The notes under the pieces: generated by a model
What the model was told of the DNA's origin: nothing
The model's input: the letters and a program-made list of their open reading frames with translations, nothing else
Database searches by the model: none
Shown here: piece by piece, positions 1 to 64,000 of the stretch
How positions within the stretch are numbered: position 1 is the stretch's first letter
Layout: every line of letters begins with the position of its first letter
Position numbers and translations under genes: made by a program
Assembly (NCBI GenBank): GCA_030704615.1
Contig: CM060733.1
Span: 27,342,001-27,406,000, forward strand
DNA length: 64,000 bases
Source of the DNA: Takakia lepidozioides
Taxonomy: Eukaryota > Plantae > Bryophyta
Reading direction: 5' to 3'

Positions 1-791
1 TTTTTACCAATTTTGGGTACCCAACTGTGGTAAATTGCCCCTAGAAACCTACCAAAAATCATCCAGAGATTCCAGCCTTATAGTAGTGGGCGCAGCTCAT
101 TTATGCATGACATACCAAAAAATGAGCCAAGTCCACCATGGAAATTGTGAGATTATAGCGTTGGCCCATACCTCAAATATCAGGTCCCAAAGAAAAAGTG
201 AGAAAGAAATTGGTTTGACCAAATCAAAACCCAGCTTTATCCAATTTTGCTTGCCCCAAGACCCACCATTTCCAAATCAATAGTGGAGTGGCTATGACCC
301 CACTAAATTGCACGTCCAACTGATTTTTTCACCTATGCTTGCTATTCATGCAATTACACGGGGGTTGAAATCTCAAAATTGACAAGAGAAAATGTGCCTC
401 CAAATGATTTTTCTACAAAAGTTTTGAAAGCCAATGGTGGATGTGTGTATGTAATGCTCACACACCAGATGGTAAAGTGTTTTTTCCAAAATTGCTAATT
501 TTCTGCCAAAAATGGCCTTTGGAGTGCAATCTGTTTTGGGCTTGTTTACCTGCCACGTCAGCGGTCAACAAGCCCTTTTCAGGCCCAAAACGTAAAAATG
601 AGATCTAAGATATTTTTTGTAGGTAGCAGCTTTTGTTTTTTTTTAGTTTTGTTTTTTGCATCATACTCGAGACAAATCCCTTGTCATTAAAGCTTCAGGA
701 GTGGGCCCCATCAGATTAGATCTGCAAAAACTAGGTCGAACCTCAAATTCAAAGTGACCCGATTCAGGTCACTTGGGAACTTAAGGGTTAA
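1..791. mobile_element. Possible right end of a TTAA-targeting (piggyBac-like) element
   Basis: Sequence ends ...GGGAACTTAAGGG|TTAA at 787/788-791, the canonical piggyBac-type terminus plus target. The other end and a transposase are not in the window. Confidence 0.3.
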
Positions 792-1465
792 TATGATGAG
801 ACAAACGGGTTTCGTCAGCGAAATAAATCAAGTTGAGTTTTGCCAGCAAAATTTCAAGGTATCGTCTAATGGTTTCATGGACGAAACAAAATGAGTTGTG
901 TTTGGTTTTGCGGTAAAAAGACGACATAAGGTTGGTTTATTTTGCTAACAAATTGTTACGTACTTATTGTTTTTATGGACAAACAGAGACACACGAGAGG
1001 CAATCGAGATGAATGGGAGACGACCATTGGTAGAGAGGGCACCCGCCACTAACACACGAGAGGAAACACGTTCTAAATGAAGCTGATGTGTCTAATGACG
1101 TGGAAGGTTTTGGAAGCCGCAAAGACTTCCAAGCTCTTCCGGCTAGAAGTGTCGCACAGCTCTGAAAGACTTTGTCATGACGTGAAATGTAGGGCCCACC
1201 GTCATCTTCATTCTTCCCGGAGACTTCTTTCACGCAGCTCTTTACTATGGAGATCTACACCGTCGATGGTTTCCACAAAATCAAGAAAATCCACGACGGA
1301 TCACCAATGGAATGTCTATCAACTTCCACTCGTGTGTTTGCTGTAACATCCACCCTTGCTTATGTGTCACTTTTCATTGGAAAAATGGGTGGAAGAAGGG
1401 GTGTGAGACGCTCTATTCCACTATCGCTCGTGAGAAAAAGGCCTGAATTGTGTCTAGTTTTGCAT

Positions 1466-1690
1466 ATTGCTAATTGCTACAAATGCCAACTGCACATGAA
1501 TAAATACGCAACTATTAATCAACGAAAAGTGTATCTTCGCGTGGCTTGTGCTCATGTGCTATTCACGTGAGCACAAATTGCTAATTGCTACAAGTGCCAA
1601 CTGCACATGAATAAATACGCAACTATTAATCAACGAAAAGTGTATCTTCGCGTGGCTTGTGCTCACGTGCTATTCACGTGAGCACAAATT
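1466..1690. repeat. Tandem duplication, 2 x 111 bp
   Basis: ATTGCTAATTGCTACAA...GTGAGCACAA starts at 1466 and again at 1577, nearly identical. Confidence 0.9.
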
Positions 1691-2098
1691 TCACATTTTA
1701 GTTTCGCTAAAGCATTTTTCCGAAAAACATTCTTGGAATATGTGGCATATCCTCTTCTGCTCACGTGAGTAGGCACACAGAGGCATAGGCACGAGCCTGC
1801 CCATGTGGTACCCAACCTCTTCCACGGTTGTGATAGCAAATTGTGTGATATATGCTTACATGTTTTTTGCTAAACCCTGTAATCAAACAAAAAATTCAAT
1901 ATAATTAAAAAATACTATATCAATAATTATGAAAGGTAATAGAGCTAATAAAATATTCTCAATTAAACACCAACAAACTCATGGCACTATTACCAAACAC
2001 TCAATATTATAACTAAGGCATGATATACAAGATACATCTTTGCAATTTTGGACTTAAGGTAATGAAATAGTTTTATAGGAGGCATAGAGGGCTTCCAT

Positions 2099-3288
2099 CA
2101 GTGTTGGGCGGAAATAGACTGATCCGGATACCAATGGATCCGGATCCGGAGGGTTTTTGTTATCCGGGTTTTGTTTATATCCGGCAGATATGTGAATCAA
2201 GAGATTGGATCTTATCCGCCGGATAGAATAAGGGTTTAATATCCGGAACACATCTGGATACCTGGGTCAATCAAGGGATCTCATCTGGATACAAAAGTAT
2301 GACGCCTCCTGAAGGAAGCGTAACTTATGGAGTCACTTCACCCCCGAAAGGCTACTGCCTTTCACTAGGAAGGTGGACACCTTCATGACACACCAGACCG
2401 TGGTTTGATCCCACAACCCCATCCAATGTGGTATGTGCCCATTACCACTGGGCTACATGCTGGTTGTCTTTGGATACAATAATGGATCACCTTTGTTCAC
2501 CAACTTTGAAAATCTTGAGGCTGACCCTAAAGCCCTGGCCTTGTTGCCCGTGGGAGTTGCTGGCAGTTCACACATAGCATTAAATGCATGCTTCCTACAT
2601 GTATTTCTTCTTGCCTCATCAATTTTTTGCTTTAAATGACATTGTTGGTTACTTTGTGGAGGTAGTGGAGGTAGTTTGAGTTCTTTCAAGCTCAAGCTTA
2701 AGCTTTAGCTCTTTCCTTTTCAGCTCCAGTAAAGAGAAGACTCCAGCTGAGGCTGGCGTAACTAAGAGCCACTTCGCCTTGCGGCTACTGCCCCCTTTCG
2801 AGGGTGGGCCCTATCAGCTCTAGTATTATATTTTCAGAGGCTAAGTCATAGTGAAGAATTCAAGATGTTTGCTCAATTGGCAAATAGCCATTTTCATGGT
2901 TCATTTTCCATGGTTTCTTTTCAATATGATATACAGGGCTTCCTCCCCTTTATAAAAAGAAACAAAACTTAGATTGACTTAACCATTGGTCTGAATTAAC
3001 TTGCTATCTAATTTTATTATATTTTAAAATATTTAAACTGTTTAAACTGTTTAAATATTAAATTAATAATATCATATTACCTGTATCCGGATTCTATATC
3101 CGGACCACTCTATAACCGCCGGATATTATAATATGAATATCTGGATTTATATATATCTGGCAGATTTTGAAAACACATTTTTAAGCATAATCGGCGGATA
3201 TTAGAAATTCAGATTTTGTCAATATCTGGATCTGCCAGATGCATCCCTCTTTAATTTGGCAACTATATATGAGAAAAAACTAACACTG
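2099..3288. mobile_element. Non-autonomous hAT element (related to 6878-13390)
   Basis: Starts CAGTGTTGGGCGG and ends ...TAACACTG. Subterminal ATCCGG repeats at both ends. Degenerate 8-bp TSD GCTTCCAT/GTTTTCAT. Confidence 0.7.
2300..2460 (-). mobile_element. tRNA-derived SINE-like fragment
   Basis: Minus strand reads TAGCCCAGTGGTAA (A box) and, at tRNA-like spacing, GGGATCAAACC (degenerate B box). The body resembles 2762-2815. Confidence 0.4.
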
Positions 3289-3500
3289 GTTTTCATTCAC
3301 AAGCAGCCATCAGATAACGCGAGCAACCTAAAATCTGTATGGGGGGATAACTTCTAGTGATCCTCCATGCATAAGGAACATTCGTTCCTAAGACCAAGCC
3401 CTACATAACAATTCACAGAATGGGAGCTAAAAAAACAGTTCTAATTTGTATGGGGGGACACCGCCCCCAGGATTGCAGTACTATTTTGAGTGCATAAAAA

Positions 3501-6500
3501 GGGGGGGTTGATATCACGTTAGCACAGCGGTGAGCATGCTCACGCGCGCGTGAGCACAACCCACGGTCATGGGAGTTTTATGATTTTTTAACCTCTGTCA
3601 TAGGAGTTATATGTTTTCAGAATGGAATAAAATCATAATGAGGAAGGAGGCCCTTCAAATAAAAAATATCGCACCAATTTCATGCAACGAAAACAAAATA
3701 GTTGCAGTTGCTAAAAAATACAATTTTAATGCTATTGAAATGTTATGCTAAATAGAACTTGGAAAATGTATTTGTTCTCTCGTCCAAAAATAACCAAAAC
3801 ACAATAAACAGAAAATATAGCGATATTGATTGAAATGATTTATAGGACAATATAGACAGAATAACAAATGATGATACTTTCGCTTACTGAAATTTCCTTT
3901 AACATGTACATTTGTCATTTAGATCATCAATAAAACCAGGATATTTCTTCTTGTGCCGTGAATTTTAAACTCAACTGATTCTGGATTTTTGGATTAAATC
4001 CGGACAAAACTTAATATAATTTTACATTTAAATTAAATCAAATAATTATAATATTATGAAGCAATGATTCAAAATTTAGTTTTCAAGTGAATGTGCATGA
4101 CTCCAAATTCCTTAAATGTCGACATCAAAGTCGAATGACATACATTAGACAATGCAAATAATACATATTAATAATACAACTCCAAATTCATTAAACGTCA
4201 ATATCAAAGTCGAATGATATACAAATTTAGCCAATGCAAAGGATATATACTAGCATTATAGGGATTTAGCACAAGTATCCATGAAACATCATTACCCAGT
4301 ACATGTTGTCAATTAGTCTGCTATCGAAACGTTTAAATATCTGCCATCTCTTCCATTAGCAGTTATAACCAATCACCATCATGAAGCTATAGGCCCGATG
4401 CGAAATCCCAATCGGAACCTACATCTTCCTCCCCCTTTTTGTCCTTATTTCGCTGTCAAACCCTTCATTCTATATGGAAGGTTCAAAAGGGAGCTTCACA
4501 TTTCCCCCCATGATCTTGATTTTGGGAATTCTTTTCGAATGCAACGCTGTTAGGATATGGGTAGCATTGTCGTCATCACAGGTTGGCCGGTCAAATAATG
4601 GAAGATATTACAAAGGAAAGGTTGAAGCTGGCCGCCAGTATATGTGTTCTCTCTGCGAATTGCCAAACTGGCTTCATCAAGAATGTGCAGGGTCGCAATG
4701 TCCTCACTATATAGTCCACAAACACCCTAGCCCTGAAACTAGAACATCTACACATAAGGTTGACATTCAGAAGATTGGGTGTGCATCGCACAAAAATATG
4801 TTTTTGCAAATGCCTCCGCGTAGATAGGTAGCTTGTAAAAATGAAGACTCGAACTTAGACAAAATACTTTGTTTTGTTAAAAAAAGAATATCGGTCTCGA
4901 ATCCAAATTGACTCCTGCAAAAGAGTAACCACGGATATAAATTAATGAATACTAACACATGAATACAAGGCCCGAATGCGAACTAAAAGGTATTTAAAAT
5001 CAAAACGGTACACCGAAATTAAAAAAAAATCTTACTCACATGAGAAATCCGAATCAACATTAATAAAATGTGGAAACATGTATGGAACCTATGGAACTTC
5101 TAGACATTTTTAATCGAAATAATTTCTCCAAACCAATGTATCAATGTACTCCAAAGCTATGTACATTTATTTTTTCAATGACTCGCTTCGGGATATGAGG
5201 TTTTGAGGTATTGTAGGGTTTAGGATAAGAAAAAATGTGAAAAAGGGGAAAAAAGAAACAACGGTGCATCGAACCTATAAGAACTTTCAATCAAATATCT
5301 CAACTTAGAATACATTGTACCCCAAAGTAAGAATGTGTTTTTTTAACGAGCTTCCAACATGGATATAAGGTTTTAGGAGCATAAAGTCTTAGAAAAATTA
5401 TAAGTATGAAGCACACAAAATATACAGGAAAGTTTATGACCTATAAAACCGTTCAATCAAGTAATATTTTAACCATAATTGTATTATTCCCAAAGCTTGA
5501 AAAATGATTTGAATATACTTCAAATATTTGAATGAGGTTTAGGGTATAAGAGGTTGGAGAAATAAAAGTACTATCAAGTACAAAATAAAATTGGAAGAAT
5601 GTGTAGAACATATGAGAATTTCCAAGTAAATATCCCGAGGACTCTATCATACATATAAGCTAGAATAAAATGAATCAATGAGCTTCAAATGTAGAAACTA
5701 CGTTTTAGGGTATACTAGGGTTTAGAATAAGCAAAAGTGTGAATGATACAAATAATGGGATACTGTTTAGGACTAATACAAAATTTCAATTCAATATTCC
5801 AACAACTCTTTTTTATTAGTATGCAACCCCAAAGTTATAGAAGGGGACAATCCTATGGATGCAGATAGATACAAAGATTATTGGTCCAAAAATTGGGAGT
5901 TCAACCCAATGGATCTCGCTCAATGGATTCATGTTGACAATGTAATGTGGATAATGCCGCCGAGAAAAAATACGACAAAAGCAAACACAAAAAAGAAAAC
6001 TGCTCGAGAGGCGGATAATGCTAAAGCAAATTTGGAACCAACAAATCGTCAAGATAATGAAACTAAAATGGTATGAAGCAGACAACTCTCCAACTTTCTT
6101 GATTCTTTGTAATGTTTAAAACCTCAATGACTTTGAATGATGGATAAAAAATAGTTGTTCTACTCAATTGTAATGTTGTTCATTCTTCTAGCCAAATTTG
6201 GATCACTTTCAATAAATTTTGTATGAATAAATTTTGTTAGAGTGGTTGGGATTTTCAAAAAAAACCTTTTGCTTAGTAATACTTGCAATTTTTTATATAA
6301 CCTCCTAAACATTTTTCCATTTGTTTTTGGATTGGTTTGGATTTTTTAATGACATTTTTATAGGTCCTTAATGTTATTCTTTCATAATATTTGTTTCTTA
6401 TCTAATATACTTTAACTTAGCCTAAGCCGAGTACCACAAAAATATCTTTGTAATGTTTGAAGCTTGTCACTCGGAATTAATTGTTTTTCTAACTTTGAGG

Positions 6501-6810
6501 TTGCATACTACAGTGGAATATTTAATTAAAAACTTGTATAGGTCCTAAACACTCTCCCATCACCCCTATCATTCATCCTTTTGTCGGAGACTTAACCCAA
6601 TAGCCTTAACCCTATAGCCTAAAATGTAATTGCTACATTTGAAGCTCAATTAATTACGTTTTCCAGCTTACATGTATGACAGAGTCATCGAGATGTTTAC
6701 TTGGAAATTCTTACTCTTCCATATGTTTTTTTTTACTTGAAGTACTTTTGTTTATCCGAAACCCTTTACCGCAAAACCTCATTCAAGAAGTTCATTCAAA
6801 TCAATTTTTA
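3501..6810 (+). mobile_element. Decayed copy of the GGG-terminal DUF7869/Sola-like DNA transposon family
   Basis: Left end GGGGGGGTTGATATC...GTGAGCACAACCCAC...GGGAGTTTTATG matches 37877-37965. 5840-6076 (KGDNPMDADRYKDYWSKNWEFNP..QWIHVD) is homologous to the transposase C-terminus at 32643-32916. The right boundary is uncertain. Confidence 0.55.
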
Positions 6811-7912
6811 TTTATTTTATTTTATTTTATTTTTATTTTATTTTTATTTTATTTTTTAAGGAACATGGGGTTATATCCAGTGTTGGGCGGTTACCCGCCT
6901 GGGCCCCGGGTAACCGCCGGTTCCGGTTCCGGTTATGTGGAACCGGACCGGAACCGGACCCGCCTGCGCAGAACCGGAACCGGAAATCCAGGATTGTGTG
7001 GGAACCGGAACCGGAACCGGCGGTTCCAGCTACGACCACATGTGTGGGAACCGGGTTTGGGGTTTAGGGTTCCAGTTCCGGTTCCGGTTCCACCCCTGGG
7101 CTGTAGCCCTAAGTGTCTCTACGTGCGCGGTTCATGATGCGGCGAAGCGGAAGGTAATCGGCCACGCCGTAGTGCTGCAATAGTCCCAGAAGGCCACATC
7201 ATTGGCTTGCCATCTCCATCTCACTGTGAATTCGGGCTTTGTAGCATGCGTCTGCATTGAAGGATCGGACAGGGGAGAGATGGAAGTGTGGGAGGGGCGT
7301 GTGATTTGTTTGGGTCACAACGTTTCTACTTTGTTTCGGGAGAAACAAGGCAGGGAAGGGGAGAGCGGGAGTATGATATGTTTCACGCTGTATGCCTGAT
7401 TACAGTAATGTGGATTCTGGTAGAAGCAGCTTAGGAGAGAATCCGTGTCGGACGCTTGTGTTGTGCAATACATTGGTGGGGTCGTGATTCAACTCGACCG
7501 GATTCAGGAAGAAGCAAAGGAAAACGGAACGAAGGCATGGCGGGGAGAGTGCCAGAACAGCGCCAGGTAATACTTCTGCTCAGACTGTCTCGAAGCGTAT
7601 ATAACTTGTCATTCAGTCTCTCTCCTCCATTTTCACGATGCATATATGTATGGAGTGAATGCAAGGGCAATTTCTTATGAGGATAAACGGATTCTTTACA
7701 TGAGGTTTTCCGCACCCTAAGACACAAATGCACACACCAGTCTCTTTCCTCTCTCTCGTGAGCTCCTTGGCTCCCACACCCCCTAAAACAGTGCTGGTTT
7801 TGGTTCAAGTTCTACCGTATCCTACAGGCCCTCTGGTGGTTGGCCTCCTTAGTTTCTCCCTCCTCTCTCGCAGCTTGCCTTCTCTCTCTTCTCTTTTCTC
7901 TTGTTTCTCTCG

Positions 7913-9260
7913 GCTTGTTTCTCTCGGCTTTCAGCGAAACAGGGGCTGTGTGGATCATATCTTCACTCTAAGCCAGATTATTCAGGGAAGGAAAAAAGAA
8001 GGGAAACCCACTTATGTTTTTTTCCTGGATGTCGGCAAATGTGCAGTGGTAGCATTCAACGACAGAGGAGAGGGAGGAAGTGATCTTGTGGCAGTGGGGT
8101 AGCCAAGAGATCCCGGTCCTCCCTTCCTACACTTACCTGGGCGTTGAGTTTTCCTCCGTTTGTAGTTAGGATGCACATATCCGGAAAGTTGTTCAAACTG
8201 GCAAAGGCAAAGCTCTGGGGCTCACTAAATTTTTCCACTGCAGAGGGGTCATCTCTGAGGTTAAGAAAACCATGCTTTGTCGCGTTATTAGACCTGCCTT
8301 GGAGTACGGATCTGCTATATGGGTTGATAACTCCAACCAGGCTAGAATCCATTCAAGTGGGGGTGCTTAAGGAGTGTATGTCAGCATGCTCCAAAACAGC
8401 CAATGTGGCTGTTCGGGGTGAGTTTGGCATTCCATCCTTAAGCTCCCGACGAGATGAATTCAAGGTGGGGTCAGCTGCAACATATGCCCAACACCAGATA
8501 TCCTAAGTTGATCGACTCTATATCTTGGAAACAGGACCGCCCTGTCAAACAGGCTAAGTCCTAGCAAAAGATAGTAGAAAAGATTCTCAAGGACCTGGAT
8601 CTGGATCCGCAAGTCTTGACCCTGTTGGATAAATCTGCCTTAGAGGCTGTAGTGTCTGAGGCCATGTCTGTTGCCATGAGATTGTCTGATGAAAATGAAG
8701 TTAGGCAGAGAACTTCCCTGAACTTGTTTCCAGTCAGTGACATGGGGGTGGACATCTTGGATGACCTCAAGGGTCTACCCACTCTCGGCACTAGACTGAA
8801 ATTTAAACTCAGGGCAGGAAACCTACCTTTGAACAGCAAACAGAAGCAGAGAGGAAAGGGAGAGTGCAATTGTCCGTTCTGTGGGCAATCTGAAGACAGT
8901 ATTCATTTTCTGATACGCTGTCCGGGGTTCTCTCACCAAAGAGAGGCTCTCTTCAATTTTATCAAGGGAATTGTGCCTGTACCCTTGTTTACCAACTTTG
9001 AAAGTCTCGAGGCTGAGCCAAAAGCCCAGGCCCTCCTGAGGCCTAGTTTTTGGGCAAATCACACACAGCAGATTGATGCTTGTGTGAAGGGTTTTCTAGA
9101 GGATATCTGGAAAACCCGGATTAATTCCTTATACGATGGTAAGTCTTACTACCAACGTCAGCCCCTGACGGAGGTAGGTTCTGTTCCTTTTGTTCCCGCT
9201 CAAACTGGGCGCGGGGTCAATGGCCACAAGGCTACGGCAAACAACGTCTTATGAGTACAA
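7913..9260 (+). mobile_element. 5'-truncated, internally deleted LINE inserted in the hAT element
   Basis: RT motifs GFQRNRGCVDHIF...VFFLDV and KCAVV...YTYLGV. C-terminal CPFC..ED..HFLIRC zinc motif (ORF 8616-9254). 16-bp TSD TCTCTTGTTTCTCTCG at 7897-7912 and 9261-9276. Confidence 0.85.
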
Positions 9261-10308
9261 TCTCTTGTTTCTCTCGTGGCTTCACCAGCGTGAGGTACGC
9301 CCTCTCTGAGGGAAAGGCCCCCCTGCAGGCAGGGTCTGTGTCTGGCATGGCTAATCCTGGTTAATAGGCCAGTGCAAGTTGATGCTGCAGCTTAGCCTTC
9401 CAGAACCCCCTCCCTGTCCCTCTTCACCTTCCTGTTCTGATTAATCCCACCTCGGAGAGCATGCCCCTGCCTCATAACACGAAAGATCAATGCGCTTACC
9501 CATGTGATGTTCAGAACGAGGGCCCTATGAGTAATTTGCTTATCTAGAGCGAGCAGCAAGACAAGTGTATTGACTCAGACAGCGCAAGTGCAGAATGGCC
9601 CACATCGAGTCACCTGGACAATATATTGGAGCAGCGAAGAAATAGACCAACAACTGCTGCTGCTCCCCGAAGATCAAATCGGTTGTACAGTGAGATAGAT
9701 TCTGCAGGTTTGCACCTCGCGCTGTAGTTGGTCAACAAATTTGCCACTTCTTTAGTTCACCATGAAGCTAATCAGCTTCCTCCTTTTCTGCTATGGCATG
9801 TGGTGCACAAGTTTAGGAGGACGAGCAAGGATGGCCCACCTGCAACCTGGCCCCTTGGTCCATGGTAATCATTGATCATCATTCTTTTTTTTTCTTTTTT
9901 TTTTTCCTGTTTTCTTTGATGATATACCAAGGGGCTGATAGCCCTTGCTCCATTATGGTAGATTTTATATTGGAGGGAGCACAAGCAAAGAGGGGCCCGC
10001 CAACCAGCCCACATTGATCATCACTGGTAAGTATCTTCCCTTTCTTTAAAATTTTTAATTCTTGATACAATTGGGGGTTGATGAGATAGCCCCTTTGGCT
10101 TCTGTTATAGCAGATTCTGCATGAGAGGGAGGGACCTGCCAACCAGCCACCATTACCCGCCTGTAACTCCCTTTCATTGAGCTTTATTTTTTTAGTTGTT
10201 TACATTTTTAGTTGTAAATATATGAGTTGTGCACAATTATTAAATGCCTTTTGGATTCTTTGTTTGCATTGTTTTTACACAGGAGTTGTTCCACAAGTTT
10301 TTTATGTC

Positions 10309-12657
10309 ATGGAGCCCAATATTTTCGATGAACTAGAAAGGGAAGTTGTTCCTGACATCAATGTTGATAATGAGAGAGCTTTGGTGGAGTGCCATGTTGC
10401 GGAGGATGCTCATCATGAAGCCTCATTTACATCAGCTCATCAAGCCTCGGCTGCAATGTCATCTTCCACAGTTTCGCCATCACACACGGTGTTGGATGTG
10501 GAGGCGCAGCTCCCAGTACTTGACAAACAACGGGATTTTTGGAAGCCCCACAATCGCACTGCTTCGACATGGGCATTCTATGCAACAAAAGACTCTGCTC
10601 CAGTGGACATAACAAATCCACAACAAATGAGGTGTGTTCTATGTCATCCTGTTGGTGTCACTCCTGAAAGCAAGAAGGGCATTGTGACCTATAATAAAAC
10701 CAATGGTATCTCTGCCCTTCGAAAGCATGTGGATCAAGAACATGACATTGTTTTGCGTAGGTGGATTGAGAGGGAAAATCTTGGATCTGAGAAGGCCCGT
10801 AGGCCAGTCAAAAAGAGACCCGGCCCCACTCCTGGAAACATAGCTTTTTTTTTTAGGAGCTCCACTCCATACAACCAAAATGATGATCAACAGAAGCAGT
10901 TCAATGAGGATTTAGTCTTATTCATTGCAAAGGAGTTGGTTCCACTGTCTTTGGTAGAATCCCCTTGGCTAAGAAGGATGGTGTTGAGGCAAAATCCTCG
11001 GATTGTTTTCCCTTCTCGACGGACATTTGTGAATGAGGCCATTCCAATCTTGGCAGAGAAGACGAAAGAGCGCTACATGTCCCCATCTCTTCAAAGTTGT
11101 GCTACTTGCTCCGTGAGTTTTGATTTGTGGATGTCAAGAGGGGGAACTGACACTTTTGTCATCATAGCGCACTTTATTACTGAACAGTGGGAGCAATGTC
11201 ATGTGACTCTTGGCATGTTTGAGACACCTGACACATCTGGGGCTGCCATGGCACATCAAGTCAACAATCTTCTTGTGAAGTATGGCCTCAATACTCGCAT
11301 TATTGCTTACGTCAAAGATGAGGGAGGTAACTTGGCCACTTTGACCAATGCTTTGAATTCGGTGGTCTCATGTGCGTGTTTGGGGTTGGATTCTCCATTT
11401 GTGGGTAGCTGTTTTGGGCATGCAATGTCCAAGTGTTGCCAGTATGCAACAAATGATGCAAAAGTATGCGCAGATATGAGATCGGTTTCTATAAAAAATG
11501 CCCAATCAGAGTTGCAAAAAACCATTACTTGGACCAAAAAAAGTGGCAAAGGGAGACAAGAATGGGCAAAGGCATGTGTGGACAGCGGCATTCATCCCCG
11601 CAAACTGAAGACTCCGGTGAAGACACGGTTTGCTTCCAAGGTGATCCTCTTCCAAGAGACTTTGGAGTTTAGGCAAGCCATAATCACTTGTTACTCTAGG
11701 CAAACCTCATTGGCACTGCAATCTCGCATACCAAGTCCACAAGTGTGGGCCATTGCCCAATCAATTTCTACAGTTCTAGGGCCTATGGTTCATGAGTGCA
11801 TTATGAATCAATCTGGGGGATTTTGGTTGTTGTCCGATGCTCTTAATGCAGCCATTACCACAACAATTCGCATGCGAGGAAGTAGTGCTGGGGGGGCTGC
11901 AACTGTGGATCATTGCATGGGGGATTTCTCAACAGAGTTGACATTGTTGGAATGGCGGATGGCTCGAGAGGTGGTATATGTCTTGGAACCATTTCTTTCT
12001 TTTTTGGAAGGGTTTCAATCGCGCAAAGCTCACAATATGCTCGCGCTTATGCTTGACCCACGTTACAAGGGGTTGTCATTGGTATCACAATATGTGGGCA
12101 AAGAGCGTGCTTTGCATATTGTGTCCCAATATGATAGTATGGTGTTAGAGCCTCTTTTGGTAAAGTATTTCAAGGTCTTACATCAGGATACTTCGGCCCA
12201 ATCACAGCCCACTGCCACAATGGACGAGATGTCCTTATTTGGTGTGCATGACCACAATGAAGACATGACATTGACAGTGGTGAGAGAACAACTATCACAT
12301 TTCAGAAGGACGAAGATAAATGAAGGTGAGTGCGTGGCTCCTTTGAAATGGTGGAAAGAACACGAGTCTCTCTTTCCGTATGTGGGATTTTTGGCACGGC
12401 TAATTTTGGGCATAGTTGGATCTCAGATTGGAGCTGAGAGGGTTTTTAGTATTGCAGGTGTCATAACAAACTTGAGACGGTGCAGGTTAAATATTGAAAA
12501 CCTTGATATGCTTGTGAGTGTAGTCAAGAATTGGCCAAATGATGCTAGAGTTGGTTGCTTTAGTACTTCCATGAAAGAGTTTTTGGATAGGGAAGAAGAC
12601 ATCTTAGATGAGAATGAGGACTTGATTGCAGAGGCAAACCTCTTTGAGGTAGACTGA
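10309..12657 (+). CDS. hAT transposase (BED zinc finger, DDE core, C-terminal dimerization domain), intact ORF
   Basis: Uninterrupted ORF with first ATG after an AG acceptor at 10309. Motifs CVLC...HVDQEH, SFDLW, VKDEGGN, CFGH, LDPRYK, PLKWWK, AERVFS. Confidence 0.93.
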   Translation: MEPNIFDELEREVVPDINVDNERALVECHVAEDAHHEASFTSAHQASAAMSSSTVSPSHTVLDVEAQLPVLDKQRDFWKPHNRTASTWAFYATKDSAPVDITNPQQMRCVLCHPVGVTPESKKGIVTYNKTNGISALRKHVDQEHDIVLRRWIERENLGSEKARRPVKKRPGPTPGNIAFFFRSSTPYNQNDDQQKQFNEDLVLFIAKELVPLSLVESPWLRRMVLRQNPRIVFPSRRTFVNEAIPILAEKTKERYMSPSLQSCATCSVSFDLWMSRGGTDTFVIIAHFITEQWEQCHVTLGMFETPDTSGAAMAHQVNNLLVKYGLNTRIIAYVKDEGGNLATLTNALNSVVSCACLGLDSPFVGSCFGHAMSKCCQYATNDAKVCADMRSVSIKNAQSELQKTITWTKKSGKGRQEWAKACVDSGIHPRKLKTPVKTRFASKVILFQETLEFRQAIITCYSRQTSLALQSRIPSPQVWAIAQSISTVLGPMVHECIMNQSGGFWLLSDALNAAITTTIRMRGSSAGGAATVDHCMGDFSTELTLLEWRMAREVVYVLEPFLSFLEGFQSRKAHNMLALMLDPRYKGLSLVSQYVGKERALHIVSQYDSMVLEPLLVKYFKVLHQDTSAQSQPTATMDEMSLFGVHDHNEDMTLTVVREQLSHFRRTKINEGECVAPLKWWKEHESLFPYVGFLARLILGIVGSQIGAERVFSIAGVITNLRRCRLNIENLDMLVSVVKNWPNDARVGCFSTSMKEFLDREEDILDENEDLIAEANLFEVD

Positions 12658-13699
12658 TTTGTCTTAGAGACAAATAATTGTTCAACATATTACACTATAC
12701 TCCTTTGATTGGAGTTTGTTTATTTGTCATTTTTATTGAAAATTTCAGTGACATCCCGTGTACTTAGTTTGTTGTATGCTATATTGACAAAGCATCATCC
12801 ATAAAACACAAATTTATGTAGTTTTTTTTAGTTGTGCTTTTGCTGCACCATAAAAGGTAACCATAGAATTACACATGTTTAATTTGTTTTGTATTTTGAA
12901 TTAAGATCCTTATGTAGTTAGTCTGTTTTAGTTGTTCTTTGCTACACCGTACAACAACTTATAAAATCTCTGGTTTTCCGTTTTTAATGGAGACCATGCG
13001 TATATAACTAGTTATATATACCATAAAAGACAATCACAAAAAACATATAAGTTTATTTACTTCTGTTTTACTAATAAATTCCCTGGTTTTAGTTGAAAAT
13101 TCTCAGTATGACCAATCAGATTAGTTCATCTAATTTTCTAGAAGAATAAAAAATTAAAAGAATTTAATATATTTTTAAAAAAGAACCGGAACCTAACCGG
13201 GAACCGGCGTTTTTTTTCCAGCAACTAACCGGTAACCGGAACCGCCCCCATGTTAAAAAGTCAGAACCTGAACCGGACCTGAACCGCCTTAATAAAAAAT
13301 AACCGGATCCGGATCCGGAACCGTCTCTTCAAAAATTTGTGGAACCGGAACCGAAGGTTCCTTCACAAAGGCAAGAACCGCCCAACACTGGTTATATCCC
13401 TGATATATTTATCATCAATTATTTGATGGGGAAAAAAATTAAAACCCCTTTACACCATGAGGTATACCCACTGTGATCAGTGTAGTTCGAGCCAGCCTCT
13501 CTAAACAGAGATGAAGTCCAAGATACGAAAATAACTCCTATCTAACTCTACATTAAATGCAAAAAGAGCATAGATTGTTCCTACGAACTAAACAACCACT
13601 GAGCGGGCTAATCTAGGGGACCAAACAACCGGGCACACAGCCCTAGACCTGAAGCGAAGCTCAGGAGAGAGGAGTGTCCTGATGGACTTTCTAAGACTG

Positions 13700-14185
13700 T
13701 CTAGAATGGCAGGGGAGGAGTGGCAATGAGAGTAGATAGTTCATTGATCTTCTCCACGATGGAGATTGTGATCTATCTGTAGTACAACTTGGAAGCCGTC
13801 GAGGAGGGTTTCAGATGCTTCCAGTTGATGTCCCTTTCAAATTCAGGGGAAAGAGTGTAGCGGCGCACGGAGATCTTGCCAGGCTGCTGGGGGGAGAGCG
13901 TTCTAGTAGCATTGATCCTGCACAGGGCTGCTGCATATGATCCCCTGTCTACCCCAGGTGTGCTGAAAGTTCCTGTGGATGGCCTCCGCGTTCCTGGCAT
14001 CCCGCTGTATGACTGCACATATTTTGGCCCATGCCTTCCTAGCTTCAGTTTGTAAGTCAAGAAATACAGTAGCCAGGAGGGCAGATATGGAAGTGGTCTC
14101 TCCTAGAAATGTATTCTTGCATCTTAGTTTCCATAGATGCCACAAGACTGATGCTCTTAAGGTTTCAAAAAAGGGCAGAGAATCC
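13700..14185 (-). mobile_element. L1-type LINE 3' fragment
   Basis: Minus-strand ORF 13903-14145 begins LWHLWKLRCKNTF, the typical post-zf-RVT motif of L1 ORF2. Confidence 0.5.
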
Positions 14186-14706
14186 TTTTGATAGTGACAT
14201 AGTAGTCATGAAATCCATCAAGACATTTTCCCAAGACCCCTTTGGAATCGGCAAGGGTTATAACAGCCACACTTGCTTTTTGTATTCGCTCCGGTTTTGT
14301 TGGCATGTGGTGCTTGTCTTGACATACTCCTCAGCCTCCTCCCTCAGTTTGGGCCAGAAATACTCTTTCTTCAAGAGTGCCGCGGTGCGCTTGGCTCCGC
14401 CGTGGTCTGCAAGCGGGCCATCATGACATTCTCTCAAGAGACTATCTCTGATCCATTTCTTCGGCACGTAGAGACGCTTTTGTTTGTACCGGAGCAGTCC
14501 ATTTTGCAAGTGGAACTGCGATTTAACCCCCATCCTCAAGTCCCGCATCACGGACTTCGCCATCTCATCCTTCCGGTAAGTCTTCCGGATCTTCATTTGG
14601 AGCACAGTCTCGTCTCTATACACCAACATGAGTTGCTGCTTTCTACTTAAAGCATCGGCCACCACATTGTCCCGTCCCGGTTTGTACTGGATATCCACGT
14701 CGAACA
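14186..14706 (-). mobile_element. Ty3/gypsy RNase H-integrase fragment
   Basis: FDVDIQYKPGRDNVVADALSR...CHDGPLADHGG..YFWPKL..TCQQN, then stop-interrupted PLPIPKGSWENVLMDF. Confidence 0.88.
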
Positions 14707-14847
14707 TAGAGAGTGCTTTAATATGCTGAGTTCTTGGAGAAATGGAGGGCCGCGACAAGGAGAGTTGATGAATACCGTCTTGGATTCCCAATGTCACAGC
14801 TTCAAGTGTCGACCAATCTGTAACAATGGGTTGCCCGAGGGGTGCAG

Positions 14848-17258
14848 GCAGCGACAAAGATATTGGCACGGCAGCTAATACGTTTACGTCAGCAGATCGC
14901 CAAGCTGCAGGGTAGTCATGCCCAGATGCGCGGTGTGGCCACTCATACACAGGTGTGCACAGAGAAGAGAGCACATGGGCAATTTCTCCTTATGGAGCTA
15001 TTTAACACATCTCGTTTCACCCCTGAGTATGAAGTCTCACTTGAAGACAGATGCTCTTTCAGAAATGGGGTCTTCTTAAGGGTTTCAGATGTTCATTGCA
15101 AAAGTCACTCACCCGCAAGGTATAACCTGGACGAAGAGAACAATTTTTTGACAAGCTAAAAGTCCAGCAGTCTACTTATTGCGATGTTGTGAAGTGTTGC
15201 TTTCTTTCTGTCCTAAAGGGCGGGGACATGCATTGGAACACAGGCTATGTATGCAAACACAGCAGTGGCAGGCGCCATGAAAGGGGCCACCAAGGCTATG
15301 TCATCCATGAACAAGGTATAGTGTTCTTTAGATCCAACTTACCATGTGACACACCGTAACTACTGCATGACTGTTCAAATGTAGTCCATTTCTATGGTGT
15401 TGCATTGTTTCCACCTAGCCAATATGGGCGGAATGGCATTAAATGATGAACTTTGATTAAGGACAGTCAGATTTGGGTTACAAATTATTTTGTGAGCTGC
15501 ATTATTTGGCTATGCCTCTTGCCTTTATGTCCAATAATCTCCAGTAACGAATGCATAGAACATGTTACAGAGCCAACAGCAGAGGGAAAATGGATGAAAA
15601 GTTATGTGTGATGGACTAATGTTGAACATATTTGGAAACTGAACAGCAAATGGAACCAGCAAAGCAGGCCAGAGTGATGCAAGAGTTCCAACGACAGTCT
15701 GCTCAAATGGACATGACGGTTAGTAGACACTGGCGTTGTTTCCCTTTTCTTAGAGCACACTGGTACATTTCGGTGAATTGATGGTAGTAATGTCTTTGGC
15801 TGTATTTGGCAATGTGATTAACTGACATGCAAGGAATGCTTATTACGAATATCAAGGAAGAAAGATCCATAAAATATTGGACGCAATTTGCGGGAGCCAG
15901 AGCAGAGCAGATAACTTCCTGATGTAATGTTCAGTGTGTCGCATTTGTTAGTATTGTATCAAGTGTGGTTGCGACCCCTCACAGACAGAGATGATGTCGG
16001 ACTCCATTGATGATGCGTTGGACAATGAGGAGGCAGAGGAAGAGACGGAGGAGCTCACCAACCAGGTTCTTCTGTTGTCCATGACATACCGTACAGATTC
16101 TGTAGATGTTGAAGAACTGTCAGCTGCATTCAGATCTCACTTTCATGTTTTCTTCATGTTATTCAGCACCAGAAAAGAAAGTCTTTACTGTTTCTGAGGC
16201 ACATTGTCCTGAAGTCTCTCTCCTTCCCCATGGTCCCCATTAGTTCTTTGGTGGTAGGTTCTGCGTTATCTTAGGATTGTTCCACCTTACAGTGTGGGAT
16301 GCATGACCCTAGTTTGACATGTGCAACTGTCAATGCAGGTGCTTGATGAGATTGGAATTGACATTGCAGCTCAGGTGAGGAAGCATAGGGCCTTTTGTGG
16401 TTGTTGTTTCCAGGATGAAGAACAATTCCCAATCTTGGTAGTAGTTGACAGTTAGAACGGCTTATGTTTCAGGTTGCATATTTGAAGTAGCATGTGAGCG
16501 CATTCCTTTGATTTAGAGGGTGAGATGAATGCCAGCAGACCTCATTTGGGTGTGATTGATTGTGCAAGACCAGGGGTACTTAGTCAAGGAATTTTCTTAT
16601 GCTGCAGTTTAATTGTACACAGCACAAAGTATTTGTAGAGATTTGAGAGTGTTGTCTTCAATGCACGGATACTGAAATAGCTGGAACACATACATCAAAT
16701 CATCCACAGTAGAAGTGTGATGTATGTGTGTGTAGAAGTGTGATGTAAGTCGCTGATAATGAGAATTTTCAGAAGGTGCACAAGGTCTACGAACCATTAC
16801 AAGGAGAAGACTAACCTTAATGGTTTTTCTGGTGTGTGCACAGTTGTCATCAGCACCAAAGGGCAAGCTTGCTGGCAAGGCAAGGGCTCAAGATGCTGGA
16901 AGGTATCCTTCTCCAATATATGGAAAACCATGAGATACCCTGAAGATGGATATCATCTATTGCTGTGTGAGTGCCATTTGTTTCATCGATTACCTTAAGT
17001 TATCAGTTTCCTTGTAGGAAGGCTATGGCACCAGGCGGAGTCATATGAGTACTCTACCTCTCTTGAGGCCTCACTTTTCTGTTCTCTTTACTCTTTTCTC
17101 TTTCCCCTTATCCCAAGCTCTGTGAGCTTCCCATGGACACTATGAAGTTCCCTACTTTCTTTCGCTGTTGCAGTGAGCTGATCTTGTGGCGTGTGTGGGT
17201 CCACAGCTCAAATGTGGATGATCTGGAGCAAAGATTGGCATCATTGCGCAATATTTGA
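14848..17258 (+). CDS. VPS2: Vacuolar protein sorting 2 (ESCRT-III, Snf7 family; VPS2.2/2.3-like), 5' exons not found
   Basis: GT-AG exons 14848-14952, 15244-15315, 15647-15718, 15985-16065, 16339-16374, 16844-16902 and 17207-17258 splice in frame: ATKILARQLIRLRQQI...EFQRQSAQMDMTTEMMSDSIDD...VLDEIGIDIAAQLSSAPKG...DDLEQRLASLRNI*. Confidence 0.9.
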
Positions 17259-18278
17259 TATTGAGCAGCCTGTGTAGATCAGAATGTACTCAAAGGAATT
17301 TCTACACCATTTTAGGTTTGTTTGTAAATGCACAGCTGTTGTGTACAGCAGATCTGGATGTCACCCAAGAGGTTTGTTTGTCACTCACTCTATGACCAGT
17401 GGGGGGCAGCATCTGAACAGCCTCATGTAGAGAATGCACTGGTTACTGAATCTAAATTGTATATCATGTTTTGGTTAAACGATTACATTTGTTAGATCCA
17501 ATTTCTTGAAGTTTCTTTGATGTTTTCTGTCTGTTGAATTCACCAATGTATGCAAAACCTACCAGTTGATTTGTGTACATCTACATATACCTGGTTATGA
17601 TATTTAACATGCTTACATCACATCTTTTCAACAAGCTCTACAGGAAAGCATGCCCTGATAATCTGAATTTTTTTGACAGAGAGATAGGAGGAAATGAATG
17701 GACTATAGCCAGCCGCAGGGAAACAAGAATACAGTTGAGTTGAAGGTTCAATCTCAACTTCAACAAGTCACTCGAGAAGTCTGCACTCTAAGCTAATTTT
17801 CTTGAGAAACTTATTGGGTGATGAAGGGGGCTTGCAGCGCAGCTAGAGGACCAAAGATGAATGAAAGCAGAATTTGCTTAAGACAATTTCATCATCTTGT
17901 GGTGAGTTAAGCTCAATACCACTGAATGGTTTTGGTTTGAATACTTCTTTTGCATTTGGTTCTGTGCTCAAGTGCTCAAACACCTTGACAGATTCCATGA
18001 ACGTTCTTTGACCTCAACCTCCTCCTGGAGCCTTTCATCTTAGCAACCTCTAGGGAGCAGAAAAGAAGATTTCAGTCAGAACAGTGTGTGATGTTTCCTG
18101 GGTGGTGAATTTTGGGCTAGCACGAAGCTGGCACCCAAAACCCAAGCAATTCTGCAGCTCTATGTAAATTCCAAGACTCATTCCAGCTCTATCTGTAAAA
18201 TTAATCTATCTTCAGGCTGCAAGCCCAAATCAGACATCCAAAACTTCCAAGATCAAAAACTTCTAAGGGGGAGTATCC

Positions 18279-18563
18279 TGATACGCACCTAGCTCGACAG
18301 ACTTTGGCTCTATCCTACACGCCCCTGCAGACCGGATGGTAACTTACCCTGTGACATCTATACAACACCAAGAGCCTCAAGAAAGACGAGCTAGCGAGTT
18401 CCTCGCCCAGACATTACAACGAAGTGACATAATCGCAAACGCGCAGCTAATCACTGTCGATCATGTAGGCCTGTGCGGCTCTTTCTTTCGCAAGTTATCT
18501 CGACAAGATCTCTACGTTCTTTCTCCCTCCACGCAACTTCTCTCAGGCCCTTGCCAGACATCA
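18279..18563 (+). mobile_element. Possible 3' LTR remnant of another retrotransposon
   Basis: TGAT...ATCA inverted termini preceded by polypurine AAGGGGGAG. No partner LTR or TSD seen. Confidence 0.3.
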
Positions 18564-18659
18564 TATTAAGGTAATAGGGTTGAAGCCCCCATCGTGGTGC
18601 ATGCCCCAAATGTGGTGCACCCGTGTACCCCTATGTAGCACCCATTTTTTAAAGGTGTC

Positions 18660-20163
18660 AGGGTATCTTAACAAACATTTGAAGCATCAAGAGTCTTGTC
18701 GGAGGCTTTATCATAGTTGGAGAAATGAATCCGCCATGATGGGAAATGAATTTCTTTGCATCATCCATGATAAAATGGATCACTGAAAGACGGCTCTTCC
18801 ACGTCTACAAACCACAAACAAGGTGATATCAGGATTGGGTCAGCTTCCAATTTCCTTGACTTGGATGGTAACTCATGGACACGGAGATGGAGCATATGCC
18901 CAGTACTCGGTCGATTTGTGGCCTAGAGATCCGAATTTCACTATTGGTTCTGTTGCAAGATGTCTCCGCCAACTTGAGAAACCTACTTGCAAAGAATCAA
19001 GGAATATTTTTGACCATCCATTCCAAAATGATTTTTTTGAGCAATTAATGTGGGGAAAGTCCAGATGCATAGATGCGTTGAAGCCATTACATCCAAGAGC
19101 CCAAAAGGGACCGCGGCCATTGCCTCGGAGATTATATTTGCAAATGGATAATTGTATGAAAGGCAACAAGAATAGGTGGATGTTGGCATTTTTTTCTTTG
19201 CTCACAGCAAAGGGTGTATTCGAAGAAATTCAATTGGGATTTATGAAGGTTGGTCATATGCACGAAGATATAGATGGATTTTTCAGCTATCTTTCAAAAC
19301 AATTGAAATAGAACAGCACTTATGTCCTCTCAGATTTAATGAGACATTTCATGGTTTTTTAGGAGTTGCAGTTTATTCCACAAATCATTCAAGAAGTTCC
19401 TGACTTCAAGGAGTTTGTACATGATCATATTATTGATGGAAAAGAGGCTCTTGTTGGAGCTACTGATATACATGTTTTTCAGTTTTACACGGATTCAGAA
19501 AATTGGCCTGTCATGCAATACAAGAAATTGGCCTGTCATGCAAACCGATTCTGATTGGCTTCCAAAACAAGGTGCAGTTAAAATGTGGAAAACTCTTGAC
19601 GATGGATCTCCTTCACTCCTCGTGGGTGAGCCCAAGTAAGTGCCCATGAGACCAATTTGGGGAGACAACGAAGATGCGGTGCAGAAGCAATCTATCATCA
19701 AATCCGGACTAAAAAAGTATCTGGAGTTTTGGAGAAAGGGAATGAATATTGATGAGCACTATGGAACTGTCATGAAAAAGTATGATCAATACTAGACTAA
19801 TATTCTGGAGGAGCTAGAGCTTCCACTTGAGGACCCAAAAGATACTGGTCTTCTAGAAGGATTTTGGCCCTCTACAAAATGGCGGGAAAGCCACATGAGA
19901 GATGGATTTAATGCTCACTATGACGAATCAAATGATCATGAAGTTGAGGAAATTGTTCCTTATTGTGAGCCAAGGTGTGATCGTCCAAAAGAAGGTCTAA
20001 ATCCGTACAAAGACATTGAAAAAGGATTTTTTATCCTTGTTCGCCTTCATGATCCTAATACATATCCAGTTTGGTTGGGAATGGCATCATCCGATGTAGT
20101 TCGTGATAGAAGGAATATCAATTACAAAAAGGTCTTTGTTGAGTGGTGGAGACCAAAGAAGGG
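18660..20163 (+). pseudogene. DUF7869/Sola-like transposase pseudogene, N-terminal part
   Basis: IIHDKMDH, LPRRLYLQMDNCMKGNKN, FMKVGHMHEDIDGFFS motifs with several stops and frameshifts. Ends VEWWRPKKG at the insertion point. Confidence 0.8.
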
Positions 20164-20248
20164 TGTCGTGCGCATACATATCGCTACACAACTACATCGC
20201 TGTCCAAACCACACCACACATATATGCACAATAAAGTAGTCTACCACA
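20164..20248 (-). repeat. Split repeat A, terminal copy (85 bp)
   Basis: Identical by eye to 20604-20688 (TGTCGTGCGC...CTACCACA). Confidence 0.95.
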
Positions 20249-20249
20249 A

Positions 20250-20688
20250 TGATAACCAAACTAGATAAGGACACACACTCTCAACACAAGAAATATGCAA
20301 TCCCTCAACATCTCTTTAAGATATAGTCGAGCCAGGGGCACCCCAAGCTATGGGGACCACCCCACAACAACCTACACTCCCATCATAAGCACACTCAGAT
20401 CTGAAGAATGCAGGAGCTCGGTCGCGCAGGCTCAACTCGAGAGAGATGAGCTGCGCGACTGCCGCTCTCGTGAAGATAAGACGGACCAGGTGTCAAACTA
20501 AACTTGACACCTGATTTAACACTTGACCTAAATCCAAGTGTTAAATACAAATAACTAGTTTTATGCTAGCTGTTTTCACACTGTGCTTATTTAACTTGAC
20601 AGCTGTCGTGCGCATACATATCGCTACACAACTACATCGCTGTCCAAACCACACCACACATATATGCACAATAAAGTAGTCTACCACA
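20250..20688 (-). repeat. Complete 3' LTR (B + GC + A, 439 bp)
   Basis: Sense strand TGTGGTAG...GGTTATCA, preceded by a G-rich tract. 20250-20601 matches 32282-32638 and 20604-20688 matches 20164-20248. Confidence 0.9.
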
Positions 20689-20700
20689 ATCGCCCCCCTA
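20689..20700 (-). promoter_or_regulatory. Polypurine tract (PPT)-like plus-strand primer site
   Basis: Sense TAGGGGGGCGAT directly abuts the TG of the 3' LTR. Confidence 0.6.
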
Positions 20701-20947
20701 GCTGGTGGATAGGTCCCTCTACCTCCAGATAGCTACAAGATGTAATAGCCACAGCCGTACTAAGTCCTCTATCACTGTCCCTATTGTACTCAAACTCTAT
20801 AGACCAAGAGGCCGGGTACAAGAGTAGCCCCATCGTTAGTCGCCGTCTTGCAATCTGTGAACTTGAGCCAGGACTCGTGTGTTCAAGGTCTCCTAGTAGC
20901 TGGGCCTTGCGTTTCTTGTTAGCCTTCCATGGTTGTATCCACTCCCA

Positions 20948-21175
20948 CTATCCAATGCAATGTGGACATAACCAATCCCCATCTGGAACCATCTCAAGAG
21001 GTGGAGTCAAGCATCCCATATGCCAACCTCTAGAGCATCGATCACACACCAGCATGGTGGCTGCCCCTTTAGCAGACCCACACAACATGCACCTCAAACC
21101 TGCAGATACCACTGCCAGGTTTGGGTCAATCCTGCCATCGACATTCGGAAGGTGACATGGCGCACAATTACGCAC
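20948..21175 (-). CDS. PHD finger at the integrase C-terminus
   Basis: CMLC...MLVCDRCSRGWHMGCLTPPLEMVPDGDWLCPHC is a C4HC3 PHD consensus. Confidence 0.93.
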   Translation of the reverse strand: MRNCAPCHLPNVDGRIDPNLAVVSAGLRCMLCGSAKGAATMLVCDRCSRGWHMGCLTPPLEMVPDGDWLCPHCIG

Positions 21176-22327
21176 ATGGTCCTTCCAAGTATGCCATCCC
21201 GACCCTCCAAGACCAAGACGCCTGAGGGCAAGACCTCTCGAACCCTCAAAATAACACGTCCTGCAGTCACATCCAGGGTCGTAGGAGCAGTCTGCTGCAG
21301 ATAGACATAGTCACCAGGGTTGAATCTCCGAACCCCAGGACGATAGCCCCCACCACGTATGGTAGCATACCTCAACGTATCACGGTGTTGTGCAATGGCA
21401 AGGTTCTCGAAAGCCATGGGCATGACTCTCTTGAACAACTCTGCACGCTGCTCACATGCACGTGCCCACACGTCCGGATCGTCAAGGTTAAGAACTTAGC
21501 AGCTTCTCTGCGAATGGATGTAGGCAAATCCGGCTCTCGGCCAAAGAGAAGAAAGTATGGTGAGAAGAGGCAAGTGATGATGCTTGCTGAACCTGTAGCC
21601 CATGGCTAACCAGGGTAACTGAAGGTCCCAATCTCCTAGGTGTCCCTTCTGCAAGCCATACTTGCGCAAACCCCTCTTTACTGTCTGAACAACTCTCTCT
21701 GCCAAGCCATCGGCCTCAGGATGATCCCGAGAAGTGGTGCGGTGGTCTATCAAGGCCTTGTCACACAAAGCCTGAAACTCCCCAAGAACTCTCTCCCTTG
21801 GTCCGTGAGTACCTCAGCTGGAGCACCGAATCGGCTAGCACACAATCCAGGAATGCATACGCAGCTCCCTCACTAGCCTTATCAGGCAATGGAACCAATT
21901 CAATCCACTTGGAGAAGTGCTCCACCATCACCAACACGTACTTGTTGTGGCGCATGGTCAGTGGCAACGGCCCTGCGAAGTCAAGACTCCACCTGTAGCC
22001 CAATCCCATGATCGGAAGAGGGTGCAATTGTGGAGTAGGGGCGTTGAATGAAGCACGCACCCTGTCACACACCATGCACCTAGCCACAAATTGTTGCACC
22101 TCTGTGTGCATACCACGCCACCAATACTGCCCCTGCAGTAGACTATGAGTGCGTCGCACCCCAAAATGCCCCAACTCCTCATGGGCATGCCGCACTAACC
22201 GTGCCCGCTGTGTTGGGTGAGGCACAATCCTCACTCGACCATCCTCCCACACTCGGAGCAGGTGTGTCCCCTCCCACCTGAACCTCTTGGCTCGTTGTAG
22301 GATCCGATCCCTCTCCTTGGCAGTCAT
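21094..22327 (-). CDS. Integrase (HHCC zinc domain + DDE core), frameshifted
   Basis: HEELGH...CMVC, then WSLDFAG, VLTDQG (shifted frame) and DGLAERVVQTVK, across ORFs 21761-22327, 21496-21768 and 21094-21471. Confidence 0.92.
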
Positions 22328-22557
22328 AGTGGCTGCCGTGTCTCCCTGCGGAGGTAGTCCAACACAACTGAATCCTCATGTATATCTTTGGCGCCACCTG
22401 CTCATTGCTGGCCTCAGGGTCCTCAGACACTTGATCTACAGTCATCCCTGTTGTAGGTCCAACCTGGCCTTCCGCTGCCAAGATACACAGAAATGCAGAT
22501 GCATGCCATCCGGGCACCATCTCCTCGTCCGTCTCACCATGCCACCGAGCTCCAGTG

Positions 22558-23913
22558 TCATCCTGCTGGCTCGTGCATGGATTGCGACTCAACCCATCTG
22601 CATTCGATTGACCAAACCCGGTCGATGCACCACCTGAAAGTCATACTCTTGAAGGATGAGGCCCACCGTGCAAGCTTCCCCGTAAGCTTGTCTGACTCCA
22701 TCAACCACTTGAGTGGTTGGTGATCCGTGACAAGGGTGAAGAGATTGCCGTATAGATAGCACCTGAAGTGTGCCACGGCCCACACTGCAGCTAAGCATTC
22801 TCCCTCATATGAGCTATACTTAGACTCTGCAGCATTGTTCGAGCGGCTAGCATAAGCCACTACGAACTCTCTTCCCTCATCATCCACCTGTGTGAGCACC
22901 GCTCCAAGCCCCAGCATGCTCCAATCTGTATGCAGCTGAAAAGGACGCCCCCTGATAGGTCGTCTCAAGATGGGCGCCGAGGTCAACCTCGCCTTGAGCT
23001 CTTGAAAAGCTTGTTCTTGCTCATCTTCCCACTGCCACTCCTGGTCCACCTTGGTCAGCTTGGTTAGAGCCTTTGCAATGGCACTAAATCCCTTAACAAA
23101 CCGTCTGTAATAGTTTGCTAACCCCATGAAAGCTCGAACTCGGCTCACATCCGTGGGGCGTGGAACCTGTGCAATGGACTCTACCTTAGTCTGCTGTACC
23201 CCCAATCCTCCAGGATATATCATGTGACCCAGATACTCAATCTGGTTGTGGAAAAACTTGCACTTGCCCGGATGTAACTTCAATCCGTGCGTCCTCAAGC
23301 GCTCAAATACCCCCTGAAGGTGTCTCTCATGCTCCTCCACCGTAGCACTAAAGATGATGATGTCATCTATGTAGCACCGAGCAAACTCCACCCCTGCTAG
23401 AATCCTGTCCATGACTCTTTGAAACTCAGCGGGAGCGTTTTTAAGCCCAAATGGTAAGAACCGCCACTGGTATAGGCAATCCTTCCCGTGCTCATTGATC
23501 CCCCAGAATGCCGTCTTTTGCTTATCCGCCTCCTTGATCGGCAACTGGTGATATCCGGATCGTAAATCCAACGTGCTAAAGACCTTGGAATGCCCAATGG
23601 CATCAAAGATCTCCTCTGGTGTTGGCATGGCATACCTATCGGACTTGGTCTGACGATTTACAGGCCGGTAATCACCGCACATACGTCTCTCCGTCCAATT
23701 GCCATAGACATCCTTCTTAGCTGGCATCACTGTGGCTGAAGCATACTCTCCACCAGAGAGCTCCACCAAACCTGCCTCCCAGAGATCTTGAGTCCTCATC
23801 TGAATCAAAGACCTCTCCATGTCACTGTATCTATAGGGTCTCCGAAAGATTGGCGTGTCAGTGGCCAACTCAATACGGATCTCTTGACCCTTCAGTGCTC
23901 CCAAGTCCTTCAA
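22558..23913 (-). CDS. Ty3/gypsy reverse transcriptase + RNase H
   Basis: RMCGDYRPVN, FSTLDLRSGYHQ, LPFGLKNAP, YIDDI, YLGH; RNase H LHTDWS, YEGECLAAVWA, VTDHQPL. Confidence 0.97.
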   Translation of the reverse strand: MKDLGALKGQEIRIELATDTPIFRRPYRYSDMERSLIQMRTQDLWEAGLVELSGGEYASATVMPAKKDVYGNWTERRMCGDYRPVNRQTKSDRYAMPTPEEIFDAIGHSKVFSTLDLRSGYHQLPIKEADKQKTAFWGINEHGKDCLYQWRFLPFGLKNAPAEFQRVMDRILAGVEFARCYIDDIIIFSATVEEHERHLQGVFERLRTHGLKLHPGKCKFFHNQIEYLGHMIYPGGLGVQQTKVESIAQVPRPTDVSRVRAFMGLANYYRRFVKGFSAIAKALTKLTKVDQEWQWEDEQEQAFQELKARLTSAPILRRPIRGRPFQLHTDWSMLGLGAVLTQVDDEGREFVVAYASRSNNAAESKYSSYEGECLAAVWAVAHFRCYLYGNLFTLVTDHQPLKWLMESDKLTGKLARWASSFKSMTFRWCIDRVWSIECRWVESQSMHEPAG

Positions 23914-24369
23914 ACTGAAGGCAAAGCAATTCCTGTAAGCCCTCAGGAACCGCCGTATACGTCGTCTCTCTCCTCCGGTGACAATGGGTCCAATGTCAGG
24001 CTCCCAATTGTCCTCCGTAACTGCAACCTTAAGTCCAGTGGGCTTAGAGGTAGAGGACGCGTCCCGTGGTTGCTATGCTGCAACCTCTTGAGCAGTACCC
24101 CCTTCCTGCTCAGTCAATGACAAGGCCTCATCCTGCCCCATCATCTCATCATTGAGAACCTCCTCATCCCGAGAAGAATCCCCAACCTCATCCATCACAG
24201 CTGCCTTCGCTGCCAACTCCCTGAACCTCGAGCACCTCCCACATGTGCCATGGATGTCTACACCTCGTGGTCCTCACCGGCTCGCCCCCACTCGCTGCCT
24301 GTACCGTCTCGGTAGGCAGAGAGACCGTCAAGGGAAGTGCACTCCGCACTCTACGTTGCTCAGCCATAG

Positions 24370-25330
24370 CCAAGCTGACAATCCAGGTCAAGCAATTGAG
24401 ATCCATTGCTTGCCCCAACACCTGACGACGTGATGCCTCAGAAAGAGAAGGCACCGCCGTGTGGTCCCAGTGGAAAACCCCATAGCCCGCTCTCGCTCGT
24501 CGGCATTAGGCTCCACTAACTGCTGCAACTGAGCATCCCACAGGAGGCCAGGTCCACCATCCCGAAAAGCATGGGATCCTGGGAAGCTGAGCAGTGTAGG
24601 TAATGCTGCTCGTGGTTGACCCCTGTTGACCACTGCCAAAGGCGAACGGTCATCGTGTCTCACACGTTGAGACTGCCTCCCTGTGTCCAAAATGCCATCC
24701 ACGGTGAGGTGTGCTGGCCGCTGCACCCCATCAAATGCACGCTTGAGCAGTGCGGGTGGCATCAAGTTAGTCCACCATAGTCGTGGACGATGAGCCCGTG
24801 ACCCCACTGCAGCTGCATCCAGCAACACTGCTGACCCAAGCCACGACCGGACTTGATGCACACTGGCCATCACCCTGGCCCGAGAATCACCCATCAGTGG
24901 CACATTCTCCAAGATGTATGCCGGAGATACAGCCTGATGAAGCTGCAAGTGGCGCAAAATCCGCACCATCTCCCAAAACAGACCCGTCCTCGAGTCTCGC
25001 AATCCATTGCCATGCCCGGCTGATGAATGCCCTTGGCAGGGCCAACCTGCCACTACCAGATCAATGGAGCCAACCTGCTCCAAATCTGCGCCCCCAACGA
25101 AATGTCTGCTGGCAAGGCTTGTTGGTATCCACGAACTGCAGACACGGCAACAAGTCAGGGTACTGCTGTACCAACTGAGCACATGGCGCAGTGAGACGCG
25201 TCGTGCAGTCTCATCCCTCTCCACATACAGGTAACGCCTTACCCGTACACCTGCCTGTAGCACAGCAGCCAATCCGGTGCTGATCCCGCCAAACAAGTCC
25301 AGAAGGCAAATGCCTTCATCCGGGCCGCTG
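24370..25330 (-). CDS. C5 cytosine DNA methyltransferase domain (DNMT3-like) within Pol
   Basis: Motif I LLDLFGGISTG, II YVERD, IV DLVVAGWPCQG, VI ILENV, VIII RAHRPRLWW, IX ERERAMGF, X RRQVLGQAMD (after a frameshift). Confidence 0.93.
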
Positions 25331-25699
25331 CCACACAAGAGGTGTGGTGTCCAATGGCGACAACTGAGGTGGCCCTGGTGCAATCACCGCACTCTCCTCC
25401 TCTCCTGACGGTACAAAAGCTTCTACCCAAGCTTGTTGCACCCGTCCATCAGCAGCTGCTGCAAATCCTTGCTCGTACCCCACAACGGAGTGTGAGCAAC
25501 CATGGCAGGCAACTCCGCCGTACCATGCATGTCATCCTGCTCTGCTGGAGGTGGCACATCCTCTGCATGGGCATTGCCTTCCAGCAACTCTCCAGGCCAA
25601 CTAACTGCAGCTGTGAAAGGCGGCTAGTGTTGGCATCTTGCCCCGCTGGGCAGCTGCAATACCCCCAATGAATGTCACAGGAGCTGTGCACGGCGACCA

Positions 25700-26100
25700 T
25701 CCCTGACTGCCATCCAGGCCTGTAGGATGCTGACTCCTCCCAGAAATCCAGGGTGAAGCCCATGGGGTATAACACTGCCCCACCAACGAGGACATCGTAA
25801 GAGACCGCGTCTGTCACAATGGCCTTGGCTCGCATCACTGAGCCATCTACAGGATGATCCGGCTGCAGTCTAATAGCCAACTGATGCCGTGTCATGCCGC
25901 GAGCCTGCTCTGATCCTCCCAGAGATGTCTGTATCTGGAAAGGACAAGGCTCCATATCCGCCTCCATGAGGCCCAAACCTGCAATAGCAGCTCTGCCCAA
26001 CATCAGTGGCTGAGCTCCGAGTCCAACAAGACCCGCAGTGGCCGGTACTTCTTGCCTGCCGGTCCACTCAAAGTGAAAATGCCTCCCTGGTTGTCTAACA
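25700..26100 (-). CDS. Retroviral-type aspartic protease (frameshifted)
   Basis: LRVLLDSG catalytic motif at ~26030 continuing MLGRAAIAGLGL...YDVLVGGAVL. Confidence 0.8.
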
Positions 26101-26319
26101 AGACAACTCCAGGTGTCACCATGGCGCGCTCAAAGGCTGGCCTAGCTGGCAGCTCCGTCAATCTGGCAGCTGCAGCTTGCCAGGGCGCTGCCGTGGCAGT
26201 CTTGACCCTCAAATCCGAGGATCCCTCTGCCACTACACCTTCCACTAACTCCGCAGAAGATGAAGTGACCTCCCCACTCTCACAGAGTGTTGCTGCTAGT
26301 CTGAACACTGCAGCTGGTC

Positions 26320-28076
26320 TCACCCCGGCGTCGCAATCATGGTTGCCGAGAACAGTGGGGCTTGACACACAGAGGTGGCTGCCCCCAATAACACACCGGC
26401 TGCACTAGCCTTGGTAGCAGGAGTCAATGCTGCACGTGTAGCTCTCCCCAATGGCATAGTAACCTCCGCCTCGGTAACAGTCGGGCGAGAACTAGGTGCC
26501 ATGGATGGCGTCGACACAGTCTCCGCCAATGTGAATGACTGAGGAAGCCTCGCCTGACGGCTTGCCTCCCCACGCTGTGGATCCAATTCCACCTCTGCAC
26601 CTCGTGGCTCAGGAACTCGTGCTGCTCCTCGAGTCACGGCTGCAGCAGACTCCACCTGCTCTAGTGGTAGTGCTGCTCCGCACATAAATCCCATGCCTCC
26701 CATATCTCCTCCCTCAGGAGCAGGAGGTGGACCATCCCGCCTGGGAGCCGGTACCGCCTGAGCTATAGCCATGGCAGCGAGCCTCTGCTCTAGCTGCTGA
26801 AGCCGGTTGGCCATGCCTTGTCAACACCCTGACCTCCGCGTCCTTGGCCATGTTGAGCTTGCCCTTGGCCTGCACCTCGTGCCCGACCACCTCGTCCTCT
26901 CTGGGCTGGTCCACCTCGCCCCCGGCCACCATTGTTCCCTTGGAACTGGCCTGGGCGCAACTCAGGATGCAAGTCATAACACTGGGCATCTCCATGCCCA
27001 TACTTGCCACAATGCCCACACTGCAACTGTGCAGGCTGTGCTTGTGCCGGCCTTCTGCCACTCTCTGGGCAATCTCTCTTGACATGGGGTCCTCCACATG
27101 TCCAACATATCACCCCTGGTTGCTGTTGGCCTGCAAAAGATGCCACGGGCCTCTGCACCTGAGGTCCCCTGTAAGCTCCATGGAACTTGGGCTGGGCAAC
27201 CTTGCCCCCCTGACCACGCTGTTGGGCAGTCCCTTGTGCTGTGGGCTGACAGCTGTGCCCCGTACAGGCATGTCCTTGCCAAATCCAATTGTAACAACTC
27301 GCTCCTCCACCATGTTGAGCTCAATCCGCTCAGCCAGCAGAAACACATCTGCTAATGTGGGTTGGGCTGCTTGTAACAGGGTTGCATCTCGCACCCTTCT
27401 CTTGAGCTCCTTGTCCAGAATTCCATACCAAAACTGGATTGCCTGAGCTTCAGTAACCCCTTGGGTCACACTTATCAAGCGCCTCATACGAGTGTACGCC
27501 TCTCGCAGGCTCTCACTGGGTTTGCGCTGGAAGTCTTGCAAACTTCGCAGCTTCTCTGTCCGTACACCTTGGTAGTTCCTCCGCAACTCCTGGAAGAACT
27601 CCACCACCGGGTTGAATCTAGGCACATGTGTTGTAAGTGGCAGGAGGAGTAGTAGCACCTTTTGAACTGGTACCACCTGCAGAAGTACCAGCACTACTTG
27701 CTCCACTACTAGTGCTGGCAGTGGGAGCTATTGGTACTGATGCAGCTACTGGTCGCGTCGTGCCTCGAGTAATGGAGACGTAGTCAGGTGACCAATACAT
27801 CCTCCACTCCTCAATCTCTGCTTCATGTCCTCGCCTGAACTCGTGGTAATCGTCCATAGGCGGGCCTTCCAAATGCTGGAACAGTCCCTTCCACGCCATG
27901 AATGGGGTGAATAGCTGTGGATTGCGCATCTGCTGCAAATCACACCAGCTGTCGAACTCCTGGATAAAGTCATCCAACTCGATTGTGCCCACAGCTCCAG
28001 AGTACCTACGAGGCCCCTTGGTAGCTCCATACATCTCCTCCATGTCGTCCCACAACAATGGCGAATGAAAGTGCAC
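26320..28076 (-). CDS. Gag (capsid-like domain + two CCHC zinc knuckles), frameshifted
   Basis: LRSLQDFQRKPSESLREAYTRMRRL (Retrotrans_gag MHR-like); CWTCGGPHVKRDC and CGHCGKYGHGDAQC knuckles; RGG-rich tail. Confidence 0.85.
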
Positions 28077-28999
28077 ACCTGTTGATGAAGCCTCCGAGTC
28101 TGTGTCTGACTACAGTATTGAGGGTGGCGGTGAAGGTGGTCTGAACCGAATACCTCGTCTTGTGAACCCACTCTCACTGTACTGCTGTAGCCGTACTCCC
28201 CTCAAAACCCTTGGGTAACTCCGTAATGACACTCACAATGTGCACCTCCTCCACGTGACACTATAAGGCTCTAGTACTAATCTAATAGTGACACGGGTGG
28301 GCACCTGTTGCAGTCTAAGGGTCATATCCCAATGGCTCAGGGCACCTGCACCTGCATCCACCGCAAGAACTCCTATGGTTGGCTGGTCATCAACCCAGCC
28401 TCACCATAGAAGAAACACTGGTGGTCTTGCTGGTCATCACTCCAGCCTCACCACCGACAGCATACTCTAGGATTGACCGGTGATCAAATCCGGCCTAATC
28501 CCTATGAAAGCAAGCGCCCACAAAACCAACATGGCGCACAGTCAAGCATGCAGGTGTTGGGGGGGATCCAAACACAAGAAATCAAAACATCAACACCCCC
28601 ACACCAAAATCCAGCAGCAACGCTGATCCTGCAGAATATCCCAGCCCAAAACCCGGACTGACTGGCCTCCACCAAGAGAGGCTTTGGCAACTACAAGTAC
28701 AAGGTAATGAAAATAGTACAGAGATGGAGGGGAAGAATAGAAGCCCGCCCAAGCAAGATCTAATCCTGATCTATGCTATCAACTTCCAGACTTCTCTCAA
28801 AGTGCCTCGCTCTGCTTGATGGTAAGGTGTAGGAGGTATATCTATGTCCAGAAAAACCTGCCACTAACCTTGTCCCAAGCTACAGTAGCTCGCTCTAACC
28901 AACCCTCCTCCTCTTTCTGCCAGGTAGAGACAAAGCAACACTCTGCTATCTCCCGCTCACTGAACACTAAAGAAAACAAAGGTAGGGTCTGATAGTCTC

Positions 29000-29467
29000 T
29001 CAACTCGAAAGCTTTGAGACGGTTGCGGGTGTCTCATTGCGAATGACTGCATCGCCTTCAAACAGAACAAACTTGTCCTCGCTAATGAACCCCCGCTCGT
29101 GGTTGCCTTGTGCAGAGCGTGTCCGACTGCAACACTGTCTAATTGCACAAACTTGTGCAGCTCCTGCTCCTCTGCTCCAGTACACCACGGCCTTGTGGCT
29201 GAACACCTTGGTCCCCGGGGCTGTCTTTGGCTGTGTTCCAAGCCTAGCTTTCACCCACTTTGGTATTTCACCTACAGCTGCAGAACTGCTGGCTCCAACA
29301 GAGTTCTGACTGTCCAAGGCGATATTGAGGCCCTCAATGCCAACTACAGCAGTCTGTTGTCTACTGCTAATGCCTGACTCCCAGTATGCAATCAACTCGT
29401 CCAACTGTTCTCCACTCAAATCAGTCTGAGTTCCTTGGGAAACATAAATCTGTCCCCTTGTGTGCAC
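29000..29467 (-). CDS. Uncharacterised accessory ORF in the retroelement 5' region
   Basis: 155-aa ORF, same strand as gag/pol, no recognisable motif. Confidence 0.3.
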   Translation of the reverse strand: MHTRGQIYVSQGTQTDLSGEQLDELIAYWESGISSRQQTAVVGIEGLNIALDSQNSVGASSSAAVGEIPKWVKARLGTQPKTAPGTKVFSHKAVVYWSRGAGAAQVCAIRQCCSRTRSAQGNHERGFISEDKFVLFEGDAVIRNETPATVSKLSS

Positions 29468-30236
29468 AGACTAAGAGAAGAGACCTGCCCTTCAATTACG
29501 TCCTCATTTCCCCCAGCCATGCAGGAGTACATCCACCAATTTGTCTCTCATATAGACCAGCACAGGTTCTAGAGACAGGATTGTGGATCTTTCATGGCAC
29601 ACTCACACTCTAAAAATTCCATAGATTTTTAGCAGAGTCCCCAAAACAGAAACCAGGTTTAGATAGGTAGATTTCCCCTTTCTGCAGCTATCCCCCCAAA
29701 AACTGGGTCAAACAGAGTCCATTTGACAAAGATATGATGAATTTGGCTCCAAATCATTCAAATTAGATTAAAAAGGGGTTTTTTTTTTTTAAAAGGTTTT
29801 CAAGTTTTAAAAATTCAAAGTTACACCAAAATATCTGGTAACTGGTTCCCGGTTCCCTAAGTTCTATATGGCATCCTAGGTTCCCTGGCCACGTGCCTGC
29901 TGTTCCCCTCCATTCATTTGAGTTCAACAGCTCACCATGCTTTGGAATCCCAACCGTCTTCTACCACAAACCGTGGTGACGATGGAGTTCGTGAAGCGAT
30001 CCTTCCCAGTGAACCCTCGAGAGACGAGTCCCCTGTGCACTTGATATACACTCTCTTAATAGAGATCAAAATCAGCAAGGAGACACCATTGACGACACCC
30101 AGAGATCAGAGACAAGTACTTGCGCAGTTTGGAGGCCACAGCATCCCCTCTGGACACTGAGCGGGGAATAGCTGCTACACAGCAGCTCAGTCTATCGTCA
30201 GCTCCTATACCTACTAGCTTCCTGCCCCTGCCATAA

Positions 30237-30680
30237 TCAAGAGACAAGTGACACAACACCAGCTGGAAACACCTTTCCTGAATTTTTGTATCGAGAGCCC
30301 ATCACAAACAAGAGAAGCCCTGAAACAGCAACACCGATAGAGGACGCAAGGACAGGGTTCGAGGGCAGGTTCAGATAGACATAATAGAGGATCAGAGCTG
30401 ACCCTCCCCCTGACAGCAAAGACTTGCTGCTCCCAGATTTTGCAAATCCGATCACTCCTCCCAGACCAACAAGGACTGCATACGCCAAGGTCAGCTTCTG
30501 CGACATAGACAGCTTCATCTTTCCGTCACCACTTCCCTCTTCCTGTCCTCCCTCACCACCGTTCCTGTTGCCTCCATTGCCCGACACTTGGGTTACATGC
30601 TCAGCCAGACCTTCAAAAAACCTGGCCCAAAATTCACTGGCTGCTCGGACACTGACATGACCAAACCTCTTTAACTCCAA
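30237..30680 (-). CDS. TMEM14/FAX4-like (fatty acid export) membrane domain captured in the retroelement
   Basis: LSMSQKLTLAYAVLVGLGGVIGFAKSGSSKSLLSGG...PVLASSIG...VMGSRYKNSGKVFPAGVVS closely matches the plant FAX4 Tmemb_14 domain, including the preceding Gly-rich linker. Confidence 0.85.
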   Translation of the reverse strand: MELKRFGHVSVRAASEFWARFFEGLAEHVTQVSGNGGNRNGGEGGQEEGSGDGKMKLSMSQKLTLAYAVLVGLGGVIGFAKSGSSKSLLSGGGSALILYYVYLNLPSNPVLASSIGVAVSGLLLFVMGSRYKNSGKVFPAGVVSLVS

Positions 30681-32265
30681 TCAGCCTGCTGCTGAGTTAC
30701 GATCTCATCACCAAGCAAAATCTATCCCAATGCCCAGTTGAGCTGCCAGTCTCGCATTCACTTTCCCCACCAAGGCAGCTGCAGTACACTGACTGTCTTA
30801 GCTCCCTCCATGACAACCTCCCGCATTTGGGCAAGTTCAGCTTCACGGACCTCCCAGCGACTTAGCAGCTGCTTCAGGTCATGGTCCTAGCTAGCGCATG
30901 CTGGGCTGCAACCAGTTGCAGATCCTTATCGTGTAGAAACCCCTTCACTGCTCTCTTTCCATCTCCTGATGCCATGCTCCATCCTCCAGCCACTTCACTT
31001 GTTTCAGGCACCCAGGTCCCTATGGGCAGGTCACATGCTCCTGTGCCAGCCAGAACAGTGACATTCGACCCCTTCGTCTTCAGGAACAAGCTGGTAGCTT
31101 CCTTGATGTCATCAGTTTCCTGGACACTTAAACGGCAGTATGGTCGCCACCTCTAATTGAGGCAGTAGTGGTGACGAAAGGAGAAGAGAAACACAGGGAA
31201 AGAGCGAGGAAAAATAAGGGCGGAGAACTGCTCATGTCAAAAGGTCAAAGCCAAGAGGTCGAAACATTGTGCGAAGGGGGACTGTGTTTCTGCTGCCCTC
31301 TCCCACTTCAGCGCAACATTCAGCGTCCAGAGAGTGAAGTCCCTCAAAATTTAGAGAGTGAACCCACCGGCAACAGGAGTGCTCTCAAGCGGACATTGAG
31401 CGCCCTCCACTGACTCAGTTGAGTGTGCAAACCTTTCTGCTCATGCAGTTCCAGCAGTCAATACTCACTCCTAGTGATGATGATGTTCATGCCCTAGAAG
31501 ACCACCCTCTCCTATCACCTTCAACTGAAAGACTGGGCTGCAGACTGAGCATTCATACTGTTTGTCCTTCTCCAGCTTGAACCATGTCACATCATGCTCA
31601 TCCTCACAACACCTCCTGAGCACCCAACTATCCGCTCATCATAGTGTGACTCCACAATTGCAGGGGCATCCTTGGTTCCAAAGGGACCACGAGGCGGATC
31701 CAGATCAAAGCGCTTCCCACCCGAGCGCTCCGCTTCCAACTCCTCCAGCTCAACTCCTGTTGCAATTCCAAAATCGCCCGAGCTGCCTCCTGCACTTGCC
31801 AAATCACGACTACGATGCAAACCACCGCGCATATGAGAGACCCCGATGTTCTGATTGCTCCGCTTGCAGTTGCGGGTTACACAGCAATGTCGGTGGAGGC
31901 ACACATGGTACACGCCTGGATGCAACCAACCGTGAGAGCCTGCATCCAGCCGTCCTCAACATAGCGCCCCACTCCCTCTGGGCCTTGCCATCACACCACC
32001 AGCTGCCATCGATATATCCTCCGCAGCCGGCGACGCCCTTACAGTGGAAGCACACCTCGCCAATGCCAACAGAAATATGGGCAGACCACCATTACTCTCT
32101 CTTCTACCACACCATTGCGACTGGAGATGTGAGACGAACTCAAGCTAGAGCCGTTCTATGCTCCTTGCTTGAGCTGCGTACAAGACCATGACCATCTATA
32201 TTATAATAGTGCTTTAAAAAAAACAAAAACATCATATCTAGCTTAGCACTGGAAAACTAGATAGT

Positions 32266-32281
32266 GCTCATCTCTCTCGAG
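32266..32281 (-). promoter_or_regulatory. Self-priming primer binding site
   Basis: The 16 nt immediately inside the 5' LTR are the exact reverse complement of LTR positions 32473-32488. There is no TGG tRNA-type PBS. Confidence 0.85.
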
Positions 32282-32638
32282 TGATAACCAAACTAGATAA
32301 GGACACACACTCTCAACACAAGAAATATGCAATCCCTCAACATCACTCTTTAAGATAATAGTCGAGCCAGGGGCACCCCAAGCTATGGGGACTCCACCCC
32401 ACAACAACCTACACTCCCATCATAAGCACACTCAGATCTGAAGAATGCAGGAGCTCGGTCGCGTAGGCTCAACTCGAGAGAGATGAGCTGCGCGACTGCC
32501 GCTCTCGTGAAGATAAGACGGACCAGGTGTCAAACTAAACTTGACACCTGATTTAACACTTGACCTAAATCCAAGTGTTAAATACAAATAACTAGTTTTA
32601 TGCTAGCTGTTTTCACACTGTGCTTATTTAACTTGACA
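32282..32638 (-). repeat. 5' LTR, part B only (lacks the 85-bp A segment and GC)
   Basis: Matches 20250-20601 apart from a few small indels and about one substitution. Confidence 0.95.
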
Positions 32639-32642
32639 AGGG

Positions 32643-32916
32643 AGGTAATCCATTTGATTTGGAAAGGTACATGGATTGTTGGACAAAGACTTGGGAATTC
32701 AACCCCGAAGATCCTCCACAGTGGATCCATGTTGACACCGTTGTTTGGACCATGCCCGCGAGAAAGAATATTGCGAGGTCAAGCACAAAGCGGATAAGTG
32801 TCAAAGAGGCAGAGAAAACGAAAGCTAATATCGATAAAGCGAATCTCCAATGTGACGCAGAAACAAGTTCTTTGCGTAATTTCGAACAATCTGAAGACAT
32901 TAACCATGATGTATGA
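32643..32916 (+). pseudogene. DUF7869/Sola-like transposase, C-terminal part
   Basis: Joins 20163 in frame after TSD removal: RPKKG|GNPFDLERYMDCWTKTWEFNP. Homologous to 5840-6076. Confidence 0.85.
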
Positions 32917-34447
32917 TATGTTAACAATGACATATTGACGTCAATTCAATCAAAGTTTGATTTTAATAATAGAATTCGTGTCACCAATTTTTTTTTTATC
33001 AGATTCAGTAGTTGTATGTTTATTATTATTTTTATCTTGATGTTGTTTTTGCTACAATGTGATAGTGATTTGAAGTGTATGACATATCATTTTGTACTTT
33101 GGAAATCTTCCTCGGGTGTTCATTAATTATTGAAACAACCAGAAAATATTGTTTTAGGCATTATATGTATATTAATTGTAGGAATTATGATAGGTGAACT
33201 CAACATATCATTATAGTGGGCATGATAAGATGGACATGTTTGTATTTAACGGGCGTCATTATTAGAAATATAGGTAAGACTTCTACCAAGTGGATAAGTT
33301 ATATATATACGTGTATGTTGCGAATTATTTTTGTCAAGAACATACATTGGTGTAACTAATTAATTGTAGGAACGACAAGAAAACATTGTATTGGGCATTA
33401 GGTGGTTAGTGTGTGCATACGGTCTGAGCATTGGTAAATATGTATTGACAATATCTATCAATAATACACTAATCAATTGTATGAGTTACCAACATGATTG
33501 CATTATAATGGACACTATGAGGTGGATGTCATGTTTGTATGGATGGGATGTCATTATCAGAAATTTAGGCATTGATATGGTGGATATAATGTACTAATAT
33601 GCTAATAAGTGTGTGTTGACAATTATATGTATGGATTTATGTGTTAAATGTGTGTTGACAATTATCTTTTGAAGGTTTACTAATGTATATTAAAAAAAAA
33701 ATTGTTTTTACATCAGGGTTTAGGGTTTCTAGGGTATTGGTACTATGATTAGGGCATGTAACTTATTTCATGAATAGAAATGTTTGTTCCTTTTGAAGCT
33801 TACTAATATGTTACCTTAAATCTATTTAAATTTCTCTTCACATCATATATAGGGTTTAGGGTTTCTAGGATAGTATTTTCAAGTGTACTATTATTAGTGC
33901 ACTCTAAATAGAATGAGAAATTGAAAAGCTTACTAATATTTACTCAAATCTGTTTTTATTCTTATTACATTATAGTTAGAGTTATGTTGACACATGATGT
34001 CAATTCTGCATAAAAGATTTCATGAAATTAACATCAATGAATATTCTATATTTTTCAACGTGAATCACTTTGATATATTGGACTATGATATCATGCAAAT
34101 ATTATAGAGTCCGGCGGTATGTCTTTCGTCAAGAGTCTTGACTTTTCTCTCTCCTTGTGTGAAGGGCTTTCTAGGGGACCCATTTATCAAAGTTGAACAT
34201 GTGAATTAAATTGACTTCAGTGACTAAACTAAATAGCATTATCATCAAATTTGTTCCAAAGATTTCTCATTTGTATTATAAACTTTCAAGAATTAGAATT
34301 TTTAATAGTTCAACTTCAATTTCGAAGTGAAATAATTAAATATAATTATTTCTCATGTTATTTGTTAAATTAAATTAAATTGTCACGTATACTAAGTTTG
34401 ATCTGGAATTAACGAAAAAAATCCGGAATTAGTTAAAATTGAGTTAC

Positions 34448-35980
34448 TGCATGCTTCTGAACCAATATGGAGGGATTTGAACTGAGGGATGTAAATGTAT
34501 TCACCTACACAAGAGTTTCTCAATGCAAAACTCTTCTCTGACAGTGTTTTTGTTAAAAAACTTGCATGTTTTGAACCAGTATGGGGGGACATGGACTGAG
34601 GGATTTGAATTGCTTTGCCATAAGAAAAAAAAGTTTCTCAACACGAAACTCTCATCTGACAATGTTTTTGTTCAAAAACCTGCATGTTTTGAACCAATAT
34701 GGAGGGACGTGGACTGAGAGATTTGAATTGCTTCGCCAAAACAAAAAAAGTTTCTCAACACAAAACTCTTCTCGGATAGTGTTTTTGTTCAAAAACCTGC
34801 ATGCTTTGAACCAATATGGAGGGACGTGGACTGAGAGATTCAAATTGCTTCATCATAACAAAACTGTTTCTCAACACGAAACTCTTCTCGGACAATGTTT
34901 TTGTTCAAAAATCTGTATGCCAATATCGAAGGGAATGGACTGAGGGATTTGAATTGTTTCGTCATACAAAATAGTTTCTTAACACGAAACTCTTCTCTGA
35001 CAGTGTTCTTGTTCAAAAACCTACATGTTTTTGAACCAATATGGAGGGACATGGACTGAGAGATTTGAATTACTTTGCCATAACAAAAGAGTTTCTCAAC
35101 ACGAAACTTTTTTGTGACAGTGTATTTGTTTGAAAACCTACATGCTTTTGAACCAATATCGAGGGACGTGGACTGAGATATTTGAATTGTTTCGCCATAA
35201 CAAAATAGTTTCTCAACACAAAACTCTTCTGGGACAGTGTGTTTGTTCAAAAACTTGCATGCTTTTGAAGCAATATGGAGAGACGTTGACTGAGAGATTT
35301 GAATTGCTTCGCCATAACAAAAGAGTTTATCAACACGAAGCTCTTCTCGGACAGTGTTTTTGTTCAAAAAACCTGCATGCTTTTGAACCAATATGGAGGG
35401 ACATGGACTGGGAGATTTGAATTCTTTCGCTATAACAAAAGAGTTTATCAACACGAAACTCTTATGTGACAATGTATTTGTTAAAAAACCTCCATGTTTT
35501 CGAACAAATATGGAGGGATATGGACTGAGGGATTTAAACTCTTTGCCGTGACAAAAGAGTCTCTCAACACAAAACTCTGTCTGACATGGGTTTTGTTCAA
35601 AAATCTGCATCATTTCTTCAACACGAAACTCTTGTCTGAATTTTATTTTTGGATGGATATGAATTGAGGGATTTGAACTGCTTGACTGTAACAAAAGAGT
35701 ATTTCAACACGAAACTCTTGTCTGACAATGTATTTGTTCAAAAATTAGTATGCTTTGAGACGATATAGAGGGATATGAATCGAGGGACTTGAAGTGTTTT
35801 CCTGTAACAAAATAGTTTCTCAACAAGAAACTCATGTATGACATTGTTCTTATTCAAAAACTTACATGCTGTTGAACCAATATTGAGAGATATCAACTGA
35901 GGGATTTGAACTATTTTGTCGTGACAAAAGAGTTTTTCAACACGAAAGTCTTGTCTGACAGTGTATTTGTTAAAAGACAT
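34448..35980. repeat. Tandem array, ~13 diverged copies of a ~117-118-bp unit
   Basis: GAACCAATATGGAGGGAC..GACTGAG..GTTTCTCAACACGAAACTC recurs at ~34459, 34573, 34691, 34808, 35033, 35150, 35267, 35385, 35502, 35757 and 35874. Confidence 0.92.
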
Positions 35981-36618
35981 GTGTGATTTCTCTGGCATCT
36001 CAAGAATATTTTTCATATTTTTTCATGTTTGTGAGCATCCTGCACGCTACCCAACTTCTCTTCAGGATCAGAATTTTGCACTGCAAATGCATATCTCAAT
36101 ATGAAATTGTACTAGTTGTTAGGGGAGAGAGTTTCGCTCTGCAAAAATATATATGGGTATGGCCTTGAAAAATGACATATTCATCATTTCAGCTATAATG
36201 TGATTTCTTCTCAGGCTGGTTGGTACAGAGTTTCGCCGCGCGAAATTATCCATGGGTGATGATCTTAAATTTAAGGTTTGGCTTCACTGCCCACTCTCAT
36301 GCTTGTTATAAAAGGCCTGATATCGTGTGAGCATAACGTGAGAAAAAACCACGCTTATAGGGTAATATGTTCATCAGGTATAGGGGCTACTTGTTCTTTA
36401 TGGGTTAGTTTCGCAAAATTGTTAGTTTCGCCAATTCCGTTTCGCTGTGAAAATTTTGCAAAAATTTCGTGGAAATTTGGAGAATATGCCCTTGTGCTCA
36501 CGTGAGCATGCTCACGCGCTACCTAACATCCCTCAAAAGCTATTGAATCTGACTATTTCATCACGATGGACATCAATGTAGTTACTATATATGCTTGAAT
36601 GCATTTGCCAGTTGTAAC

Positions 36619-37711
36619 GAGTGTTGGGAGGTTCTTTGATTTAGCTACAAACCCCAGGAGGACTGAGGTTATCGAGAAGGATGTGTGGATATATAATGAA
36701 AAAAACACGGAACTGGCAAAGGCTCATAACCGCTGGTACTTAGTTGTGAAATAACAAGCCTGAAAATCGGTAAAGATCCGCCAAAGACCTACCAGTTATT
36801 TGATGAAAACCTCCGGATCTTTGAGGTTCTTACCAGTGTTGGGTGGTTCTCTGGTTTTGGGTGAAAGAACCACCGTTTCCTGACCTGGGTATATGCCCCC
36901 CTTAACCTCGGGTATTAAAATTTCAAATACCCTAGTCAAGATTGAACCGGCGGATACCAGAATCTATTTACCCGTGAACTTCACCGAACCGGAGGGTAAG
37001 GGACCTTAACCATAAGAACCTGACCTACGAGTTGGAATGAGAGGGGAGGGTAAGGGTAGCTGCACCCGACACATACCCTGGGTATAAGGGCGGTTATCTA
37101 GGGTTAGCGTGGAAGCCTTGAGAAAGAAGAAGGGTAGTGAAAATGCTAGAACTGAATGCCAACAGGCCAACAGTGCAATCTAGAGGAAGTTTAGTATTAG
37201 TTGTGCTAGAAAATGAGCTTAGTTATTGACAATTGTGGCCATCTCATACATGCCCATTTATTTATTTATTTTGTCCATAATATCTTTTGAACTCAGAACC
37301 AGGACTTGGAACCAGGTCATCTCTCGGTTCTCTATACGGTTCTCTACCCATATACTCGAGCACCGGATTTGGCAGATAATTGCATTAAAGAACCGGTATA
37401 AATACATACCTGTGAAAATGTAACTCAGAGTTATACCTTGCACCGCAGGTTCTCTAACTGTCCATATTTTTAAGTACCGGGCCCCAGAGGTTCTCTATTT
37501 ACTTTCCACAAGATAGAACCTACCCTGCAGGTTCTACCCCAAACCAGAGAACCGCCCAACACTGGTTTTTACAATAAACCGGAACTGAACTGATGGTTCT
37601 TTCTATAAAAAAATATATGAAGAAACCAAAACCGGAGATCCTTCGATTCTAAGGTTTTGTAAAAACCAAAACTAGAGGTTCTGAAAAAAATCAGATAACT
37701 GCCCAACATTG
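36619..37711. mobile_element. Older non-autonomous hAT element (outer)
   Basis: GAGTGTTGGGAGGTT ... AACTGCCCAACATTG; TSD GTTGTAAC/ATTGTAAC. Confidence 0.75.
36834..37564. mobile_element. Non-autonomous hAT element nested in the previous one
   Basis: CAGTGTTGGGTGGTTCT ... AGAACCGCCCAACACTG; TSD GTTCTTAC/GTTTTTAC. Confidence 0.85.
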
Positions 37712-37876
37712 ATTGTAACATGTTCTCGAAAAAACTAACTAGTACATCACATATGATCTGCTTCACCGCATGATTCAAGGGACTGCCTAGTCCCTTATAT
37801 GCAGTGCTATAGACACCGGACAATCCTTTACCCAGTTCTCCTAGTCATTGTGAATGGCTACAAGGCCTGTGCATGT

Positions 37877-38742
37877 GGGGGGGGGGTTGGTATCGCATGA
37901 GCACAACCCACAATCATGGGAGTTTTATGTTTTTAACCTCGGTCATAGGAGTTATATGTTTCCTAAACGGAAAAAACCATAAGCGGGTATAGAGGATTGG
38001 TGCATATATACGGTACATTTGCACCAATTCAGTGAGGCGAAAACTTCACCAGTGTAGCTAAAAACCCTAAACTTATAGCGGTAGCGACGAGTTTCGCATT
38101 GAGAAAGACTTGGTGATATGGGCACAAACCTATGCAGCGGGTTTCGCATTGAGAAACCCTTACTGGTATTTGGTGATATGGCCACAAACATGTGCAGTGG
38201 TGGGTTTCGCATTGAGAAACCCTTAACTGGTATTTGAGAAAGACTTGGTGATATGGGCACAACCTATGCACCAGTGGGTTTCGCATCGAGAAACGAAGTA
38301 CTTGGTGATATGGGCACAAACCTATGTAACGATGGGTTTCGCATTGAGAAACCCTTACTAGTATAGCTTGAGTCGAAACTTTTTATACGAAATCCCATCA
38401 CCCAACAATCCCACATCCAATTCAGGCTAGTTGGTACAAAGTTTCGCCGTGCGAAGTTATCTTTCACTGTGATTTCTTCTCAGGCTATTTGGTAGAGAGT
38501 TTCCTTGTGAGAAACTAGCTATGGGTGAGGACCTACAATTTGAGGTGAAGTCTCACCGCACACTCTAGCGCCCGTTATGGAAAAAAAGCCACACCTACAG
38601 GGTAATATGTTCATCAGGTATAGGGGCTACTTGTTCTTTATGTGTTAGTTTTGCATAATGTTTAGTTTCGCCAAGTTCGTATCGCTGTGGAAATTTCGCA
38701 GAAATTTCATGGATATTCAGGGAATATGCCCTTGTGTTCACC
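37877..38742 (+). mobile_element. Short deletion derivative of the GGG-terminal DNA transposon family
   Basis: Left part matches 3501-3640 and right part (38469-38740) matches 36200-36500. Internal repeats of GTTTCGCATTGAGAAAC and ACTTGGTGATATGGGCACAAACC. Confidence 0.7.
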
Positions 38743-39754
38743 AGGTTGGGTGGTTGGCAAGAGGTTGGGAACACGGGGATGTCATTGGAACTCCGGAATT
38801 CCCTCGAGGAACACATACATTCTCTGAAATGTGGCGCCTACTTCTTGCTATAATTTTTGCAGTTTATCATCAGTTTGGATGTTGAAGGCCTTGCTGTTTT
38901 CGTTGATATTCATCTGTGCTTTGCAATAATGTGAAAGATCCACCGGGCAATTGTCTTGCAGGAAGGTAACTACATGACCTTCAACCATCTATTGTGTCAA
39001 GATCTATCAGACTTGTCAGAACGACATCTTATTTCCCTCCATATTGGAACAAGTATTGCCACATCTATTAAATGCCATTTATGAAGATAATTATTACTCA
39101 AGTCTGTTGCTCCAGGTCCACCACATCTATCTGTAATGGATCAGGAATTGTGTATGACTTACCGCGCTCTCCATGCAACATCTGTTTACATGCACTTGAA
39201 AAAAGATATACATGCCTTTGTTTGAGATGTTTGAAAGCCAAACAGCACTTGACACCGCAAGGAATATGTAAAGAGTTTCCCAAGGCCAGTGAAATAGAGC
39301 CACACTTGGTGATGAGCACCCATAATGTGACACCTTCATCTGTACTCAACGAGGAGAAGCATTCCTAGGGTGCAAACAACAGCCATCAAACACAGGAAAC
39401 CAGGACAAGAATAGTTAACCCAACTTTCACAACCTCCTGCTTAGAGAAAAATAGCATCATTGAATGACAAGCCACAGCAACAAACCCTGTGCCCAGTACA
39501 TATAGAGCAAGACCAAAAACTCAGAAGATACTCTAGCTTCTAATCTCAGATTGCTGCACCAGCTAGAAGCAGTCACCTGCACATTAGGTGTACCCACATG
39601 GACTCCGTACAACACATAAAGAGAAACATGTTCAAACTACAGTGTAATCAAGAGTTTCAGAATGATATCAGAATACGTTACCACAGCAGAAGTCAAGCAT
39701 CTAATGAGTCTGAAGTGCCATGCACAGTTTCACTCTCCCGTTTAGGCGAAAATT

Positions 39755-41173
39755 TTAAACAAATGTGTTCGGCCTGCTGGCCTTGAACGTAGTCTTCAAG
39801 TTCCTGCTGGGTGGTCTGATCTTCCGATGAGTCAATGGAAACTTGATTTTGGAGTCATGAAATTGCTTGGTATTTTCGCGCTTGCATAAAGAAACAGGGA
39901 TGGTTGCTGTCTTGATGATCTGAATGCAAGGGGAGCGCACACGGTGGCGAGAGGCCATTTCATCATACATTTGCTCTACTGCTCCATTCAGAGTGGTGTC
40001 GCGGTACTCCTTGTACATATTGTGGTAGCCTGTTCGGCTCTGGTACCTCACCCAAATGCCAAAGTTCTGGATTGTGGTGGGATACTTCTCAAAGATCTGT
40101 CGAAATTGGCAACAGAAAGATGTCAGCAAAGTGTAGTCTGTCCACAAATTCAAGTACTTACAATCTCCTGTCTGTTCAAGGCCTGCGTACCCTCTTCCTC
40201 GTGTAAACATTCTCTCAGTCTTCAGTGACTACAACAAAGCAGGCATCTCGCATGTACTCCCCCCTTCCCCTTCTCACCCCCAGGAAGTCCACTTTTTACA
40301 TAAGACTGCAAACTGAAAACAGTAACGTAATGGCTCAATTAGAATGCACAATGCTGGCCACCTTACCTCATTGATGGCAAGAATCTGCCCGTGTGACCTC
40401 TTCACCTTCTTCAACTTCCTGAGGAAGTACCTACACAACAAATGCCAACATCGTGCAAATCAAGTTCTTGCAGCCCACTGGTCCAGTCCTCTGCCACTTT
40501 GAGTTCATTGGAGCTATACCAGTACTACCAAATTCACTGTGAGCTTCATACCCAACCATCAACGATGTCAACGGTGAAAGACTGCCGGAGTTGGTGCAAA
40601 TTGTCGACTTTCCAAAGCATGAAGCTACAACCAGGGATTACCCTTCACACGTGCAGTCCACGTAATTTCCTCCGGCCCAAAAGCATGACCGATCCGTTTG
40701 TGAATGCAGATCACAGATATAAAACATGAGAGTGATTTAAGTTTGGTTTCCTAACGACTTTAACGATGCAAGCACCAAAACAGGGACAAGGTTCTTAATT
40801 GTACATAGGCAGAAGGTTTGTGAGTTAGGTCATACCAAAACTTGGACTTTGCCCGCACTTCGTTGGTCGCCCACAGCTTCATGCGGTACGCCTTCGGCTG
40901 CTCATCGGTGGGGGTAGGCAGCGCCCGCCCCACCACCTGGTACTGGTGAAACTGCTCCCATCAAACACCTCATTAACTCATACCACACCATATCGGAAGC
41001 AGACCAACAGTGACAGCGAGACTAAATATGCAACAAAGAGAACATATCAAAAGCAAAGAAACCAACATCGCCCAACAGACACCCATCGTTGCAGAAGCAG
41101 TTTCCACGCGAACACTTGTTGGTGTGGCACAGGCATGTGGTAAGACAGGACAAGAACGTACCCGAAAACTCAT
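39755..41173 (-). CDS. RPL18A: 60S ribosomal protein L18a (eL20)
   Basis: Exons 41173-41162, 40951-40836, 40430-40367 and 40096-39755 give 177 aa: [16 protein letters not shown]...[16 protein letters not shown]...[23 protein letters not shown]...RPNTFV*. Confidence 0.97.
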
Positions 41174-41258
41174 GGCTCCTGCCTGCTCTCTCTCTCGGAT
41201 CAGAGCAAGAGCGTGGAAGGGGCTGCAGCAAGCAACTCGTTCCGGCCTCCAATTAGGG

Positions 41259-41347
41259 CTAGGGTTTCATTCCCTCGTACATCGACCAGGATGAATGTTT
41301 CACGAATATGAAGCAATGAAGAACTTATTGTATAGTTGTTAGGGTTT
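41259..41347 (-). promoter_or_regulatory. Telo-box motifs upstream of RPL18a
   Basis: Two AAACCCTA motifs on the minus strand (~41260-41267, ~41340-41347), typical of plant ribosomal protein promoters. Confidence 0.55.
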
Positions 41348-43098
41348 GAGGTGGCAGACGTCAGGTGGGGGTGTAGAGGACCCACGTTTGAGCCGCCGCC
41401 ACCGACGTCAGAGTCGGTGGAGGTGATGGGAAAAGTTGATGCCTTTGTCTGATCTTTTGGTGCGCTTCTTCTGAACGGGGGCTGATCTTTACATTGCTTC
41501 ATGCACTCACATGAGCTGTTTCATTGTTGCTATCTCCCGCCGAATCAAGTACACAAACATATGTATATATATATATATGTAGAGCTCCGTTGTTTATGAC
41601 TATGTTCATTGAAGACAAGTTTGTAGAGGCAATTTCACCGTTCGTCTTTGATCTGCAAAGGCTACTGAGAGGCTACTATCTGAATATAGTCTGGACATGT
41701 GTACATGAATAAGGTTGACTGGGGATCTACAGCCCGAGCTTTCGGCGAAATTGTACTACGATCTTACGATTTTTTTTATTTCAAAATGCGCACATTGAGG
41801 TCAGCAATCTGGAGAGTATTGAAACGATGGTACAAGCAGTCAAGCGCATTTTCAAACCCCTTAACTTTCAGGAACAGATGTCACCCTCACAATGCTCACA
41901 ACCATACTTTTAAAGGCTTGATCAATATTCCGGATTCCAAAATTTTCCAGGGCCACGGATCAAAGAAGTGTATAGATCTTAAAGATTTATCTCCATCAGC
42001 TTCATATATTACTGCGGATTACGCATGAGATGTACACTGCTCGTCTCTTCATGTAGCTATAGTGATTCGTTCCTTATAGCTTTTAAACTCCAAGCCAGGT
42101 TGATGCAGTAACCTCGGCAGCACTCCTGGAGTGTGACTTCAGATGGTCTTTATATCTACTACAAGTAAATATTGGTTACTGGTTTCCAGTGCTTCTGTGT
42201 AGAAAAATTAGTTTGCTCAAGTGTTATGTTGCAATCTTCAGGTTTATAACATACGATCTTCTTCTAAAATTACTGTATAACGCCCGAGTAACGCCCTGGA
42301 GACCTATTGCTCAGCTTGTGCTGACGAGTTCATCTTCAAGCTGCAACTATCATGATGGCTTTCAAATAAGTAGGCCCTGAGGACCTGCAAGCACCTGGAA
42401 CACACCGCCTGACAATCCTCTCCGACCGCCCAGCATACCTTATATCTTTGATGTCACATCATGGATCTGACCTCCGATCAAGATTCTGCATTCTGCCTAG
42501 GTCGCACAGGTTCTAATTCTATCAAGTTCCTTTCTTTCTTCTTAACCCAATGGCCTGGAAAAGGTGATTCGCCTAAAAGTTTACTTCTTGACAATTCTAG
42601 AGAGCACGAAGAAGATTCGTAAGGGAAGACAAGTTGCACGGTCACATCTTGAAGCTGAATGGACGCACGAAGTCATCGAACTGTCTGCGAAAGCCGATAT
42701 TCTTATCAAAACCCGACTTCAGAGAATAAAGTGTGCATCCCCATGTTTTTGCTGACTTTCGATGGGTCCAAGGGCCACTTGAAGCGTTGCCTGCTTCACA
42801 TCGGAAACGAAGACGATCAAAATATAGTACATACATGTATGTTCGTTACAAGGCTGATCGAGTTCCGGCACTGCCACTCCCGGAGGAAAATTCTGTTTGG
42901 AAGTATGATATGAGGATCAGCTTCCCCTTATGCCAAACTTAATCATGATATATTCACAGCGAGATGGTGCACGAGCTTTTACCTCTGAAATATGGAAAAT
43001 GTCATTGACGGTCTCTGGTGTTCGAAATTTATGTACGGTATGTCGTCCCTACAATTGGACTCATAAGAATCTTCTGATGCCGCGAGTGTACAGAAAGT

Positions 43099-44331
43099 CT
43101 ATACACGCTTCTCTGTGGAGCCCTGGTCGAACCATGAATCTATCTGACTGTATGACTGCAGGTCTAGTAATTCCTCAGGTACGGTACCTTTCAGCTGCAT
43201 TCCTTGACGTGGTCTGTTTTGGGGTTCGGAGGTTCCCTCATCTAATCTAGTGGGATCCGCCTTGGCGGCAGATGTGTACCCGGTATCTCGCGATCTGTCA
43301 CTCCCAATTGCATCCCACAACAAGGGAATGTCACGAGAAGCAGATTTTGAAGTACTTGTATCTGGTAGTGATCTATTAAGAGCATATAATGACATCAATT
43401 GAGACGGATAGATTCCCAAATATGGAGCTGTACTGCTGTGGCCCAGTTCCATATCTTTCTGGAAAGGGAGAGAGCATGGCAACACTTCAAGACCAGATGA
43501 ATGAGATGAGATGAAAGGGAAGGGAGAAACTCTATTGCTTTGTTGCACTTGGTCCCTGAACTCGAGAGATGTGGGGACTGCATTCACGGCTAGTAAACCA
43601 TGTGTATCTTCCATGGGTACAGCGCGCTTCGGCTGCGGTCGCACTACATGCGCCCCGGTGGCTAAACCTGGCCCAGGAATGCCTGTGAGCTTCTGCACCA
43701 TCTCCCGAAACTCAGTACTGCTTGCCTCCAAAATCGTAGTAGGCACACGCCGAGACGCTCGCGACCGCCGCTTCGTCACTCTGGTGGTGGCACCGCCCAC
43801 TGATTCTGTTGCGTTGGTCCGCTGATACCTATTGTATGGCACTGTGGGCGTGTCCACAGACTCAGCCTTGCAACGGTCAGGCACCATAGAAACTGCCTTA
43901 CTTAACGCAGACTCAGCTGTACTAGGGGAAGAGGCGTTGCTCCCATGAATTTGGATGTCCTTGCCTGCAAGGTAGCCAGCACGAGTGGCCGTCACCGCGC
44001 TTGCCCATGTGTGACCAGTGCTCGAGCAGACCTTAGTGCTCTGGGGCTTGGAGTACGTGAGAGAGCTTCCCCCTAGGGATTCTGAGATGAGATGAGAAGT
44101 GGACGAGCCCGTGACATACTTGGATCGTAATTCTCGCTCCAGCTGGGCTGCTTCGGACTCAACCTGTGTACTACTAGGATGTGGCGAAAAATCCTTTTCT
44201 GACCCTTTCACCTTGCCTGATCCATGGTCATACTTCCACTGAGCATTTCCCTCCCACCTTTCCATTACGTCCTCCCTTGTAGCCTGCACTTCTCTCGCAC
44301 TTCTGGGTGATGATGCCACCCCACCGGACAC
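43099..44331 (-). CDS. VQ-motif-containing protein
   Basis: KRRSRASRRVPTTILEASSTEFREMVQKLTG contains FxxMVQxLTG. Single long ORF; the true start is uncertain. Confidence 0.88.
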   Translation of the reverse strand: MSGGVASSPRSAREVQATREDVMERWEGNAQWKYDHGSGKVKGSEKDFSPHPSSTQVESEAAQLERELRSKYVTGSSTSHLISESLGGSSLTYSKPQSTKVCSSTGHTWASAVTATRAGYLAGKDIQIHGSNASSPSTAESALSKAVSMVPDRCKAESVDTPTVPYNRYQRTNATESVGGATTRVTKRRSRASRRVPTTILEASSTEFREMVQKLTGIPGPGLATGAHVVRPQPKRAVPMEDTHGLLAVNAVPTSLEFRDQVQQSNRVSPFPFISSHSSGLEVLPCSLPFQKDMELGHSSTAPYLGIYPSQLMSLYALNRSLPDTSTSKSASRDIPLLWDAIGSDRSRDTGYTSAAKADPTRLDEGTSEPQNRPRQGMQLKGTVPEELLDLQSYSQIDSWFDQGSTEKRV

Positions 44332-47066
44332 TTTTCCTGTCCACCTCGTCAGCTCGGGGCATTATATCTGCCTGTCTACAACATGATCTCCCTCTGTCCT
44401 CCTCTTTCCAGATCCTTGAACCGATCAGCACCCTTGTCAAACTTACCTTGAAGATGGGTTAACGAGATATAGCAACGAGTTGTAATCTGCAAACGGAGGA
44501 AGACATGTAGTATACCTATTGAGACATGGCCAGCCAGAAATGTGCACCTTGAATCACAGACTGGCTACATACATATCCAGAGGAGAAGTTTTGCGTGTCC
44601 AGTCTCCAAGGACTCGAGAGAGAGCTCGGGAAGCACGCGGTTTTTCTGGGAAGAAAGCTCCTAGTTTGACTGGCACCCTTACCCCGAGTTGAATTCGTAT
44701 TTTTTAAATCTAGTATTGGCATGCCGTAGTATATGGTAATAAGTTAACGAATACAGACATTGTTTTGCGTGCCCACAATTCAATTGAACTGCCAAAAAAT
44801 AAAATCAAGCAAAGCGGGGTGGACGTCAAATAGGACTGTCTGAAGGAGGGTGGTTATTGCATGCGGGCTCCACATGGCTATTGCATACCTCTGGAAGTGG
44901 CAATTAGATGGATGGTGTTAAGAAGATTTTTTCCCCTTTTGGAAAGAAATTGAATTGCAAAGACAATTCAACTGATTTGCATTTTTGGTATGTGACGAAT
45001 TGAATTGCTGCCTCTTTGGTATTCCCTAACCTACGAGGGTCCGAGCCCGGCTATCATGGGACACAACAAGCCTTCCTAAAGTCAAAAGGTGGCGGGCCCT
45101 AATAAGCAATGACAAGTAGGATGCAGGTGCCAGAACTGGGTGCTTATTTCTCTTTGAGGAGAGGCTCATCATACTTGATTCTACAGCTTAATCTGCTCTG
45201 GATGATGCATGCAGAGGCGTCGGCAATATGCCTGTAAGCAAAGCTTTCCATCAATGGATACAACAATGTAGTTAGATAGTGATCTGAAGCTGGGATGGAT
45301 GCTCTATGGAATGGGCCAGGATTATAGCAGAGGGGAAACCCAGATGAAGATCAGGCACAATGCTGGCCAAAAAATCAGAGTTGATATTGAAGAGAGAAGA
45401 TGGACAGCAGCAGCAGCGTGAAGGAGGGAGGGACAGAGCAGAACACCAGTCGGATGGGAACACGACAGCGGCAGCCGAAGCTTCTGTGACGTAGAAGGCG
45501 AAATGGCGTAGCGGACGTAATACGAGTGGGGGACCCCCCACTGTCAGGGTCCGCCATGGCTGCAAAGATCTTCTCAATGCCCCGAGGTGAAAGCTCAGTG
45601 GTGTTGAAGAAGGTCGGCAAGAAAGTCTGCAGGAACGCGCGAAAGAAATGCGAGGTTTGTTTGAACCATCCAACTTCGTCGATCTTCTTCTCCAAGTCAT
45701 CCCCTACAGTAGCAATTCTGCTAACATTCCGACCCCTTTTCCTGCCATCAAGTCAGCACTTGTTTTGTATGGAGGATGGAGGTATGTAGCATCATTCTGC
45801 TGTAAGATTCAAGTGCTACGCAGTTACATCATCTGTGCTGCTGCTGCCTTGACCCGTGTGTCTTTGCTGACCTCGCCTCGTCACAGGCTTCCACTTTGAA
45901 TTTCGAAGACGAATCGCACAAAAAAGCCGTTGAGACAAATTCTCCAATTCACTCAAGGAAGAAAGAATCTGGAGTGTAACGTTCTGTTTTTGGATTTCTC
46001 TGTTCTTCGGAGGCAATTTGATTGGGCAGATGGAGTAAAGACGTAGGTATACGAAATTTGTAATCAGACATTGGACTGTAATATAAGGGATGGCTCGGAA
46101 GTGCTCTCGCGTCACGTCGTGCGGAGGGAGCGGGATCCTGTCGATTTGCCATAAGTTAGATACCTCACGTCAGTTAAGTAACGGGCAGCTTCACGACTTT
46201 CGAAACCACAGACAGTGGAGTTGGTGGTGGTCGCTCGTCATCCACCTCCTCATTATGATTGTGGGGTAGAAATTGAGACTTTGACTGAAACAAGCTGCTG
46301 GGTAGCTGCTGCTTCTCAAAAGTGTGAGGCTCTGGTCCCATCTAGGTACAAAAAGATCTGAAGCTGTACCTGCAGATTCCCCGGAAAGAGATGAACCTAA
46401 GCAACGTCTATCTCTTCACCCCCACCTCCTAAAAACCCACTCAGGAGTGCATCCTCTGCAGTTTGTCGAAGGAATGCTCTTCACAAACAGTTTTCAGAAA
46501 AACTATGCTTGATACAATGCAATTGGATTTACTACAGGGTCCAATGTCAGCGGAACTGGTTCCTTATAGTGCTGTGTATCCAAGTTCATGAAGAAATTTG
46601 GGGATGAAAACTTGACTCTACACCTGAAAAAAGTTTAACTGTTGTATGTGGGACCAGATATTGTAAGCAAACTTGATCTCCTGGCTGCAGAGGTGAAAAC
46701 TCCTCAACCATCTGCCTCGGGAATCTCAGAATGTGAGTTAAAATGCTCCAAGAAGAGAGAGAGATACTGCACTAGGGTACATAAGGAAGACTGCTGCACT
46801 TTCCCAGTTAGACTGTTCTTCCTTTCAGGAAGGTCATCCTTTTCCTCTTTAGTTGAGTGGCTCCCTATTTTCCTTGAAAAAAATTCCTGGAAATTTAAGG
46901 GTTCTGATTCCGAATGACCGTCTTGGCATATCAAATAATTACTCGACAGCGATTACCCTTTGGCCAACAAATCTTGTAAAATGGTGTACATAGAGCAGAG
47001 GACTCTGTAAGTACTCTAAATTGTGCAGAGGCACTATCTTTGTTACTTTAATGCAGAGGTGGCGAC

Positions 47067-50000
47067 TCAGCCATTGAAAGGAAGTGTTTGATAGCCTTCA
47101 CGCTGCTCACTACCTCCTTGCAACTGCCTGGCGTCTGCTGCAGTTGCCCGGTTGAACCACCGGCTCAGCTGTTTCTCCATTGCACTCACCACTGTGCGCC
47201 TCTCTCCCACCCCATACTTGGCCCTGTCTACTGCCTCCTTGAAATCCTCTACTGCGACTGCTGACCGACCTGCATCCCCCAAGACTCTTCTCATCCCTCT
47301 TTAGATATAGACAGCAAACCGTAGCCATGCACTGTTACTGAGTTCAGGACATTTTCAACTTCTGAATCACTACCTCACACGTAGTCCCTGAACATCCACT
47401 TCAAGTTTGGAGAGAGGGTACCATCGTCTCACAATCCATAACTCTGATCAATACCATGCTGCTGTATACTAAAACCCCATATTGCCTGCCAATAAACTAT
47501 TTCCAATCCTTCAAGTCGACGTTACACCAAATTTGTAGTTGTACAGCCCTTGCGAAAACAACTCGCTGTTTCACGACTTGCTGCTCAGGTAGAGTTAAGA
47601 GGGTACGGATAGCAACACACCTTGCCTTGCAGCAAGGAGAGCGGCCTCATTCACAACATTTGCAAGATCAGCACCCACAAAGCCGGGGGTGAGAGAGGCC
47701 ACAATTGCACATAAGCTGGCTGCATCCTGCTCCACTGGCACAGAACGCATGTGCACTGCCAGCACCTGCTTCCGCCCCTCAAAATCCGGTGCACGCACAT
47801 TCACCCTACGGGATATGCGGCCAGGCCTACATAGTGCTGGGTCCAGCACCTCCGGCCGGTTGGTGGCCGCCAGCACCAGCACCCCTGTCTCCGAATCAAA
47901 TCCATCCATTTCGGTCAACAACTGCACCCCAAATGTTGCAAATCAGCCTCACCTTCACTAGAAACCACATACAGAAGACACGGATTCCTTCAACAAGGGA
48001 GGCTGGTGTTATGAGACATAAGACACCTCACCCTTGTCAGGGATCCATCCATGCCTATCACACCACACACAAGCCAAAAAAAATAGAAAACAACCTGATT
48101 CAGAGTTTGGTCCCGCTCATCATTAAAGCTCCTACCACGACGGCCACCCACAGCATCCAGCTCATCAATGAACACAATCGAGGGTTTGCTCTTCCTGGCC
48201 TCAGCAAACAGTTCGCGAATACGCGCTGCTCCCCTGTAACCCACCAGCCCTTGTAAGTACATATGTGGCACTACCTGGAAATGGTGCAGTCAGGCCAAAA
48301 CATGTGACAATGCCCATGCAAGTACCTGCCTACAAACATCTCCACAAACTCGCTCGCTGAGGCTGCGAAAAAAGGGACTCCAGCTTCTCCAGCCACCGCA
48401 CGTGCCAACAGTGTCTTTCCAGTACCAGGAGGGCCTACTAACAAGACCCCCTTAGGTAGCTTTGCACCCAAGCTTGCGAAGTTGGATGCTCCTCTCAGGC
48501 ATGCCACAATCTGCAGTGGTCCCCGCACATACATCATCATCATCACCATGGACACAACCTAAAATGAGATATGAACATGATCATCAGTATGCGTATTTTG
48601 TAAGCCTTGACCCACAGTATAAAAATCAGAAGGGGAAAGGCCCAAAGGAGCAGTCTGCAGTCAGCAAAAGTAGACGGTGAAATAGTTAACACTGACATTG
48701 TCTATGATAGACAATTGTCACAAATTCAATTCCATGCTAAGCTACTACATCTAATAGCAACGAGTCATCTGCTTTCTCTCACATTTCAGCACACACCTTG
48801 TCCCCTCTGCTTTTCGAGTAATTTGTTTTTAGAAATTAGGCAGTCTAGAGCTTCAGCCAGAATCCTTCCATTCAATTCCAGTCACAAGGACACTCTGCAT
48901 TGACATACCTCCATGAGTTCAGCCTTGGCAGTGTCAATTCCAGCGACATCATTGAACTTGACCACCTGGGAACTTAGTCGCCGCCTCTGTGCAGATGATT
49001 TGCTGCCAGCCATCTGGCGGTGCATGAGCCAAAGCAGTGGACTGAGTGGAATCCAGAGTGAAATAATAGTTAGCAGCAGAGTACGCACCGCAGCAGTCAC
49101 TGACTGTGGTGCAGAGCTGTAGTGCACACCTGTCTCTCTCATTAGACTGAGTAAATAGGTCTCGTCGTGCTTTATCCGCCGTGTCAAGTAGTGCCACTCA
49201 CTCCTCTTCACTGCCCTATGTGTGCTTGCCGCTCCTGACATATTGGCCTTATCGCCAACCCTTTGTCCCTGCCACGTTTCCATTTCTTCAGATGGGCTGG
49301 GACCTCCCACTCTGACACCCTTCACAGTCTCTAGTGAAACGGCAGCTACACCTCCATCTTCGACCACTGTGGGCAGCAAATTGAAATACAGTTTGCAAGT
49401 GTTCTCTTCGAAAAGGGCCGAGCTGACGGAGCCTTCATGGAGGTTGTTCACAAGCTGCGAGTAAGGCACTACAAGTGCTGGCGAGGTGGCGGTGAGGTGC
49501 AGGGAGATGGCAGCCACCCCGCATGTGCACACCACCAATGCCCCCAGCAGCAGCGGCCGCCACGGTAGTGCCCGCGGAGGTGCCCAGCACCGCCGGACAT
49601 AGCGCAGCAGTAGCCTCAGACGCCCACGCAGCCGCAACTTCCGTTGCACGCCCTTGCGCTCTCGGCTCTTGTCTGCTACCACTTGCTTACTACACTGCAC
49701 CCTACCCACCCTCCTCCTGCTTCTGTTGTCAAACATGTGACACTGTGAGCAACTGCCCCAAGTTTGCGTGCTTGAAGAATTACAGTGTGGCAGAGGTATC
49801 CTGATGATACCCCTCGTCTCTTCAACGACAACTCTACGAATCCGCAAGGCTTTTCTCCCTTTAAGGAACGTACACGTCTCTTCACAATGTAACTGAAAGA
49901 CGTTGGGTCTTCCTTCACCCAAAAACCAGCTCCTCTCTAATCCATATGCCATCGTTGACCTCCATTGCAGCTTATGGCGGCCAAGAAAAGATCCCACAGT

Positions 50001-50150
50001 ACTGTGAAAGCATGAGGAAAGATTGCTTACATTTGGAAATGAGGATGAGATGACCCGCTGCTCCAGCATGCCTTGCTTGTCTGTCAGAATGCAATGAGCC
50101 TTGGCAGTGCAGTAGGACCCAACTCCGCAATGCGGATTAGAGGATGCCAT
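47067..50150 (-). CDS. FTSHI3: FtsH-like inactive protease, chloroplastic (FtsHi3-like AAA ATPase)
   Basis: Exons 50150-48909, 48510-48326, 48233-48095, 47921-47621 and 47269-47067. Walker A GPPGTGKT, Walker [30 protein letters not shown] and YSSAPQS...SLWIPL N-terminal signatures. No HEXXH protease domain. Confidence 0.9.
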
Positions 50151-53100
50151 CTGCCGTGCCCTTCTCCGTAAATTTCCTTGTCCCTCCACTAATTCTCAGT
50201 GACCTAGAGGAACATGGAACCCACGATAGAAGATGGTGAAGAGCCACATCCACACACATCTAGGCAGCCAGTTCAAGATGCCCGCCAGTGCAAGCTACAT
50301 GAGCAGAGGCAGTTTGTCACGGACCGGGACAGGAAGGTGTTCCGTAAGAGATTACAAGCAGCAAAGGACAAACCCAGAATCGTTGCAGCACCTACAGTGA
50401 ACAGCTTCACCAGAGCTTCAGGTCCAATGATAAAAACATTCGATTGAATGCAGGCTTCACACCCACCTCACCCACCTCACCCAATCACCCAAATTGCCCT
50501 TCCGTGTGCTCGCAGCCAATTGAGCAGTCATCCCTTCTCTCCCAAAGGACCTCTTCACCCTGTCCTTCTCCTCAAGCACAACCTCACGTGTTCTAAGGTT
50601 CGGTGGTTCAATCCGAGCCGTGTTTTCCCCAATTGGTCCTGGGTTTGGTGTTTGGTCCGGGGTTCGAATTCCGGTTACTAGATTGCACAATGGTGTCTTA
50701 CTTCTTCCCTTCTTCATCCATTCTTTGCAGCCGCTTGTGTACCTCTCGGCCTTGAACAGTCTCTGTAGAGTAAGTACATGTCTTGGATCTGAATTGCACC
50801 CGACCTAATCAAACCATGATTCCCTAGACAGTGAGGTTTTACCTTTTACATGGAGAATCTCCCAGGGACACGTTTATTTTGCTGTCCTGTGGAATTGTAT
50901 GTGTCTTCCAAATCAGTTTTGGGATCACAAAAGTACCTCGGAGCCTACCTGCTTGAGGCACTTGGGGCGACAGTTGATGTCTTCTGATGGCTGTCCCATG
51001 GGCCTCTATACACGTTGTAAAGTTTCTTGCTTCTCAAAGTGCAACCTCAGCCAAATGTGTAGTATATGTGTGTTTCAGCAACGGGTCAAACGATCAATAT
51101 GATCTGTACTTTCCGATCCTTAACTCACCTAAATGGATATGTTGGCCTCTATGTTCTACAAACAATTTTAGGCTCAGTTTTTATATCTAGTGACACTGTA
51201 AAATGAGCCGTAGAAGGATTACTATATCTCCAGGCTATCTCCGTCCTCAGTTTGATATAGGGAACTTCAAGGATCACATCTCTGCTCTCTTCAGACAGAG
51301 TAGATACTATTGGTTGCTTTGTTGAGCAACATTTCGATGCCTGTAGAGGAGGAAACTACTTTAAAATACCTCCACAATTCACTACTTTATAGTGTAATGT
51401 GAGCACCTATAGGCACTCAGCCTGAAATCCAGATTGTTGTCGGCTGTGGCACAAAGGGAATTCCTTTTTGACGAACTCGGATAACTACGCGGCTGAAGCT
51501 CAGGAGGGTTAGGCCAGTGAAGGACTGGCCAGTAATTTATATCCATTCCATCTCTGCAAGTCAACCGTTGCAAATAAATCCAGACCTTGGTCAACAGTGG
51601 GACATTTGTTCGGAGACCTTGTCATTACCAAACCAGCAAATAATGTCTTACAGACTTAAGGGAGATGAACCTTAAATGGACAGTTTACCTAGTGCTCATG
51701 GTTGGAATAAGCATACATATGTGGGTTTGCTGTTTGCTCCGATACTTTGTGAGCGATGCTTAGGTAGTGGATCCTCAATGCACTTACGAGAATGGAAAAC
51801 ACTGCTGCAAGCAATGAGGAAAAGGCAATGCGATGTCAAGTATGATCGTTGCTCATTCCCCAACCTCCAAGGGGCTCTCAAACTCTTCCATCGAAGCAAC
51901 TCGACCCAAGTCAAAAGCTTCGACATGAAGAGCTGATTCTGCTTTGCACTTGAGCAGCGCTACCAATACGGGCTTAGGAAGGGGATAGAGCTCCCGCACT
52001 CCACCATTCCACACTCGCTAACGCCATCGCCACCTTCATTACGTCCAGAACTGGGAGTGTGCTACTTTTGTACGAATGGGTAATGCGCCCCACTTTGAAA
52101 CCTCCGTTGCCGGCCTCGTGCCGCCATCCCCCTATGTTTTGAGCAGGCAATACAATACAACGCAACGGCCTACTTGCCAGGTAGATCTCAACTACTGCCC
52201 ACGCAACCTTGCCTCCAGAGACTGCAGCAGTGGTTTAGGGCGCGCTGCAATCTGATGATCCGTGCGAGCTGCACAGCGGCTTGGTGCACAAATGGAGTTG
52301 GTAAAAAGCATTTCACAGATTTTGTTACTGAAAAGTGGAGAATTAGAGGTATTCCTCGATAGGATCGTCGCTGTGGCAAGCTGGAGACATGTCGCCATGT
52401 GATCTGAACGCGAGAGCGGCGGTTTCAGAGCAGCGATGCAGGAACGCGATGGACTGAAGGTGAATACTGTCGTCGCGTTTCCAGTCCAGGGAGCGGCGGC
52501 CATTGCTATGCAGGTAAAAGCGCTGGTTAGCTGGTTATACAGGAGACAAAGGTAGAAGAGACCATCGAGTATTTTGGGGTTCTCTATAAGGCGCACTCTG
52601 CCGGTTTTGCCAAATGTTGCTGGGCAGCATTGAATCGATCCGGATCCGGTTTCTGTAAACCTGGGGATGTGACGTACCTGGGATCTCCTGATTGCTACCA
52701 GATTTTTCTTTCATTGTGTGCATTTGGTCTCAGATTCATTCAATTTGCTACATTCATGACATCGTGAGGAAACTAGTCATGAATGTTGGCAAGAGGAAGT
52801 TTGTTTTTGCAAGGTTCAATTTGCTTGTGTGACTCAGTGGGAGAGAGGTGCACCCTGGCGACCAGCAGGGAGTGTAGCAAACGTTGTCATACCTGCGGTA
52901 TGGCTGTGCAGGATGAAGCATCACAGCTTCTGCACTTAACGATCCCAGAAGTGATTTTGTTGCCCAGGAGACGGATGTGACAACCTATTATTCTTGTAGA
53001 GGTGTGGTTCCTCATGACATATGCCTGCTATTTGATCATTTCGCCCTTGGTCTGCTTTGGCAGCACTTCTGACTGCATCAGTAATGTGCTTCATCTCCAA

Positions 53101-53384
53101 CCAATCCTGTGACTGCAACAAGCTAAATGAGCTGAACTGAGCTGCTGAGCCTATCCACATCGTTTCAGGTTGGGATACAAAGGATACTTTTATGTCAAAG
53201 AAAATTGGTTGGCTTTAAATGATCGTTGTCCCAGTGAATGGATAACAGTCTTTTCTAATGTCACTTAGAGACTCCTCAGAAATGTGCCAAGGGTTGGTAA
53301 AATCTTTCCTTTCATTCATTTGACTTTTGTTTGAAAACTGTTGCTATCACTCTCATATTGAGTGTTGAATATTTTTGCTCTCTG

Positions 53385-53827
53385 TCTGTCGCTTGAAATT
53401 TAAACTCAGGGTGGGGAGCCTACCTTTGAACAATAAACAGATGCAGGGAGGAAAAGGAGATTGTAGTTGCCCAATGTGCAGGCAGCCTAAAGACAATATC
53501 CATTGCCCGATACATTGTCCAGGGTATCCTCACCAGAGTCACCGTCGTCAGGAACATCAAGAACATTGTTCCTGCACCTGTGTTCACCAACTTTGAAAAC
53601 CCTGGCCCTGCTGGGGTCTTATAGCTGGGCAACTCACTCACAGCAGATTGATGCTTGTGTAAATGGCTTTCTAGAGAATATCTGGGAAGCCCGAACTAAT
53701 TGTTTATACCAAGGTGTCCCACCACCATAGTGAGCCCCTCACAAGGTAGTTTCATTTCCCTCATGTTCCGCCAAACTGGGCGTGGGTTCTCTGGCCACAA
53801 TGCTATGGCAAACAATGTCTTATGAGT
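53385..53827 (+). mobile_element. LINE 3' fragment, same family as 7913-9260
   Basis: LKFKLRVGSLPLNNKQ..GKGDCSCPMC aligns with 8795-9257 and has the same 3' end TATGAGT. Confidence 0.85.
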
Positions 53828-55175
53828 CTCTCTCTCCCCTCTTCTCCTGTCTTCCTCTGTGGGAATCAACTTTGAATGGAAGTGCTATCGCTACGGTGGT
53901 CATTTGTTGGGGCCACATTCTCACAAACGACATTGTACAGCTTCTTTCTGTCCAGGGGCCACCATTCTTTTATTTTCTTCCTCTTTCCCTCTCTTTGCAC
54001 ACTTGAACAGAAGCTATCACTCTTAGTCTTCATTTCACAACTGTTAAAGAAGTTGAAGGACAAAGACTCATCCACAAGAAGTGGCAGTTGGCAGGGAGTT
54101 GCATGTTATATGGGAAGCTTGAACAGCTCTGTCAGCAAATTCAAGAGGGTCAGTGAATTCGTCAACAGGTAGCTCTTCAATCTTTTTCATCCATCTCCCT
54201 TCTTCCACTTCTAATGTCTGTTGAATACAATACTATGACTTGTGAGGAGCTTTGGCAGATGACTCCTTTCTGGTGATTGGTATGCTATGTGTTAAGGTGA
54301 GAGCAGTGGTAGCAACTGTCAATCTGCTGGGCCATATGTAAGCCCTGCATGATTCTCGATCTGTACTTTCTGCATTCGTTCAGTAAGTTCTAAAGTAGCA
54401 ATGCATGTGTGTGTGAGAAAGAAACAAAACTTAAAAGAAAGATTTATCAAGTCTACTGATGGGCCAGTGGGACAAAAACAAAGTTTGAAAGGACATTTGC
54501 AGTACCAAAATTGAAGAAGAGGAGGACAAGAAGAGATCAATTTCATCCACTGGAGGCCCAGAGCAGGGCCAGTGGAACAGGCTAGAAAATAACAGTAGAA
54601 CCACCAACCGAAGAACGCAAGAAATGGAGAAACTGAGAGGTCGAACCAAAATAATTGTCGTTGACAATTTCACAACCATCTATACACTTGCCCTCCACTT
54701 TTACTTCCTACCAAATCCCAACAGTGGTCTCCCACTGTGTGGGTCCCAGCAGCAAGAGAAGAGGACAGAAAATATTGCTATCTTGCTGTGGGCCCTACAT
54801 TACTCATCTACATAGTTTGTAAAATGGGTGATATCCTACTATCAGATTTACTTGAAGATGGACCTGATTCATACCTCCCTTCTCAATGTGCTCAGCAGCT
54901 GCTATATATATATCCCAGATTGGTGAAAGGAAGAGAACTGCTGGGCCATGCTAAATTCCTTCTCCCATACCTCCTTCCCGAACAAACAAAGTTATACAAC
55001 TGCAAACAAGAAACAGGACACAATCCTTCTTGAGCCGAGCCATATCATGGCACACTAAGCGTAACACGTGGCAGCCGGCTTAGGGACTAAGAAATTCTTG
55101 CAAAGTAAAGTGGGGGCAAACCCTAGTGGAGGGCAAGGGCCCCCGGGAAAATAGGGAGAGAAAAAAAATGCGAAA

Positions 55176-55295
55176 AGGGTGCAGCACCGGGACTTCCCGG
55201 GAGGTCACCCATCCCAGTACTATTCCGGCCCAAAGGCGCTTAACTTCAGAGTTCTGATGGGATCTGGTGTAGTAGCCTTGGTATGACCGCACCAC
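55176..55295 (-). rRNA. 5S: 5S rRNA (first copy of the array)
   Basis: GTGGTGCGGTCATACCAAGGCTACTACACCAGATCCCATCAGAACTCTGAAGTTAAGCG...GGGTGACCTCCCGGGAAGTCCCGGTGCTGCACCC followed by a T4 and then T8 Pol III terminator. Confidence 0.98.
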
Positions 55296-55319
55296 GACAT
55301 CCACGCTTCTGGCTTGCTA

Positions 55320-55325
55320 CTTATA
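55320..55325 (-). promoter_or_regulatory. TATA-like element upstream of 5S (in every unit)
   Basis: TATAAG at about -30 to -25 from the 5S start. Confidence 0.6.
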
Positions 55326-58300
55326 CACTGCCCACGCAAACAAACACACACTGCTCCCACTAGTATTTTCCATGCCCCTTTTGCTACTCTTCGTTGATGG
55401 TTGCTCTTCTAGAACACCGCCATACATTATTTTTGCATGCTTACATTGGTCGGGCTCTGCCCGGAAGGAGATTTCACAAGATTTTTTCTTCTTCTTAAAA
55501 ACAATTTGAATTCAACGAAAACGGACTTCAAGGTGCCGCCGGGGGTGGAGCACCCGCAAAATCACGCCTCAAATTATATGTTTCCGAACGAACGTGTTGT
55601 CTTTCCCCTGGTCACGCGAGACCGTGGCATGGCCAAACTAAAAAGTGGTGAAGGAAACAAAATTCGAAACGGAACTTAACGATAACTTGGGGGCCGGGAC
55701 ATCCATACAAGAAACAGGACACAATCCTTCTTGAGCCGAGCCATATCATGGCACACTAAGCGTAACACGTGGCAGCCGGCTTAGGGACTAAGAAGAAATT
55801 CTTGCAAAGTAAAGTGGAGGGGCAAACCCTAGTGGAGGGGCAAGGGCCCCCGGGAAAATAGGAGAGAAAAAAAATGCGAAAAGGGTGCAGCACCGGGACT
55901 TCCCGGGAGGTCACCCATCCCAGTACTATTCCGGCCCAAAGGCGCTTAACTTCAGAGTTCTGATGGGATCTGGTGTAGTAGCCTTGGTATGACCACCACG
56001 ACATCCACGCTTCTGGCTTGCTACTTATACACTGCCCACGCAAACAACACCACACTGCTCCCACTAGTATTTTCCATGCCCCTTTTGCTACTCTTCGTTG
56101 ATGGTTGCTCTTCTAGAACACCGCCATACATTATTTTTGCATGCTTACATTGGGTCGTGGGCTCTGCCCGGAAGGAGATTTCACAAGATTTTTCTTCTTC
56201 TTAAAAACAATTTGAATTCAACGAAAACGGACTTCAAAGGCCGGGGTGGAGCACCGCAAAATCACGCCTCAAATTATATGTTTCCGAACGAACGTGTTGT
56301 CTTTCCCCTGGTCACGCGAGACCGTGGCATGGCCAAACTAAAAAGTGGTGAAGGAAACAAAATTCGAAACGGAACTTAACGATAACTTGGGGGCCGGGAC
56401 ATCCATACAAGAAACAGGACACAATCCTTCTTGAGCCGAGCCATATCATGGCACACTAAGCGTAACACGTGGCAGCCGGCTTAGGGACTAAGAAGAAATT
56501 CTTGCAAAGTAAAGTGGAGGGGCAAACCCTAGTGGAGGGGCAAGGGCCCCGGGAAAATAGGGAGAGAAAAAAAATGCGAAAAGGGTGCAGCACCGGGACT
56601 TCCCGGGAGGTCACCCATCCCAGTACTATTCCGGCCCAAAGGCGCTTAACTTCAGAGTTCTGATGGGATCTGGTGTAGTAGCCTTGGTATGACCGCACCA
56701 CGACATCCACGCTTCTGGCTTGCTACTTATACACTGCCACGCAAACAACACCACACTGCTCCCACTAGTATTTTCCATGCCCCTTTTGCTACTCTTCGTT
56801 GATGGTTGCTCTTCTAGAACACCGCCATACATTATTTTTGCATGCTTACATTGGGTCGTGGGCTCTGCCCGGAAGGAGATTTCACAAGATTTTTTCTTCT
56901 TCTTAAAAACAATTTGAATTCAACGAAAACGGACTTCAAGGTGCCGCCGGGGGTGGAGCACCGCAAAATCACGCCTCAAATTATATGTTTCCGAACGAAC
57001 GTGTTGTCTTTCCCCTGGTCACGCGAGACCGTGGCATGGCCAAACTAAAAAGTGGTGAAGGAAACAAAATTCGAAACGGAACTTAACGATAACTTGGGGG
57101 CCGGGACATCCATACAAGAAACAGGACACAATCCTTCTTGAGCCGAGCCATATCATGGCACACTAAGCGTAACACGTGGCAGCCGGCTTAGGGACTAAGA
57201 AGAAATTCTTGCAAAGTAAAGTGGAGGGGCAAACCCTAGTGGAGGGGCAAGGGCCCCCGGGAAAATAGGGAGAGAAAAAAAATGCGAAAAGGGTGCAGCA
57301 CCGGGACTTCCCGAGGTCACCCATCCCAGTACTATTCCGGCCCAAAGGCGCTTAACTTCAGAGTTCTGATGGGATCTGGTGTAGTAGCCTTGGTATGACC
57401 GCACCACGACATCCACGCTTCTGGCTTGCTACTTATACACTGCCCACGCAAACAACACCACACTGCCCACTTTTCCATGCCCCTTTTGCTACTCTTCGTT
57501 GATGGTTGCTCTTCTAGAACACCGCCATACATTATTTTTGCATGCTTACATTGGGTCGTGGGCTCTGCCCGGAAGGAGATTTCACAAGATTTTTTCTTCT
57601 TCTTAAAAACAATTTGAATTCAACGAAAACGGACTTCAAGGTGCCGCCGGGGGTGGAGCACCGCAAAATCACGCCTCAAATTATATGTTTCCGAACGAAC
57701 GTGTTGTCTTTCCCCTGGTCACGCGAGACCGTGGCATGGCCAAACTAAAAAGTGGTGAAGGAAACAAAATTCGAAACGGAACTTAACGATAACTTGGGGG
57801 CCGGGACATCCATACAAGAAACAGGACACAATCCTTCTTGAGCCGAGCCATATCATGGCACACTAAGCGTAACACGTGGCAGCCGGCTTAGGGACTAAGA
57901 AGAAATTCTTGCAAAGTAAAGTGGAGGGGCAAACCCTAGTGGAGGGGCAAGGGCCCCCGGGAAATAGGGAGAGAAAAAAAATGCGAAAAGGGTGCAGCAC
58001 CGGGACTTCCCGGGAGGTCACCCATCCCAGTACTATTCCGGCCCAAAGGCGCTTAACTTCAGAGTTCTGATGGGATCTGGTGTAGTAGCCTTGGTATGAC
58101 CGCACCACGACATCCACGCTTCTGGCTTGCTACTTATACACTGCCCACGCAAACAACACCACACTGCTCCCACTAGTATTTTCCATGCCCCTTTTGCTAC
58201 TCTTCGTTGATGGTTGCTCTTCTAGAACACCGCCATACATTATTTTTGCATGCTTACATTGGGTCGTGGGCTCTGCCCGGAAGGAGATTTCACAAGATTT

Positions 58301-61300
58301 TTTCTTCTTCTTAAAAACAATTTGAATTCAACGAAAACGGACTTCAAGGTGCCGCCGGGGGTGGAGCACCGCAAAATCACGCCTCAAATTATATGTTTCC
58401 GAACGAACGTGTTGTCTTTCCCCTGGTCACGCGAGACCGTGGCATGGCCAAACTAAAAAGTGGTGAAGGAAACAAAATTCGAAACGGAACTTAACGATAA
58501 CTTGGGGGCCGGGATCCATACAAGAAACAGGACACAATCCTTCTTGAGCCGAGCCATATCATGGCACACTAAGCGTAACACGTGGCAGCCGGCTTAGGGA
58601 CTAAGAAGAAATTCTTGCAAAGTAAAGTGGAGGGGCAAACCCTAGTGGAGGGGCAAGGGCCCCCGGGAAAATAGGGAGAGAAAAAAATGCGAAAAGGGTG
58701 CAGCACCGGGACTTCCCGGGAGGTCACCCATCCCAGTACTATTCCGGCCCAAAGGCGCTTAACTTCAGAGTTCTGATGGATCTGGTGTAGTAGCCTTGTA
58801 TGACCGCACCACGACATCCACGCTTCTGGCTTGCTACTTATACACTGCCCACGCAAACAACACCACACTGCTCCCACTAGTATTTTCCATGCCCCTTTTG
58901 CTACTCTTCGTTGATGGTTGCTCTTCTAGAACACCGCCATACATTATTTTTGCATGCTTACATTGGGTCGTGGGCTCTGCCCGGAAGGAGATTTCACAAG
59001 ATTTTTTCTTCTTCTTAAAAACAATTTGAATTCAACGAAAACGGACTTCAAGGTGCCGCCGGGGGTGGAGCACCGCAAAATCACGCCTCAAATTATATGT
59101 TTCCGAACGAACGTGTTGTCTTTCCCCTGGTCACGCGAGACCGTGGCATGGCCAAACTAAAAAGTGGTGAAGGAAACAAAATTCGAAACGGAACTTAACG
59201 ATAACTTGGGGGCCGGGACATCCATACAAGAAACAGGACACAATCCTTCTTGAGCCGAGCCATATCATGGCACACTAAGCGTAACACGTGGCAGCCGGCT
59301 TAGGGACTAAGAAGAAATTCTTGCAAAGTAAAGTGGAGGGGCAAACCCTAGTGGAGGGGCAAGGGCCCCCGGGAAAATAGGGAGAGAAAAAAAATGCGAA
59401 AAGGGTGCAGCACCGGGACTTCCCGGGAGGTCACCCATCCCAGTACTATTCCGGCCCAAAGGCGCTTAACTTCAGAGTTCTGATGGGATCTGGTGTAGTA
59501 GCCTTGGTATGACCGCACCACGACATCCACGCTTCTGGCTTGCTACTTATACACTGCCCACGCAAACAACACCACACTGCTCCCACTAGTATTTTCCATG
59601 CCCCTTTTGCTACTCTTCGTTGATGGTTGCTCTTCTAGAACACCGCCATACATTATTTTTGCATGCTTACATTGGGTCGTGGGCTCTGCCCGGAAGGAGA
59701 TTTCACAAGATTTTTTCTTCTTCTTAAAAACAATTTGAATTCAACGAAAACGGACTTCAAGGTGCCGCCGGGGGTGGAGCACCGCAAAATCACGCCTCAA
59801 ATTATATGTTTCCGAACGAACGTGTTGTCTTTCCCCTGGTCACGCGAGACCGTGGCATGGCCAAACTAAAAAGTGGTGAAGGAAACAAAATTCGAAACGG
59901 AACTTAACGATAACTTGGGGGCCGGGACATCCATACAAGAAACAGGACACAATCCTTCTTGAGCCGAGCCATATCATGGCACACTAAGCGTAACACGTGG
60001 CAGCCGGCTTAGGGACTAAGAAGAAATTCTTGCAAAGTAAAGTGGAGGGGCAAACCCTAGTGGAGGGGCAAGGGCCCCCGGGAAAATAGGGAGAGAAAAA
60101 AAATGCGAAAAAGGGTGCAGCACCGGGACTTCCCGGGAGGTCACCCATCCCAGTACTATTCCGGCCCAAAGGCGCTTAACTTCAGAGTTCTGATGGGATC
60201 TGGTGTAGTAGCCTTGGTATGACCGCACCACGACATCCACGCTTCTGGCTTGCTACTTATACACTGCCCACGCAAACAACACCACACTGCTCCCACTAGT
60301 ATTTTCCATGCCCCTTTTGCTACTCTTCGTTGATGGTTGCTCTAGAACACCGCCATACATTATTTTTGCATGCTTACATTGGGTCGTGGGCTCTGCCCGG
60401 AAGGAGATTTCACAAGATTTTTTCTTCTTCTTAAAAACAATTTGAATTCAACGAAAACGGACTTCAAGGTGCCGCCGGGGTGAGCACCGCAAAATCACGC
60501 CTCAAATTATATGTTTCCGAACGAACGTGTTGTCTTTCCCCTGGTCACGCGAGACCGTGGCATGGCCAAACTAAAAAGTGGTGAAGGAAACAAAATTCGA
60601 AACGGAACTTAACGATAACTTGGGGGCCGGGACATCCATACAAGAAACAGACACAATCCTTCTTGAGCCGAGCCATATCATGGCACACTAAGCGTAACAC
60701 GTGGCAGCCGGCTTAGGGACTAAGAAGAAATTCTTGCAAAGTAAAGTGGAGGGGCAAACCTAGTGGAGGGGCAAGGGCCCCCGGGAAAATAGGGAGAGAA
60801 AAAAAATGCGAAAAGGGTGCAGCACCGGGACTTCCCGGGAGGTCACCCATCCCAGTACTATTCCGGCCCAAAGGCGCTTAACTTCAGAGTTCTGATGGGA
60901 TCTGTGTAGCCTTGGTATGACCGCACCACGACATCCACGCTTCTGGCTTGCTACTTATACACTGCCCACGCAAACAAACCACACTGCTCCCACTAGTATT
61001 TTCCATGCCCCTTTTGCTACTCTTCGTTGATGGTTGCTCTTCTAGAACACCGCCATACATTATTTTTGCATGCTTACATTGGGTCGTGGGCTCTGCCCGG
61101 AAGGAGATTTCACAAGATTTTTTCTTCTTCTTAAAAACAATTTGAATTCAACGAAAACGGACTTCAAGGTGCCGCCGGGGGTGGAGCACCGCAAAATCAC
61201 GCCTCAAATTATATGTTTCCGAACGAACGTGTTGTCTTTCCCCTGGTCACGCGAGACCGTGGCATGGCCAAACTAAAAAGTGGTGAAGGAAACAAAATTC

Positions 61301-63643
61301 GAAACGGAACTTAACGATAACTTGGGGGCCGGACATCCATACAAGAAACAGGACACAATCCTTCTTGAGCCGAGCCATATCATGGCACACTAAGCGTAAC
61401 ACGTGGCAGCCGGCTTAGGGACTAAGAAGAAATTCTTGCATAGTAAAGTGGAGGGGCAAACCCTAGGGATGGGCGAGGGGCCCCCGGGCAAAATAGGGAG
61501 AGGGAGAGAAAAAAAATGCGAAAAAGGGTGCAGCACGGGACTTCCGGGAGGTCACCCATCCCAGTACTATTCGGCCCAAAGGCGCTTAACTTCAGAGTTC
61601 TGATGGGATCTGGTGTAGTAGCCTTGGTATGACCGCACCACGACATCCACGCTTCTGGCTTGCTACTTATACACTGCCCACGCAAACAACACCACACTGC
61701 TCCCACTAGTATTTTCCATGCCCCTTTTGCTACTCTTCGTTGATGGTTGCTCTTCTAGAACCCGCCATACATTATTTTTGCATGCTTACATTGGGTCGTG
61801 GGCTCTGCCCGGAAGAGATTTCACAAGATTTTTTCTTCTTCTTAAAAACAATTTGAATTCAACGAAAACGGACTTCAAGGTGCCGCCGGGGGTGGAGCAC
61901 CGCAAAATCACGCCTCAAATTATATGTTTCCGAACGAACGTGTTGTCTTTTTCCCACTGGTCACGCGAGACCGTGGCATGGCCAAACTAAAAAGTGGTGA
62001 AGAAAACAAATTCGAAACGGAACTTAACGATAACTTGGGGGCCGGGACATCCATACAAGAAACAGGACAAATCCTTCTTGAGCCGAGCCATATCATGGCA
62101 CACTAAGCGTAACACGTGGCAGCCGGCTTAGGGACTAAGAAGAAATTCTTGCAAAGTAAAGTGGAGGGGCAAACCCTAGTGGAGGGGCAAGGGCCCCGGG
62201 AAAATAGGGAGAGAAAAAAATGCGAAAAGGGTGCAGCACCGGGACTTCCCGGGAGGTCACCCATCCCAGTACTATTCCGGCCCAAAGGCGCTTAACTTCA
62301 GAGTTCTGATGGGATCTGGTGTAGTAGCCTTGGTATGACCGCACCACGACATCCACGCTTCTGGCTTGCTACTTATACCACTGCCCACGCAAACAACACC
62401 ACACTGCTCCCACTAGTATTTCCATGCCCCCTTTTGCTACTCTTCGTTGATGGTGCTCTTCTAGAACACCGCCATACATTATTTTTGCATGCTTACATGG
62501 GTCGTGGGCTCTGCCCGGAAGGAGATTTCACAAGATTTTTTCTTCTTCTTAAAAACAATTTGAATTCAACGAAAAACGGACTTCAAGGTGCCGCCGGGGG
62601 TGGAGCACCGCAAAATCACGCCTCAAATTATATGTTTCCGAACGAACGTGTTGTCTTTCCCCTGGTCACGCGAGACCGTGGCATGGCCAAACTAAAAAGT
62701 GGTGAAGGAAACAAAATTCGAAACGGAACTTAACGATAACTTGGGGGCCGGGACATCCATACAAGAAACAGGACACAATCCTTCTTGAGCCGAGCCATAT
62801 CATGGCACACTAAGCGTAACACGTGGCAGCCGGCTTAGGGACTAAGAAGAAATTCTTGCAAAGTAAAGTGGAGGGGCAAACCCTAGTGGAGGGGCAAGGG
62901 CCCCGGGAAAATAGGGAGAGAAAAAAAATGCGAAAAGGGTGCAGCACCGGGACTTCCCGGGAGGTCACCCATCCCAGTACTATTCCGGCCCAAAGGCGCT
63001 TAACTTCAGAGTTCTGATGGGATCTGGTGTAGTAGCCTTGGTATGACCGCACCACGACATCCACGCTTCTGGCTTGCTACTTATACACTGCCCACGCAAA
63101 CAACACCCACTGCTCCCACTAGTATTTTCCATGCCCCTTTTGCTACTCTTCGTTGATGGTTGCTTCTTCTAGAACACCGCCATACATTATTTTTGCATGC
63201 TTACATTGGGTCGTGGGCTCTGCCCGGAAGGAGATTTCACAAGATTTTTTCTTCTTCTTAAAAACAATTTGAATTCAACGAAAACGGACTTCAAGGTGCC
63301 GCCGGGGGTGGAGCACCGCAAAATCACGCCTCAAATTATATGTTTCCGAACGAACGTTGTCTTTCCCCTGGTCACGCGAGACCGTGGCATGGCCAAACTA
63401 AAAAGTGGTGAAGGAAACAAAATTCGAAACGGAACTTAACGATAACTTGGGGGCCGGGACATCCATACAAGAAACAGGACACAATCCTTCTTGAGCCGAG
63501 CCATATCATGGCACACTAAGCGTAACACGTGGCAGCCGGCTTAGGGACTAAGAAGAAATTCTTGCAAAGTAAAGTGGAGGGGCAAACCCTAGTGGAGGGG
63601 CAAGGGCCCCCGGGAAAATAGGGAGAGAAAAAAAAATGCGAAA

Positions 63644-63763
63644 AGGGTGCAGCACCGGGACTTCCCGGGAGGTCACCCATCCCAGTACTATTCCGGCCCA
63701 AAGGCGCTTAACTTCAGAGTTCTGATGGGATCTGGTGTAGTAGCCTTGGTATGACCGCACCAC
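63644..63763 (-). rRNA. 5S: 5S rRNA (last complete copy in the window)
   Basis: Same sequence as the first copy. Confidence 0.95.
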
Positions 63764-64000
63764 GACATCCACGCTTCTGGCTTGCTACTTATACACTGCC
63801 CACGCAAACAACACCACACTGCTCCCACTAGTATTTTCCATGCCCCTTTTGCTACTCTTCGTTGATGGTTGCTCTTCTAGAACACCGCCATACATTATTT
63901 TTGCATGCTTACATTGGGTCGTGGGCTCTGCCCGGAAGGAGATTTCACAAGATTTTTTCTTCTTCTTAAAAACAATTTGAATTCAACGAAAACGGACTTC

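Follow-up and report, generated by a model that had tools for sequence, protein, structure and literature searches.

A Ty3/Gypsy retrotransposon carrying a DNMT3-like cytosine methyltransferase (DNMT) was located on the minus strand of the window (the whole stretch of Takakia lepidozioides DNA that was analysed, 64,000 nucleotides in length). Both ends and all repeats of the element could be placed, and its features, in window coordinates, are as follows.

20160-20163, plus strand: target-site duplication AGGG at the 3' end of the element
20164-32638, minus strand: the whole Ty3/Gypsy element, 12,475 bp, with ends TGTC...GACA
20164-20249, minus strand: repeat B2, 3' terminal, 86 bp, directly abutting the end of A2
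20250-20601, minus strand: repeat A2, 352 bp
20598-20607: palindrome GACA-GC-TGTC at the B1/A2 junction, consisting of both element ends plus 2 nt; proposed integrase attachment site
20604-20689, minus strand: repeat B1, 86 bp, identical to B2
20690-20699, minus strand: polypurine tract, directly before B1
20957-21091, minus strand: PHD finger at the integrase C-terminus (PF00628, E = 2e-11)
21190-22330, minus strand: DDE integrase with H2C2 zinc finger (PF17921, E = 9e-17; PF00665, E = 3e-5)
22636-23934, minus strand: reverse transcriptase (RT) and RNase H (PF00078, E = 9e-33; PF17917/PF17919, E = 1e-33), with YIDD at 23373-23362
24073-24075, minus strand: conserved in-frame TAG, then CAA CCA (CARYYA-type readthrough context), between DNMT and RT
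24390-25302, minus strand: non-permuted DNMT3-like C5 cytosine methyltransferase (motifs, PF00145 and structure matches)
25701-26063, minus strand: aspartic protease, its active-site motif divided by a frame break near 26018
26979-28043, minus strand: gag (PF03732, weak, E = 7e-4), with two zinc knuckles at 27107-27069 and 27020-26979
30237-31152, minus strand, sense to the element: captured host TMEM14/FAX-like coding sequence (PF03647, E = 2e-16, ORF 30680-30237)
31471-32091, minus strand, sense to the element: captured host COX5B-like coding sequence (PF01215, E = 2e-8 and 5e-6 in two adjacent frames)
32266-32281, minus strand: primer-binding site, directly after A1 and complementary to A
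32282-32638, minus strand: repeat A1, 5' terminal, 357 bp, differing from A2 by 1 substitution and 3 small indels
32473-32488, minus strand: self-primer segment in A1, 16 nt, complementary to the primer-binding site; predicted 5' end of the transcript
32639-32642, plus strand: target-site duplication AGGG at the 5' end of the element

Contigs in runs X3 (n = 2) and X5 (n = 1), which derive from different studies, were found to connect position 20158 to 32638 and so to omit 12,479 bases, equal to the 12,475 of the element plus the 4 of one duplication; what they represent may be either an allele without the element or a paralogous copy of the sequence that flanks it. That sequence is a DUF7869-domain coding region (18300-20163 and 32643-32916, plus strand; PF25273, E = 3.5e-30), probably another transposon, which is split by the element and whose reading frames resume beyond the far side of the insertion. 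The insertion itself is young, as shown by the identity of B1 with B2 and the near-identity of A1 with A2. The order gag, protease, RT, RNase H and DDE integrase is that of Ty3/Gypsy elements, as are the TG...CA ends, the 4-bp target duplication (4-6 bp in this class), the primer-binding site and the polypurine tract. Two complete LTRs around the coding region were not found; the repeats follow the pattern A...B-A-B, with a complete B-GC-A unit at the 3' end only. No tyrosine recombinase family was detected among the ORFs scanned in the window, the element having a DDE integrase and a 4-bp duplication instead, and the integrase C-terminus has a PHD finger in place of the chromodomain that marks Tcn1/Tf1 chromoviruses. 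The single duplication, the size-matched empty site and the same layout in relatives led us to reject the alternative of two elements, with different LTRs, nested one in the other. No match was obtained when the RT was used as a query against viral contigs. A 156-amino acid frame at 29470-29000 had no Pfam, Atlas or locus match and was not counted as a gene.

Elsewhere in the window a hAT-family transposase (PF05699) is encoded by an open frame of 848 amino acids at 10111-12657 (plus strand), and a fragment of an unrelated Ty3 integrase (PF17921) lies at 14258-14989 (minus strand) beside exons which we take to be those of an ESCRT-III VPS2-type gene. A tandem array of approximately 117-bp units at 34447-35990 contains a 287-amino acid open frame on the minus strand, for which Pfam returned sub-threshold matches only. 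Searches with a VQ gene gave weak matches, those with names being from Sphagnum, and FtsH pointed to 'Streptophyta'. A land-plant origin of the window is supported, and a bryophyte one is likely from the DNMT tree described below.

The gag segments were 74-78% identical to those of the annotated Marchantia polymorpha copy Mp4g09160. In the integrase, the D, D and E motifs were located at 21991-21968, 21812-21795 and 21705-21685, and the nearest solved structures to its PHD finger included CHD4, PHF12, KDM5A/B, ATXR5, BAZ2 and UHRF1; a PHD finger match was present in 25 loci. The PHD fingers of KDM5, BAZ2, UHRF1 and CHD4 are readers of unmethylated histone H3 tails. The protease was found upstream of the methyltransferase, as an earlier note made from the sequence had stated, but its LLDSG motif does not lie in a single frame and has to be read across the frame break near 26018.

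The same note had described C5 methyltransferase motifs in non-permuted order between protease and RT, and every motif that it named was found on the minus strand: LDLFGGISTG (25302-25273), YLYVE (25233-25219), AGWPCQG (25050-25030), YILENV (24918-24901), RAHRPRLWW (24798-24772), ERERAMGF (24498-24475) and RRQVLGQAMD (24430-24401), numbered C5 methyltransferase motifs I, II, IV, VI, VIII, IX and X in the note. The HMMER check that it proposed gave a match to PF00145 at E = 4.9e-13 (49.7 bits, cut-off 22). When solved structures were searched, DNMT3A was the best match (E = 5e-9) and DNMT3B the next, ahead of a plant DRM-type entry (1e-4), M.HhaI (7e-4) and DRM2 (0.02), in agreement with the proposed resemblance to DNMT3. 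A relative from Calypogeia (P0002), with an open DNMT 64% identical to the window ORF, gave a predicted model (pLDDT 77) for which the 38 structure matches listed were exclusively DNMT3A/B/C. Phage C5 methyltransferases matched weakly (31% identity, E = 4e-9). The fold modelled for the domain is of DNMT3 type and not of DNMT2 type; its assignment to DNMT3 is based on how the structures ranked and on the tree published for the Klebsormidium homologues, the DNMT tree of the present analysis being one without host DNMT3, DRM or MET1 sequences. The domain is intronless and sits within a polyprotein, as in the elements known as Gypsy-DNMT3, and its SAM-binding, PC, ENV and RxR residues are all retained.

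As assembled, the DNMT of the window has 4 frameshifts (near 25178, 25143, 25087 and 24461) and 0 in-frame stops. Alignment from gag to DNMT with a Marchantia protein (P0123; 1,259 residues aligned) revealed 14 frameshifts and no in-frame stop, and alignment from DNMT to PHD with a more distant protein (P0170) revealed 15 frameshifts and 4 stops, 1 of which is the conserved TAG. Older metagenome copies show the reverse pattern, with many stops and few frameshifts. A tandem array of 5S rDNA occupies 55000-64000 of the window (13 genes, unit of approximately 706 bp), in which several gene copies are 1-4 nt short; over 11 units, indel events (35) outnumber substitutions (27). Contigs from the same organism also vary in length at several of the break positions of the element. 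Because of the indels in the 5S array, these length differences and the contrast with older copies, it is likely that the frameshifts of the window copy are in part assembly errors.

Between the primer-binding site and gag, the COX5B-like and TMEM14/FAX-like segments lie in tandem without evident introns. The former is frameshifted as assembled, and an A-run is present near 29790-29779. Both sequences were likely captured from mRNA. The summed depth over 29774-32108 was far below that of gag-pol, so that the captured segment is likely confined to few copies.

The position of the conserved TAG bears on how the methyltransferase would be made. An in-frame stop was present at the same place 3' of the DNMT in 45 of 47 rows (31 TAG, 14 TAA; 46 loci plus the window, representing approximately 37 distinct sequences), the two exceptions being one deletion and one row with the motif in a shifted frame. 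The codon after the stop is invariably CAA or CAG. The exact CARYYA context occurs in 6/47 rows from three lineages, and most moss-type copies have CAA CCC ATG after the stop (25 with TAG and 13 with TAA among the 47 rows). UAG-CARYYA is the TMV-type readthrough signal of plant viruses, for which 6-32% readthrough is given for plant reporters in PMC4132726 and PMC2754532. Among 68 long proteins, 38 contained protease and DNMT but neither RT nor integrase, ending there because of the conserved stop. Such a stop is not universal, since the Klebsormidium proteins P0167 and P0221 are single open frames.

On this evidence the DNMT is, at the level of sequence, the last domain of a Gag-protease-DNMT frame and is not inside the Pol frame. 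The description of the enzyme as embedded in Pol is therefore borne out for domain order but not for the reading frame: DNMT and RT share one frame, yet are parted by the stop and do not form the single ORF described for Gypsy-DNMT3 elements. We infer that termination at the stop would yield Gag-protease-DNMT in abundance and that readthrough would yield RT-RNase H-integrase-PHD; for moss-type copies, reinitiation at the nearby ATG is an alternative to readthrough. The suggestion that the enzyme is packaged with Pol is to be amended in view of the position of the stop, which would have DNMT made together with Gag and not with Pol only.

The repeats occur in the order A1, internal region, polypurine tract, B1, GC, A2, B2, a DIRS-like split layout combined with Gypsy domains, which is also a property of Gypsy-DNMT3 elements. 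With B directly following the polypurine tract and A directly preceding the primer-binding site, the unit B-GC-A behaves as a single LTR, and the whole pattern can be read from its sequence as one LTR opened at the conserved GACA-GC-TGTC palindrome. The 45 nt before B are 82-91% identical in moss-type loci. B-A-B 3' ends were found in the relatives L042, L046, L052 (the same as L060), L063 and L066, and the joint between A and B is flush in the window and in 4/5 of these relatives, L066 being more diverged at the joint. The palindrome recurs in the distant locus L030 and, with one change, in L022; the longer form CGACA-G(C/T)-TGTCA has been conserved between lineages that have reached saturation at synonymous sites. 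Wherever both ends of an element were available a 4-bp duplication was seen, exact in L024, L037, L046, L052, L055 and L070 and with one mismatch in L032 and L042.

By-eye, post hoc counts gave an A-B-A structure at 0/20 distinct 5' ends and a B-A-B structure at 6/14 3' ends (Fisher P = 0.002). The A-internal-B forms (8 3' ends) were not taken as proof of integration from a 1-LTR circle: L037 (13369-13482, B only) and L063 (7605-8171, B-A-B) have the same 3' flank in different assemblies, which indicates that 3' repeats can collapse, either by recombination or in assembly. When contigs were compared with the 3' repeats, only two long records began beside other sequence, at 20164 and 20604.

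The primer-binding site can pair with A, at position 151, over 16 nt, against a maximum of 9 nt in 2000 shuffles, and in the folded RNA the self-primer segment of A was paired with the primer-binding site. In L038 and in L045/L046, 16 different letters pair with position 164 of A, so that the putative 16-nt self-priming signal covaries between lineages. Besides the window the 16-nt match is confined to 3 loci (2 insertions), other, older copies of A having no more than 10 nt. Self-priming is known from Tf1/Sushi and Tcn1 elements (PMC6317226), and the sequence evidence assigns the same type of primer-binding site to the present element.

Besides 64 longer proteins, the DNMT search returned 230 that were similar in length, of which 120 were listed. 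Named DNMT-bearing records among the matches listed came from Marchantia polymorpha, M. paleacea, Riccia, Calypogeia, Sphagnum and Klebsormidium, and the RT search contributed further named relatives from Closterium and Haematococcus. Annotated M. polymorpha copies include Mp8g17980 and Mp2g26090 in addition to Mp4g09160. Among 80 metagenome loci, some of which are one insertion in several assemblies, other element domains were present beside the DNMT in 70, and in 38 the DNMT was preceded by protease and followed by RT; of the remaining 10, 6 were short or broken and 4 were weak matches to methyltransferases that seem to be unrelated. Summed depth over the DNMT, which is not equivalent to copy number, was similar to that over RT and integrase. 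The methyltransferase is thus present in other copies of the family (the 38 loci and the named genomes) and has no target duplication of its own, so that two of the observations which the earlier note had offered as grounds for abandoning its reading were not made. Its statement that such enzymes are not standard in land-plant Ty3 elements is to be qualified: the domain is no one-off but recurs within one lineage of bryophyte Ty3 elements, to which copies in the reference genome of Marchantia also belong.

A DNMT tree from a quick search placed the window in one group with every named sequence from liverworts and mosses (SH-aLRT 99), and Klebsormidium fell outside that group. A first RT tree was set aside, its 'other RT' rows being mostly broken family members that provided no true outgroup. 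A further RT tree (quick search, midpoint root, unnamed outgroups) contained a clade of 31 rows (SH-aLRT 99) comprising the window, Marchantia, moss-type loci, Klebsormidium, Closterium and Haematococcus; the RT thus falls in one clade with that of the Klebsormidium element, as expected of a Gypsy-DNMT3 element. Within this clade the DNMT takes one of two positions, ahead of RT or between RNase H and integrase. The latter arrangement, with a homologous DNMT, is that of a Haematococcus sister group (P0161, P0168, P0313, P0349 and P0385), which indicates that the DNMT was relocated within the lineage. A small PHD-bearing subgroup without DNMT (e.g. P0350) also belongs to the clade, which implies that the DNMT is dispensable for mobility of the lineage. 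In a distant Ty3 polyprotein (P0363), a Dam adenine methyltransferase lies between protease and RT and a PHD finger ahead of integrase, a parallel layout with a different enzyme.

Three intact loci (L021, L022 and L030) form a second lineage with 46-49% DNMT identity, in which DNMT and RT are fully open; they have the exact CARYYA context and the same palindrome, and the lineage is possibly active. Among them dN/dS of the DNMT was 0.10-0.12, in line with the purifying selection (Ka/Ks <0.2) reported for Gypsy-DNMT3, and between lineages it was 0.06-0.24 where dS was measurable. Comparison of the window DNMT with four moss-type loci gave pN of 0.18-0.21 and pS of 0.74-0.78. Among mostly decayed moss-type copies the median dN/dS was 0.54 for DNMT versus 0.37 for RT (302 pairs). 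The catalytic cysteine and the glutamate of ENV were each retained in 42/44 rows. The dN/dS comparison which the earlier note had called for thus points to purifying selection with retention of the catalytic residues. That the DNMT is a passenger, captured or secondarily inserted and decaying neutrally, might be suggested by the captured host sequences upstream of gag in the window copy and by its many frameshifts; this reading is extremely improbable and is refuted by the same protease-DNMT-RT position, shared by 38 loci and by named genomes that range from algae to mosses, by the selection just described and by a depth like that of RT and unlike that of the low-depth COX5B/TMEM14 segment.

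KnitGypsy-Dnmt3, found in Klebsormidium nitens (de Mendoza 2018, PMC5890265), is an element of the same kind, so the present one is not categorically new. The two share an intronless, non-permuted DNMT3-like domain in a Gypsy element under purifying selection and a DIRS-like repeat layout (figure 4c legend). The Klebsormidium protein KFL_009030040 has 46% identity to the window DNMT (E = 3e-41), the order protease-DNMT-RT-integrase and a place in the same RT clade with 99% support, and the link to algal retrotransposon-borne methyltransferases drawn in the earlier note is upheld by this homology and the shared clade. The algal element is described as having one Pol ORF (PMC5890265), whereas the present one has a land-plant host and a stop before RT. 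Acquisition is presented in PMC5890265 as specific to the K. nitens lineage; here, relatives were found in Haematococcus, Closterium, liverworts and mosses. The text of that article makes no mention of self-priming, an attachment palindrome or a 4-bp duplication where consulted, and the term 'PHD' had 0 matches in its main text and 3 supplements.

With the self-priming Ty3 chromoviruses Tf1/Sushi and plant Tcn1, as they are presented in PMC6317226, the element shares a primer-binding site that complements the LTR's own transcribed part, the Ty3 domain order and a chromatin-reader domain at the integrase C-terminus; those elements differ in having a chromodomain and flanking LTRs, against a PHD finger, a DNMT and split LTRs here. 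The RT trees of this analysis were ones without any named Tcn1 RT.

Ngaro, PAT and TOC1 are retrotransposons with split direct repeats, and tyrosine-recombinase elements are usually without target duplication. According to PMC5890265 and a 2026 preprint (bioRxiv 10.64898/2026.05.21.726589), DIRS-type elements, including SymbioDIRS-Dnmt3 and DAM-bearing elements, share with the present one the repeat order A1-ORFs-B1-A2-B2, a methyltransferase in the coding region and a proposed circular intermediate. They differ in using a tyrosine recombinase, whereas the element has a DDE integrase, a 4-bp duplication, TG...CA ends and a Ty3-type RT, and keeps its polypurine tract and primer-binding site. 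The element's enzyme agrees in fold, in the order of its motifs and in its catalytic residues with animal DNMT3A/B and moss PpDNMT3b (PMC6453930); its identity to DNMT3A is approximately 22%, and it is without PWWP, ADD or plant DUF domain and is intronless, polyprotein-borne and multicopy. In the passages concerned, the same preprint and a 2025 paper cite 'streptophytes (Gypsy-DNMT3)', with land plants unnamed. No description of a land-plant Gypsy-DNMT3 was found in the literature covered, which included PMC11982613, PMC10952607 and PMC6453930 in the parts available and from which subscription journals were mostly absent. What is added here is the conserved stop after the DNMT, the A-internal-B-A-B repeats, the covarying 16-nt self-priming signal and the integrase PHD finger.

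The explanation that we favour, with moderate confidence, is that the DNMT methylates the element's own new cDNA in the particle, that RT and integrase-PHD are produced by readthrough, and that end-joined circular cDNA is opened at the palindrome. Readthrough of the conserved stop would set DNMT at Gag-like abundance, well above RT and integrase, and Tf1-like self-priming from repeat A would start reverse transcription. With B-GC-A acting as an ordinary LTR, reverse transcription would yield B-GC-A at both cDNA ends; the two blunt ends could then join, and integrase could open the palindrome in the 5'-derived LTR, cutting after CA on both strands to leave CA-3' ends with 2-nt overhangs. The integrases of foamy virus and HIV are described as cleaving palindromic 2-LTR junctions (PMC1180852, PMC4372172). 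Methylation of the double-stranded intermediate may protect the cDNA or set the chromatin state at the insertion, and the PHD finger might steer integration via histone H3 tails. The most likely substrate would be the element's own double-stranded cDNA because an enzyme packaged with Gag meets that DNA first; methylation of cDNA has been proposed for SymbioDIRS-Dnmt3, which methylated CG in yeast (PMC5890265). Against this explanation, the Klebsormidium enzyme produced no methylation in yeast (PMC5890265), CpG depletion in the element (0.51) is similar to that of neighbouring host sequence (0.41-0.63), and the directional bias by which one of two palindromes is opened is not accounted for by the circle model.

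An action mainly on host chromatin, at the insertion neighbourhood or at other copies, damping transposition or hiding insertions, was also weighed; the abundance expected of a first-frame product, which would exceed the need of one cDNA per particle, would agree with it. Here protease-released DNMT would enter the nucleus or ride the integration complex, with the integrase PHD finger in the role of the animal ADD. The likeness of that finger to those of KDM5, BAZ2, UHRF1 and CHD4 and the de novo methylation of heterochromatin by the moss host DNMT3b (as given in PMC6453930) are consistent with such an action, which nevertheless appears unlikely: the PHD finger sits on the integrase and not on the DNMT, which has no attached targeting domain, and the Klebsormidium methylome is reported as conventional despite such elements (PMC5890265). 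A role other than methylation of DNA at C5, such as nucleic-acid binding in the particle or methylation of the RNA genome, would suit the predicted Gag-level expression, which fits a structural role, and PMC5890265 reports no methylation of yeast DNA by the Klebsormidium enzyme and raises RNA methylation for LINE-borne DNMTs. The authors held the yeast result to be inconclusive, however, and human DNMT3B was also inactive in the same assay (PMC5890265); this, with the retained SAM-binding, PC, ENV and RxR residues and the DNMT3-type, not DNMT2-type, fold, makes such a role improbable.

The directional opening (0/20 5' ends against 6/14 3' ends) would be explained if DNMT and integrase formed a restriction-modification-like pair, in which DNMT marks CG/CHG at the palindrome and integrase opens one copy and spares the retained one; the LTRs are completed on opposite strands, so that an early mark would fall on opposite strands. 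Conservation of CGACA-G(C/T)-TGTCA across lineages would agree with this, as would the co-occurrence of split repeats and methyltransferases in DIRS-type elements (PMC5890265, bioRxiv 10.64898/2026.05.21.726589). We consider such a pair decidedly unlikely, as it is pure inference and as nearness to a DNA end (86-115 bp versus approximately 350 bp) could explain the choice without methylation. It is likewise quite unlikely, in our estimate, that these parts together define an old green-plant Ty3 lineage with its attachment site inside the LTR, circle opening and a Gag-abundant DNMT3 before a leaky stop serving as a restriction-modification-like switch.

Why a transposon should carry an enzyme that normally silences transposons has been an open question since 2018, in part because the known carriers were dinoflagellates and Klebsormidium. 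Through the Marchantia polymorpha copies the question becomes testable in a genetic model with methylation mutants, and much more enzyme is to be expected from a frame that stops after the DNMT than from a domain carried in Pol. The repeat anatomy suggests how a DDE integrase might take a circle-type intermediate as its regular substrate, a route concrete enough to be tested. Software that searches for two flanking LTRs is likely to miss or misname such elements, and the DNMT domains that they carry can lead to overestimates of the number of host methyltransferases in bryophyte genomes.
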